This document shows positions 1-64,000 of a stretch of 64,000 nt of DNA, piece by piece. The notes beneath the pieces are model-generated. The model saw only the letters and a program-made list of their open reading frames with translations. It made no database searches and had not been told where the DNA came from. This stretch comes from Malacoraja senta (taxonomy: Eukaryota), in the NCBI GenBank assembly GCA_038087875.1, contig CM075991.1, positions 6,076,001 to 6,140,000 on the forward strand, given 5' to 3'. Made by a program: the position numbers and the translations under genes. Every line of letters starts with the position of its first letter. Within the stretch, counting starts at the first letter, position 1.

Positions 1-3
1 CAG

Positions 4-106
4 AGTGTTTGGAAAACGGGATTCCGCACAGCGTTGGCTCAATGTGGAAGGGTGAAGATTGCTACTCCTGTTACTGTGGCAAAGTCACTGCTATCTGCTG
101 TACAGA
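4..106 (+). CDS. Internal coding exon of a beta-microseminoprotein (MSMB/PSP94)-family secreted Cys-rich protein; upstream exons lie before the window
   Basis: Acceptor CAG at 1-3, donor GTAAGT at 107; phase 1 to phase 2 exon translating xCLENGIPHSVGSMWKGEDCYSCYCGKVTAICCT. This matches the PSP94 pattern C..G..H...S.W...C..C.C....CC and the exon phases of MSMB exon 3. Too short to appear in the ORF track. Confidence 0.88.
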
Positions 107-267
107 GTAAGTGGCAGGCTTGTGTTTCCACAGTGCCAGAATGCACCTTCCTGGTCCGCTTCTGACGACTTGCAACTTCCATCAATTTCCCGTCTGAATG
201 AGATTTTCAGTCAAGGTGGCATTTTTAATCTCGCCCACTGTGAGAAACAACATGATACGTATCAAAG

Positions 268-499
268 GTAGACAAAAAATGCTGGAGAAACTCAGCGGGT
301 GAGGCAGCATCTATGGAGAGAAGGAATTGGCGATGTTTCGGGTCGAGACCCTTCTAAGAAAGATCAGTCTGAAGAAGGATCTCGACCCGAAACGTCGCCA
401 ATTCCTTCTCTCCATAGATGCTGCCTCACCCACTCAGTTTCTCCAGCATTTTTTGTCTACGTTCAATTTTTCCAGCATCTGCAGTTCTTTCTTAAACAC
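268..499. mobile_element. Penelope-like (pLTR-derived) inverted-repeat element with hammerhead-like core
   Basis: Two ~90-bp inverted arms 268-460 (GTAGACAAAAAATGCTGGAG...CTCCAGCATTTTTTGTCTAC); right arm contains CTGAAGA-AGGATCTCGACCC-GAAA-CGTC; same family recurs many times in the window. Confidence 0.65.
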
Positions 500-745
500 A
501 GAAACATAGAAAATCGGTGCAGGAGGAGGCCATTCGGCCCTTCGAGCCAGCACCGCCATTCATTGTGATCATGGCTGATCGTCCCCAATCAATAACCCGT
601 GCCTGCCCCTAGAGCTCTACCTAACTCTCTCTTAAATCCATCGCATGACGGCCTCCACTGCCCTCTGTGGCAGGGAATTCCACAAATTCACAACTCCTTG
701 GGTTTAAACGTTTTTTCTCACCTCAGTCTTAAATGGCTTCCCCCA
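500..745 (-). mobile_element. CR1/HER1-type LINE 3' end fragment
   Basis: Reverse complement of the VVNLWNSLP..AVEA ORF2 C-terminus plus 3' UTR and (TTTCTATG)-type tail. Confidence 0.75.
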
Positions 746-1983
746 AGGCGTATCAAGTCTTGGGATAAGTAAGTAGGTTCCTTACCTATCTTCGACCCAT
801 TAGGACCCCAACAGTGCTGCAGCAGTTAGTTCTTCTGTCACTCCTCTCACAAGGTTTTGGCCAGGATTGGAGCCTCAACCATTGAAAGATTACACACTAT
901 GTTTTGGGCTAAACTTTGAACAATGCCGGTACATTCAAAACACAATAACACCCACAGGAAACAGGAGCTTCTAATCTAGATTCGTCAAAGGAAATCTGAA
1001 ACAGCAAGACATACCAACAAGAGGTATTTGTCGAGTCACGCCGCACTGAGATGGCCCTTCGGCCCACAGAATCAATGCAAGCACCCATTTACACTAAACC
1101 ATACCAATCTCTTTTTAACTCTCCCTCCCTTTCCTTGGATTCAACGCTCACTTGGGGCAAATTACAGTGGATAATTAATCAACCAAACTGCAGATCTTTG
1201 GGATGTGGGAGGAAAGTGTGGCACTCGGAGGAAACCCACTCGGTCACTGGGAGAGCGTGCAAACTCTGCACATACAGCACTGGAGGTCAGTATCGAGCCG
1301 GGGTCGCTGGAGCTGGGAGGCAGTGGCTCCAATGGCTGCACTGTGGCACCATGTCATATGTACACTTGATGATGCCATTATATCTCTAATTGCATGACTT
1401 AGTTACACGTTATACAAACACACCAGTGCGTCGCATGACCTTACGGTGCACAACTTAGCTGCTGCCTTTCCCACAGTGAAAGAGCTCACCCATGGATCAC
1501 TGGTTGCAAAGCACATGCGGATGGATACCCTGTCAGGAGTACAGAGGCACCTTCTGCTCCCTCCGCTGTGCCAGCTGGGCCAATATGTTCCAGTTGTAGG
1601 CAAAGCCTTGACATGAGCTGCCACCCAATCCAATCTGACCCTCACACTTGTTCATGGTGTCATCATTCTCCGCATGAGACCATTTATTGTCCATCCCTGG
1701 TTATCCCCGAACTTGTTTCCAGAGAAAACAATTCAAGTCTGTTCAACCTCTTCCTGGAGCTAATACCCTCTAATCAAGACATCATTCGGGTAAATCTCCT
1801 TGGCACTTTTTCCAAAGCCCCCACATCCTTCCTATAATGGGGCGACCAGAAATGAACACAATGCTCCAAATGCGGTCTAACCAAAATCTGATAGAGCTGC
1901 AACATGACTTCCTGATTACCCCAACCATTGATGGCAAGTATATCATGTGGCTTGTTTGCCAGGAAGGCCTTTCTGAGATAATT

Positions 1984-1990
1984 CCTCTTC

Positions 1991-2022
<32 letters not shown>

Positions 2023-2157
2023 CTTCTTGCGTATGGCGTGCACAGCCTAAAGTTGTAGGACAACTTGTTCTATTTGATCTTACTTGATTGTGCATGCCAG
2101 GTTGATTGCATTCGTTGAAACAGGGCAGACCACGTGAAGGTTGCAATCTCCCACCCC
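1984..2157 (-). mobile_element. Short non-autonomous retroposon with 5' HDV-like ribozyme and (GAA)n tail (Vingi/ingi-like short element), copy 1
   Basis: 12-bp TSD TCTGAGAT(A/C)ATT at 1972-1983 and 2158-2169; 3' end ...CCATACGC(AAG)n; near-identical second copy at 54666-54800. Confidence 0.8.
2104..2157 (-). ncRNA. Predicted minimal HDV-like self-cleaving ribozyme (54 nt)
   Basis: GGGGUGG(P1)-GA-GAUUGCA(P2)-ACC(P3)-UUCACGU(L3)-GGU(P3')-CUGCCCU(P1', G1.U wobble)-G-UUUCAA-CGAA(J4/2 with catalytic C)-UGCAAUC(P2'). Folded by eye. Confidence 0.75.
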
Positions 2158-2266
2158 TCTGAGATCATTGATTACTCAGATCTTTTCCCAGTTTACTATG
2201 CAAGTAGGTGGAACGTATTTGTGAGTGGGATCACTAACACACGTGCCTCTTTTCCTCCCCTGATAG

Positions 2267-2375
2267 ATATGTTCAAACTCCTGACGTTCCAAACAACTGC
2301 GAAGCAATCTTTGACAAGAGACTTTGCAGATACAGGATCTACAGCAAAGACAACCCTGACATTCTGTGTGAATAG
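2267..2375 (+). CDS. Terminal coding exon of the MSMB/PSP94-family gene
   Basis: Branch point CACTAAC at 2232-2238, pyrimidine tract, AG at 2265-2266; joins in phase 2 to exon 4-106, giving E-YVQTPDVPNNCEAIFDKRLCRYRIYSKDNPDILCE-stop (TAG 2373-2375). This is the P....C..IF....C.Y.....K.P...C pattern of the MSMB last exon. Confidence 0.88.
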
Positions 2376-2559
2376 AGATTTGGAACACAGCAGCAAGATC
2401 CTTGGAAACAGCTTTGATCCTTATCCCCTGAGCCATCTACCATCGCTTGGACTCACCAGAATGCCCAGTAATTCATTCAGTAGACCTTCAGAACAATTAG
2501 CTGTTTAAATGTCATTGTTGTAAACTCACCCATTAACTGTCAAAATGTTTAAGTAATTA

Positions 2560-2565
2560 AATAAA
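2560..2565 (+). terminator. Polyadenylation signal AATAAA of the MSMB-like gene
   Basis: AATAAA (overlapping ATTAAA) about 185 bp after the stop codon, followed by T/GT-rich sequence. Confidence 0.65.
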
Positions 2566-3420
2566 TTCTGTTTGATCAGCTTCTGTTTGGAACATTAAGT
2601 TCCGCAGTGAATACTTGCAGCCTTCTTTGAACAGGGGATGGCCACAATATTCCGGGCAATTGGAAAGGCCATCATTTACTGCGCATCCACTCATTGCCCT
2701 GAGGAATGAGGCAATGACATGCCTTTTAAACCGCTGCAGTCCTTCTGGAGATGATTGCAAGAGGCCTTAGTTTAGTTTACAGATACAGTATGGAAAAAAG
2801 CCTTTCAGCTGACTGAGTCCGTGCCGACAATGAATCACCCGTTCCCACTCATTCTGTGTTACTCACTTTCCCATCCATTCCCTTCATACTTCGGGGTAAT
2901 TTTACAGAGGTCAATTAACCTTTGGGATGTGAGCGAAAACCGGAGCACCCTGAAGAATCCCATGCAGTCACAGGGTGAATGTGAAAACTCCGCACAGACA
3001 GCACCCCAGGTCAGGATTGAACCCAGTTTTCAGGTGCTGTGAGACAGCCTCTACCAGCTTTGTGAGCTGGTGAACAGTGGGGGGGGTCCCAAGGTTTCAG
3101 CCCAGCAATGACTGTGTAACAGTGATATACTTCCAGGTCAAGGTACTGTACAGCCAGGAAGAGAACCAGCATGCACTGGAGTTTTCATGCACCTACTGCC
3201 TTTCTCTTCTCTGGTGGTAGGTCAGGTTTAAAAGATCAGGAACAGAGAGAGATGGGAAGGAATACGTGATAATCCCAGAGCTCTGATCATGGACGCTCAA
3301 AGGCATGGTCCCCAACTCCCCCAACTCTGGAACAATTTAAGACATCAGCAAACTGTCAGAATTTCCAGCTTTCTTCCACCCCCCCCCCCCCCCGCCACCC
3401 GATCAGAATCTGTGGAATAA

Positions 3421-3802
3421 TCTTATTGAAACATATAAGGTTTTATTAAGGGTTTGGACACGCTAGAGGTAGGAAACATGTTCCCGATGTTGGGGGTGTC
3501 CAGAACCAGGGGCCACAGTTTAAGAATAAGTGGTCAGCCATTTAGAACGGAGACGAGGAAAAACTTTTTCACAGAGGGTTGTGAATCTGTGGAATTCTCT
3601 GCCTCAGATTGCAGTGGAGGCAAATCTCTGGATGCTTTCAAGAGAGAGTTATATAGAGCTCTTAAAGATAGCGGAGTCAGGGGATATGGGGAGAAGGCAG
3701 GAACGGGGTATTGATTGTGGATGATCAGCCATGATCACAGTGAATGGTGGTGCTGGCTTGAAGGGCCAAATGGCCTATTCCTGCACCTATTGACTATTGT
3801 CT
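3421..3802 (+). mobile_element. CR1/HER1-type LINE 3' end fragment
   Basis: Encodes MFPMLGVSRTRGHSLRI...RVVNLWNSLP...GYGEKAGTGY; 3' UTR GATCAGCCATGATC...GGCCTATTCCTGCACCTATT. Confidence 0.85.
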
Positions 3803-4732
3803 TTTGAAATGGATGGTCAACACCCTTATTGGACCAAAATGTCATCTGTCCATTTTCCTCCACAGATGTCGCCTGACCCACTGGGTCCCTCCAGCAGTTT
3901 TATTTTGCTCATGCAACATTGAAGTGGCGTCTGCAGAATTATTTGTGTTCTGCGCAGAGCCTAATGCTTTGATTACTGCCTCACATGGAATCTCTCATAA
4001 TCGAGGATGTCTTGCTCCCCCTCTCCAGTGATGTGGGTCCTGAGGGGACTGGCGCGACCAGCGTTGGGACTCTAAGCTCTTCCGCAGATGGGGCAGGGGT
4101 GGTCAGTGAGATGGCTGGGTGGATAGCTTGAGAGAAGGCGATCTTCTACGACTTCCTCTCAGCCTCTTGCGTACCACTGATACCTGCACTTGAGCTCTCC
4201 ATCCCATTCCCAATCCACCTTCTCCATTTAGAATGCTGGGCGATAGCCATGAATCAGTGAGGATGTTTAGTTTTTTCAATGAACCTTCAAGCAGACCAAA
4301 GTCAGAGAGTCATTTAGCAAGGAAACAAGCCTTTCAGCCCAAGGAGATGGCCATTCAGCCCAATGCTGGCTCTTGGAAAGGAAGATCCCACAAAACCTTT
4401 CCTCTTCTATGCAGCATTTTCTCTTATTATACCAAGGGAGTGAGCAAGGTTTCTAAGGGATATTCCAGTAAATGTAAATATTCCGGGAAACTGCAAATCC
4501 TTTGTTAAAGCACAAAGCCCGGAAGAAAGGAGAGTCCAAAAATAGCTCTTATCCTGAAAATGTGACCCAGTTCTGTGTTTCTGCTGGCACTTGGTTCTTG
4601 GTTTGGAGAAGAATTAGGCCGATGAGGTGGATTAAATTGTCACAATTCTCAAACAATGGAGAACATCTTCACATAGCACAAAAGATAAAGTGTCAGAGAC
4701 AGATACAAGTGCTGGGGGGGGGGGGGGGGGGA

Positions 4733-5030
4733 GAGTGAGAGAGAGAAGAGAGAGACAGACATAAAGAGACAGTTAAGGGAGAGAAAGAGGAGAGAGACAG
4801 GCAGACACACAGAGACACAGAGACAGAGAGACAAAAACCGAGTCAGAGAGAGACGGACAGATGAACAGTGACAGGCAGAGAGAGTCAGACAGAGAAAAAG
4901 GTACAAATAGAGAAATAAAGCCAAAGAAAGCATGAGACAGAGACAGAGACAGAGACAGAGACAGGCTGAGAGAGACAGGCAGAGACAGAGAGACAGAAAG
5001 ACAGAGAGAGAGAGAGAAAGAGAAAGAGGG
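4733..5030. repeat. (GA)/(GACA/GAGACA)n low-complexity microsatellite preceded by poly-G
   Basis: Purine-rich simple repeat read directly; explains spurious ORF 4649..5092. Confidence 0.9.
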
Positions 5031-5589
5031 ATCCTCTCCTTACACTTTCCTGCCAGTATCATACCCTGACCATTCCTTGACAGATAAACCATCTATTCTT
5101 ATGTCCAAGGTCGCAATTCTCTCGTTTTGGAAATGATAATCAAACAAGGGTGACACAATGGAGCATCTGGTAGAGCTGCTGCCCCGAAGAGCCAGACACC
5201 ATGATTCAATCCTGACCTGTGCTGAGTTCGCGCATTCTCCCTGTGACCGCGTGGGCTTCCTCCAGGTGCTCCGGTTTTCTCCCACATCCCGGAGATGTAT
5301 GGGTCTGTGGGTTAATTGACTCCTGTAAGTTATCCCTAGTGCAGTGAGTAGGTGAGAAAGTGAACCCTTCTCCGTTAAGCAAGGATGGAAGAGGTACCAT
5401 CTGATCCATGGAGCCCATTCCACCAACCGTTCCCACCTGCTTCAGAATGATGTGGTGCTCCCAAATAACTCTACGTTGATCACCCTACAGTCCCCAAAGA
5501 AACATTAATGCCACACTCTAATTCACTTAACCTTGATCTGCTATACATCCAGAAGTGCATCTTTTCTACCCAATCTTATTTTGGTGCAT

Positions 5590-5930
5590 TGGCTGTGATG
5601 TTGCAACATGGTTTGGAATTGGACGTTGGAATTCACTACCCCCTCACATCCGCATACTAGACTCCATGACAGAATTCAAAACTGCTCTTAAAATCCATCT
5701 TTTTAAACTAGCTTACTCATTTTAACTGCAACAACTGCATCTTATTGTATATCAATCTTAACTCGTTGTGCTATGCATTGTTGCTTATTGTATGTTTTAT
5801 TGTTGATTTCTTTCATTACTGGTGCTTTGTTGCTTATTGTATGTTTATTACTGATATTAGGTGATGTAAGGTGACCTTGAGTGTCTTGAAAGGCGCCATT
5901 AAATAAAATGTATTATTATTATTATTATAA
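5590..5930 (+). mobile_element. Degenerate L2-clade LINE 3' end
   Basis: W-N-S-L-P..IR....EFKTALK.HLF remnant followed by TGTAAGGTGACCTTGAG...AATAAAATGTATTATTATT tail, same tail type as the L2 in the array. Confidence 0.65.
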
Positions 5931-7125
5931 TTATTTGTGGGAGGTTTTACCTCAGGCGACGGGCAGGACCTCAGCTTATGAAAGTCGCATCCAGAAGACA
6001 AGTGTGCACCATGTACTGGACGGTCAGCTGGTTCATGAGCAGGGGGGAACAGCAGATGCTGGTTTAAACTGAAGACAGACACAAAAAGCTGGAGTAACTC
6101 AGTGGGTCAGGCAGCATTTCTGGAGAGAAGGAATAGGTGATGTTTTGGGTTGCAACAGCTGATTTATGAGCTGGTTTCTGGCAAGGGACGGGACACACAG
6201 CAATTGCACGGCAATTTTCTTAGAGGTACGAGCTCTGTCCTGAATTGGACTGTTGCTACCACATCAGCCTCCTAACTGGTCACTCTGCAGCTGCCATCTT
6301 CATCACACCCCATTAATACAGACTGGACCCATCATTTTTTCTAGATACAGCACTTCATTGGTCCCATTAGCTGTGTTGTTGCTTCGTTCAGTTTAGAGAT
6401 ACGACATGTAAACAGGAATGGGATTGCCCTCGGAGCGGGCAAAGAACGGATGGGCTAAAATGTCCCTTTCCATTGAAGACAGTCCCAAAATGCTGGAGTA
6501 ACTCAGCGGGTCAGGCAGCATCTCTGGAGAAAAGGAATAGGTGACTTTTCGTGTAGTGACCCTTCTTCAGACTGATAGTAAGGGGAGAGGAAGAGGTAGA
6601 GATACTGCCTGTCCTGCAGAGTTACTCTAACATTTTGTGTCTATCTTTGGTGTAAACCATTATCTGCAGTTCCTTCCTACACATATTTCTACTTTATGTG
6701 AAAATATGAATGATTTTAACTCGCTTCTTTCCTATCAAAGTGAGATCCGTGAGCACAGGTGTTGCCTGCGTTTCTGAGTATCCCCAGCATTCTTGTTTCA
6801 GATCCAGCATCTGTGGGCCTTTGCTTCTTAGCAGCATGTAACTAATTCAGATATCACTCTGGAGAGGTCAAACCAGCAGCACCACTGTGGAAAATAAAAT
6901 AAAGCGTGTCATGGAAGATAACATCATTTGTTACTCTTCAACACACACCTAAGTGTTTTATTCCGCTGTTGCTTAGCAAAGCAAATGAGTGCATGAAATA
7001 CAATGCTCCAGGTGGCTATGTGGCTCAGGAAGTCTGTCTCTTCTGAATGCTTTTAATAATTACCCTGCAGAATGACCAATAGTCCTCCCTGAAGGCTTTC
7101 ATCAAATCTGTACCATTTTCATTGC

Positions 7126-7428
7126 TTAGTTTAGTTGATTAGTTTGGAGATACAGCGCGGAAACAGGCCCTTCGACCCACCGAATCCGCGCCAACTTGCG
7201 ATTCCCGCACACTAACATTATTCTACACAAACCAGGGACAATTTATACCAAACTAATTAACCTACAAACCTGTACGTCTTGGGAGTGTGGGAGGAAACCG
7301 AAGATCTCGGAGAAAATCCACGCAGTTCACGGGGAGAAGGTACAAACTCCATACAGACAGCACCCATGGTCACAATCAAAGCCGGATCTCTGGCACTGTA
7401 ATGTAGTGGTTCTCCCACTACGCCACCG
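7126..7428 (-). mobile_element. HE1/V-SINE-type tRNA-derived SINE
   Basis: tRNA-like head, V-domain core (GGTTTCCTCCCACACTCCCAAGAC), LINE-like tail GGGCCTGTTTCCGCGCTGTATCTC + (TAAAC)n. More degenerate copies at ~1045-1350, 2767-3055, 5150-5360, 8005-8190, 40675-40860, 44085-44570, 51821-52200. Confidence 0.8.
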
Positions 7429-9616
7429 GACTTCCCTGTTTGTGCTATTCAAGAATAGTGGAGTTTCCATATTCTCCCCTTGCCCTTGTGGATTTTCCCT
7501 GCTGCTCTGCCTTATTCCCACATCGTGTTAGACACAAGGGACTGCAGATGCTGGTTTACAAAAAAAAGACACAAAATGCTGGAGTAACTCAGTGGGTCAG
7601 ACAGCATCTCTGGAGAACTCGGATAGCCCCAACCCGAAACGGTGACTATTTATGTTTTCCACAGATGCTGCCTGACCCGCTGAGCTACTCCAAAAACGTG
7701 ATGCTGGACTCATTGGCCACTAATGTCAAAACGAATCAATGAGGAAGTGACAGGTACGTCTGAGAGAGAAATAATTTGTAGTCGTACAAGAAAATAAGGG
7801 AGGTGGGGTAATGGGATGAATGGGATTGTGTCTTTGGAGTCAACCAATTGGCCTCTACCCGAGTACACCCAATAAGTAACACTCTCATCTATAAAGGTGT
7901 ATGTTTCACCCCACACCAGGGACTGGGAAACCTTAGTTGACTTGAGACTCCAGCGTAATGCCGAGGGTGTGCTCCGCTGTTGACCTTCAGCTGGTAGACC
8001 TGCTGGTCACTGCATGGGTTTCCTCTGGGTGCTCTGGTATCCTCCCACATTCCAAAGATAGGTGGGTTTGTTGGTTAATTGGCCTCTATAAATTGTCCCT
8101 AGTGTGCAGGGAGTGGATGAGAAAGTGGGATCGATCGTTGGCGTGGACTTGATGGGCCCAAGGGCCTGTTTCTAAGCTGCATTGTTCAATCAATCAAGAT
8201 CATAAAGTCAGAAGATCATACAACATGGAAACAAGCCTTCATCCAACATGCCCATGCTGACCAAGATGCCCCATCTGCACTGGTTCCACCTGTTGCTTTT
8301 GGCTCGTATCCCTGCTTTCCTATTGATGTACATGTCCAAATGGCTTGTTATAGTGCCTACCTCAACTACCTCCTCTGGCAGTTAATTCCTGGTTCTTGAT
8401 TCCCCTACTCTGGTACAAGATTGTGCATTCCACCTTACCTATTCCGGTAAATAATGATGACCGACCGGATGCACTTGATGAGAGAATGTTCTAGCGATGT
8501 GTTACTGTTAGTTTTTGGTGCCTGTCCACCAGAGGGCAGTGGCGAGCTGTTTACAGTCCATGTCCATGTCCTGCCCACACCACAATGCAGCGGGATTGCA
8601 AAGCCTTGATTTTGGCATGGCGACAATAAAACAAATGTCATTAGTCTAAGGAAGGAAGTCTTGTGTTCTGCAGATGTCAGCAGCACCTTTGGCAGACTGC
8701 CCATGACTTTCTACATGGTGGAGGTCATGGGGAGGGGAAGCTCTATTGCAGAACCATTGCTCAATTCTTGATTATTATGGGTGTCAAGGCTTATGGGGAG
8801 GCAGGGGAATCGGGTTAGGAGGTAGAGATAGATCAGCTACGATTGAATGCCGGAGTAGACTTGATGGGCCAAATGGCCTAATTCTGCTTCTATCACATGA
8901 CCTTGACCTCATGAGCCAATCGTCCACAATGGACAAGTACATGGATTGAAAAGGTTTCGAGGGATATGGGCCAAACATGGGCATGTGGGACTAGTGTAAA
9001 TGGGGCATCTTTGTTGGCATGGGTAAGTTGGGCCAAAGGGCCTGTTTCCATGGATCTAGGACCTGCCGCAAAGCCAGCAGAGGTGGGTATTAGGAAGCAT
9101 GCGGAAGTGTGGGGAGAATAGCAAGGAAAGGCTAATTTTTTAATTAATTTTTTGTTAAACCTGCAGTAGTTGGAAGCCTGAAACAAAAACAGGTGCTGGT
9201 AAATCTCAGCAGGTCAGGCAGCCTCTATGGAAAGGGAAACATTCAAGGTTTTGTGTCGGTGATCCTTCATCAGTGGTTCATGGTACATATTTATTAAAGA
9301 GAGAAATATACAAGTAGGAGGAAGACACAAAATGCTGGAGTAACTCGGCGAGATCCATTCCTTCTTTCCGGAGATGCTGCCTGTCCCGCTGAGTTACTCC
9401 AGCATTTTGTGTCTACCTTCGATTTAAACCAGCATTTAAACCATACAGTTCTTTCCTACACAAGATACTAGTAGAATTTCAATAGGGGAGAAGATTGGGG
9501 TAAGATATGTAGAACAAGGTAGGTCTACAATAAGATGAGTTTAAATGGATTCACAGGATCGTTAAGAGCACCTTAAGGAACCAGGCCTATCTTGTCAGTG
9601 GTAAGGTGGGATAACT

Positions 9617-9888
9617 TAGAAACATAGAAACATAGAAAATAGCTGCAGGAGGAGGCCATTCGGCCCTTCGATTGTGATCAAGGCTGATCGTCCCCAATCA
9701 ATAACCTGTGCCTGCCTTCTCCCCATATCCCCGGATTCCACCAGCCCCGAGAGCTCTATCTAACTTAAATCCATCCAGTGATTTGGCCTCCACTGCCCTC
9801 TGTGGCAGGGAATTCCACAAATTCACAACTCTCTGGGTGAAAACGTTTTTTCTCACCTCAGTCTTAAATGGCCTCCCCTTTATTCTAA
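9617..9888 (-). mobile_element. CR1/HER1-type LINE 3' end fragment
   Basis: Same family as 500-745; tail TAGAAACATAGAAACATAGAAA on + strand. Confidence 0.75.
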
Positions 9889-10136
9889 CTTGCCCAGCAG
9901 AGTAGAGTTATGCTTGTAGGATAAGGAAACAAATGGTGGGCAGATAAGAACTAAGCAGGTCAGGCATTACTGATGACTGAAAGTGCATTGTATACAGTGA
10001 ACTGTTTGGATGAGCAACCTTATTGCTCACCCACATCTTTGTAGTTTGTTTGAAGAAATACAACATTCACACCAGCTCACTGAATCTCTAGCCTACAACC
10101 GCTCAAAGTGGGGAGTGAGCATTTAAGATGGTTTTG

Positions 10137-10610
10137 AGAACATAGAAACATACAAAACATAGAAACATAGAAAATAGGTGCAGGAGTAGGCCATTCAGCC
10201 CTCCGAGCCAGCACCATTCAATATGATGATGGCAGATCATCCAAAATCAGTACCCCGTTCCTGCTTTCTCCCCATATCCCTTTATTCTGTAAGTCCTAAG
10301 AGCTATTTCTAACTCTCTCTTGAAAACATCAAGTGAATTGGCCTCCACTGCCTTATGTGACAGAGAATTCCACAGATTCACAACTCTCTGGATGAAAATG
10401 TTTTTCCTCATCTCAGTCCTAAATGGCCTACCCCTTATTCTTAAAGTGACCCCTGGTTCTGGACTCCCCCAAAATCGGGATCATTTTTCCTGCAACTAGC
10501 CTGTCCAATCCCTTAAGAGTTTTATATGTTTCAAGAAGATCCTCGCTCATCCTTCTAAATTCCAGTGAATATAATAAGCCTTGTCGATCCATTCTTTCAT
10601 CATATCATAA
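10137..10610 (-). mobile_element. CR1/HER1-type LINE 3' end fragment
   Basis: Reverse-complement ORF2 C-terminus (LEFRRMSEDL.ETYK.L.GLDRL...) and (CATAGAAA)n tail. Confidence 0.8.
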
Positions 10611-11148
10611 CCTCAAGGCAGTGCAGCAGTAGTGCACTGAAGCCCCGTCGAGGTGGTGGAAGAACTCACCAACTCACAAGCTGCACATCAACCTTCTCCT
10701 GCCCCAACCATGGAAGACTCCGCGAGTCCCACTTGACCTCATTCACCACAAGCTAAAGTGGTTGTTTGAACACAGGAACTGTGGGCGCTGGAGACTTGAG
10801 CAAGACACAAAGTGCTGGAGGAGTTCAGCAGGTCAGGCAGCATCTCCGGAGGTAATGGATAGGCAACGTTTACGGTCTGGACGCTTCAGATCTTATCCTG
10901 TCGGAGAAAGGAGAACTTCTTCAAAGTATTTGTGGTTTGATGAAATATTGCAGTGGAGCAGTAGAACGGAGGCAGATCTCATTCAGCAATCTGAAACTTT
11001 CACTCTGTTTCTCTCTCCACAGATGCTGATGAATATTTCCAACATTTTGGGATTTTATTTCAGATTTCCAGCAGCTGCAGGGATTTTAATTAGAGCTTTC
11101 CAATAGCTCTCCTCATTACTCCATGAGCGCAGGATGTGTTACTGTATG

Positions 11149-12183
11149 TAGCAATGTTACAAAATTTTGAGATTTAAAAAATAAAGTCTGCAATTTATCC
11201 CATCAGATAAAGCATAAAAAGAAGTTTAATTTGACACTTAATTCACTTTCATATCTTCAGTATTAAAAAAGTTATGGCCATTATCATACTCAGAAATTAG
11301 CATCTAGTTCCCTATTGCTTTTCCATTGACTTAACACAAAAGCTGTGATCGAGGACAGTTAAAAGCCCATAACTTTCTTAAAAATTATGGTAACTGAAAG
11401 AAATTTTCAGGTATTATAGATTGAAGCATTCTGAAACAAATATGAAACAATCTTACTTCGAAGACATGAAAGTAAAGCATATAATTAGTTACCTAATTGT
11501 AGCTAATTACAAAATTCAATTACTAGATCTAAACATCTATCAATTTCTTAAGAATAGATTAACATTTTTAAATAGCCTAAGTGTCCAAATAACATTCACA
11601 CAATAATTCACAATATAACATAATTTTTAAATCTAATTTTCATGAATTTACAGGCCAAATGGAAGGAATTGAATGTTTAATACCTGTAAATTAATGGGGA
11701 TTTAATTCATCTTGCGAGTGAGAATTTCTGGAACGCGATCTTTTGGAACGTTCATTTGCGGTGAATTTAACCCCGTATTGGCATGAAAAATACTGCCGTT
11801 AATTCGGGGAATAAAATCACCGTGTCGCATGACAAAATGTGAATTAAAGGCTTCTTAAGAAGCACTTTTATACATTTAAAGAAAGCACTTTCGTTTACCT
11901 GTCCATTGTGTGAAATCCGTCCCCGTTATTGGCGTTGACGCTTCAGGAGCTGATTTTAAAATGACTGTAGCGCTGACATTGACGATTTAATTTTTAAAAA
12001 AAATTCACAAAACGCGGGTAGGAACGATTTTGTCAGCGAAGTTTTGTACTCCAACAAAATATTTCCAGGACAAGGGAGAAACCTGCGTTTTAACCCCGCC
12101 CCCCCCTTAAAGGCGCCAAAATCGCGCACACGGCCAGTGGCAGAATTACAGCGCGACTGAAGGTAAGTTTTGTAACATACCTA
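11149..12183. mobile_element. Non-autonomous TIR DNA transposon (~1.04 kb, hAT-like TAG...CTA termini), copy 1
   Basis: Imperfect TIR TAGCAATGTTACAAAA / TTTTGTAACATACCTA; TSD CTGTATG at 11142-11148 and 12184-12190; no transposase ORF; second copy at 18688-19728. Confidence 0.85.
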
Positions 12184-12727
12184 CTGTATGGAGGTTGTAG
12201 ATAAATTCAAAGCATCGATACTAATTAAACTTGATCTTCAGAGTGTGCGTGCAAACTCATTGCAATTTTAACAAAGTCTAATGAACAAAAGCACAAAGTG
12301 AGCTATTGTTTTTAACATTCACTGTGACAGGCCCATAATTCAATATTTATTTCCTTTTCTATGGTGCGTCATTTGGATGAATTAATCTTTAATCAATTGC
12401 ACAAATAAGCATTCTTTCATCACGAGAACATGACAGATTTAACTCTTTACCAGAGGTCCATACCACATAGACCAGTGCGGCAGAGAAGCTGGCCCTTTGG
12501 CCCACAATGTCTGTGCTGAATTTGATGCCAAGTTAAACTAATCTGCCTGCACAGGATCCAATCTACTTAAAAGCCTCTTTAACTCCACTGTTGTACGTGG
12601 CTCCACCACCACAACTGGCAGTGCATTCCAGGCACTCACCACTCCCTGTATTTAAAAACTTGCCCCAAACATCTCCTTTAAACCAGTTGAGGCCAGAATG
12701 AACATCTTAGTTTGCTTCTGTAAAAAG

Positions 12728-12972
12728 GTTGGTGATTACGTGCCCACCACGACCCAACCCTCTATCATAAAGGTCAGATGGAAGTTCTTGAATTACTCGT
12801 TTTATTATGTTACTATATTACTTCGTTTGTTGTTTTTTGTGATTTCACACCGCTGCTTCGAAGATTGACGCGCAGGCGCACTGGCGGGGTTCTTCACGTA
12901 ATCACCAACGTAACTCCTCATAAAATAAAGATCAAACTTCAAACTGGTAAGTTCTTGTTTAATCTTACTATT
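12728..12972 (+). mobile_element. DIRS family A, 3' terminal fragment (array unit 1)
   Basis: Matches the 3' end of 18547-24259 including the right ITR and terminal ...AATCTTACTATT. Confidence 0.85.
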
Positions 12973-13183
12973 CCTCTTGTTTTAGATTAAAATGGAAGAT
13001 AATCTTTGAACAGGTAATATTCAGTCGTCTGCTGGACCCTGGTAGGGGAGGGGGAGGGGGGTGGGAGGGGGAGTGAAATCACTATCATTTTCTGAGGATT
13101 GAGCCAACACTCAAAGTGCCGGCCTTCCCAAAACAGTGAAATAGTTCGTGCACTGCTCAAAACTGCTCAAAAACTCAATGTAA

Positions 13184-13496
13184 GACTTCTGGTAGCACCA
13201 TGTTATACTAACAGATGTGCACCTAGCTCCGCTCTCGAAAAAAAATCGTGATTTTTCATGCTAGAACGGGTCTATAAGTCGGAATTGATTTAAAACCTCA
13301 CCGGAGCTTCTGGTCGCCGTGCTGATGATGTCATCAGTACGCGCCGTGCTGATGACGTCATCAGTAAACGTGGCTTAAAGACTTTTAAATGAGAAAACTG
13401 TCTCCAGCTCAGAGCCCTCAGAGAACAGTTAAAAAACAGCTGCTGAAAAACCTGAAGAATCCTGAAGGAGAAGTTACCTCTGAAGTTCCTGAAGTG
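13184..13496 (+). mobile_element. L1 5' UTR + start of ORF1, truncated at the array junction (also 15208-15518, 17229-17514, 24470-24781)
   Basis: Begins GACTTC(C/T)GGT after the same target sequence as the full L1 at 33334 and encodes MRKLSPAQ...EVTSEVPEV, as in that element's ORF1. Confidence 0.9.
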
Positions 13497-13569
13497 CTTA
13501 CTAATCTCATATTTCAAAATATTAATTGCAAACGAGAACTCCAAAGTACTCCTACTCAATCCATAAATC

Positions 13570-14084
13570 CAGAATGCAGCCGCCCGACTCATTACCCAGA
13601 CCAAATCCTGGCACCACATCACCCCAGTTCTCAAAGAACTCCACTGGCTTCCCATTTCCCACCGGATCATCTACAAAATCCTGGTCCTCACCTACAAAGC
13701 CCTCAACCACTTGGCCCTCCCTTATCTCACTGACCTCCTCTCCCCCTACCAACCCTCACGGTCCCTCAGATCCACATCAGCTGGTCTCCTCTCCACTCCG
13801 AAATCAAACCTCTGCACTTTTGGAGGCAGAGCCTTCTCCAGGGCAGCTCCCAGGCTCTGGAATTCCCTCCCACAACTGATCCGAAATTCTGAGTCCCTCA
13901 CCATCTTCCAGTCCCGCCTCAAGACCCATCTCTTCACTTCTGCATACCCTTAGTCCCATGTTCCCCTCCCTTTTGCATCTCTGTCTTACTGCTCCAATTT
14001 TTTTGTTTATTCTTGACTCTCAATGTAAAGCGACTTTGAGTCCTGAAAAGCGCTATATAAATAAAATGTATTATTATTATTATT
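13570..14084 (+). mobile_element. 5'-truncated L2-clade LINE (also 15592-16106, 17588-18102, 24855-25370)
   Basis: QNAAARLITQTKSWHHITPVLKELHWLPI...PSRSLRS...AFSRAAPRLWNSLP...FQSRLKTHLF, stem-loop 3' UTR and (TAT)n tail; probable TSD ATAAATC at 13563-13569 / 14085-14091. Confidence 0.9.
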
Positions 14085-14528
14085 ATAAATCATGCCTCTA
14101 ATGTTTAGACTTTGACCCCCCTGGTCCAAAGTTTCCAAAACTGGTGGAACAGATTTCTCAGAATCATTTCCTTTATCAGTTTCCTTCCTTATCTTGGAAG
14201 CTACAATGAACTTAATCCCTTGATGTTGTTTTCCTGTCAATTTATAAATGTATATTTTCAGAGAATTTCTCAATCCAGGTGTTGGACTCAAGAATGAGAA
14301 TAAAAATGTTGCACCAAGCAGGATTGCAACACTACAGATGAATGGACTTTAACCCAGTTCATGCCATTGATTTTTGGACTGAATGACATGAATTTAATCC
14401 ACATTTAGAAAGCATTTGGCAGGTTGCTGTTCAAATCAGGTAGAAGGGGGAAATAGACAGTGGATGGAAGGATTGAACACCTTGCAGGTGGCCACCATAC
14501 AACATTATACAGAGACAGAAACAATCAC

Positions 14529-14995
14529 ATTTTACTTCGGAGTCACGTGAGTGACTACGTGAAGAACCCCGCCAGTGCGCCTGCGCGTCCGAGTCAATCA
14601 ATGCAGTGAGAAGCCGGGATTTGTCTGCGGCATGATATCACAAAGCTTTCAAATCTTCACGTAGTCACTCACGTGACTCCGAAGTAAAATAGTAAGATTA
14701 AACTAGAACTTACCAGTTTGAAGTTTGATCTTTATTTTATGAGGAGTTACGTTGGTGATTACGTGCCCACCACGACCCAACCCTCTATCATAAAGGTCAG
14801 ATGGAAGTTCTTGAATTACTCGTTTTATTATGTTACTATATTACTTCGTTTGTTGTTTTTTGTGATTTCACACCGCTGCTTCGAAGATTGACGCGCAGGC
14901 GCACTGGCGGGGTTCTTCACGTAATCACCAACGTAACTCCTCATAAAATAAAGATCAAACTTCAAACTGGTAAGTTCTTGTTTAATCTTACTATT
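14529..14995 (+). mobile_element. 467-bp internally deleted mini-DIRS (family A), unit 2
   Basis: Left ITR joined directly (GCGCGTC|CGAGTCAATC) to the 3' region with the ICR and right ITR; ATT at both ends. Confidence 0.9.
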
Positions 14996-16547
14996 CCTCT
15001 TGTTTTAGATTAAAATGGAAGATAATCTTTGAACAGGTAATATTCAGTCGTCTGCTGGACCCTGGTAGGGGAGGGGGAGGGGGGGTGGGAGGGGGAGTGA
15101 AATCACTATCATTTTCTGAGGATTGAGCCAACACTCAAAGTGCCGGCCTTCCCAAAACAGTGAAATAGTTCGTGCACTACTCAAAACTGCTCAAAAACTC
15201 AATGTAAGACTTCCGGTAGCCATGTTATACTAACAGATGTGCACCTAGCTCCGCTCTCGAAAAAAAATCGCGATTTTTCATGCTAGAACGGGTCTATAAG
15301 TCGGAATTGATTTAAAACCTTACCGGAGCTTCTGGTCGCCGTGCTGATGATGTTATCAGTAAGCGCCGTGCTGATGACGTCATCAGTAAACGTGGCTTAA
15401 AGACTTTTAAATGAGAAAACTGGCTCCAGCTCAGAGCCCTCAGAGAACAGTTAAAAAACAGGTGCTGAAAAAGCTGAAGAATCCTGAAGGAGAAGTTACC
15501 TCTGAAGTTCCTGAAGTGCCTACTAATCTCATATTTCAAAATATTAATTGCAAACGAGAACTCCAAAGTACTCCTACTCAATCCATAAATCCAGAATGCA
15601 GCCGCCCGACTCATTACCCAGACCAAATCCTGGCACCACATCACCCCAGTTCTCAAAGAACTCCACTGGCTTCCCATTTCCCACCGGATCATCTACAAAA
15701 TCCTGGTCCTCACCTACAAAGCCCTCAACCACTTGGCCCTCCCTTATCTCACTGACCTCCTCTCCCCCTACCAACCCTCACGGTCCCTCAGATCCACATC
15801 AGCTGGTCTCCTCTCCACTCTGAAATGAAACCTCTGCATTTTTGGAGGCAGAGCCTTCTCCAGGGCAGCTCCCAGGCTCTGGAATTCCCTCCCACAACTG
15901 ATCCGAAATTCTGAGTCCCTCACCATCTTCCAGTCCCGCCTCAAGACCCATCTCTTCACTTCTGCATACCCTTAGTCCCATGTTCCCCTCCCTTTTGCAT
16001 CTCTGTCTTACTGCTCCAATTTTTTTGTTTATTCTTGACTCTCAATGTAAAGCGACTTTGAGTCCTGAAAAGCGCTATATAAATAAAATGTATTATTATT
16101 ATTATTATAAATCATGCCTCTAATGTTTAGACTTTGACCCCCCTGGTCCAAAGTTTCCAAAACTGGTGGAACAGATTTCTCAGAATCATTTCCTTTATCA
16201 GTTTCCTTCCTTATCTTGGAAGCTACAATGAACTTAATCCCTTGAGGTTGTTTTCCTGTCAATTTATAAATGTATATTTGCAGAGAATTTCTCAATCCAG
16301 GTGTTGGACTCAAGAATGAGAATAAAAACGTTGCACCAAGCAGGATTGCAACACTACAGATGAATGGACTTTAACCCAGTTCATGCCATTGATTTTTGGA
16401 CTGAATGACATGAATTTAATCCACATTTAGAAAGCATTTGGCAGGTTGCTGTTCAAATCAGGTAGAAGGGGGAAATAGACAGTGGATGGAAGGATTGAAC
16501 ACCTTGCAGGTGGCCACCATACATTATACAGAGACAGAAACAATCAC

Positions 16548-17014
16548 ATTTTACTTCGGAGTCACGTGAGTGACTACGTGAAGAACCCCGCCAGTGCGCC
16601 TGCGCGTCCGAGTCAATCAATGCAGTGAGAAGCCGGGATTTGTCTGCGGCATGATATCACAAAGCTTTCAAATCTTCACGTAGTCACTCACGTGACTCCG
16701 AAGTAAAATAGTAAGATTAAACTAGAACTTACCAGTTTGAAGTTTGATCTTTATTTTATGAGGAGTTACGTTGGTGATTACGTGCCCACCACGACCCAAC
16801 ACTCTATCATAAAGGTCAGATGGAAGTTCTTGAATTACTCATTTTATTATGTTACTATATTACTTCGTTTGTTGTTTTTTGTGATTTCACACCGCTGCTT
16901 CGAAGATTGACGTGCAGGCGCACTGGTGGGGTTCTTCACGTAATCACCAACGTAACTCCTCATAAAATAAAGATCAAACTTCAAACTGGTAAGTTCTTGT
17001 TTAATCTTACTATT
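16548..17014 (+). mobile_element. 467-bp internally deleted mini-DIRS (family A), unit 3
   Basis: Same deletion junction and flanks as 14529-14995. Confidence 0.9.
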
Positions 17015-18546
17015 CCTCTTGTTTTAGATTAAAATGGAAGATAATCTTTGAACAGGTAATATTCAGTCGTCTGCTGGACCCTGGTAGGGGAGGGGGAGGG
17101 GGGGGGTGGGAGGGGGAGTGAAATCACTATCATTTTCTGAGGATTGAGCCAACACTCAAAGTGCCGGCCTTCCCAAAACAGTGAAATAATTCGTGCACTG
17201 CTCAAAACTGCTCAAAAACTCAATGTAAGACTTCCGGTAGCGCCATGTTATACTAACAGATGTGCACCTAGCTCCGCTCTTGAAAAAAAATCGCGATTTT
17301 TCATGCTAGAAAGGGTCTATAAGTCGGAATTGATTTAAAACCTTACCGGAGCTTCTGGTCGCCGTGCTGATGACGTCATCAGTAAACGTGGCTTAAAGAC
17401 TTTTAAATGAGAAAACTGTCTCCAGCTCAGAGCCCTCAGAGAACAGTTAAAAAACAGCTGCTGAAAAACCTGAAGAATCCTGAAGGAGAAGTTACCTCTG
17501 AAGTTCCTGAAGTGCCTACTAATCTCATATTTCAAAATATTAATTGCAAACGAGAACTCCAAAGTACTCCTACTCAATCCATAAATCCAGAATGCAGCCG
17601 CCCGACTCATTACCCAGACCAAATCCTGGCACCACATCACCCCAGTTCTCAAAGAACTCCACTGGCTTCCCATTTCCCACCGGATCATCTACAAAATCCT
17701 GGTCCTCACCTACAAAGCCCTCAACCACTTGGCCCTCCCTTATCTCACTGACCTCCTCTCCCCCTACCAACCCTCACGGTCCCTCAGATCCACATCAGCT
17801 GGTCTCCTCTCCACTCCGAAATCAAACCTCTGCACTTTTGGAGGCAGAGCCTTCTCCAGGGCAGCTCCCAGGCTCTGGAATTCCCTCCCACAACTGATCC
17901 GAAATTCTGAGTCCCTCACCATCTTCCAGTCCCGCCTCAAGACCCATCTCTTCACTTCTGCATACCCTTAGTCCCATGTTCCCCTCCCCTTTGCATCTCT
18001 GTCTTACTGCTCCAATTTTTTTGTTTATTCTTGACTCTCAATGTAAAGCGACTTTGAGTCCTGAAAAGCGCTATATAAATAAAATGTATTATTATTATTA
18101 TTATAAATCATGCCTCTAATGTTTAGACTTTGACCCCCCTGGTCCAAAGTTTCCAAAACTGGTGGAACAGATTTCTCAGAATCATTTCCTTTATCAGTTT
18201 CCTTCCTTATCTTGGAAGCTACAATGAACTTAATCCCTTGATGTTGTTTTCCTGTCAATTTATAAATGTATATTTTCAGAGAATTTCTCAATCCAGGTGT
18301 TGGACTCAAGAATGAGAATAAAAACGTTGCACCAAGCAGGATTGCAACACTACAGATGAATGGACTTTAACCCAGTTCATGCCATTGATTTTTGGACTGA
18401 ATGACATGAATTTAATCCACATTTAGAAAGCATTTGGCAGGTTGCTGTTCAAATCAGGTAGAAGGGGGAAATAGACAGTGGATGGAAGGATTGAACACCT
18501 TGCAGGTGGCCACCATACAACATTATACAGAGACAGAAACAATCAC

Positions 18547-21500
18547 ATTTTACTTCGGAGTCACGTGAGTGACTACGTGAAGAACCCCGCCAGTGCGCCT
18601 GCGCGTCATTACGTCAGACGCATTGGCGCAAACAGACGCGAGGAGCAGAGCTCCTCTAGTGGAATTGTAGTTTTCAACTACAAGATATAGCAATGTTACA
18701 AAATTTTGAGATTTTAAAAATAAAGTCTGCAATTTATCCCATCAGATAAAGCATAAAAAGAAGTTTAATGTGACACCTAATTCACTTTCATATCTTCAGT
18801 ATTAAAGAAGTCATGGCCATTTTCATACTCGGAAATTAGCATCTTGTTCCCTATTGCTTTTCCATTGACTTAACACAAAAGCTGTGATTGAGGACAGTTA
18901 AAAGCCCATAACTTTCTTAAAAATTAAGATAACTGAAAGAAATTTTCAGTTATTATAGATTGAAGCATTCTGAAACAAATATGAAACAATCTTACTTAGA
19001 AGACATGAAAGTAAAGCATATAATTAGGTAGTTACGTAATTGTAGCTAATTACAAAATTCAATTACTAGATCTAAACATCTATCAATTTCTTAAGAATAG
19101 ATTAACATTTTTAAATAGCCTAAGTGTCCAAATAACATTCACACAATAATTCACAATATAACATAATTTTTAAATCTCATTTTCATGAATTTACAGGCCA
19201 AATGGAAGGAATTGAATGTTTAATACCTGTAAATTAATGAGGATTTAAATCATCTTGTGAGTGAGGATTTCTGGAACGCGATCTTTTGGAACGTTCATTT
19301 GCGGTGAATTTAACCCCGTATTGGCATGAAAAATACTGCCGTTAATTCGGGGAATAAAATCACCGTGTCGCATGAAAAAATGTGAATTAAAGGCTTCTTA
19401 AGAAGCACTTTTATACATTTAAAGAAACCACTTTTGTTTACCTGTCCCATGTGTGAAATCCGTCCCCGTTATCGGCGTTTACGCTTCAGAAGCTGCTTTT
19501 AAAATTACTCTAGCGCTGACATTGACGATTTAATAAAAATTAAAAAAACACAAAAGGCCACTAGGAACGATTTGTCAGCCAAGGCTTGTACTCCAACAAA
19601 ATATTAACCAGGACAAGGGAGGAGAAACCCGCGTTTTAACCCCGTCCCCCCTTAAAGGCGCCAAAATCGCGCACACGGCCAGTGGCAGAATTGCAGCGCG
19701 ACTGAAGGTAAGTTTTGTAACATACCTACAAGATAAGTATAAACTTTTTTGGAAGTATTTCCGTGTCCGTTTACTGTGGGTTTGTGGGGATTTTTTCCAC
19801 AGGCATCATGGAAAAAACGGGCAAGGGGAGGAGGCGAGCGGCACAGCCGACAGAGAGTCGCGAGATTGCGGTCGGCGACCAGCCGCCTCTGACCACGGTA
19901 CAGTCGCCAGCAGACAGCATAGCGACTGTGGATATTGGGGCTGAAGTGAATTTAGTCAGCACCAGTGGGGCAAGGCAAAGCCGATAAAAAGCTGCGGGAA
20001 TGCGGTCGGTAAAGGACTGCCTCATACCCTACAACAGTCGCCGGCTGGGAGCGGGGCGAACTGTGGATTTGTGTATTAAAGAAAAGAACGGAGCCAGCGT
20101 CAGTTGGGTGCTAGGCAACATACAAGTCAGGGCCATGGAGCAAGAGTCAGTTTGGGATTCACCTCCAAGACTGGATACCACTTTCTGAGTGGATATTCCA
20201 AATGGAGAACCTGTACACAGGTTGCTCCAACAATACATACTCCAGGAGGAGTGATGTCAGAACCAGGCTCTAGAAGCCAGGTCAGCAGCACCGAGTAAAG
20301 GGCTGCTTGATAGCATCCTCATTGATGAGGCGCGTGCACAGGGTCAGCAGAGTTTCCAAAACAAGCAAAGACGGCAGCTGCCAGATGTTTTACTCCTGGC
20401 AGTACGATTCGCTGCCCCGTCAGAGTCAGGAGAGCCACTTGGAAAGGAAGTGGGCTCTGTGATCAACTATTGTGTCTGCCATCAGCACTAGTAGATTACG
20501 ATGGATGAAAATGCCCAAAAAGCACGAGATCCCAAGGAACTGCGTATTGCTGAAAGTACTAGCAGTGAACCAAGATATAAGGGGTCAGATGGGCGAAGGC
20601 ATGTAAGCCTAAGGAAAGTAAACTGCAGAGAATATTGAAGCTGCTGGGTTGATGAACAACTGCAATTTGCAAATCAATGGATGGAGGCCATGGATGGAGA
20701 TGCATCAAGTGGCACTAAGGTTGCTATGTAGCGCCCACTTCAAGAAGAATTGTTTCAGGAAGTATACCATTCGGTCCACCATCAACCCAAAGTTGCAACA
20801 ACTCTGTAAAGCCCAGCAATGTGCAGTCATTCAACTTATTCTTCAGAGAAAAAACCTCATGAATCGTGGGAAAGAGTTGGATAATGAGGCAAAAACAGCA
20901 AAGTTGATCACAACATCAATGGTCATCAAGTCTGCAAAGAGGACGTATCCTTTCAGACATCATACAAAATCCTGGACCGACATCAGGATCAAATCGACCA
21001 TTGAAGCAGGTGCGCAGTTGATGCCCTGCAGCAGGAAAAACGAAAAAGCGTGGGTTTTGCCTGCCAGGAGCCAGAGACCACAGGTCACTCAGATGACAAA
21101 GGAGGTAGGTGGACCTGGTTCTTATGGGAACATATTAAGGCAAAAACAGCCAAATATTGGAAGCAAATTACTTAAATTATTATTCTGAGTATTATAGAAA
21201 GGTTTCGAATTGATTCGATTCAAATACTGGTTTGCCATCCAGCATGTTCCAAGCAGAACACTCCAATTTCACATAAAAATAATTGATGGAGGTTCAAGCT
21301 GAATTGAAAACTTGTTTAGAAACAAGTAATTGAAAGCTCGGTTTATCAAAACCACCAAATTGTGTTTAAAATTTCTCAACCTAAAAAGGTGAGGAGTATT
21401 TTAGATCTGACAAGTCTTTAAAAGTTTGTGAAGTATAGACACTTCAAAATGGAGACTTTGAGACTGCCAAACAATTTATTTCAAAAAAGATGTTTTATGG

Positions 21501-24259
21501 CACTTCTAGATCTGAAAGATGTATATTACTTAGTGTTTGTTCATTTATAAGATAAAATTATCTGAAGGAACAATTATGGCAATTCAAAGTTCTGTCTAAC
21601 GGGTTAACTTCAGTTCCTAGAATTTCACTAGATTGGTAAAAACAATTTTGGGGCTAATTAGAGTCCAAGGACAGATGTGGATGGCTTAACTGGATGATGT
21701 CCTAATTAGGACGAACAAGAGAATTAGTGAGTTATCTCTCTCAAATTATTCAAACCACTTTTGAAAGTTGGGTTTAATTCATCCAGAGAGAAATTAAGTT
21801 TAACGATACTTACAACAATTGATTATTTGATTCAATTGAAAGGGTAGTAATTTACCCAAAGTAAAGCTAATTGATGGTTGTATTAAGCAGTTGGAAAAGC
21901 AACAATCTTCAATTAAGACAGGTGGCCAGCTTGTTAGGAGAATTAGTGTTATTTCCAGCAATACAATATGGGCCATTGTACTACCAGCAGCTGCAGACTG
22001 CAAAAAGAAAAAACACTAAGATGCATGATGGCCATTTTTTGATAGGCCATGCAATTAAACAACAAATGCTGCTTTTGATTGCAGTAGTGGATTTAACATG
22101 TCTTCAGTAGTTCAAGCAAGATACGGATTGAACAGCCTTCCATGGTCTTAACAGACTGATATCAGTGTACTAGGATTGGTGCCACTGAAAAGGTATCCAT
22201 CTATGGACAGATGGAATATGGAAGAAGTATTATTTTACAGACATGGAGAATCGATGTTTTAAAGTCTATTGGAAGGCTTATGAGCTACAAGCTTGTTGTT
22301 TAATACAACTAATCTGCATGTTCAGTTTCAAATTAACAACACTACAGCAATGGCATGTATTAATTGTATGGGTGGAATTTCCATGATAACAAAGAATGGA
22401 TGTTTAACCTTAAGATTTTTTAATGATATAATAGTCAGATTTGGGCAGCCAGATATGATTTATTTCCATCCAGACTCAATCACCAGTTACAGAGATATGC
22501 GTTATGGGACTACATCGGGAGACAGTAGCGATGGATGTTTCTCGCTATATTAGGATGGTATGTTGTTATAGGCATTTTACTTCATCCTGTCTCATAAATC
22601 GGTGTCTGCTTAAAACGAAGCAGTATGCTGCCTCTGGGGTATTCGTGGTACCAGACGGGTCTACGCAGCCATGGTTCCCTTTGATATTGGAATTTATGAC
22701 ACAGTTTCTGATAAATGTTCCCAAAAGAAGGAAGTTACTGGTGTATTCGATAATTGGAGAGTAACATCCGTCATATGCCTGTATGGATGCAGGTTTTAAA
22801 AAAGAGGATTGTCTGGGCATGCTGCGGACATGCTTACAGCAGTCTGGCGGAAGAGTACTCAAAAGCAGTACATTTGTGAATCTGAGTTGTGACTCTGTAA
22901 ATGCTGCTTTCCCATTATGTAAAGGAGAACAAATTTCTGTGTATAAAAGAATATGGAAGGTTGTATGGCACATGTCTCAAATGTTTTGGATTTACCTCTA
23001 TTTAAGGGGTTGAGTTAGTACGATTTATTCAGACAGAAGTATATTATTCCTTGTTTTTATTGATGAGGTTGTAAAGACATCCTGTTGAGTTTCGTTCTTT
23101 CATTTCCAGTTTAATGAAAGGAATTTTAATTCCAGACCTTCTAAACCTAGGAAGGGATCTGGAATATAGAGTTGTTTCAAGCTACTTCATCAATGGAGTC
23201 TTGGTACGATTCTGATTTGGCCAAGTTCAGCATGGAGGTATTCATGCTTATGGCACTTGTAACATTACAAAAGTTACAGATACACAGGATGGAAGTACCT
23301 CAGGATTATGTTATGTTTTACATTTTAGGACCTACTCAAAGTAGGATCAGGTGTGATGGGATTCAAGAGTGTTTTATTAGCATATTCTATGGATCCATGT
23401 CTATATGTTAAGACATATTTGTTGCAATACATTGAGGCTACAAAGGTCTTATGAAATATGAAAACAAGATTGTTTACATTCATGAAAAACCATACAAGAT
23501 AGTGTCAGTTCAGACTATTTTAAGATGGTTAAAAACAAGTTTTGGTTGCTGCAGGTGTGAACATTGATGGTTTTACATTCCATTCAGTTTAGCAGCAACA
23601 TTGACGACCAGGGCGAAGGACGTCCCGTCGACCATATTTTCACAGCCTGCCGGGTGATCTATTAAGTTGGTGTTTCAACACTTTTACCATTGGCCTATTG
23701 CCAATACGGGGCTGTTGGAAGATACTATATTAAGTTCTGCTTAAATTTCCCTGGGTTAAAGGGGATACTGTTAATTCTCTTATTCAAATAAATGAATTAC
23801 TGCATTTGTCAGGCAAATGTTATTATTCATGCATTATTGATTATTTCTCGTTCCGAGTCAATCAATGCAGTGAGAAGCTGGGATTTGTCTGAGGCATGAT
23901 ATCACAAAGCTTTCAAATCTTCACGTAGTCACTCACGTGACTCCGAAGTAAAATAGTAAGATTAAACTATAACTTACCAGTTTGAAGTTTGATCTTTATT
24001 TCATGAGGAGTTACGTTGGTGATTACGTGCCCACCACGACCCAACCCTCTATCATAAAGGTCAGATGGAAGTTCTTGAATTACTCGTTTTATTATGTTAC
24101 TATATTACTTTGTTTGTTGTTTTTTGTGATTTCACACCGCTGCTTCAAAGGTTGACGCGCAGGCGCACTGGCGGGGTTCTTCACGTAATCACCAACGTAA
24201 CTCCTCATAAAATAAAGATCAAACTTCAAACTGGTAAGTTCTTGTTTAATCTTACTATT
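18547..24259 (+). mobile_element. Near full-length degenerate DIRS1-type tyrosine-recombinase retrotransposon (family A)
   Basis: Left ITR from ATTTTACTTCGGAG; right ITR 24153-24259; ICR 23918-24029 complementary to both termini. Broken gag (~19808-21110), RT (FKMET, LDLKD.Y, LDD ~21400-21720), RNase H (NTTAMACIN ~22335), methyltransferase-like (VVPDGSTQPWFP ~22645) and YR remnants (~23100-23743), with many stops and frameshifts. Confidence 0.9.
18688..19728. mobile_element. Non-autonomous TIR DNA transposon, copy 2, inserted in the DIRS A 5' region
   Basis: TSD CAAGATA at 18681-18687 and 19729-19735; empty site with single CAAGATA at 31007-31013 in the paralogous DIRS copy. Confidence 0.9.
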
Positions 24260-25681
24260 CCTCTTGTTTTAGATTAAAATGGAAGATAATCTTTGAACAG
24301 GTAATATTCCGTCGTCTGCTGGACCCTGGTAGGGGAGGGGGGGGGGGTGGGAGGGAGAGTGAAATCACTATCATTTTCTGAGGATTGAGCCAACACTCAA
24401 AGTGCCGGCCTTCCCAAAACAGTGAAATAGTTCGTGCACTGCTCAAAACTGCTCAAAAACTCAATGTAAGACTTCCGGTATCGCCATGTTATACTAACAG
24501 ATGTGCACCTAGCTCCACTCTGGAAAAAAATCGCGATTTTTCATGCTAGAACGGGTCTATAAGTCGGAATTGATTTAAAACCTTACCGGAGCTTCTGGTC
24601 GCCGTGCTGATGATGTCATCAGTAAGCGCCGTGCTGATGATGTCATCAGTAAACGTGGCTTAAAGACTTTTAAATGAGAAAACTGTCTTTAGCTCAGAGC
24701 CCTCAGAGAACAGTTAAAAAACAGCTGCTGAAAAACCTGAAGAATCCTGAAGGAGAAGTTACCTCTGAAGTTCCTGAAGTGCCTACTAATCTCATATTTC
24801 AAAATATTAATTGCAAACGAGAACTCCAAAGTACTCCTACTCAATCCATAAATCCAGAATGCAGCCGCCCGACTCATTACCCAGACCAAATCCTGGCACC
24901 ACATCACCCCAGTTCTCAAAGAACTCCACTGGCTTCCCATTTCCCACTGGATCATCTACAAAATCCTGGTCCTCACCTACAAAGCCCTCAACCACTTGGT
25001 CCCCCCTTATCTCACTGACCTCCTCTCCCCCTACCAACCCTCACGGTCCCTCAGATCCACATCAGCTGGTCTCCTCTCCACTCCGAAATCAAACCTCTGC
25101 ACTTTTGGAGGCAGAGCTATCTCCAGGGCAGCTCCCAGGCTCTGGAATTCCCTCCCACAACTGATCCCAAATTCTGAGTCCCTCACCATCTTCCAGTCCC
25201 GCTTCAAGACCCATCTCTTCACCTCTGCATACCCTTAGTCCCATGTTCCCCTCCCCTTTGCATCTCTGTCTTACTGCTCTATTTTGTTTTGTTTATTCTT
25301 GACTCTCAATGTAAAGCGACTTTGAGTCCTGAAAAGCGCTATATAAATAAAATGTATTATTATTATTATTATAAATCATGCCTCTAATGTTTAGACTTTG
25401 ACCCCCCTGGTCCAAAGTTTCCAAAGCTGGTGGAACAGATTTCTCAGAATCATTTCCTTTAACAGTTTCCTTCCTTATCTTGGAAGCTACAATGAACTTA
25501 ATCCCTTAAGGTTGTTTTCCTGTCAATTTATAAATGTATACTTTCAGAGAATTTCTCAATCCAGGTGTTGGACTCAAGACTGAGAATAAAAACGTTGCAC
25601 CAAGCAGGATTGCAACACCACAGATGAATGGACTTTAACCCAGTTCCTGCCATTGATTTTTGGACTGAATGACATGAATTT

Positions 25682-28600
25682 AATAGTAAGATTAAACGAG
25701 AACTTACCAGTTTGAAGTTTAATCTTTATTTTATGAGGAGTAACGTTGAGGGATTACGTGAAGAAGACCCCGTCCAGCCGCACACGCGTCAATCTTTCAA
25801 AGCAGCGGAGTGACAATCACAAACGATAATTACTGAAGTATGATAGTAAGAAGCATAAAGGCTTAGAACTACCAGCTTGATCCTTTTATGAGGGTGGGAG
25901 CGGAGGGCACGTAATCCCTCAACGTTACTCCTCATAATATAAAGATCAAACTTCAAACTGGTAAGTTCTCGTTTAATCTTACTATTTTACTTCGGAGTCA
26001 CGTGAGTGACTACGTGAAGATTTCAAAGCTCTGTGATTTCACACCGTGGATTAAAATCCAGCTGCTCACTGCACTGATTGACTCTATTTGAGTAAGCACA
26101 ATCAACAATGCATAACCATAACATTAAATGTAATCAGTTAATGGTTTTATTTATTTTAACAATTTAACCCATTTATCATAATGGGGTATTTAATACTGAA
26201 CCCAGCACGGCATCACCAAACACCCCCGGGATCTTTAATCTCCTTATGGTAATACTTGTGAAACATCTGTTCACTTGCCCATCCTGCGGCCGCGAGGATA
26301 AGGTCTATTGGAACGTCTGAATCCCTGGCCGCCGATGTTGATGCCCCCCTGGTGGAATGAGATTTTAATTTATCAGTATCAATACCTGAATAATCAACAC
26401 CTGTTTCAACCATCTTGAAATTGTCTGTGTTGACACTTTCTTATGAGGACTTTTATGACTAATAAAATGCTAATTATGTGCCTCTTAAGATTCTGTTTGT
26501 TTCCATGTAACATCTTACATATATTACCACACATAGCCATGGATCCGTAGGATATGCTGAAAACTCCAACTTACATCCTGTGAACCGAGGTCTACTTTGC
26601 TTCAGTAAATCATAGACATAGAATGTAACGGCATCTGCCCCTACTTTCATTCTGTCAATTTAATTTCTGTAATGTTTGAGCTCTCTGAGCTGAAACTAAT
26701 GCCGTCAGCATAACCAATTTCATGGTGATTTCGGCTAATGACAGAGTTTCAATAGGATTCCAATCCCTCAGCAGTATCAGTACATCTTTAACATTCCAGA
26801 TTTCTGTATACCTATTATGAAAATTCCCTTCATAAACCTACAGACCCAAGGATGTGATCCTATTGAATTTTGTTCTGATTCACTGCCTAATATGCAGAGA
26901 GTGCACTTCGTGCAGTATTGTTTGCACTAACTTAATTTTTAATTCGTAGTAAAGAGTTGAAAGAAACTTTAATACATCTGAAATTTCTGCTGTGTTATAT
27001 GCAATATTCTTTCCTGAACAAAACACCTCCTATTTCTTTATATAAGAAATGTACTGCTTCTGGGTACTATTCCTCCAGGCTGTTGATATACCATCCACCG
27101 TACGGTCTGATAATCCTCTTCCAAGATATGGCCTTTTCAGAATCTGCAAATCAACAAACCAATACGATCATGTAAAGGATGTGGTTCATTAGTTACAGGG
27201 TTTACAAGCAGTTTCACCTGCTTTGGAATAACCATAAGGGGTTCTTTGACTATGTTTAACACCAGTGGATACCATAGCTGTGTAGGCCAATCTGGTACCA
27301 CCAAAATCCCCGAGGCTGAGTCCTGTTTAATTTTCTGTATGTATCTATTGATTTAAACAAAATGGAGGAAATGCATACAGAAACATATCACCCCAATGTA
27401 GCGAGAAAGCATCTACCGCTACTGCACCAGGATCAGGTTCCCATGACACATACTTAGGCAATTGGTGGTTTAGTCTTGATGCAAACAATCAATCTTTGGC
27501 ATTCCAAATCGTGTTACAATTTGCTTAAATATTTCCTGATGTAACATCCATTCTGTATTATCATTAAATTTACGTGAGCTTTTGTCTGCAATTGTGTTAA
27601 ATTTTCCTGGTAAATATATTGCTGACAGCCAGATTTTCCTGACAATACACCAGGTCCAAATTTCATTTGCCAATCTATCACATGATTCTGATTTGATACC
27701 ACCCATGTGATTTATGTATGCTACAGCTGTAGTATTGTCAACCTGTACCTGAACATGCACATTTCCCATATTAGTGCAATAAGCTTTAAGGCCATGAAAT
27801 GCTCCTAACAGCTCTAGGTAATTTATTCCTTAATCTTCAAGCAAAGGTACTTCATCAACATTCCACCTACCTCCACAGCTGGAAATCATGTTAGTTGCGC
27901 CCTCCAAGAGCACTTACATCAGTCTGTAGAATGACAGAAGGTGTTTCTACCAGAACATTTCTGGAAGCATTAGAGACATTGTTAATCCACCATTCTATTT
28001 TTGTAATGGATCCAATTGTTAATTTCATGGGCCTGTCAAATTGCCCTGTATTCATTTTTAATGCTTGTACCTTAGCCCTATGCAAACATTGATAATGCAA
28101 TGGTCCAAACCTGACAGCTGGAAACCCAGCAATTAATTTGCCCATCAAGCTTGCCACTTCTCTAATTAAAGGCTTGTCCTCGTTTATGTGTTTAGTGCAA
28201 CATTCAATTAACTGCAGCCTTTTCTCTTTTCGCAAGGTGATTACCATGTGTTCAGAGTTAATTGTGAACCCTGGGTAATCAATGTTCTTGCTTTGTAACA
28301 ATTTAGATTTTTGTAGGTAAATAATGAAACCCATTTTTTCAAAATGTATTTGACTCTCGATACTGACAATTTTGTAGTAGCCAAAGTGTCCCGCACAATC
28401 AGAATATCATCTAAATAAACCATTAATACATGGCCCTCAGCTCTTAGCAGAGCTAAAAATCGGTTTGAGTAATTTAGTGAATAATCTTGGTGCTGTAGTC
28501 AGGCCATTTGGGCAATGCTTTAAATTGCCATAACTGACATCCATCTAAATTTCATATATCTTTGATCATTACCATGCATTGCCACAGAATAATATGCATT

Positions 28601-30742
28601 TTGCAGATTTATGCTTGCCATGTAGCAATTCTTTGTGACCAGCTGAATGGCATTAGTAAATGTTTCCATTTTGAAATGTTTCTATTGTACATAAAGCTTA
28701 AGATTTGTCAGATCCAAAATGATTCTACATCTACCATCCCTTTTTTTTTTTTTTTTCCTTAGGAGAATATTTGACAGAAACTGATGGTGTTGTTCTACTG
28801 ACATTTCTATTACCCCTTTTCTGCATAAAATGTTTCATTTCTCCATTGATCGACTTACTCTCTTCCTTTGAGAAAATCCGTGACCAGTTTGAATTATGCT
28901 GAATTGGAGGATCCAAACGTGGAGGGAACTCAATTTTGAATCCTACCATGCTACATAGAATAAATGAATCATTTGTTATTGATTGCCATTCTTTTAGGAA
29001 GAATCGTAACCTTCCCCCTATTTGTGAGTTGTGAAACATTTGTTGTGTTTCTTACCAGACCAAGGCCCCCTACCTCAGGGTTTGCCACTGGCAATTGTCC
29101 CCTTCTAGTAGGCACATTGTAACCTCCACGTATCCTCGGTGCAGCACGTCAACGTGTATACGAGAATGATAGGATTGTTCTTTCTCCAGCACCAGCATTT
29201 CGCCTGTAGGGATACTGCCTTCGCACCGCTCTGCTCAGCATAGGTGATCCTTTAGTTTCTTTGCTAGATTTTCTCCAAAAAGCAGATTTAGGCATTTGTA
29301 TATTGGATGGTTTGCAGAGCCTGCATACTTAGGATGAATATTTGGTCTTATTGCATTTTTACGAATACAATTTATTTCAAAGTGCGCACTACACATGGGT
29401 GCTAAGGCATTTTGTTGTGAATCCAATATAAAATCTTCATCCAAACCACTGGCAACGCCGTAATGCCTGACCCCAGCAATTTCCGTACTTGTGTAATTTC
29501 AATTCTTGTGAGCGTAAACCACTGCTCAAATAACCCATATCAAGTTATTCACTGCTGGAATTGCTACAATTTTCGGGGGTCTCATCTTTTTTGATAGTCG
29601 CATCCATAGTGAATTCCTAGGCTGATGGGAGAGTAGATAATTTATAGTCATAGCTATTTCCTCTCTCAAAGGTTCACCTGTTACTCTGGGAACAGCAAAC
29701 TTTTGTGCCAGCCTTGGAACATTTTTAGATCTGATAATGGGCTCTGGTCCTCATATAAATCATCATCTAAATCTAGATATTCATTTTTATGTTGGGTAAT
29801 TTCTGGCTCCCCTGTTTCAGGTAAGTCTCTGCCAGATTTCCCCTGCGCTGGCTCTCTTGTAGGCCCACGGATAGGCAGCCCTGCTTCAGGTACTGCTGGC
29901 GCTGGCTCAATTCTAGGCCAACGCTTCATTATTTTTACTCTTTATATTGTCGGTGCTGGCACATATGTCATTGCACGTTTGTGCTGCCTTTTGTTCAGGC
30001 ATTTCTAGTACTGGCTCTCCAATAGGCCAACACATATATTGCCTTTTTTCTGGCATTTTTGGGCACTGGCTCTCCTGTAGGCCAACCTCTTTAATGTTTC
30101 TGCACAGGCATTTCTGATGGCTCTCCTGTAGGCCACCCTTGTGCCTGTCCCATCCAAGGCACCTCCTGTGCTATACTTCATTGGCCAACCCCGACTTAAA
30201 TCCTCCTGTGGGGTTCTTTATAAATCATCTGCCCCATAAGGAGTTCTAAAGTTTTGACCCTTGCAGTGCAATATTCTTTCCTGCCTGAGGAGGGTATATC
30301 TCCGGGTCTGACTCATCCGAGTCTACAGGTCGGGCCGACTTTTGTCCAGCCTTGTGCCCCGCCGCCGGCGGTTTAACGGCATACTCGACCACAACGGGAG
30401 TTAATGGCTTCGCTGCCGCTGACTCCACTGACTGGCGCCCGCTACCCTTAGGATCTGGGGTTTTACTACGGTGCGTCCCTGACCGCCTCTCCTTCCCCCT
30501 TTCTCCATAATAAACTTGTGTGGAGCTCCACCAACAAGTCTGAACGGGAAGGAAATGCTCCTGTAAGTGAAAGTAACCCACTTACCTTCCGACTTTTGCT
30601 TACTTTTGCTTTACTCACCGGTCGGAGGAGCTCCTGCTCCTCCACACACGGTCATGAACGCTCTGCGTCTGATCGATATGATGCGTGTGCGGCTGGATGG
30701 GGTCTTCTTCACGTAGTCACTCACGTGACTCCGAAGTAAAAT
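25682..30742 (-). mobile_element. Full-length degenerate DIRS1-type retrotransposon (family B)
   Basis: ITRs and ICR (~25908-26020) as in family A; RT YLDD (ORF 28241..28423), RNase H QVDNTTAVAYINHMGG (27470..27769), MT LYAFPPF (~27360-27380), YR C-terminus HSTRGAS...AAGW...YY (26213..26413); AAT at both ends, and the empty site TTTAATCCACA is present in the other array units. Confidence 0.93.
26213..26413 (-). pseudogene. DIRS tyrosine recombinase C-terminal fragment
   Basis: H-x-x-R (HSTR), AGW and catalytic Y region typical of DIRS YR; upstream part is frameshifted. Confidence 0.85.
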
Positions 30743-30872
30743 CCACATTTAGAAAGCATTTGGCAGGTTGCTGTTCAAATCGGGTAGAAGGGGGAAATAG
30801 ACAGTGGATGGAAGGATTGAACACCTTGCAGGTGGCCACCATACAACATTATACAGAGACAGAAACAATCAC

Positions 30873-32046
30873 ATTTTACTTCGGAGTCACGTGAGTGACT
30901 ACGTGAAGAACCCCGCCAGTGCGCCTGCGTGTCATTACGTCAGACGCATTGGCGCAAACGGACGCGAGGAGCAGAGCTCCTCTAGTGGAATTGTAGTTTT
31001 CAACTACAAGATAAGTATCAACTTTTTTGGAAGTATTTCCGTGTCCGTTTACTGTGGGTCTGTGGGGATTTTTTCCACAGGCATCATGGAAAAAGCGGGC
31101 AAGGGGAGGAGGCGAGCGGCACAGCCGATAGAGAGTCGCGAGATTGTGGTCGGTGACCAGCCGCCTCTGACCATGGTACAGTCGCCAGCAGACAGCATAG
31201 CGACTGTGGATATTGGGGCTGAAGTGAATTTAGTCAGCACCAGTGGGGCAAGGCAAAGCCGATAAAAAGCTGCGGGAATGCGGTCGGTAAAGGACTGCCT
31301 CATACCCTACAACAGTCGCCAGCTGGGAGCGGGGCGAACTGTGGACTTGTGTATTAAATAAAAGAACGGAGCCAGCGCCAGTTGGTGCTAGGCAACACAC
31401 AAGTCAGGGCCATGGAGCAAGAGTCAGTTTGGGATTCACCTCCAAGGCTGGATACCACTTTCTGAGTGGATATTCCAAATGGAGAAGGTGTACACAGGTT
31501 GCTCCAACAAAACATACTCCAGGAGGAGTGATGTCAGAACCAGGCTCTAGAAGCCAGGTCAGCAGCACCTAGTAAAGGGCTGCTTGATAGCATCCTCATT
31601 GATGAGGCGCGTGCACAGGGTCAGCAGAGTTTCCAAAACAAGCGAAGACGGCAGCTGCCAGATGGGCTATTCCTGGCAGTACGATTTGCTGCTCTGTGAG
31701 AGTTCTGACCCTGAGTCTGACGGTGAGGCCGATACAAGCGAAGACGGCAGCTGCCAGATGATTTACTCCTGGCAGTACGATTCGCTGCCCCGTCAGAGTT
31801 AGGAGAGCCACTTGGAAAGGAAGTGGCCTCTGTGATCAACTATTGTGTCTGCCATCAGTTCTTGAATTACTCGTTTTATTATGTTACTATATTACTTTGT
31901 TTGTTGTTTTTTGTGATTTCACACCGCTGCTTCGAAGATTGACGCGCAGGCGCACTGGTGGGGTTCTTCACGTAATCACCAACGTAACTCCTCATAAAAT
32001 AAAGATCAAACTTCAAACTGGTAAGTTCTCGTTTAATCTTGCTATT
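30873..32046 (+). mobile_element. 1.17-kb deletion derivative of DIRS family A (unit 5), lacking the ICR
   Basis: 5' ~985 bp of DIRS A without the MITE, fused at GCCATCAG|TTCTTGAATT (~31858, AG microhomology) to the 3' terminal segment. Confidence 0.9.
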
Positions 32047-32250
32047 CCTCTTGTTTTAGATTAAAATGGAAGATAATCTTTGAACAGGTAATATTCAGTC
32101 GTCTGCTGGACCCTGGTGGTAGAGGGGAGGGGGGGGTGGGAGGGGGAGTGAAATCACTATCATTTTCTGAGGATTGAGCCAACACTCAAAGTGCCGGACT
32201 TCCCAAAACAGTGAAATAGTTTGTGCACTGCTCAAAACTGCTCAAAAACT

Positions 32251-33308
32251 ACAAATTCGTGATTATCTGAAAAAATACACAAAAGACTATCATAATATGC
32301 CTTCCGACTTACTAGATGAAGCAATGAAGACAAAGGCGGAATCAGCTAATCTAATATCGTACTTATATAATATCATTTTAAACATAGAAATACCCACAAC
32401 AGATGGAATTAGAAGAGACTGGGAACAAGAATTAGCTATAAAAATTTCAAAAGAGAGCTGGGATAACCATTTACTACAGGTGCATAAATGTTCGATCAAC
32501 GTACGACATACGCTCATCCAATTCAAAACATTACATAGACTATATTACTCAAAAACTAAATTAAATAAAATCTTTCCTAATGTTTCACCAATCTGTGATA
32601 AATGTCTATGTCAAGAAGCTACCATAGCGCATTCTTTTGTTTTTTGTACAAAAATCCAAAAATTCTGGTATGAAATATTCGATATTTTTTCAAAATTAAT
32701 TAAAATAAAACTGGTACCAAAACCAGAATGGATCATTTTTGGAATATCGGAAGGTATCCCTGAATTAAACGTGTATCAGAAGAATTTATTCAATTACGGG
32801 CTAATAATGGGAAAAAAGCTTATACTTAAATTCTGGAAAAATGCGCCCACACCAACAATAAAAATGTGGACATCAAATATGTTTGAAACATTACATCTGG
32901 AAGAGATGAGATTCCTCTTAACAGGTAAAGCAGACTAATTCCAAAAGACGTGGTCTACGTTTCTGGACCTATTACAAGCATGAGGTGCAATAGTAATTTA
33001 AAAAATAAATAAATAAAGAAATGGTATCAGGACCTGGTAATGGGAGGTAAAACAACAAAAACAGACTTGGTTGGTAGTTCCCTTTCTGCGATTGTTCCTA
33101 CTTTCTTTTTCTTTCTTTTCTAAGGCCTACTTTCTTACTTTACTTCCTTCTCTAACTTCTTTTCTAAGGGGCTTTCTTTTCCCAACACTCTCTTGCACTT
33201 CACGACTCTTGCGCACTTTCTTTACTTTTCTTACTTCTATCTTTGTAAAAAAAATATATATATTAAAAAAATAAAAAATAAAAAATAAAAAAAAAATAAA
33301 AAAAAATA
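32251..33308 (+). mobile_element. 5'-truncated L1-clade LINE (second subfamily)
   Basis: ORF2 C-terminus with CCHC knuckle (CDKC...HSFVFC), T-rich 3' UTR, A-rich tail; 17-bp TSD AAAACTGCTCAAA(A/G)ACT at 32234-32250 / 33309-33325; 3' UTR differs from the full-length L1. Confidence 0.92.
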
Positions 33309-33506
33309 AAAACTGCTCAAAGACTCAATGTAAGACTTCCGGTGGCGCCATGTTATACTAACAGACGTGCACCTAGCTCCAGATTTTTCGCGCTATAACA
33401 GGTCTATGTCAGAATTGATTTAAAAACCTTACCGGAGCTTCTGGTCACCGTGCTGATGACGTCATCAGTAAGCGCGATGTTTTAAACGTGGCTTAAAGAC
33501 TTTTAA

Positions 33507-34575
33507 ATGAGAAAACTGTCTCCAGCTCAGAGAACAGTTAAAAAACAACTGCTGAAAAACCTGAAGAATCCTGAAGGAGAAGTTACCTCTGAAGTTCCTG
33601 AAGTGGCTGCAGAAATGGATAAAAGATCTAAGACAGAGCTGGCTAAGGATAAAGAATTTGAGGATTTGAAGAAATCAGTGAAAGATATGAAAGATGAAAT
33701 TTTGGATGAAAATAAAACTCTGATGGAAAAAATGATGGAAAAAATCTAAAGATGATGTAGGATTCGAATGCTGGTAATCAGAAGGTTATTGATGCTGGTA
33801 ATCAGAAGGTGATTGATTCACTTGACACTATAATGTGAAAGATGGACTATCGGGGAGAATTGATAAGATGGAAAAAGTTACTACGGACAGGTTCACTGCT
33901 GTGCTTGAAACAGTAGCTGCAAGTATGGCTACAATCACGGAATTGGAGAAAAATATGGCTCGAGTGGCTGAAGACATGGTGAAAATGAGGCGAGAACATG
34001 GTCAAATGAAGCAAGAACATGAGCAAACTTCAGTACAGATGACGACTCAACTGGGGAAAGTTTCAGATAAATGCCTGGACCTGGAAGCTCATTCTAGACG
34101 CCAGAATTTGAGAATTCTTGGAGTCTCAGAGGGAACTGAGGGAAGGGACATTCGTGAGTTTGCCATGGGCTTAATTAAACAACTGCTTAATCTCTCCAAA
34201 GAACCGAAAATTGAAGTGGCACACCGTGTACCGAGATTTAAACCGAGATCTCAAGCTAGACAAGACCACCCATGACAGATTATTGTGAAATTTCGAGACA
34301 TTTCAGAACTGGAAGAGGTGATGAGTAAAATCAAATATGGAGTGCAACTGAGGCTTGATAACGACATTATCAAAATATTCAGGGACTATCCGTGTGAAAT
34401 TGTGCAAAAGAGAAATCAATTCGGAAAGACAAAATAACTTTTAAGGGGGATGCAAGATATTAGATATGGTATCTTTTATCCAGCTAAAATGCGCATCTCT
34501 TATAATGGACGTGAAAGATCATTTGTAAACCCGGAGGATGCGTACAAATATGCCCAGAGCATCGTTGAAAAGTAG
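33507..34575 (+). pseudogene. L1 ORF1 (coiled coil + RRM + CTD), disrupted
   Basis: Coiled-coil N-terminus, DLEAHSRRQNLRILGVSEG and AHRV motifs, YPAKMRI CTD remnant; internal stops and frameshifts. Confidence 0.88.
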
Positions 34576-35455
34576 CGATATAGATGGTATGAACAAACTT
34601 CTTTATTGGAATTCCACAGTTAATGGAGGATCGCCAGCTCATGTAGTATTTTGTTTAGGATGGCGAGACTGGTTATCTGTTGAATTTTAACTCAAGGACA
34701 TTCTGTGTTCCAAACGAAGTAAACAGCCGAACCGAAGAGAATGGACTATACCAGAAGCATTAATTGTTTAATGGATTATAATATTAAATCCAATTGTAAG
34801 AATTGATCCTATTAACAACTTAACAATTTAACAAGTTATCAATATTAAACTAGAATAGTAACGGATGCTAATAACAAAAATAACGAACTAACATAACTAA
34901 CATAAATGTTTACTAAATCTAAACCTTATCTATAACTGGAAGGAGGGGATGAGAAACGAGCACCTGGCTCAGGTCCAGGAGCACGTTTCATTAACCCCTT
35001 CAACCAACAGTTGATTATTATTGAAGGTAAAATCATTCGTTTAATAATTAGTAGATAAAATTGCGATATATATATGATATGTTATAATGAAATATATAGG
35101 GTAAATTTGTATTATATATCTGATTGTGAGGCCCCGTCCTATTATGTTATGATTAACCAAGGGTGCGGAGTTATTTGTTTAACATCAACAATGGAAGTCG
35201 AAACAAGGTTTTCTCCCACCTACAGTTGGGCCACTTGTTACAGTGTCGACCATTTTAGACACTGTGTTTTCACTTTTTCAATTTTTTTTAAATTATTATT
35301 ATTACCACATAAAGTCACATGTTTGTGTTTTGTGTTTAGTGATAAGCGTAAAAGTGATATGCCAACAAAACTTAGTAATGCAAAGGTTCACCCAATACCC
35401 AAAGACCTGAGACATGGATGCACTGCAAGATTTAAAGGTATTATAATTATTCAAA

Positions 35456-38400
35456 ATGCAAGATGTTAAACAAAAGAACCTAGGAGGAGTCTCATTCTGC
35501 AGTTGGAATATGAGGTATTAATGAACCTATTAAAACTGTACAACTCTGACATCATTTTCTTACAAGAAACTCATCTAAAATCCCAGGATCAAGCTAGGTT
35601 GAGGGCGAAATGGATAGGTCAAATATATCATTCTTCATATACTTTGAAATCTAGAGGTACGTCAATCATTATTAGAAAAGGTATACCATTCAAAGCAAAG
35701 AATACCATAGACACTGAAGGGAGATATTCGATAGTTATCGGAGAAATTCATGATACTCCAATTACCTTGGTAAATATATACGCGCCTAACTTTGACAATC
35801 CTCATTTTTTCAATAAAATTCTGAACATAATCGCAGAGTTTAATTATCAAAATGTTATAATAGGAGGAGACTTTAACTGTGTTTTAGATCTGTATTTAGA
35901 CAAATCAAGCCAAAAACAGAGAGGGAATACGAAATCTAGAACTAGTGAACTTTTAAATACTTATATAAATAATACTAATATAACAGATGTTTGGAGAATT
36001 GCTAATCCGACTGGCAGGGAATACTTGTTTTATTCAATGGTACACAAAACATACTCGCGTATAGATTATTTCCTGGTTGATACGAAATTAATCCCTCACG
36101 CTGTGAACCCAGCATACTATACAAATTCGATTTCAGACCATTCACCACTAACTTTCTTTTTAAAACAGGAAGGAATGTCTAAGAATAAATCGTTTTGGAG
36201 ATTCAATTCTCAAATCCTAAAAGATCCGCAAGCGAGTATATATTTAAAAGAACAAATGGACGTCTTTTTTGAAATAAATGACACTCCAGATATATCGCCT
36301 ACTTTACTATGGGGATCTTTTAAAGCATTTATTAGAGGTGTTATAATCTCATACCAAGCTTTTCAAAATAAAAAGAATAAGAATGAACAAAGACAGTTAG
36401 AAGAACTTATTAGACAAATGGATATAGATAATGCTAAAGATCCATCAATAGATAAACATAATAAAATAATAATTTTGAAATTTAGATTAAATAAACTATT
36501 ATCAACCAAACTTATAAGACTTTTCCAAATTACAAAACAGGAACACTTTGAATTTGGGGATAAACCGCATAAACTTTTGGCTCGTCAGCTAAAAAAACGA
36601 GAAAAAGAACATACGATCCAAAAGATTAAATCAGATAGAGGGGAATTACTAACCATATCGAAGGATATTAATAAAAGTTTTGTGTAATTTTATGAAAATT
36701 TGTACACATCTAAAACGACAATGGACTCCAATAAAATTACAGAGTTCTTGGATAATTGTAATCTTCCAAAGTTGAAGGAACAAGAGGAATTGGGTGCACA
36801 AATTTCAATCAAGGAATTAGAAGACACGATAAATTCATTAAAGAATGGAAAAACACCAGGTCCTGATGGATTTACTAATGAATTTTATAAAAGCTTTTAT
36901 GACAAAATTATACCACGGTTACAAAAAATGTATCAATATGCTTTTAAAAAACAAATATTACCTGATACATTAGCTGAATCAACGATCATACTAATACTTA
37001 AAAAAGACAACGATATAGAAGAACCGGGTTCATATAGAGCTATAGCATTGTTAAATACAGATCTAAAAATATTAGTGAAAACATTAGCTAGAAGATTAAG
37101 TAAATATATTAGTAAATTAATAAACCCAGATCAGACGGGGTTTATCCGTAAGAGATATTCATCTAATAATATGAGACGTCTACTCAATATAATGCATTCA
37201 CACAAAATTGAAGAACAAGAATTATCAATTATTTTGCTGGACGCTGAAAAAGCATTTGACCAAGTAGAATGGAATTATATGGATAAAGTATTACAAAAAT
37301 TCAAACTGGGAGAGAATTTTATTTTATGGATTAAATTATTATATAATAAACCTACAGCTAGAATATTAACTAATAACATATTATCCTCGAAATTTCAACT
37401 ATCAAGGGGAAACAGACAAGGATGCTCATTATCACCACAGTTGTTTGCTCTCATAATTGAACCTTTAGCAGAAAAAATTAGAACACATCCAGATATCCAT
37501 GGGTGTAATACTAAATACTCAAATAATAAAATATCTTTATACGCGGATGATATATTATTGTACATTACAAAACCTCAAATTACTATACCAAACATATTAA
37601 ATCTAATTGAGGACTTTGGATCCTTTTCTGGATACAGAATAAATTGGAATAAAAGTGAAATTATGTCAATAAAACCAAAAGACTCAACACATCTTTTAAA
37701 ATTCCCTTTTAAAATAGCTACAGAAAAATTTAAATACTTGGGTATTGAAATCACCAGAATATATCAAGGCATGTTCAAAGCAAATTATGATCCTCTACTA
37801 AATAAATTAAATACATTAATTAAATTTTGAAAATGCTTCCGATGTCTTTAATAGGCCGAATAAATGCAATAAAATTGATCTTCTTACCACAAATTTTATA
37901 CCTATTTCAATCGATTCCTATATACCTACCAAAGAAGTTTTTTTTTAAATTGGACTCAGACATTACTAATTTTATATGGGATTATAAATCCCATAGAATA
38001 CAAAGAACCCACTTGAACAAAGCTAAAGTATTAGGGGGCTTAGCACTCCCTAACTTCATGTATTATTATTGGTCAGTAAATATTAAAAATATGATCCAAC
38101 TGATGGACAACTCTACCCAGCAAGTGGACTGGATTGTAATGGAGAGAGAGGACTGCTCCTCTGGTAATATTGGAGCGATCCTCCTCTCACGAATGAAACT
38201 GAATAACATAAATTATAACAAAAACCCAATTATACATAGTACAATCAGAACTTGGAAACAAATAAAACAAAATTTAAAATTAAGAAATCTATCGCTTTTA
38301 TCTCCAATAATTAATAACCCTTCGTTTAATCCCTCTATTACAGACAAATCTTTTATGCAATGGGATAGACTAGGAATTAAAACGTTCGGTGACTTGTATG

Positions 38401-39202
38401 AAACTGGAAAATTACTATCATTCCAATAATTACAAATAAAATATAAACTGGGAAATAATCAATATTTTAAATATTTTCAAATATGTGACTGAAAAATTAT
38501 ATAAAAGATCATTATAATATCCCAGCAGATGTATTGGATGAAGCAATGCAGATAAAAGCTGAATCAGCAAACATATCATATTTGTATAATATTATCTCAA
38601 ATGTAGAAATACCATCTACGGAAGGTATTAGAAGAGACTGGGAACAAGAATTAGCTATTAAAATCTCAAAGGAAAGGTGGAATGAACATTTATTAAACGT
38701 GCATAAATGTTCGATTAATGTAAGACACACTTTAATACAATTTAAAATTTTACATAGATTATATTATTCAAAAACTAAAATTAACAAAATTTTCCCTAAT
38801 GTATCATCCATTTGTGATAAATGTCAATCTCAAGAAGGTACTATAGCGCACTCATTTGTTTTTTGTACAAAAATTCAAAAATTTTGGATTGACATTTTTG
38901 AAATCTTTACAAAATTATTTAAAATAAAACTGATACCAAAAGCAGAATGGATTATCTTCGGAACAACGGAAGATAGTCCTGAACTAAATGTGTTTCAAAA
39001 GAAATTAATAGATTACGGGTTAATAACTGGAAAAAAGTTAATCCTAAAATTCTGGAAAAACGCTCCAATACCAACTATAAACATGTGGATTTCAAATATG
39101 TTTGAAACATTACACCTAGAAGAGATAAGACTCCTCCTGGCAGGTAAACCAGATCACTTCCACCTGACGTGGTCTGCATTTATAGAATTATTACAAGTAT
39201 AG
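35456..39202 (+). pseudogene. L1 ORF2 (APE endonuclease, reverse transcriptase, CCHC domain), disrupted
   Basis: SWN, LQETH, NIYAPN, GGDFN, SRIDY, SDHSP (EN); PGPDGF, DAEKAFD, RQGC.LSP, YADD (RT); CDKC..HSFVFC. Split into ORFs 35503..36687, 36700..37830, 37827..38429 and 38534..39202 by stops and frameshifts. Confidence 0.95.
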
Positions 39203-39730
39203 GTTGCAAAAGTACTTAAAAAAAAAAAACGGAGGTCAGGTAAAGGGGGATGAAAGCTGGAGAGTTGGTATATCCCATTTGCGTGATGCTTTTTGTTTTT
39301 GTTAAAAAGTATTTGTTTTTCTCTTTTTTCCTCTCTTTTTTTCCTTCTTTAGGATCTATCTCTTAATCCTTTCTTTTTAATTTCTTTTCTAGAGGGTCTC
39401 TGTTCTTTCTTGTTGTCACGTTTTACACCTTCACTATGTTCCTTCACTTTCTCTTTTTTCTTAATCTCAACCTTTCCTTTTTATCAGTGTAAAAAATGAC
39501 GGAGTACATTAATTGTAATAAGATATACGTGATGAGTACTAATGTAATTGGTTGTAATGTAATGTACTTCTAATAAATAAAAATAAAAAATAAAAATAAT
39601 AAAAACTCAATGTAACGTCCAGCGACAGTGCTCCTCAACAGGGAGTTCACCCCATGACGCAAGGATGCTTAATCCAGTCCCTCCCACCGGCATCGCCACC
39701 AAGCTGCATCAAGCAACTAATCCTATTTAA

Positions 39731-39744
39731 GTTGCCATGGCGAC
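39731..39744. promoter_or_regulatory. RFX X-box-like palindrome GTTGCCATGGCGAC in a CpG-richer, repeat-free patch
   Basis: One mismatch from GTTGCCATGGCAAC; nearby - strand donor (CG|GTAAGC at 39824/39823). Confidence 0.4.
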
Positions 39745-41669
39745 AATCGATAGGCAGCAATTTCTGGCATTCGATCTGCCCAAGTCACGTCGAGGCCACT
39801 GATAGTTGGGTCAGACTGCTTACCGAGTCTTCCTGCCTTCCAGTCAAGTGCCAACCCTGGGCACGAAACGCAACCCGAGCCTCTTGCGTCACAGTGCGTC
39901 TTCTCAATTTCCCCGCGACTCAGTATAATTATGGCCTACATTTGGTGGGGGTGTGAATCAAAATCCCACTGTAGTGTTGGAGATAATGCAGTGTAGTCAA
40001 TTACTCAACACAGCAACAAAGCAGTTGCTGGCGGTAACCAGAATCAACCAAGGGGAAAATAAAATCTACCAGTTCTTACCTGGTCTGGTCTGTATGTGAC
40101 CAGACTCAGCGTACGGTTCACCCAAACCCAATGTGTAGGAAGGCACTGCAGATGCTGGTTTACATCAAAGATAAACACAAAATGCTGGAGTAACTCAGCA
40201 GGGCAGGCAGCATCTCCGGATAGAAGGAATGGGTGACGTTTCGGGGCAAGACCCTTCTTCAGAGTCTGAAGAAGGATCTGGACTCACCCATATCCGCAGT
40301 TCATTCATCTAAATAGGCTTCCAGTTCTGTCACTGTTGAAAATTAACGGTACGATTTCTAATCCCTGCTTAACTCTGGAGCAAAAAAAACAAACTGCTAA
40401 AGGAACTTAGTGGGTCAAACAGTATCTGTGGAGAAAAGGAATTGGCAACATTTCGGTTCAGGAGCCCTGCATCAGTCACGGAGATATTGTGCAAGTTCTA
40501 CACTCGGGTTTACTGGAGCTGTGAGGCAGCAGCTCCACTAATTGTACAACGGTCTCTGGAGAGAAGGAATGGGTGATGTTTCGGGTCGAAACCTCTCTTC
40601 AGACACTCGACTCAAAACGTCATCCATTCCTTCTCTTCAGAGATGCTGCCTATCTCGCTGAGTTACTCCAACTTTAGACTTTACAGATACAGTGTGGAAA
40701 CAGGCCCTTTGGCCCACCGAGTCCATGCCGACCAATGATTACTCCTTACACTGTCATTTAGTGCCATCCTACACACCTGGGACAACTTACAATTTACAGA
40801 AGCCAATTCACCTACAGACCTGTGCGTCTTTGGAGTGTGAGAGCAAATACGTGCAGAACATTCCAAAGACATTTGGACAGGTATGTTGATAGGAAAGGTT
40901 TAGAGGGATATTGGTCAAACGCAGGCACGTGAGACTAGTGTAGATGGGGCATCTTGGTTGGCATGGGCAAGTTGTGCTGAAGAGCCTGTTTGCACGCTGT
41001 ATGACTCTCTGATAAGAATCCAGCATCTGCAGTCTTTTGTGTCTGACTCTTTTGTGTTCTCTGCCTCAGAGGGTGGTGGAGGCAGGTTCTCTGGATGCTT
41101 TCAAGAGAGAGCTAGATAGGGCTCTTAAAAATAGCGGAGCCAGGGGATATGGGGAGAAGGCAGGAACGGGGTACTGATTGGGGATGATCAGCCATGATCA
41201 CATTGAATGGCGGTGCTGGCTCGAAGGGCCGAATGGCCTACTCCTGCACCTATTGTCTATTATTGTCTATTGTGTATCCATTTTGGTTTATTTTGGTGAT
41301 CGGTCAAGTTGGAGTCAGTTGGTCCAAGAACTCAATTGATTTCTTCAGAAGGATCATAAGCAGTAACACAAAGGCTCAACTATCTCACCTCCTCCCTATG
41401 CACAATAATTGCAATCTGGTCGCTTTTTGGCCAGCTTTCTCTGGGGCCTCCACACCTTAATAATCATTCTGTCATAAAATCCAGGTGATCATAAAAATCC
41501 GACAGTCATTAACATCCCAATCACAGAACAGTTTTCACACGGCACTGATTGGGAGTAATTCACTGATTAGCTGGGCAAAGCAACACACGATAAATGTCTG
41601 AGCTTCCTCGGTGGGGAAACAACATATTTTCATCTGCCACATGAACCAATTTCCGACGCAACTTTCCAC

Positions 41670-42150
41670 TTTACTGAGAGTTGTAGATGTAACCCAGTCC
41701 ATCACACAGACAAGACTTCCCACCATTGCCACCATCTACACTTCACGCTGCCTTGAAAAACAGCCAACATCATCCAACACTTGTCCCATCCCGGTCATTC
41801 CTTCTCCCTGCTTCCGTCTGGCAGAAGGTACAGAACCCTTAAAACACACGCCACCAAACTCAGGAACAGCTTCTTCCCCTCTGTTATCAGGCCTCTGAAC
41901 AGTAGGATCCATAAGCCAGGGTACTGTCCAATTCACCTCTACCCCATTGCGGACATTGGACTTTGTCTATGGAACTGATGCGCTACAATGTTGAGAACTT
42001 TGCCCTGCACTCTGTATCTTGCACGTTGCGCTATCTATTGTGCTTGAGTTTGACTTGAATGTCTTTACATATGGTATTATCTGATCTGTCCGCAGAGCAT
42101 GCAAATCAAAACTTTTCACAGTACCTCAGTACACATGATAATAATAAAAA
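41670..42150 (+). mobile_element. Rex1/Babar-type LINE 3' end
   Basis: HPGHSFSLLPSGRRYR.LK.H.TKLRNSFFP.VIR.LN motif and ...CACATGATAATAATAAA tail. Confidence 0.75.
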
Positions 42151-42769
42151 AACTAAAAATATACACAGATATCCGCCTTTAATTTGGCAGGAAAGACACA
42201 AAGTGCTGGAGTAACTTCACAAGTCAGGCAACATCCCTGGGGAACGAAATATGACATTTCAGATCAGCGCCCATCTTCAGACCGACCCGAAACATCATCA
42301 ACCATGTCCTCCAGAGAAGCTGCATGACCCACTGAGTACTCCAGCACCTTGTTTCTCTTTTGGTAAACCGGCATCTGCAGTTCCTTGTTTCCACTCTTTC
42401 ATTTGCCAGGCTTTGCCCCACTCCCCACCCCTCTTCCAGCTGGCTCCCCCTACCCCATCCAATCAGTCTGAAGTAGGGTCCCAACCTGAAAAGTCACCTG
42501 TACGTAAAGTGTGGGGCGGAACTGCAGATGCTGGTTTAAACCAAAGGCAGACACAAAATGCTGGAGTAATTCTGCAGGTCAGGCAGCATCTCTGGAGAAA
42601 AGGAAGAGGTGATGTTCAAGGTCACCTGTACATGTTCACCACAGATGCCGCCTGACCCGTTGAGTTACTCCAGCACTTTGTGTCTCTTTTTGTAAACCAT
42701 CATCTGCAGTTTTCTGTATCAGCCTAAACATAAACCTGCATTTATCTTCCATCGTGTGTTCTCGCCCTA

Positions 42770-43353
42770 AGGGCCTGTCCCACTTTCACCACCTAATTCA
42801 CGACCTCTGCCGAGTTTTCCCTTGACTCATACTCGCAGCAAGGTCGTCACAAGGTCGTAGTTAAGTCAAGTCAAGTCAAGTCACATTTATTTATATAGCT
42901 CATTTAAAAAACAACTCTTGTTGGCCAAAGTGCTTTACATTTGTTATAAGAATAGCACAAACAAAACAAACTACATACATATATACATGTAGCCCTCACT
43001 CAGAGGACGTCAGGAAAGGCTTGGGAGTATAGATAAGTCTTTAGTCTTGACTTAAAAGAGTCGATGGAGGGGGCAGTTCTGATGGGAAAGGGGATGCTGT
43101 TCCACAGTCTAGGGGCTGCAACCGCAAAGGCGCGGTCGCCCCTGAGCTTATGCCTAGACCGTGGGATATTCAGCAACCCCAAGTCGGCCGATCTGAGGGG
43201 CTTGTAGGTGGTCGTAGGTACTCGTAGGTACTAGTGATGCTAGTCGTAGGTAGTCGTGGCATCAAGTAGGTCGGGGCGTTTTTTCTAGCCTGATGAAAAA
43301 TGTCCACAAGTAAAAAAGGTCGTGAATTAGGTCGTGAAAGTGGGACAGGTCCC
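42770..43353. mobile_element. PIF/Harbinger-like MITE interrupted by an L2 fragment
   Basis: Long TIRs AGGGCCTGTCCCACTTTCAC.ACCTAATTCACGACCT / AGGTCGTGAATTAGGTCGTGAAAGTGGGACAGGTCCC; TSD not clean. Confidence 0.7.
42862..43203 (-). mobile_element. L2-clade LINE 3' end nested in the MITE
   Basis: ORF 43000..43182 GDRAFAVAAPRLWNSIP...FKSRLKTYL; (ACTTG)n tail. Confidence 0.85.
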
Positions 43354-45978
43354 CTTCCTCAGTTCCATTCACGCTCTTCCAAAAATTAATTGCCATTCTA
43401 TCTGGGAACGTTGTTTCCACAGGCATTGCCAAATCTGCTGAGCTTCTCCGGAATATTCCGTTTTTTGTTTTGAGCAGACAGTGCTCTTGGATTGATGTCA
43501 CCTGTCTCAACATTATCTCAACTCAACCCCAGCTGGTCTATTGAAAGGAACACTGAGATCCTAATTAACAGTTAATCTCAGGAACGACCTGTCAATGTAA
43601 CACCAATGGCTCAATTCAAAATAAAATCCTTCCTCACCCAAAGTGGGTTTAAAAATATTTCTCCAGGGTGGATGCTTAACAAAAAAAATGTACTCATGTT
43701 TATTGACACCTGCACTAATCCCACACCGCCCAAAATAACTTCCAGTTTTGTTTGTTACTGATTTAAGAAGGAAATGAGCCTTGCTGTTCTATAAAGGATT
43801 ATGAATTCTAGTATGAGCTCTATAGAGTTAGATAGAGCTCTAGGGCCTAGCGGAATCAAGGGATATGGGGAGAAGGCAGGCACGGGTTACTGATCGTGGA
43901 TGATCAGCCATGATCACGATGAATGGCGGTGCTGGCTCAGAGGGCCAAATGGCCTCCTCCTGCACCTATTGTCTATTGAACAATAGTCTATTGAATTAAG
44001 TGATAGAGCTTTGTACGGAATAGGGCAAAGAGCAGGCCATTCAACCCTTTTACACTGTCCTGGGATTTTTATTCCACAAGTATGGGTGGCACTGTGGCTG
44101 CCTTACAGTGCTTACAGCGCCAGAGACCCGGATTCGATGCTTGTCTGTGTGAAGTTTTCAAGAGAGAGTTAGATTTAGCTGTTTTCAAGAGAGAGTTAGA
44201 TTTAGTTCTTAGGGCTAAAGGAATCGAGGGTTATGGGGAAAAAGCAGGAACGAGGTACTGATTTTGAATGATCAGCCATGATCATATTGAATGGCAGTGC
44301 TGGCTCGGAGGGCCAAATGGCTGACTCCTGCACCTATTTTTTATGTTTCTATGTTTCTATGAGTTTGTACGTTCTTCTCGTGACCACGTGGGTTTACTCC
44401 GAGAACTTTGTTTTCCTCCCACACTCCAAAGGCGTATAGGTTTACAGGCTTGCTACGTATGTAAAAATTGTCCCTAGTATAGGATGGTGTGAACTTGTGG
44501 GGGTCGCTGGTCGGTGCGGACTCGGTGGGCCAAAGGGCCCGTTTCCACACTGTATCTCTAAACTAAACCAAGTGCCTCTTTGCTCGCTGTATTACTTCAT
44601 TCTTTTAATGTTATTTTTCCATTGGAGGTTTGAGCCTAGCCTCTGCAGATTGAAATGATCCGGATTAAGGGAGTGGAATAAGGTTCAGCTTCCCCAATGA
44701 GACTGATGTTTACATATGGATGGGATTATCCATTGATCCCTTTCGGGTTGATGTCATACACAGAGGCTGTGGATTAAACTATTAACCTCCCTGGGCCTCA
44801 CGGATTAGGTATAAATTAAAAAACCAAGGTCCCTAACACTTGGGAAAGATTTAATAGGAACTTTTACATAATGGGCAACATTTTTTACACCAAAGATGGT
44901 AGGTATATGGAACGAACTGCTCGAGGAGGTAGTTGAAGCAAGTGCTATAACAACATTTAAGGAACAGTTAGCCAGGTTAGGGTAAGGGTTAGGATAGGAT
45001 AAGGGATATGGGCTAAATGCAAGCAGATTGGACTAGTGTAAATGGGGCTTGTTGGTCGGCATGGACAAGTTGGGCTGAATGGTCTTTTTCCACGCTGTAT
45101 GACACTATGACTGGATATTTGAATGCCCTGCGTCAAGGAAAGTTGTGGTGCTGCAGTAGGTAGTGCTGCAGCCTCCAAACTTCACTCACCTACGTTCATC
45201 CTGACCCTCAGTAGCTATGTAGAGCTTGCAAGTTCGGCCTGTGACCAAATAGACTTCTTCCTGGGTGCTCCAATTTCTTCCCACATCTCAAAGAGATGCG
45301 GTTTGAATGGCAAATTGGCCACCGTAAATTGGCAATAGTGTTGGTGTGTGATTGTACAGCCAGAACAGACAGAATAGGTTACAGAATAGCAAGTAAGCAA
45401 GGGAATGAAGACAGACACTAAAAGCTGGAGTAACAGTGGAACAGGCAGCATCTCTGGAGAGAAGGAATGGGTGATTCCTTCTCTCCAGAGATGCTGCCTG
45501 CCTGCTGAGTTACTCCAGCTTTTTGTGTCTATCTTCGGTTTAAACCAGCATCTGCAATTCCTTCCTACCCAAGTAAAGGAATGTGATTTCTCTCGAAGAT
45601 GACAAACACTCAATGGGCCAAATGGCCTCCTGTACTGTAAGAAAATATGGAAATAATATAAATGCACCTCACTTGGATTGACCAGACCATAAGCCATAGG
45701 AACAGAATTAGGCCCATTGTGTCTGTTCCGCCATTTGATCATGGCTGATCTATTTTTCCCTCTCAACCCCATTCTTCTGCCTTCTCCTCACAACCTGTGA
45801 CGCCCTTAATAATCAAGAAGTTATTAATCCCCGCTGTAGATTGGTTTATGCATGACAACCAATCATAGTAGACTAGCATCACTAACCCCACCTTACTGTA
45901 CCATTTATATTAACACCTACTTCCTGTACTGTTCAGTTCTGGAAGCGGTCACGATGCTCTGATAACTAACAACCTGCT

Positions 45979-46628
45979 ACATAGATACATAGATACATAG
46001 AAAATAGGTGCAGGAGTAGGCCATTCGGCCCTTCGAGCCTGCACCGCCATTCAATATGATCATGGCTGATCATCCAACTCAGTATCCCGTACCTGCCTTC
46101 TCTCCATACCCCCTGATCCCTTTAGCCACAAGGGCCACATCTAACTCCCTCTTAAATATAGCCAATGAACTGGCCTCAACTACCCTCTGTGGCAGAGAGT
46201 TCCAGAGATTCACCACTCTCTGTGTGAAATTTTTTTTCCTCATCTCGGTCTTAAATGATTTCCCCCTTATCCTTAAGCTGTGACCCCTTGTCCTGGTCTT
46301 CCCCAACATCGGGAACAATCTTCCTGCATCTAGCCTGTCCAACCCCATAAGAATTTTGTACGTTTCTATAAGATCCCCTCTCAATCTCCTAAATTCTAGC
46401 GAGTATAAGCCAAGTCTATCCAGTCTTTCTTCATATGAAAGTCCTGACATCCCAGGAATCAGTCTGGTGAACCTTCTCTGCACTCCCTCTATGGCTATAA
46501 TGTCCTTCCTCAGATTTGGAGACCAAAACTGTACGCAATACTCCAGGTGTGGTCTCACCAAGACCCTGTACAACTGCAGTAGAACCTCCCTGCTCCTATA
46601 CTCAAATCCTCTTGCTATGAAGGCCAAC
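45979..46628 (-). mobile_element. CR1/HER1-type LINE, 5'-truncated, with open ORF2 C-terminus
   Basis: ORF 46079..46627 LYRVLVRPHLEYCVQFWSP...VQRRFTRLIPG...RRLRGDLIETYKI; (TATGTATC)n tail. Confidence 0.92.
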
Positions 46629-48313
46629 GAAACTATTGCTGTACCGCTATAGTTTGTATGCTGATTAAAGATGATCCTGGATCTTATATTGTGTAACTCA
46701 GTTGTTTACATGGTGTCAGAAACACGCTTTAAAAATAGCCAATGATTTGGCTAATGACTAATTAACACGGAGGAAAATCTCTCCATAGCCCATCTGTCTA
46801 AGAAATTCACACGTCGATGCAGATATTGGGGAGTCTGTTGAATTGGTACAGTGGTAGTTGCCAACACCAAGGCTCAATGGTGGGTAACCATGGAAATCAT
46901 GGCTCAAGCCAAAGTTGAAAGGGCAAATCTCTGGACTGGTTGGAAGTTCCAATTCCAATCCAGATACTCCAGCATGTAAATCTAGCACAGTCCCGGCAGT
47001 AGTTCGCTTGTTCGTCTCTACAATAAGTTACAACAATTGGCCTAGGCACTATCTTAAAGAACAACCAGATAATTAGGTGGCCAATTATTCAGCCTTTAGG
47101 AATGGCTAGCTGGTGCCTGGAGTTTGCAATAAAAACGGATATACTCAATAGGTCAGGCAGCATCTGTGGAAAGAGTCCCGGAGGTAACGTTTCAGGTCAG
47201 AGTCCTCTCGTCAGATTTCCAGTTGTGGAATGAAACAGATACAGCAGGGAAGGAAACATCAAACCGGGCACTTGCCCTAAAACCTTTAGAATATAGAACA
47301 CAGAACATAGAACAGTACAGCACAAGAACAGACCCTTCGGCCCACAATGTGCTGAGCATGATGCCGACAAAATCTTATCTGCCTGCATACAATCCATAAT
47401 CCCTCCATTCCCTGCATATCCAAGAAAGTACCTGTCCAAATGTCTCTTGAATGCCACTATTGTATCTGCATCAACCACCACCTCAGACAATTTGTTCCAG
47501 GCACTGGCCACCCTCTGTGTAAAAATACATGCCCCACACATGTCTTAAGATCATAAGATCATAAGTGGTAGGAGCAGAATTAGGTCATTCGGCCCATCAA
47601 GTCTACTCCACCATTCAATCATGACTGATCTATCTCTCCATCCTAACCCCATTCTCCTGCCTTCACCCCATATTCTCCTGTCCTTTAAATTTTGCCCCTC
47701 TCACCTCAAAGCTCTGCCATCTAGTACTTGATTCTTCCACTCTGGGAACAAGGTTCTGCCTGCCACCCTATTGATGCCTCAATTCTCTCTTTCTCCCTCC
47801 ACAGCTGCGGCCTGACATTCTGACTGCTGCTCTTTATTTCCGGTTCCTTGTGGGAGTCTGCGATGTGTGAACCGGCAGTTGTGCATCCTGTGTTGCAAAG
47901 TGCAGATACCTGTGAAATGCTTTGGGATATGAAGGGCAAGATTTCCCCTCAGCCTTGCAAGTACAGTCATCCTTTGTTATGAAATAACAAGTGTCTATGT
48001 AAACACTCAGTGCTTTTGCATCAGATTTTTCCTGCATCATGTCCTCAATGAGCCTATTCATGGCCGCAAGTCAGCAGAGTATTTTTAGAGGCAGTTCAGT
48101 GAAGCCCATTGAAACATGAAAGACCAACGCATCATATTCATTATGAAGCCCATATGGCGTCTCTGTTTATTCAACGGGTGGATCTGTTCTGCTTCAATTA
48201 TAATTCAATTGTTTGAGCATTAGTGATACCCGAGATTAAAAAAGCACATCCATTCACTTACTTTCCCAGGCATCTTGAGAAGATTTGGCATATCCTACCA
48301 CTCTCGAACCTCT

Positions 48314-49163
48314 CATTGTGGCTATCCCTCAGTGTGGAGGATGATGGTCTACGTTCTTTGTTTTTATGGACTCTCGGGTGGCTTATGAGTCCAATCCTGG
48401 CTTTGAAAGTTCTTCGGCATTCAGGACAGGTAATTCCAGATGGCAGATCGGGCTTTGGTTTTTGCTGCCTCTTTCCGTTTTCTTCTCTTTTCTTCATAGT
48501 TTCGCTTCTTGATGGTTTTCGACCGCATGATGGTGATTACTCTGGACGCGGCTTTCCAGACAGGACGAGGCGAAGCTGACTATTTTTAGGGCACCTTTTC
48601 TCGCCCCTTCCCAGTTCAGGGTGAGCAGAGTGGATCCTAAATAGGGCTGCTCAGACATGAATACTGCTACCGAACAACTTTCCTGCTTCTGTCCAAAGTT
48701 GAGCGATTGAATCAAGCATTCACCGCTTCCGTGCCGGTTCTTGACTGCGTGCTTCCAGCCATCGCATGGCCTGGTCCCGTCGCCCTTCCCCGATCGCCGA
48801 AAGTCTTGAGAAGTTTTGTGCTGCTCACAGAACGAAGACGCCCGTGCGTGTGTTTGTTTAACGTGTACTTGATGTTGCACTCCAAGAAGCACACGGTCCT
48901 TCACAAATCAATCAACTAATTCCAATGGCAAGGGAACCAAGACAATTGGAGCTGATAGATCTGTTGCTGCCTTCATCTGCCTTCACAGCCGTTGAGTTCA
49001 AGATCATTTCTTCTGCCTGGTCTGCCGTTGAGGTCTTTGTCTGGACCCTCATCCTCGACCATGGGTGGCCCTAGCAGAAGCTGGTGCTTCTGAAGGCATC
49101 GCTCTCAGAATCATGGAGGCACACAAGCCTCTTCATCACAGCAAGGTAAACGATCCAAAGAGG
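48314..49163 (-). mobile_element. Internally deleted RTE/BovB-like element (5' UTR fused to ORF 3' end)
   Basis: 5' end resembles the RTE/BovB leader (ACCTTGCTGTGATGAAGAGGCTTG...AGGGCCACCCATG); 3' part encodes CPECRRTFKARIGLISH.RVH zinc finger; TSD TCTC(G/A)AACCTCT at 48302-48313 / 49164-49175. Confidence 0.7.
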
Positions 49164-49489
49164 TCTCAAACCTCTACAGATGCGCTATAGAAAGTCTTCT
49201 GACGGATGTATCTCAGCCTGGAGTGACAACAGCTCTGCTCTTGACCACCTGAACCTGGGGAGAGTGGTGAACGCAGCCTGGCCCATCACAGACTCATATT
49301 TGTTGACGACTGCTGTCCTTTCACAAAATCTAGCCCGGGCATAGCAAGCAGATTCGGAGTGGTTTGTCCATACCCTCACCACAGCCACAGCCTCAGTGAG
49401 GGTGTCAGGGCTAACGGGGAAAAGGCAGGAGAGAATGGGGTTGGGAGGGACAAATAAATCAGCTATGATTGAAAGGTGGAGTAGGCTTA

Positions 49490-49735
49490 AGGGCCAGTCC
49501 CACTTTGCCGTCATTTGCGTGTAAATTACGTGACATCATTTACGCTTCACGACCCACGACGCGCACGATGTGACACGCACGTGATGCGCGCATGGTGTGC
49601 ATTACGCACGCATGGTGCGCGATGACATAGGCAGTGACGCGCGGTTGCATGCGGCGTCGCAAGATTTTGTGATGTACAAAATCTTCGTGCGCCATCTGCG
49701 TGACGCACAAATGACGGCCAAGTGGGACAGGCCCT
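49490..49735. mobile_element. PIF/Harbinger-like MITE (246 bp) inserted in a CR1 tail
   Basis: TIR AGGGCC(A/T)GTCCCACTT.GCCGTCATTTG; TSD TTA at 49487-49489 / 49736-49738; CpG-rich interior. Confidence 0.85.
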
Positions 49736-50259
49736 TTAATGGGCCGACTGGTCAAATTCTGCTCTTTGAACTTCTGAACCTCCATCCCGTCCATCTTCAC
49801 GGGGCCATGCATCAGGAAGGATGGAAGTGTCTTCAAGGGTGCCTGTCACATGTTCCTTTCCCTATTCTCGCTTCTATCTTCTGGGAGAAGATACGGGAGA
49901 TGAACTCCCAGACATCCAGACTTGTCCAGCTTCTTCCCCACTGATATTAGACTCCAGAACCAATCACCTCATTCACACCCCCTACCCAGAGGTACTGCCA
50001 TGTGGGTCATAAGGTCATATGTGATAATTAGGCCATTCGGCCCATTAAGTCTACTCCAACATTCAATCATTGCTGATCTATCTCTCCCTCCTAACCCCAT
50101 TCTCCTGCCTTCTTCCCATAACCTCTGACACCTGTACTTGCCTTATCTCTATCTCATTGTTATTCCGTTATTTTATTTTATTTTTTATTGCCCTATAGTC
50201 TTGCACCATTCTGCTGCTTTGCACTCGTCCTTGTATTTATTGTTGTATCCATTATTACA

Positions 50260-50640
50260 AGAGTGTCAAGAATCCAGAATGTTTTATTATCATATGTCTT
50301 AAAACGGAACAATAAAATTCTTACTTGCAGCAATAATGCCGTCAAGTCTATATAGTTCGGAGCCTCTTTGTTTCTGAATGTGAACGTTGCCGTTTTCAGG
50401 CTCCTATACCTTCTTCCTGATGACAGAAGTGAAATGAGAGCGTGGCCAGGGTGGTGTGGGTCTCTGACGATGCTAGATGCCTTTTTTGAGGCAGTGACTT
50501 TTGTAGATCCCTTCAATGGTTGGGAAGTCACCATCGAAGGGATCTTCAAATCGCTGAAGGACTGGGCAGTGTTCACATCTTTTTGCAGTCTTCTTTGTTC
50601 CTGGGCTTTCAAGTTGCCAAACCAGAAGATGATGTAACCA
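50260..50640 (-). mobile_element. Rex1/Babar-type LINE fragment
   Basis: KKASSIVRDPHHPGHALISLLSSGRRYRSLK in ORF 50193..50612. Confidence 0.75.
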
Positions 50641-51611
50641 ATCAGTATTTGGTCCTGTGGACAGGATATACCTGGTTAATTTTCCACGATGTCAGGATGT
50701 AGTTAGGTTGACGATCACAACAGCCTATTTGTGTACAGTTCAGATCTGCCCAGGAGTAGTCAGATGATTATCCCACTTCTTTGGTAACGCGGGGGTCTGG
50801 ATGAATAGACACAAAATGCTGGAGTAACTCAGCGGCTCAGGCAGCAGCCCTGGAGAATATGGTTGTGCCATTTTGGGTGAGAAGTTGCTGAGATCATACG
50901 TTCATAAGGCAGAATTAGGCCATTCAGCCCATCGCGTCTACCCCACCATTGAAACAAGCCTGATCTATCAAACCCTCTCAAACCCATTCTCCTGCCTTCT
51001 CCCCACTGCCCTTGACACCCTTCCTAATCAAGAACACCCTTACTAATAAATTCCCAGTCTTTCCTTGGTAAAATGTCACAAGGATTCCTGCGGATAGAAT
51101 GAGTGGCCAGTTCCCTGTCTTCTTTGTTCCTCGGTGATCTTGCGATGAGAAACCTCTCAGTGATTATGTGTTTGTTGGGTCAACCATTGAGCTTGTCAGT
51201 AAGCATAACAATCGGGGTGATTTGAATGTGTCTAATGTTGTTTGTTTTGGATTTCAGTTTCCAAAGTCCTTCAGACACGGTTGTAATGGGAGACTGGTGA
51301 AGTCAATTGTGGAGTTTAACAGAGGTTAAACTGAGTTCTTGCCTGCAACTGAATGGTGTCATTGTCCCAATGGACTGACTGATGGCAAACAGTTGATGGA
51401 ACAGAGGAGCTCTCTGCCAAACAGTATTCACAAGTGTAATCGAGCAGTTTCCCATGTGTACATTAGGGAGCCCTGCAAATGCCAGGATAAATTACCAACC
51501 CACCCAAAGTGGCATAGATAGACACAAGTAACTCAGCAGGTCAGGCCATATTTCTGGAGAACATGGATAGGTGACATTTGGTTCTGATTCCGATTCAGAC
51601 TTTAAGTGGCA

Positions 51612-51818
51612 GAAAGGAACTGCAGATGCTGGTTTGTAACGAAGATAGACACAAAATGCTGGAGTAACTCAGAGGGACAGGCAGCATCTCTGGAGAGAAA
51701 GAATGGGTGATGTTTCGGGACCAAAGAAGGGTCTCAACCCGAAACGTCACCCATTCTTTCTCTCCAGAGATGCTGCCTGTCCCGCTGAGTTACTCCAGCA
51801 TTTTGGGTCTATCTTTAC
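51612..51818. mobile_element. Penelope-like inverted-repeat element (same family as 268-499)
   Basis: Inverted arms ...AAAATGCTGGAGTAACTCAG...GGTGATGTTTCGGG / CCCGAAACGTCACC...CTGAGTTACTCCAGCATTTT; other copies at ~6045-6150, 6476-6682, 7533-7695, 9320-9462, 40131-40280, 42195-42720, 45405-45570. Confidence 0.65.
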
Positions 51819-52296
51819 CAAGTGGCACAATGGCACAGCTAGCATAGCTCCTCACTCACAGCTCCAGCAACCTGGGTTCAATCCTGACCTCAGGTCTTGT
51901 ACGTGTGAAGTTTGCACAGTGTGCCTGTGACCACATGGGTTTCCTCCAGGTGCTCTGGTTTCCTCCCACATTCCAAAGACATGCAGGTTTGTAGATCAAT
52001 TTTCCCCAGTATTGTTAACCCAAACTTTGCAAACCTTTTCCTTTCTAAAAAATATATGTATTTTAATGTAAGTAACTCAGGGGGATCTGGGGGGATTTGA
52101 TGGAATGTGGGAAGAATAAAAATAGGATTATTGAAGGATTATTATAAATCAATGTTTGATGGTGGGCATTCACTTAATGGGCTGAAAGGCTATATGTCTC
52201 TAATCAAAGCCGGTGCAGTAAATCCTTCCAGAGGAGATTCTAAACTAGGAACCACGCTACTCTGTCAGGTGGATCCTTTGAGGTGCCATTATCTCA

Positions 52297-52581
52297 GTGG
52301 CACAGCAGTAGAGTTCCTGCCTTACAGCGCCAGAGACCCGGGTTCGAACCTGACTACAGGGTGCTGTCTGTACGGAATTTGTACGTTCTCCCTGTTATTG
52401 CGTGGGTGTTCCAGTTTCCTCCCACATTCCAAAGACGTCAGGTTAGTAAGTTAATTGGCTTCCGTGTCACCTAGTGTGACCTATGTCACCTAGTGTGAAG
52501 TGTAGCGCCAGTGTACGGGATGATCGCTGGTGGACACGGGCTCGGTGGGCCGAGGTGCCTGCTTGCCCGCTTTTTCTCTAA
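52297..52581 (+). mobile_element. HE1/V-SINE-type SINE
   Basis: A-box GTGGCACAGCAGTAG, B-box GGTTCGAACC, V-domain, CR1-like tail. Confidence 0.8.
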
Positions 52582-54086
52582 TGTCGAAAGACACATTTCC
52601 CATGTTGTCTTGGCCAATATTTTTTTTTTATTTTTTTTTAATTAGAAGTATTGTACAGTAATCTCAAACAAACATAAAATTATACATTTCTTGTACCACT
52701 TCTTATTTTAAACTTTAATAAGAAAAAGGATAGAAAGAGTTAGCAGAGATAGTAAGTGAGTGAGTGGGAAGAGTGGTCCAGGAAAACCCGTAGGGACCTA
52801 AACCACAAGAAAGAGTTAAACAAAAAAAACAAAAGAAGGAAAAAGAAAAAAAAGTAAGATAAGATAAGACAAGATAAAAGGGATGTACCTACTTCATATC
52901 TTTACTCACCCCTCACCAGGTCCTGAAACCATTTATTATCAACATTTTGTTGCTCCCTTATTTGTAATAAGTGGACTTATTGGCCAATATTTCAACCAGC
53001 AACTAAATTTAGTTGTGAAGAGATATCATATTACTGTCTGTAGAATCTAACTACGTGTAAACTGGCTGCCCTGTTGCCTGTATTACAACAGTGACCTGTT
53101 ATCAAAAGAATTCTCTTGGCTGTCAAGTGCTTTGTGACTTCCCGGCATTGTGAAAGAAGCTTTTGTCTTCTTAGATATCCTGGGGTTGATCGTGGAGCTT
53201 CGAGTACAGGCCTGGCATGGGAACACAGAATAGCACTGTCAGGAGGGCAGGACCAGTGAAACAGTAACCACCTGTGCTCCTCGCTTCCTCAAGCCAAGTT
53301 GGGGGGGAAAAGTTCAACCACACAAAGGGGTGAGGGGTGGGAATTGGCCCCAAACCAGGGCTGGTTATGGAGAACGAGGCAGAGTTCTACCAATGCTACA
53401 GACAACTCATATTTGTTGACGGCTGCTGTCCTTCCACAAAATCTAGCCCGGACATAGCATGCAGATTCCGAGCATTTTGTCCATAGCCTCACCGCAGCTA
53501 CAGCCTTAGTGAGGGTTATCATGGGTTATGGGGAGAAGGCAGGTGAATGGGGTTGAGAGGGACAAATAGATCAGCCATGATTGAATGGCGGAGTAGATTT
53601 GATGGGCCGAATGGCCTAATTTTGCTCCTGGAACTTATGACCTTCATCCATTTTATTAACCGGGTAATCTGCCGGGCCATGCGGCACTCCATCCCCTTAC
53701 CCACAGCAGACACAACTTGTTTCTGATGCTGGGTCAAGCGAAAGTGCTGTCTGTGTGGTGTTTGCACGTTCTCCCTGTGACCACATGGCTTTCATCCAGG
53801 TGCCCCAGTTCCCCAAATGCGTGCAGGTCGGTCGCCGTAAATTGTCTCTCCTGTGTACATGGGGAGTGTAATTTGGTGGGAATAGCAAGGAATATGAAGA
53901 GGAAAGGCAGCCAGAAAAACTAGAGCAAAATTCACCTGCTGGAGGAACTCAGCTATTTGCAGGCAAACGAGTTGTGCAGTTGTGAGAACTAATGGTGCCT
54001 TAGTAATTCGGGAGAAGTCAGATTCTCAAATCTTAATAGATTTGTGTTGGAAGAAGTCAGTGAACCAGAGGCCAGAGACAACGTCT

Positions 54087-54386
54087 GTAGTTTAGTTAAG
54101 AGACACAGCACAGAAACAGGCCCTTTGGCCCACCGAGTCTGCACCGACCCGCGGACCCCCGCTCACTTACACTATTCCACACACACAAGGGACAATTTAC
54201 ACTTATACCAAGCCAATTAACCTGCAAACCTGTACGTCTTTGGAGTGTGGGCGGAAACCGAAGATCTCGGAGAAAACTCAGTGACGGGGAGAAAGTACAG
54301 ACAGCACCTGTTGTCGGGATCGAACCCAGGTCTCTGGCGCTGCAAGCGCGATAAGGCAGCAACTCTACCACTGCACCACCGTGCCG
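54087..54386 (-). mobile_element. HE1/V-SINE-type SINE
   Basis: Reverse complement of head GGCACGGTGGTGCAGTGGTAGAGTTGCTGCC...GGTTCGATCCC, V-domain and tail. Confidence 0.82.
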
Positions 54387-54665
54387 TGTGGCATTCCTAC
54401 CTGAAATATAATATCAGAAGGGAGTATCTGGAGCCAAAGACTGTGGCATGGTTATGTATAAATGCTAAAAAAGATACCGGCACATGGGACAGCACCTTGG
54501 CACAGCTAACATCGGCCTCATAGTGCCATGGACCCAGTGCAATACTGAGCCATTCATATATGCAGTTTGCAACTTCTTTGTGCGATGGTGTAAGTTTCCT
54601 CCGGGTCCTCCAGTAGTTTCACTGGCGTCCCAAAGCATGGTCCTGGTCTTTTCTCGCCTCCTGCT

Positions 54666-54800
54666 TCTTCTTGCATATGGCAGGCACAGCCTAAAGTGGT
54701 AGGAAACTTGTTCTATTTGATCTTATTTGATTGTGCACGCCAGGTTGATTGCATTCGTCGAAACAGGGCGGACCACGTGAAGGGTGCAATCTCCCACCCC
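54666..54800 (-). mobile_element. Short non-autonomous retroposon with 5' HDV-like ribozyme (54747-54800), copy 2
   Basis: Perfect 12-bp TSD TCGCCTCCTGCT at 54654-54665 / 54801-54812; 5' end at the predicted G1; P1' CCGCCCU and UUCG loop; one P3 mismatch (CCC/GGU). Confidence 0.8.
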
Positions 54801-57309
54801 TCGCCTCCTGCTCTTCACCAACCTTCCACCCACTCCCTTCGCACCCCCTACTGAAGAGGTTCCCAAACCAAAACGTCACCCATCCTTTTTCTCGAGATGC
54901 TGCTTGACCCGTTGAGTTCCACCAGCACTTCGTATCTACCTTGGGTTGGTAGCTTAATTGTCCGCTGTAGGTGAGTGGATAGGATGTGGGAGGAATTAAC
55001 AATCATTGGACGTGTAAATGGGTCAGTGTGGACTCGATGGGTTGAAGTGCCTGTTTGCATGACTCTTCTCTCTATGACTGTTCTGGGAGTAGAGGGTTCA
55101 TAAAACGTAGACCTGTTACAGCACAAGAACAGGCCTTTGGCCCACATGTCCGTGCCGAACATGATGCCAAGACCATCGCTAATCCACCTGCACATAACCC
55201 ATCTCCATATGCCAATCCAAAAGTCTTTCAAATGCCACTAACATATCTGTTTCACCCACCACCCAAACCAGTGTGTTCCAGGCACTCACCGCCATGTAGA
55301 GATGCCCCACACATCTCCTTTATACTTTGCCCCTATCGACTTAAAGCTATGCCTCTAATATTTGATATTTCCACCCCAGGAAAAAAGATTCTGACTGTCT
55401 TCACCATCTGTGCCTCTCATAATTTTATAAGCAACATAATTGACCGATTTTGTAGCAGTAGTCAGCGGGCTCTCTAAGATGAACATGGTGTGTTTGAGTG
55501 GAATTAAGTGGCAGGTGTGAGTTAGTCATGGGTGATTAAAATACAGTACTGGTGGATGTAGCGATAAAACCCACGTCAGAGAAATCCATTAGTCAGAGTA
55601 CAGGACAAATAATGGCTTAATAAATCTTCAGAGGATGTGCGAAGAATTATGTCAAGATTGCCTTACACAAAGGATGAAGCCTCACCATAAATGAATCATT
55701 TACCTCTGATGCTCAAAGGAGAAACTGCTTCATGATGTCTCATCCACCTTTGACGTGGGCAATTTCATAGACAGCTTGAGAAGCGCAGAGACCAGTTCCC
55801 TGCATTAGACCAGTCACTGTGCCGTGGAGTAATAAAAGCTATTCCCTTTCCCCCACATCTTCAAGTTGAAGAGACCGAGTCATCTAATTGCGAAGCAGAA
55901 GAGCGAGATTTAACGTGGGCAGAATTCAGACTTTCAAGTGTAAAGCAGCTGACAATGCCAGACCAAAGGAACATTATGTGTCAATGATCATTGGGTCAGG
56001 CAGAATTACTCCAGCATTTTCTGTCTACCTTCAATTTAAACCGGCATCTGCAGTTCTTTCCTGCAAATGATTATCATTGCATGTTTCTTAAAGGTGAAAG
56101 CATCATTTATCCGTATAAATCTATTCCATGAATAGTCAGTGTTATAGAACGTGGAAACAGGCTCTTCAGCCAAAGCATTTCCATGCAGCCCAACATGCCC
56201 CATCTACACTAGTCTCCCTGCCTGCTTTTGGCCCATATCCCACTAAATCTACCCTACCTATTTACCTGTCTAAAAGATTCTTAAATGTTGCTGTGGTACC
56301 TGCCTTAACTATCTCCTGCACAGTCTCTTGCCCAGGGTAGGTGAATCAAGGACCAGACATAGGTTTAAGGTGAAGGGGAAAATATGTAATAGGAATTTGA
56401 GGGGTAACTTTTTCCACACATATGGTGGTGGGTGTATGGAACAAGCTGCCAGAGGAGGTAGTTGACGCAGGGATTAACCCACCATTTAAGAAACAGTTCG
56501 ACAGATACATGGATAAGACAGGCTTGGAGGGATTGGACCAAACAGGGGCAGCTGTAGCTGGGACATGTTGGCCGGTGTGGGCAAGATGGGCCGAAGGCCT
56601 GTTTCCACACTGTATCGCTCCACAACTCTTCCGGCAGCTTGTTCCATACACCACCCTTTGTGCAAAAAAAAAGTTACCCCTCAGGTTCCCAATAGTGTCT
56701 CGGTTTTCCTGCATGCCAGTCGGGGGTTGCTTCATTTGATGAGGCATTACAAATGGACATGAACATTGCGTACAATCATCAGCAAACAGCCCAATTCCCA
56801 CAGCCTCTCGCTTGCCCATCACAGCTGTTTCTGTGATCCGCTGCCACAGGGGGGAAAAGAGCCCTTGTGTATATTCAAAGCTGAGATATAGTCCTAATCA
56901 CAAAAGCGACCGAGAGATGTGGGAAAAGGGCAGCGGATTTGAACGCTATCAGATCAGCCATGGACCCATTGAGTGATGGCACAGTCTCAAGGGGCTGAAT
57001 GGCCTGCCGAAACATCACCAAATTAATCACCTCTCGTTCTCTCCCTTTGGTGCCCAGATTTTAATAACTCTGACAGGACTATTAAATAGTGGCTAAATTA
57101 TGAACCTTGGACTATACTTGGCTGCAGTAAGGACTTTGGGCTTTTGTGCACCAGTGTTGGTGTTATTCAATTATTGATTTATTATTATATGCTGTTCATG
57201 AGTACTCTGTTTACAGGCCAGTAATAATTTAATCTTTCCACTCTCAATACATATAACAATTAAACCCTCTTGAGTAGTTGACCAATAATGGCAGGGAAAG
57301 ATGGAAAAT

Positions 57310-60300
57310 AAAATACATGAAGAGAAGGTTTTGTTGCTAAGTTTACACCATTTTTTTTTAAATTTTGTAGTTATTGAACCAACTTGGAATGAGATTAACA
57401 GATATCATGTTACAAACAGCCAGTGAAATTCTTGCAAAGAGATCACAGGCATTTAAATAGATTTGACAGATATTCATGACGCAATGTTGGAAAAATACAC
57501 TTGATATTTATCTGCATTTCTATGTGCTGATATTGCACAGGGTACAAAACAGAAACAAGAGTTATTTTTGTTAACAGACAGGCAGCAACAGAACAATTTT
57601 TAACTATCGTTCCAGCTCTTGAGACACGCAAGATGCAACTTAGCCAACTTGAACTTAAACCAAACGTGGCAAAGTAGCGCCCTGAAACTGGCACTAAACT
57701 CACTCACTATTATCCCATGAGAAGGGGCAGAAGTAGTTAGAATGCCCAAATCTTCCAGCCCACCTACTACTGGTGCAATGAACTGGAAGACAGGGAAGAG
57801 GGGATCACTTTATAATGCCCGTTCGTGCATGGTTCCACCCGCTCTCTCTCTTTATTCCCAAACTCTCATCAGGTAGATGCCCAGCGATCATGCAACAGAG
57901 AGCAGGATCGGAGTGGTTCGTGGACCAATTTAAAATAAAAATCGATGTCACCGCGGCTTTTGTTTCCAATGAACGACCGATCGCCGGCTCTCAGAGTGCC
58001 AGGCTCAGTTCAATGCCCACGCCCCATGGTCTCCTAGTGATCCAGTAACATTGTTGTACTGTCCAAGCACCACTGCGATCTTGGGCACAAGGAATGGCCA
58101 GAAGACTATTGCCAAACAACTTTAAAAAAAAATGTTTCCACCACCTGGGGCACAAGATGATTGGCCTCGGCTGGGGTGAGTGGAATTGTTGCAACTGTGG
58201 TAATGACAAGGGTGGAACATCATTGCTCAGTTAGAGTGCAATGTGCTGGGGGTAGGGCCTGCCCAATGCAACCAGCTGTTGAGCTGGACATATGATAGCA
58301 TTGCTTCACCAGGTCCACGGCCACTCAATAAGCCCCCGTCTGGTTTATCAAGAGGCCAATGTATCCCGCTTATGCCCACACAAGTGCCAGTTTCAGAAAG
58401 CTACTACACACATCGCAGGGCGGGTAAGGAACCAAATGGAAACGACAACAAAGATTGATCAACAGTGCTTTGTTGGACAAAAGGTTATGTGGATCTGTCA
58501 CACACAAAACTTTATACTCTCCCCGGCCGAGATTTCACCAGGTGGAAAACAGTGCACACTTTCACTTCCAGTGAAACGCTCTCAACTCATGCCAACCAAA
58601 CCAAGATCAGAGCAACAATTGCCCAGGATCACCCCCCCCCCCCCTCCCTCCCCATATCTCAACTACTCTCCTCCCTAGCAGCATGTTAACATTAACTGAA
58701 AAATAAAAAATAATCCACAGATATATATATATATTTGTAGATATATACTATTTACACATTCAAGGAATGAAAGCCTGGATTTACAGGGTGTAGCAACAGT
58801 TTGGGTTGTAAGCCAGCCTGTAACTGATCGGAGGGCCAGTCTCCAGGGTCAGCCCATCCCTGAAACACAACGTGGTCCGCCGGGTCCAGAGGCTAACCTT
58901 TTGGAATTTCCTCCCACATCCATCACTGGGAACCCTTGACCCATTTACTCGTCTCCGGGTTACCCGTCCACCCACCCAACCTCAGCAATGTTTCAACCCT
59001 GGGTGTTTGATCATGTTACTGATACCCTCTGTCCTGCTACCTGCACCAACTTAATGGTCACTCCAGCGACTTCAACACTAATTACGACAATCGTCACACT
59101 TCACTGGCCATCGAGCACCTTCCACTCCCCCCCCCCATCGAAACACATGAGAAAGGTGTCACAGAAATAAAGATGACAATATTTACTGATCCTTCTATCG
59201 GGTTACTTGCATCCACTCAATGGTCGCTCCAGTGACTCCAACTCCAATTACGACAATCGCCACACTTCATTGGCCATTGAGCATCCCCCCCCACCCCCTC
59301 AAAAACACACGAGGAAGGTGTCAGAGAAATAAAGCAGACAATATTTACGAGATTATGGTTCTGGTTTACTCCTCTGTTTTTTAAGCTGCTAATCGTGAGG
59401 GATTCTGCCGGGCGACAAGCCCAGTTCTCTTCTGACAGGGATGAGGGGTATAGTTGGTTGGTCGCTGGATGAGGGGACACTCAGGATGGCCTCCATTCGC
59501 CTAATGGAGCAATCTACTGCCCCTTGCCGCCCTGCCCTGCACCCCCCCCCCCACCCCGAACCCCTAAACCCAGATGTTTGGTGGAGCTCATTAACACACA
59601 GCAGTGCTCTATGAAGGAATCACTCCTTGCCATTCAAAATCTGTCATGTCGTGAAGAATGCAACCATATGAAGAAAAAACCCATTATGGATAATAAAGAC
59701 TAGTGTTAGACTGCCCAATGCATCCCCACATCTAGCAGGGATGAGCCTTCAGAGCGGTACAACCACATCCATGCCCAATGTTTGTTGAGTTCAGGTCTAG
59801 TGTATCACAGTTAGAGTATGGGCTGAAGTTTCTACAGCGTCACACAGATACTTTTGCACACGTCTGTCTCTTTGGAGCAACTGATGTTGTTGTTTGAAGA
59901 AGGAGCCCTCTCCAAACATCCCATCACCAATAACATGTTCCCATCGCTAACCATCGGCGTCACTCTCCAGTTCTCTCAGCCGACAAGAGTTGAGGAGAGA
60001 GGCCCAAATGGGCAAAGGTTGGGAGTTCTTTGAAGGTGCTGCAAGCCAGCTGGTCCAAGCTACCTTGCTCGATAGCTAACAAACGCAAAGTGGTGCCCAA
60101 GCAGGAGATCCTGGTTAACGAGGTGAGAAAGAGCAAGCGGAGAATGGATGTGGCAGTGCTGTGGCTCCCATGCTTCATCCAACTGCTGGAAGTTTGTCCA
60201 ACTTCCCAGTGGCTGATATATATTCTTAGCCCAAATACTTGCATACTTCCGCTCCACCCACATCATCCTCGGCTCAAATGTGATTCAAACGTCTGAAAGC

Positions 60301-62073
60301 AAATGATTGCCAATGCAAAGGATTGGAAGCAAAGTCAGTAGAGGGAGCAGGACGCACTAGAGTGTTGGCAGGTGAGCATGTTCAGTGTGAAGAGGTGGTG
60401 GGCGAGGGACAGGGAGAAGTGAGCAGACTGCCCACAGAGTTCCACCTCAGACTGACTCAGGACCCTAGCACGTCGAAAGCAGAGGGCGCAGGGGAAAGCG
60501 AAGTGCCGCAAAGCGTTTGGGCTCCAAGGAAGGTCGACACAAACTGCACCAGGCTGAAGGAGGACCTCACTGAGGTCAATTAGTGTCTCATGGACATGGA
60601 AGAAAAATGGATGAATTCGGATCAAGACAAACATGTGGATTAGCAAAAGCAATTCCAGGCAAAAAAAAAAACCAGTTAAAGGGCTCAAAATCTTTGGAAT
60701 CATGCCACAATTAAGTTTTATTTTTGAGAGTGAGGGGGTGAAATCTAAAAACTCCATCACACTTTAATTTTTAAAAACTGCACGTTCTGGAAATCTGAAA
60801 TAATAACTGAAAATGCTGGAGATATTCAACTTTCCAGACGATATCAGTGGAGCATGATCTGGAGATAACAACTAGGGTCAATGATCTTTCTTCAGGTCAA
60901 GAGGTAAAGGTGATTCAGGGTGTAGTGAAATGGAGGGGAGGTAGAGAGAAGGGAAACTCTGCGACCATATGATAACTGAGACACTGAACACGTAAGTCAG
61001 TACTTGTCAGATTAGAGGTTTGGTCATTTCAGCTGACCAGTCTTGAGAGCATATTACACATCTCTGGATTTCACGTTGAATGCAACTATTTCAGATATCC
61101 AACCCTTCCAGTTTGTTTAATACTTCGGGGATTCTTTTTAATTTCAAGTATTTTTCCGTGTTACTCTCCAGTGTTGTCCAACATGGTGTTTTGGAGACAC
61201 AAGGAACTGCAATTGCTGTTTTATTTTTTATAAAAAACGAGACCCATCACATTATCTCCACTGGCACAACCACCACTTACTTCATTCAGTTTCTCTGCGG
61301 CCCCATCCTATCGCAGGCATTCCCCTTTCCCCTTGCCAGCCACCCCTCTGCCCTTCACTGCAAGGTGGTCGAGTTCTCACCTTTCCCAATTATGAAGATA
61401 ACTATCTGACCCGAAACATTAACTCTGTTCCTTGCTCCACAGACGCCACCTGACATGCCGAGCATTTTCAGCATTTCATTTACCGAGGAGGGGACGTGGG
61501 GGAAGAATAATAGTGGGGTTACATTTCAAGGTAGATGGAACGGACTCGATGGGCCGAATGGGCTATGATCTCCCTTGAGGTTCTCTCATTAGGGTGTCGC
61601 TTTGCTAAATCTATTACTGGTACACACCTCGCATCGCATCCTTCGCAATTAAATGGCACCCACCCTCTGCTCAGCAGAAGGTTGAGGGGCTTGCACCGTC
61701 CACATGGCAAACTGTGGGGCTTTTTCTACCCCCTCCTAGATACCCCCTCCCCACCTCCCCTCCCCCCCCCAACACGCACACGACCACTAGAAAACAGCTT
61801 TGTCAGCCCAGGCAACAATGACTTGGATGAAGTGCTGACCGGCGATGACTCTTGACAAAGATATCAAACCGACAATGGCAAACAACACTCTGCTCCCATC
61901 CCCATCGACACGTCAGAGAGATTTGGGCGGCCGCGCAGGCGTTGACGAGGGAGAGGAGGGTGGGAGGAGGGAGTGCGACGCCACACTGCTGTCATCTCCG
62001 CTTTGGGGCACACATACTAGATGGACGGGAGGAGCCTCTGCAGACACAGCCAACAGTGACGGCGTCCTCAACT
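57310..62073 (-). other. Probable long 3' UTR of SLC23A2 (distal end uncertain)
   Basis: Directly follows the stop codon; far poorer in SINE/LINE pieces than the flanks; AU-rich UTR-like tracts near 58690-58760 and 57320-57600. No unambiguous poly(A) site identified; an intron within the UTR cannot be excluded. Confidence 0.45.
59051..59347 (+). repeat. Diverged tandem duplication (~165-bp period)
   Basis: AATGGTC.CTCCAG.GACT.CAAC...AATTACGACAATCG.CACACTTCA.TGGCCAT.GAGCA...AAGGTGTCA.AGAAATAAAG..GACAATATTTAC occurs at ~59053 and ~59219. Confidence 0.8.
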
Positions 62074-62303
62074 CTATACCGTTGACTCGGGTATCTCGTC
62101 CCGCCTCCGACTGTTCTTCTTCTCCCTGTACTCCTGCCAGTAGTAGCCAGTGAAGGTCGGGCAGATGGGCAGGTAACTGAACAGTTTGTATCGCCTGATA
62201 TATTTCATGCCGATGGGCAAGTCATAGGTCACCTTGCTGTCAGAGGTCTTGAATCCAACGATTCCAATCTTAGACTTGCAAATGCCCCTCTCTTCAGTGG
62301 TTC
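62074..62303 (-). CDS. SLC23A2: Last coding exon of sodium-dependent vitamin C transporter 2 (SVCT2); upstream exons beyond the window end
   Basis: Acceptor CTCTTTCCCCATTTTGCTCCATTGCAG, phase 1; translates (G)TTEERGICKSKIGIVGFKTSDSKVTYDLPIGMKYIRRYKLFSYLPICPTFTGYYWQEYREKKNSRRRDEIPESTV-stop. This matches the SLC23A2 C-terminus (GT.EERGI...Y.LP.GM..I..Y..FSYLPI.PTF.GY.W) better than SLC23A1. Not in the ORF track. Confidence 0.88.
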
Positions 62304-62359
62304 CTGCAATGGAGCAAAATGGGGAAAGAGGTCAATTAAAAGAAATGGCATTTCTATAG

Positions 62360-62626
62360 CGTAGCGGTAGAGTTGCTGCCTTACGGCGCCAGAGACCTAA
62401 GTTCGATCCTGTCGTCTGCCTGGGGTTTGTACCTTCACCCCGTGACCGCGTGGGTTTTCTCCGAAATCTTCGGTTTCCTCCCACATTCCAAAGACGTACA
62501 GGTTTGTAGTTTAATTGGCTTGGTAAAATTGCAAAAAAATTGTCCCGAATGTGCGTAGGATAGCGTGCGGCGCGGACTCGGTGGACCGAAGGGACAGTTT
62601 CCGCGCTGTATCTCTAAACTAAACTA
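62360..62626 (+). mobile_element. HE1/V-SINE-type SINE in SLC23A2 intron
   Basis: GCGGTAGAGTTGCTGCCTTAC...GTTCGATCC head, V-domain, (CTAAA)n tail. Confidence 0.82.
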
Positions 62627-62794
62627 TAGCATCTCAAAGTGCTCTGGTGCCAATGAACTGTGTACAGCAGGCTACCTAATAATAACCAGGTAACCTGCTG
62701 TTTAATGATACTGAACGATTGCTCCCAAGAACACTGCTCTACTTGAAAGGACACAAGGTGGCGAAGGAACTCCCATGATGAGTGTTAGACTGCA

Positions 62795-63205
62795 CCGCGC
62801 CTCTACTCTCTGGAGTTTAGAAGGATCAGGGAGACCTCATTGAAACTTACCCAACAGTGAAAGGCCTGGAGAGAGTGAATGTGGAGAGGATGTTTCCACT
62901 AGTGGGGAAATCTAGGACCAGAGGCTATAGCCTCAAAATTAAAGGACTGACCCATAGAAAGTTGATGAGGAATATCTTTAGCCAGAGGGTGGTGAATCTG
63001 TGGTATTCATTGCCACAGACAGCTGTGGAGGCCAAGCCAATCGGTATTTTTATTGCGGATATTGACAGGATTCTTGATTAGTAAGGCTGTCAGAGGTTAT
63101 GGGTAGAAGGCAGGAGAATGGGGCTGAGAGGGAAAGAAAGATCAGCCATGATTGAATGGCAGAGTAGACCTGATGGGCCAAATGCCCTAATTCTGCTCCT
63201 CTAAC
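62795..63205 (+). mobile_element. CR1/HER1-type LINE 3' end
   Basis: ORF 62857..63081 KGLERVNVERMFPLVGKSRTRG...QRVVNLW.SLP and 3' UTR. Confidence 0.85.
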
Positions 63206-63381
63206 TTAAGAACTCAGCTGGTCTGTCTGCATCTTTGGAGAGAAATGGACCGACAGTATTTCTTTGGTCAGGGCTGCTCTTCCAACTGACACCTTCTTCA
63301 GTGGGGAGGAATTGTTCACGTTTCAGGTCCTGATGCGGGCGGGGGTCCCTATCCATAAAGTTAACAATTCTTTCCCTCTAA

Positions 63382-63581
63382 NNNNNNNNNNNNNNNNNNN
63401 NNNNNNNNNNNNNNNNNNNNNNNNNNNNNNNNNNNNNNNNNNNNNNNNNNNNNNNNNNNNNNNNNNNNNNNNNNNNNNNNNNNNNNNNNNNNNNNNNNNN
63501 NNNNNNNNNNNNNNNNNNNNNNNNNNNNNNNNNNNNNNNNNNNNNNNNNNNNNNNNNNNNNNNNNNNNNNNNNNNNNNNNN
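63382..63581. other. Assembly gap (200 N)
   Basis: Run of N. Confidence 1.
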
Positions 63582-64000
63582 GACTCGGTGTTAACAGAAC
63601 TTCCTGGAGAACACCAGAGGCTTGTGATTCTTAGAACAGGACAGCACAGGATCAGGCCCTTCAGCCCACGACTTCTGTGCTGTATATGATAGAAGCATCG
63701 AACAGTACAGCACAAGAGCAGGCCCTCCGGCCCACAATGTCTGTGCCAAACATGATGTCAAGAACATTACTTATCCACCTGCACATAACTCGTGTACCTC
63801 CATTCCCTAATGGTGGCTGCACATGTAGATAGTGTGGCAAAGAAGGTGTATGGTATGTTTGCCTTCATTGCTGGTGTTATTGAATATAAGACTCAGGATG
63901 TCAGGATGCAGCTCTATAATTAGGCTGCCGTTGGAGTATTGTGTGCAGTTCTGGTCACCCCATTACAGGAACGTTTCAGGATAAGGAGTCACCCCACTAA

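What the first reader, a model, noticed from the sequence alone, without database searches (positions are those of the whole stretch)
1972..2169. Tiny retroposon headed by a 54-nt minimal HDV/CPEB3-like ribozyme; its 5' end is exactly the predicted cleavage site
Seen: two dispersed copies (1984-2157 and 54666-54800, - strand), each with its own 12-bp TSD and a (GAA)n tail, and no tRNA/Pol III head. The consensus 5' 54 nt is GGGGUGG-GA-GAUUGCA-ACC-UUCACGU-GGU-CCGCCCU-G-UUUCGA-CGAA-UGCAAUC. This gives P1 with a G1.U wobble, a 7-bp P2, a 3-bp P3, L3 UUCACGU, a single-G P1.1, a P4 shrunk to about one pair plus UUCG, and J4/2 CGAA. In both copies the TSD abuts G1 precisely. Known: this is the HDV nested double-pseudoknot fold, the L3 heptamer is the same as in the mammalian CPEB3 ribozyme, and ingi/L1Tc/Vingi-type LINEs use 5' HDV-like ribozymes and spawn short internally deleted derivatives. 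Inference: a promoter-independent ribozyme-SINE of about 135 nt that cuts itself out of read-through transcripts and is retrotransposed by a Vingi-like LINE, with an almost P4-less natural ribozyme in a vertebrate. Whether the family is already catalogued cannot be told from here.
Basis: partly seen in the sequence, partly recalled or inferred. Interest (0 to 1): 0.9.

Follow-up and report, generated by a model that had tools for sequence, protein, structure and literature searches.

The report
Skate retroposon with CPEB3-type ribozyme head
A 135-base jumping element with thousands of copies in a skate-like fish genome starts with a stripped-down self-cutting RNA fold (cutting not yet tested), and its relatives suggest that the mammalian CPEB3 ribozyme, linked to memory, is a domesticated piece of the same kind of jumping gene.

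Summary
Confirmed and extended. The two window copies belong to a family of about 6,000-9,500 copies in a batoid (probably skate) genome. Of 30 copies picked by their 3' end, 28 reach the first base, with about 11-bp target duplications. I found the partner: a 3.1-kb single-ORF Vingi-type LINE (APE, RT, no RNase H) that shares both ends. The element is therefore an internally deleted non-autonomous LINE, like NARTc, not a classic SINE. Its 54-nt head fits the HDV fold: across 8 heads of related elements 97.9% of cells pair and 12 of 18 pairs change on both sides. P4 is a 5-nt linker, as in a second short family in this genome. Cleavage and promoter independence are untested. The larger surprise: Rfam's mammalian CPEB3 model scores 39 places in this fish above cut-off (best 64 bits). 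The three long hits fetched are 5' ends of one further LINE family. The published gharial Vingi-2 5' end matches the CPEB3 ribozyme at 52 of 54 positions outside P4 (by eye). CPEB3's ribozyme, said to have no non-mammalian outgroup, is probably a domesticated Vingi 5' end; I found this in none of my searches.

The parts
1984..2157 (-). Copy 1 of the bipartite non-autonomous Vingi-type retroposon, including its (GAA)n tail
   Evidence: family counts
2104..2157 (-). 54-nt HDV/CPEB3-type ribozyme fold of copy 1: G1 = 2157, predicted catalytic C44 = 2114; variants C31U and G42A
   Evidence: descriptor hit; covariation
2080..2157 (-). Part derived from the 5' end of the partner LINE (element nt 1 to about 78)
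   Evidence: match to LINE copy L110
2022..2062 (-). [quoted passage not shown]
2034..2099 (-). 3' domain: long stem (arms 2089-2099 and 2034-2044) that pairs the LINE-5'-derived part with the LINE-3'-derived part, with an inner hairpin
   Evidence: folds of copy L003; inverted match
1984..2021 (-). (GAA)n tail of copy 1, degenerate at its end
1972..1983 (.). Target-site duplication of copy 1, 3' copy
   Evidence: 11 of 12 bases match 2158-2169
2158..2169 (.). Target-site duplication of copy 1, 5' copy, abutting G1
54666..54800 (-). Copy 2 of the element (135 nt, short tail)
54747..54800 (-). Ribozyme fold of copy 2: G1 = 54800, predicted catalytic C44 = 54757; A17C breaks the first P3 pair
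54654..54665 (.). Target-site duplication of copy 2, 3' copy
54801..54812 (.). Target-site duplication of copy 2, 5' copy, abutting G1

Best explanation
The element is a non-autonomous derivative of a 3.1-kb Vingi-type LINE, made by internal deletion: about 78 nt of the LINE's 5' end joined to about 40 nt of its 3' end plus a (GAA)n tail (shown). Its first 54 nt fold as an HDV-type nested double pseudoknot with P4 reduced to a 5-nt linker (fold supported by covariation). Inferred steps: a copy is transcribed from a host promoter or from its own start. The ribozyme cuts 5' of G1 using C44 and removes the upstream flank, leaving a uniform, compact, 5'-OH RNA. The LINE's protein binds the shared 3' end and inserts a cDNA by target-primed reverse transcription with an about 11-bp duplication. 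Because the cut lies 5' of the whole ribozyme, each new copy is again complete. The same head layout is general to Vingi-type LINEs, and the mammalian CPEB3 ribozyme is most simply one such head retained in an intron.
For: Family: 2,414 exact head matches and 3,169 tail matches, controls 0. 28 of 30 tail-picked copies reach nt 1-3. In contigs of 4 runs from four coded organisms, unrelated flanks begin at G1 (38, 8, 1 and 445 loose ends). Partner: 196 matches to a LINE-type 3' end, control 0. One copy runs from head nt 8 through 5' UTR, APE, RT and a C-terminal Cys/His motif over about 3.08 kb. Pfam finds APE and RT and no RNase H on the 5 open stretches scanned or on a full-length relative. 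Fold: 8 heads, 97.9% of cells paired, 12 of 18 pairs with two-sided change, 0 of 500 shuffles as high, slid controls 39-50% paired. C44 is invariant in 8 of 8 heads and in 28 of 28 tail-picked copies. The commonest variants sit at unpaired or tolerant places (G8A in J1/2, G45A/U, U5-G32 to U5-A32). A second short family has a 54-nt P4-less head with 10 of 17 pairs changed on both sides. Layout and register equal those of the active CPEB3 ribozyme, and P4-less HDV-like ribozymes are active in vitro (PMC10879173).
Against: No cleavage assay and no raw RNA reads (the runs laid were contigs, and their RNA status is a guess). The CpG test failed to show selection on the catalytic C: C44T 208 against G45A 392, but the loop CpG is more skewed still, C41T 177 against G42A 634. 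G4A, which breaks a P1 pair, occurs in 3 of 27 tail-picked copies, and only 12 of 20 complete heads keep every pair. The minimum-energy fold of the whole 136 nt keeps P2 but not P1 or P3 and is not unusual (z -1.34); that program cannot fold pseudoknots. None of the 16 LINE 5' junctions seen includes G1-G4. The covariation set is small (about six families), was picked with the structure in mind, and its members are related. Clade membership rests on architecture, not on a tree with labelled references.
Confidence: 0.76

Rival explanations
1. The head is mainly an internal promoter that starts transcription at +1. The ribozyme fold is inherited from the LINE but is slow or dead in its P4-less form, or serves only to protect the 5' end and aid template use.
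For: The L1Tc head is a promoter starting at +1 as well as a ribozyme (PMC3383444), with an essential CGTG at +25 to +28 (PMC4748587 abstract); here CGTG lies at +24 to +27. A 135-nt RNA is rarely 5'-truncated, so the G1 pile-up needs only a fixed RNA start. The CpG test was null.
Against: CGTG is not kept in the second skate LINE family or in L193, while C44, the two following A positions in most heads and all helices are. Two families with different stems both keep a 5-nt linker and C-N-A-A.
Confidence: 0.17
2. It is an ordinary Pol III SINE with a decayed tRNA head, and the pseudoknot is a coincidence.
For: Loose A-box and B-box resemblances can be read into nt 5-15 and 37-47, each with about three mismatches (box consensus recalled, judged by eye).
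Against: No tRNA found. The head is the 5' end of the LINE itself. The descriptor gives 0 hits in controls, and covariation across families is strong.
Confidence: 0.02
3. The likeness of Vingi heads to the CPEB3 ribozyme is convergence on a constrained fold, so CPEB3's ribozyme is not retrotransposon-derived. This rival concerns only the last sentence of the best explanation.
For: The motif is short, and I could not examine the mammalian CPEB3 intron for flanking Vingi sequence or a target duplication. The gharial comparison is by eye on printed sequences.
Against: HDV-like ribozymes share only about six invariant nucleotides (PMC8256844), and stems vary freely among Vingi heads. Yet gharial Vingi-2 matches CPEB3 at 38 of 40 and 14 of 14 positions, stems included, and a skate LINE head scores 64 bits on the mammalian model.
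Confidence: 0.12

Closest known systems
NARTc/L1Tc and RIME/ingi of trypanosomes (Pr77, L1TcRz; PMC3383444, PMC4035085)
   Same: Short non-coding element made of both ends of an ingi-group LINE; HDV-like ribozyme whose cut site is +1; 11-12 bp target duplications.
   Different: Vertebrate host; 135 nt against 263; 54-nt head without P4 against 77 nt with P4; partner lacks RNase H; (GAA)n tail; activity untested here.
Bipartite non-autonomous Vingi elements (Vingi-1_EE derivatives; as described in PMC5786205, PMC4494074)
   Same: Internal-deletion derivative of a single-ORF APE-RT LINE of about 3.1 kb without RNase H.
   Different: [quoted passage not shown] Whether this skate family is in Repbase or Dfam could not be checked.
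Mammalian CPEB3 ribozyme (Rfam RF00622; PMC8233481)
   Same: Same segment lengths (7-2-7-3-7-3-7, then GU), same L3 at nt 20-26, single C22-G37 pair, same J4/2 in the main subfamily; by eye 10 of 17 pairs differ on both sides and all pair.
   Different: Multicopy and mobile rather than single and intronic; no P4; this family itself does not hit the Rfam model, although sister families in the genome do.
Minimal HDV-like and theta ribozymes (drz-Mtgn-1; PMC10879173)
   Same: HDV fold lacking P4, short J1/2.
   Different: Those were found almost only in gut phages, often beside tRNAs; that study's search of human, mouse and protist genomes reported none. This one heads a vertebrate retroposon.
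R2 SIDEs of Drosophila (PMC3414825, seen as a search listing and as cited in PMC4035085)
   Same: Short internally deleted element that keeps an HDV-like 5' ribozyme.
   Different: Site-specific in rDNA, R2 clade, large ribozyme; this one is dispersed and APE-driven.

Membership tests
HDV-like ribozyme | Nested double pseudoknot with P1, P2 and P3 helices | tested here: met
   Descriptor; covariation; the isolated 54 nt fold to P1+P3 as minimum-energy structure
HDV-like ribozyme | G1 at the base of P1, usually a G-U wobble | tested here: met
   G1-U36 in the majority and in 5 of 8 heads, G-C in 1
HDV-like ribozyme | P1.1 between L3 and J1/4 | tested here: inconclusive
   Single C22-G37 pair in 8 of 8 heads; it never varies, so it gives no covariation; same arrangement as in the CPEB3 sequence
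HDV-like ribozyme | Catalytic C in J4/2 followed by A's | tested here: met
   C44 invariant in 8 of 8 heads and 28 of 28 copies; the selection test on it was null
HDV-like ribozyme | P4 helix (dispensable in minimal forms) | tested here: not met
   5-nt linker, no stable pair; fits the minimal class, which lacks P4 (PMC10879173)
HDV-like ribozyme | Mg2+-dependent self-cleavage 5' of G1, lost on C-to-U | not testable with these tools
   Needs an assay
Rfam CPEB3_ribozyme RF00622 | Score at or above 35 bits | tested here: not met
   No hit for this family; sister families score up to 64.2 bits
Bipartite non-autonomous LINE (SIDE) | 5' end shared with an autonomous LINE | tested here: met
   90% over nt 9-77 with L110; LINE nt 1-4 not seen in any copy
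Bipartite non-autonomous LINE (SIDE) | 3' end and tail shared with the same LINE | tested here: met
Bipartite non-autonomous LINE (SIDE) | Dispersed copies with variable target-site duplications | tested here: met
   Duplication found in 26 of 30 tail-picked and 27 of 30 head-picked loci (10 shared)
Vingi clade (partner LINE) | Single ORF with APE and RT, no RNase H, about 3.1 kb | tested here: met
   definition from PMC13708176; the ORF is broken in the copies seen
Vingi clade (partner LINE) | RT phylogeny within Vingi | not tested
   No labelled reference proteins were available. Relatives include a 22-member Anolis cluster at 50% identity, not named Vingi by its source. The gharial Vingi-2 head has the same layout
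tRNA-derived SINE | tRNA-like head with Pol III boxes | tested here: not met
   ARAGORN 0 of 3 loci; the head is LINE-derived

The most novel reading that the evidence does not exclude
Vingi LINEs across animals carry a CPEB3-type HDV ribozyme at their 5' end, and the mammalian CPEB3 intronic ribozyme is a domesticated Vingi 5' end close to the crocodilian Vingi-2 lineage. This supplies the outgroups said to be missing for it. In skates the head has lost P4 in at least two families, giving active 54-nt ribozymes at thousands of genomic sites that could cut host pre-mRNAs wherever they lie in sense orientation.
Probability: 0.7. Interest if true: 0.9.

Novelty: new variant of a known kind. Interest (0 to 1): 0.82.

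Why it matters
First, it makes the origin of the CPEB3 ribozyme directly testable. [quoted passage not shown] Second, it would add Vingi to the LINE clades with 5' ribozymes and give a natural P4-less HDV ribozyme in a vertebrate, with thousands of natural variants. Third, Vingi-1 of Anolis is being developed for gene writing with its native UTRs (PMC13708176), and a 135-nt element shows which ends suffice for mobilisation in trans. Fourth, thousands of potentially self-cleaving inserts are a route by which such ribozymes enter introns and are occasionally kept.

Tried and rejected
Rfam scans of the window and of copy 2 gave no HDV or CPEB3 hit. A strict descriptor missed both window copies and every metagenome locus; I relaxed it to one mismatch for the window and two for the metagenome loci. 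CpG asymmetry as evidence of selection on C44 was rejected, since the loop CpG is more skewed. No RNA holder was listed and all runs were contigs, so expression and in vivo ends could not be read. Whole-element folding energy was not unusual. A UUCG tetraloop P4 was rejected. Of 76 metagenome loci, 3 passed the descriptor; 8 more carry a recognisable but decayed or partial head of one family (four of them parsed). The alignment for one search used 8 heads. It left out L179, L134, L132, L164, L169, L110 and L191 (decayed, 6-bp P1 or truncated), which raises the paired fraction; L180 sits one column off in P1. Kojima 2011, Ruminski 2011, Webb 2009 and a recalled id for Webb and Luptak 2011 were not held. 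No Repbase or Dfam was available. Earlier findings of this scan held nothing on this sequence or genome.

Full report
Observation. Both copies are real and lie on the minus strand at 1984-2157 and 54666-54800. Their target duplications abut G1 (11 of 12 and 12 of 12 matches). A descriptor for the HDV fold finds these two sites and no other in the window, and none in 20 of 20 controls. Each copy carries a defect relative to the majority: C31U and G42A in copy 1, A17C in copy 2. The window lies in a 1.94-Gb genome. A LINE fragment of the window has its best named relatives in a skate (92%), a devil ray (85%) and a stingray (74%), so the host is a batoid fish, probably a skate (inference).

Family. 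An exact 28-nt head pattern has 2,414 matches and a tail pattern 3,169, with 0 for the reversed controls. Overlap of the two 30-locus samples gives about 6,000-9,500 copies. Copies differ from a majority-like copy by 4.8% on average (27 copies). Of 30 loci picked by the tail alone, 27 align from nt 1-3, one more starts at G1 but has an internal deletion, and 2 are truncated. Duplications were found in 26 of these 30, 24 of them ending at G1 or one base into it. Contigs from four runs of four coded organisms hold the same family, and unrelated flanks begin at G1: 38, 8, 1 and 445 loose ends, plus 69 one base in for the last run; that table was cut. This shows a fixed 5' boundary, not how it is made.

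Partner LINE. A pattern joining a tryptophan codon (position guided by recall of such LINE ends) to the element's tail gave 196 matches, control 0. Eight of 8 fetched share the element's last 35-40 nt and continue into an ORF with a C-terminal Cys/His motif. Walking 5' gave one near-complete copy on contig C1. It runs from head nt 8 (L110) through a short 5' UTR, APE and RT to the 3' end (L113), about 3.08 kb; the middle is covered by search matches, not fetched, and the ORF is broken in places. Pfam finds APE and RT and no RNase H. The closest full-length relative (71% over the stretch searched, 1,019 aa) has the same domains. That is the Vingi architecture as defined in PMC13708176 (passages). 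The short element is the LINE's first 78 or so nt joined to its last 40 or so, with about 18 nt of local repeat between. Of 16 LINE 5' junctions seen, 12 are plain truncations, one starts at nt 8, and 3 carry an inverted 5' piece that ends within nt 5-10 of the head. One of these continues into LINE-only sequence, so the head belongs to the LINE's own RNA; twin priming is the likely cause (recalled mechanism). None shows G1-G4.

The fold. The majority head reads P1 7 bp, J1/2 2 nt, P2 7 bp, P3 3 bp, L3 UUCACGU, G37-U38, a 5-nt linker, then CGAA or CUAA. Alone, its minimum-energy fold is P1 plus P3. The 3' 82 nt form a separate hairpin of -23.9 kcal/mol whose outer stem pairs LINE-5'-derived with LINE-3'-derived sequence. 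In the tail-picked sample the common variants are G8A (8 of 27, unpaired), G32A (6 of 26, wobble to Watson-Crick) and G45A/U (12 of 28); C44 is unchanged in 28 of 28. Against this, G4A breaks a pair in 3 of 27, and 12 of 20 complete heads are fully intact. A profile of 38 homologous proteins fetched 76 metagenome loci. Three pass the descriptor (0 in 6 controls), and eight more carry decayed or partial heads of one family. On 8 selected heads, 97.9% of cells pair, 12 of 18 pairs change on both sides, no shuffle of 500 reaches this, and slid structures pair 39-50%. The set is small, related and chosen by structure, so this is strong but not a probability. A test for selection on C44 through CpG decay was null.

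CPEB3. The layout and register equal those of the CPEB3 ribozyme as printed by Rfam, in a primer table (PMC10919898, passages) and in a supplement (PMC8233481). By eye, 10 of 17 pairs differ on both sides. This family itself does not score on the Rfam model. The same model searched over the genome gave 39 of 60 listed matches above the 35-bit cut-off, best 64.2, and none over cut-off in 14 control genomes. I fetched 4 of the 39. Three are one family with a full P4, followed by a shared ORF start; for one of them the extended ORF matches the N-terminus of the homologue profile at E 4e-17. The fourth is a different short element of about 174 nt with an 11-bp duplication and an AAG tail. Its head is again 54 nt with a 5-nt linker, and 10 of 17 pairs differ on both sides from ours; 12 sites match its core within one mismatch. 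The supplement of PMC5786205 prints nt 2-74 of the gharial LINE Vingi-2_Gav. By eye it matches the CPEB3 ribozyme at 38 of 40 positions from nt 2 to 41 and at 14 of the last 14. The alligator SINE derived from it also has CPEB3's 7-bp P4 stem. That paper does not mention CPEB3 and does not list Vingi among ribozyme-bearing clades. [quoted passage not shown] Vingi fossils exist in the human genome (PMC5753468, passages). The simplest reading is domestication of a Vingi 5' end in early therian mammals. Convergence is unlikely at this identity in freely varying stems, but no tree or intron analysis was possible.

Mechanism. Shown: bipartite structure, partner LINE, fixed 5' boundary, covarying fold. 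Inferred: cleavage 5' of G1 by C44, release from longer transcripts, and mobilisation in trans by target-primed reverse transcription. The main rival is an internal promoter at +1, as in L1Tc, where both functions coexist (PMC3383444, passages; PMC4748587, abstract).

What is known. Ribozyme-headed non-autonomous elements are known in trypanosomes and from R2 (PMC4035085, PMC6765202, PMC8256844: passages). Bipartite Vingi derivatives are known (PMC5786205, PMC4494074: passages). P4-less forms are known from phages (PMC10879173: passages and one section). General domestication of vertebrate ribozymes from mobile elements has been suggested without naming a source (PMC7761336, passages). Searches for Vingi with ribozyme (6 papers), Vingi with CPEB3 (one paper, where the word is a trypanosome element's name), CPEB3 ribozyme with retrotransposon and origin, with reptile terms and with domestication terms showed no such link in the listings or passages seen. 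A 2026 bioRxiv ribozyme survey had none in its passages; its supplements are closed. Four key papers were not held (nothing seen) and Repbase and Dfam could not be queried, so prior description cannot be excluded.

Verdict. The feature is real: a new variant of a known kind. The element alone would merit about 0.6. The link to the origin of the CPEB3 ribozyme raises the score to 0.82.

Noticed in passing
G000 C21:8958106-8958189, C1:217550485-217550568, C2:157111914-157111997 (L190-L192, L194): A second Vingi-type LINE family whose 5' head scores 61-64 bits on the Rfam mammalian CPEB3 model and is followed by an APE-type ORF start; 39 genome sites exceed the cut-off.
   Followed up: partly
L193 (G000 C13:8595935-8596155): Another short element of about 174 nt with an 11-bp duplication and a 54-nt P4-less head with CPEB3-like P3; 12 sites match its core within one mismatch.
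   Followed up: partly
PMC5786205 supplement against PMC8233481 supplement: The gharial Vingi-2_Gav 5' end matches the CPEB3 ribozyme at 52 of 54 positions outside the P4 interior; alligator SINE2-1_AMi carries a decayed copy with the CPEB3 P4 stem.
   Followed up: partly
L099:1192-1369, L107:1225-1301, L109:373-440: Three of 16 partner-LINE copies have an inverted 5' piece ending in the first 5-10 nt of the head; L107 also has a short fold-back duplication.
   Followed up: partly
Element nt 41-45, genome-wide: Sense-strand G-to-A exceeds C-to-T at two CpGs (634 against 177; 392 against 208). Subfamily expansion or deamination of the first-strand cDNA could explain it.
   Followed up: partly
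Element nt 59-69 with 114-124; L110 and L093: The LINE's 5' UTR and 3' UTR are complementary over about 8-9 bp; the commonest short-element variant extends this to 11 bp. It may have favoured the deletion or the packaging of both ends.
   Followed up: partly
L084: A variant with more LINE 5' sequence and a different junction, suggesting more than one independent deletion.
   Followed up: no
L129:54-130, L179:280-359, L180:2296-2365 (-), L189:3314-3385, L134, L132: Vingi-like elements in metagenome contigs, probably from animal hosts, carry the same head layout; one subfamily has a 6-bp P1. L129 weakly matches the CPEB3 model (15.8 bits, E 1.7).
   Followed up: partly
window 12728-18607, 23852-25684, 30740-32250: A roughly 2-kb unit in three tandem copies (97-98% alike), a fourth copy and fragments; it contains a LINE-like ORF piece and 78-bp inverted repeats.
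   Followed up: no
window 33826-39202 (+): A long two-ORF LINE with endonuclease and RT-like frames (L1/Tx1-like by eye, label recalled), broken by several stops.
   Followed up: no
window 27470-28406 (-): RT and RNase H-like frames resembling DIRS elements (by eye, label recalled).
   Followed up: no
window 59016-59348; about 63320-63520: A 166-bp tandem duplication (81% match), and a run of N (assembly gap or masked stretch) near the window end.
   Followed up: no

Follow-up and report, generated by a model that had tools for sequence, protein, structure and literature searches.

The array at 12728..33605 is very probably a real, local composite tandem repeat: a stretch laden with transposons was duplicated in an ordinary way, and the array has since stalled. 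Composite tandem repeats are a kind already known. In the window, which is the whole stretch of 64,000 nucleotides that was analysed, five uneven units of fish-type genomic DNA holding three classes of jumping genes lie head to tail. A five-unit array at these positions had been proposed by a sequence-only reading and was confirmed by self-BLAST, motif mapping and boundary print-outs.

Layout of the array

The array and its units (u1 to u5) are as follows.

12728..33605, + strand: five-unit composite tandem array, whole (self-BLAST and junction mapping)
12728..13496, + strand: u1, partial; DIRS A 3' fragment 12728-12972, host3 12973-13183, L1 5' end 13184-13496
13497..15518, + strand: u2, 2022 bp; host1, L2 3' fragment 13568-14087, host2, mini DIRS A, host3, L1 5' end 15208-15518
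15519..17514, + strand: u3, anatomy as u2; L2 15590-16109, L1 5' end 17229-17514
17515..24781, + strand: u4; host1, L2 17586-18105, host2, near full-length DIRS A with MITE, host3, L1 5' end 24470-24781
24782..33605, + strand: u5, the most divergent copy; L2 24853-25373, running on into the full L1

Every full unit holds at least three repeat types (L2 fragment, DIRS, L1 5' end), and the units form one head-to-tail array within the window, marked by four copies of a single L1/host junction in one orientation. This junction is identical after 13496, 15518, 17514 and 24781 and lies 99 bp past the putative ORF1 ATG (33507 in the full L1). Its mapping bore out the earlier view that all units share one junction inside L1 ORF1 and that just u5 reaches the full L1. 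The proposed unit formula, host-L2-host-DIRS A-host-L1, held for u2 to u5. It failed for u1, which is without host1, L2, host2 and the DIRS 5' end, so that the array has four L2 copies and five L1 5' ends. The reported contents of the DIRS A slot were found as described: a 3' fragment in u1, 467-bp mini elements in u2 and u3, 5713 bp including a 1041-bp MITE in the near full-length copy of u4, and a 1174-bp deletion derivative in u5. The DIRS A part of u1 begins inside the ICR and may stem from a mini element or from a longer copy. The L1 5' end of u3 misses one 27-bp repeat, and the L2 5' truncation at 17586 in u4 was met in the loose ends of read-run contigs. We take the 3' fragment with a TAT tail to be L2; Pfam gave no match on it. 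The host spacers are confined to the array in the 64,000-nt window, and host3 contains a candidate exon of 28 nt. As a whole, the array has neither a target duplication of its own nor a terminal structure.

Divergence between units and copy number

Identity between units was 95.5-99% over 0.7-2 kb (divergence 0.9-4.5%), far above chance. Unit u5 differed from u2-u4 by 2.8-3.1% (49-54 of about 1750 columns), compared with 0.9-1.4% within u2-u4; in the 640 columns that every unit covers the values were 3.9-4.1% for u5 and 1.1-2.0% for the others. The closest pair was u2-u3 (0.90%, 18/1992 columns), which is also separated by indels of 2, 3 and 27 bp, while u2-u4 differed by 1.09%. Across units, 58 transitions and 24 transversions were counted. 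CpG transitions accounted for 27 of the 82 two-state substitutions, and CpG columns for 127 of 2028 columns (6%; p 4e-13), an excess which indicates that the differences are mutations and not read errors. Private changes were present in every unit (5, 7, 10, 13 and 42). Together with exact spacer matches in the contigs of one sequencing run (X1), these data sustain the earlier argument against a pure assembly artefact. A partial artefact, with one or two of u1-u3 being alleles stitched in tandem, is improbable. In the run data neither reads nor contigs were seen to cross the whole array, and in the L2 segment u2-u4 differ at 3/902 positions, close to a published shark diversity of 0.002 (PMC10587355). 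However, two alleles of one site cannot yield five distinct copies, u2 and u3 are set apart by substitutions and indels alike, and the junctions are clean and identical.

Copy number was assessed on one spacer.

18106..18546, no strand: host2 spacer, u4 copy; within the window present in the array alone; exact match in two X1 contigs

Both X1 contigs agree with host2 at every position (0 differences) and have depths of 67.8 and 91. The copies in the window predict mean 31-mer multiplicities of 2.86 and 3.40, which put the X1 depth at about 24 and 27 per copy; the smallest depths among the X1 contigs listed (21, 27) are close to this. A predicted fork at 18416 falls within 2 bases of X1 contig break points. 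The depths fit about four copies of the spacer, where X1 is possibly the sample behind the window and its contigs cover at most a few hundred bases of a unit. Runs X2, X3 and X5 had no contig cover in the host2 bin 18227-18468, a gap that carries no weight on absence, sex linkage or polymorphism; X3 and X5 were the only two used among 21 small-share runs. X2 has the organism label of X1, and its depth in the DIRS interior is about a ninth of that of X1.

The array had also been described as a nascent 2-kb macrosatellite built almost wholly from transposons. The transposon share of u2 is 1298/2022 bp (64%), so the second part of this description did not hold. Macrosatellites consist of many homogeneous kb-size units, and here just two complete units of about 2 kb (u2, u3) stand beside units of 0.8, 7.3 and 8.8 kb. 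A shrunken unit that is amplifying now, variable in copy number and perhaps collapsed in the assembly, would agree with the deletion common to u2 and u3, by which a 2-kb unit was copied once, and assemblies can collapse identical units. Such growth is nevertheless hardly likely, since no near-identical pair was found and the host2 depths agree with the copy count of the window at a single per-copy value.

DIRS elements, their derivatives and the L1 insertions

The larger insertions are listed below.

18547..24259, + strand: DIRS A, DIRS1-like; ATT ends, ICR 23918-24029, RT-RNaseH-MT region 21320-22884
18688..19728, no strand: MITE in u4 DIRS A, 1041 bp; TAG...CTA ends, target duplication 7-9 bp, u5 site empty
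14529..14995, + strand: mini DIRS A of u2, 467 bp, internally deleted, ATT to ATT
16548..17014, + strand: second 467-bp mini DIRS A, in u3; deletion junction identical to that of u2
30873..32046, + strand: DIRS A deletion derivative of u5, 1174 bp; joins the equivalents of 20485 and 24071
25682..30742, - strand: DIRS B, second DIRS1-like family, 5061 bp; ATT at both ends, u5 alone
32251..33308, + strand: 5'-truncated L1, 1058 bp; A-rich tail, 17-bp target duplication (16/17 alike), u5 alone
33334..39600, + strand: full-length L1; ORF1 from 33507, ORF2 35465-39193 with endonuclease and RT, right target-duplication copy 39601-39615

Both DIRS elements have inverted termini and an ICR complementary to both ends (2 mismatches in B), the NTT ends of DIRS1-like elements in the form of ATT, and RT/RNase H/MT and tyrosine recombinase regions (tblastn to P0001, PF00078+PF05869: B 2e-76, A 5e-13). 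Pfam gave no match on DIRS A and weak ones below cut-off on DIRS B (RVT_1 0.003, Phage_integrase 0.057); overall it gave nothing in 6 of 11 translated frames of one set and 8 of 9 of another. The target of DIRS B, a single ATT, is empty in u2-u4; for DIRS A an empty site was not seen. Neither element has the open frames of an autonomous DIRS: in the RT-RH-MT region, DIRS A has 12 frameshifts plus 10 stops within 1.6 kb, together 22 lesions, and DIRS B has 12 (8 frameshifts and 4 stops, the HSTR recombinase motif still being readable), counts that rest on distant proteins (34-42% identity), with frameshift calls that may be inflated. Lesion density was 14.1 per kb in DIRS A and 1.6 per kb in ORF2 of the co-resident L1. 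The DIRS A ICR still matches the termini with 1/112 mismatches in u2 and u3 and 3/112 in u4 (inverted match 39-40 bp). Furthermore, a 298-bp contig from the run of another organism aligns to 22012-22309 without gaps and with 5 substitutions, and this stretch spans 2-4 frameshifts and 4-5 stops of DIRS A. Near-perfect ICR pairing, heavy lesions and lesions in common with another organism suggest that DIRS A was probably coding-dead at insertion and belonged to a dead family mobilised in trans; the same probably applies to DIRS B. A joint 24259>18547 in X1 and X2 was dropped as a candidate for circular or tandem DIRS, since the ICR contains the same junction. The DIRS terminus pattern had 0 matches in metagenome contigs.

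The MITE is supported as younger than the split of u4 and u5, and a MITE-free joint (18674>19726) was seen in X1 and X2. The mini element retains about 60 bp of the left terminus, the entire ICR (111/112 against the termini) and the right terminus. Its deletion joint has 2-bp microhomology, with the left breakpoint where the inverted repeat stops on its inner side. Right breakpoints of the DIRS A deletions (23854, 24015, 24071) lie around the ICR. In the derivative of u5 the ICR is gone, the MITE site is empty and about 95 bp of extra internal repeat are present. At 5 of 7 checked positions the minis carry the locus letters of u4 against the family, with the family letter at the other 2, which argues that the 467-bp deletion arose in place. 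Both minis have the same flanks and occupy one paralogous site.

An element that keeps its termini and ICR could in principle move, the need for the ICR and action in trans being established for DIRS-1 (PMC7192593), and further internal deletions of the family occur among the X1 joints listed. That the mini is a mobile element spread through the genome which displaced DIRS A through gene conversion, or that the whole unit moves as a composite element, is still very improbable. The minis sit between the flanks of u4 and have locus letters unlike the family, the 15 of 53 joints listed do not include the mini joint (a weak point), and the array lacks both a target duplication and terminal structure of its own. 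Joints of u5 and of L1 with host DNA were likewise not among these joints, nor was any of the three among the 24 of 1379 loose ends listed. There is a small chance that the locus records the birth of a TRIM-like mini-DIRS, in which deletions ending beside the self-pairing ICR stripped a coding-dead, high-copy, trans-moving family to a 467-bp product with intact termini and ICR, multiplied by tandem duplication and able to be, or already, mobilised elsewhere in the genome. TRIMs of LTR elements are likewise built from the two ends of an element.

The full-length L1 has the ORF1, endonuclease/RT ORF2, A tail and target duplication (15 bp) of its clade (PF03372, PF00078, zf-RVT). Its ORF2, with 4 frameshifts and 2 stops, has its best matches, at 52-58%, in fish-type proteins; ORF1 presumably deserves its label, and Pfam gave no match on it. 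The truncated L1 is 80% like the 3' end of the full L1 and lies about 11 bp from its site. As had been proposed, DIRS B and the truncated L1 are restricted to u5, their sites being empty in the other units that contain those positions. Rfam had 0 matches in the window, which leaves both L1 insertions without an RNA gene as target.

Proposed history and known parallels

About 725 bp of host DNA first received three insertions (a piece of L2, DIRS A and the full-length L1), none nested in another. These are filled in each copy spanning the site and are therefore older than the first duplication. A single rearrangement with its breakpoint in L1 ORF1, either a direct duplication or a deletion within a larger one, then doubled the block head to tail, as one junction in four copies points to one breakpoint event. 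The junction-ending copy was next probably brought to four copies in a brief burst (u1-u4, about 1% apart; split from u5 about 3%). During this burst DIRS A was presumably cut in place to 467 bp and the resulting unit copied once more; the common deletion of u2 and u3 requires at least one such copying. Finally, single units would have gained the MITE (perhaps already before the mini deletion), DIRS B or the truncated L1 or lost DNA by 2-bp-microhomology deletions, and the leftmost unit its left part. Empty paralogous sites place DIRS B and the truncated L1 after the first duplication. The order of events given by the sequence-only reading was thus retained for the early and the unit-specific insertions. 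Its re-amplification as a separate later pulse was not, because u2-u3 (0.90%) and u2-u4 (1.09%) are about equally close and tree support was 20 and 59; with these values the unit tree was also dropped as a summary of the history.

The burst was most likely made by unequal crossing-over, for which the signals are weak and mixed. Two sites conflict, one grouping u2+u3 and the other u2+u4. The first 166 bp past the junction have zero u5-private sites (p 0.03, weak), and private changes of u4 number 0 in the left half and 13 in the right half (Fisher p 0.024 against u2+u3, weak). The shared derived changes in u1-u3 predicted by a model in which u4 may be a mosaic were absent from the unit alignment. 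Rolling-circle reinsertion of one circular copy, giving u1-u4 in one event, would suit their star-like relation, the single junction throughout and the truncated first unit. It is extremely improbable, as the full DIRS A in u4 and the deletion common to u2 and u3 demand at least two steps and one site unites u2 with u3. Most likely, the duplicated array is neutral debris.

Human composite tandem repeats and TE-patterned megasatellites are the precedent (PMC2588610, 10.1101/2021.07.12.451456). These have units of at least three repeat types in tandem at one locus, for which unequal crossing-over was proposed, and in the LTR6A case (PMC2588610) later unit-specific insertions order the events by the same logic. 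In contrast to these, the skate array is much smaller (about 21 kb in all, with just two of the short units complete), has uneven units of 0.8-8.8 kb, holds DIRS elements, shows no gene and gives no sign of present turnover. The DIRS elements agree with DIRS1-like elements (PMC3266345, PMC9210276, PMC5633606) in ATT ends, inverted termini, RT-RH-MT and an ICR that has a 3-bp junction and is complementary to each end, and DIRS B also in the HSTR motif. They differ in badly broken frames with ICR and termini still matching, and in three in-place deletion derivatives. Degenerate DIRS families are known in Xenopus (36/75 families, same sources). SIRE, which is short, non-autonomous and derived from the YR retrotransposon VIPER, likewise measures about 0.45 kb and joins the two ends (5' and 3') of a longer retroelement (PMC6681497). 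It is dispersed, whereas the two copies of mini DIRS A that were seen share one paralogous site and owe their number to tandem duplication. The LINEs resemble fish-type L1 and L2 in the L1 ORF2 with endonuclease and RT, the A-rich tail, target duplications of 15-17 bp and the L2-type 3' fragment with a TAT tail, the unusual point being two L1 insertions so close together. A literature search, with most subscription journals and Repbase outside its scope, returned nothing on this locus, on skate DIRS or on a DIRS mini-element of such form.

The array itself is of little weight, though it could be used in teaching or supply presence/absence markers for comparing related fishes. Transposon specialists may gain more from the identity of ICR and termini, which can serve to date DIRS insertions in the way LTR pairs are used and which here points to near-full-length DIRS families that spread on with dead genes. 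Should the 467-bp derivative turn out to be mobile, it would show the least cis sequence that a vertebrate DIRS needs.

Anatomy and reality of the array

Self-comparison of the window confirmed the five-unit array proposed by the sequence-only reading: long direct repeats of 95–99% identity extend over 12.7–33.6 kb. The units (u1–u5) lie head to tail.

Units of the composite array and the full L1
12728-13496: u1
13497-15518: u2
15519-17514: u3
17515-24781: u4
24782-33605: u5
33334-39600: full L1, with endonuclease, RT and zinc-finger matches

Motif mapping placed the shared unit boundary, an L1–host junction inside L1 ORF1, at four positions; at the fifth the L1 runs on without interruption. 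The sizes proposed for DIRS A, one of two DIRS1-like families in the array, also hold: 467 bp in u2 and u3 (internally deleted minis), 5713 bp including a 1041-bp MITE in u4, and 1174 bp in u5. The left edge of u1 lies inside the ICR, the internal region pairing with the element termini, and all parts left of the ICR are absent from u1. Transposons make up 1298 of the 2022 bp of u2. The three non-transposon spacers (host1–host3) have no further copy elsewhere within the window. The character of the SINEs and CR1 elements would suit a cartilaginous fish.

CpG transitions account for 27 of the 82 two-state substitutions between units, with CpG columns making up 127 of 2028 (p = 4e-13). Transitions number 58 vs 24 transversions, and private changes are present in every unit. 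Together these features mark the differences as germline mutation and bear out the earlier claim that the array is not a pure assembly artefact. A partial false duplication among u1–u3 is very improbable.

Among the 24 sequencing runs listed for u4, one contains more than half of the u4 words, and contigs of four runs were compared with 17017-24259. In host2, two contigs of run X1 match with 0 differences, one at depth 67.8 and the other at 91. From the copies present in the window, multiplicities of 2.86 and 3.40 are expected for them, corresponding to ∼24 and ∼27 per copy, and the predicted fork lies at most 2 bases from the break between the two contigs, at the DIRS B site. The contig depths fit the window's copy number, but this is suggestive only, X1 being possibly the source sample, the per-copy depth having no independent single-copy reference, and no contig of the four runs crossing the whole array.

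History of duplication

u5 differs from u2–u4 by 2.8–3.1%, and u2–u4 among themselves by 0.9–1.4%. Over the 640 columns present in all five units, the values are 3.9–4.1% for u5 vs the others and 1.1–2.0% among the others. The two divergence levels thus indicate one old duplication, then a burst. In the unit tree the burst is star-like, with support values of 20 and 59. u2 and u3 have the mini deletion and one substitution in common, and another substitution unites u2 and u4.

The right copy of the 15-bp target duplication of the full L1 agrees exactly with units 1–4. The truncated L1, ∼11 bp from the full L1 and flanked by a 17-bp duplication, has an unoccupied site in u1–u4, and the DIRS B target, a single ATT, is unoccupied in u2–u4. 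The sequence-only reading had placed L2, DIRS A and full L1 first, followed by duplication, unit-specific changes and re-amplification of the shrunken unit. Filled and empty sites agree with this order, except that L2, DIRS A and L1 form an unordered early set and re-amplification does not stand out as a pulse later than the u4 split. u1 may or may not have been a mini.

Unequal crossing-over would be the likeliest route to the array, and precedent exists in such arrays (PMC2588610, 10.1101/2021.07.12.451456). Two weak signs point to it: u5-private sites are absent from the first 166 bp past the junction (p = 0.03), and private changes of u4 number 0 in its left half and 13 in its right half (p = 0.024). 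However, the shared derived changes in u1–u3 predicted by a mosaic u4 are absent, which counts against this route. The two sites common to u4 and u5 in the left half of u4 are CpG decays, probably parallel changes.

The suggested nascent macrosatellite was not supported, as only two complete short units exist, and these differ at 18 of 1992 columns. With the rate of 7e-10 per generation given for the epaulette shark (PMC10587355), this difference would correspond to millions of generations, the rate being that of another species with a wide interval and the sites CpG-rich. The array looks stalled.

Probably coding-dead DIRS elements

DIRS A and DIRS B share the DIRS1-like layout (PMC3266345) of ATT ends, inverted termini and an ICR complementary to both ends. 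Both match an RT-RH-MT protein of DIRS type; Pfam gave weak matches on DIRS B and none on DIRS A. Because the ICR is described as template for the ends in every replication round (PMC5633606, PMC7192593), an insertion should be datable from ICR-terminus identity. Mismatches number 1/112 in DIRS A of u2 and u3, 3 in u4 and 2 in DIRS B. Despite this close agreement, coding lesions reach 14.1 per kb in DIRS A (12 frameshifts plus 10 stops over 1.6 kb) and 6.4 per kb in DIRS B (12 over 1.9 kb), although distant queries may inflate these counts; L1 ORF2, likewise present before the duplication, has 1.6 per kb. The excess over L1 ORF2, subject to the same possible inflation, gives Poisson p = 5e-14 for DIRS A and 7e-5 for DIRS B.

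In a run of another organism, a contig of 298 bp aligns gap-free to 22012-22309, differing by 5 substitutions, and this stretch holds 2–4 frameshifts and 4–5 stops, depending on which of two queries is used. Among eight contig spans checked for lesions, two had none, and each remaining span had one or two. Contigs of the DIRS A family cover its interior throughout and deeply in runs X1 and X2. The simplest reading, which we consider quite probable, is a coding-dead DIRS family mobilised in trans. Since DIRS-1 RT works in trans (PMC7192593) and degenerate DIRS families are reported in Xenopus (PMC9210276), this would be a known possibility and not a new kind.

At 5 of the 7 positions compared, the minis have the base particular to this locus and not that of the family, and were therefore cut in place. 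Both internal deletions show 2-bp microhomology. In the three losses the right breakpoints lie within ∼65 bp of the ICR, a pattern spotted post hoc in which u1 is perhaps not independent. Incomplete internal deletion of DIRS through ectopic recombination is expected (PMC8498967). A ∼95-bp internal repeat occurs twice in DIRS A of u5 (31640-31760) and once in u4 (20360-20430).

Further features of the window

L2, DIRS A, DIRS B and both L1 copies represent five young insertions into ∼725 bp of host DNA in 13497-33333. DIRS A and DIRS B lie 130 bp from each other, and only ∼11 bp separate the L1 sites; other repeats in the window are mostly fragments, 70–90% alike. The host spacers are possibly an insertion hot spot. 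Immediately downstream of the DIRS A insertion, 12986-13013 and its equivalents in all five host3 copies form an invariant 28-nt stretch, from a pyrimidine-rich AG to a CAG|GTAAT donor, a possible micro-exon judged by sequence.

Contigs of the L2 family run on beyond 17586, where the L2-type fragment of u4 starts. The full L1 has closest relatives at 52–58%, and the ∼900 bp from the end of ORF1 to the start of ORF2 similarity (34575-35465) is long for L1. The L1 5' UTR in the units holds a 27-bp tandem repeat (13315-13372, 15337-15389, 24600-24652) containing the palindromic TGATGACGTCATCA, which we take to be CRE-like, with two copies in u1, u2 and u4, one in u3, and one plus a remnant in u5.

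The 1.04-kb MITE, possibly hAT-like, occurs at 11149-12183 and 18688-19728 (987/1030 alike). Its ends are TAG...CTA, and each of the two sites has a target duplication that can be read as 7 bp after TA, or as 9 bp beginning TAC. Its copy number is very high in X1 and X2. An open frame of 208 codons at 46082-46705 (-), without a Pfam match, resembles, we assume, the CR1 RT C-terminus. An assembly gap of 200 N (63382-63581) lies 30 kb from the array. A 166-bp tandem repeat at 59016-59348 has two copies (81%), and 2014-2159 and 54658-54802 form an inverted pair of 146 bp with 92% identity, 52 kb apart.
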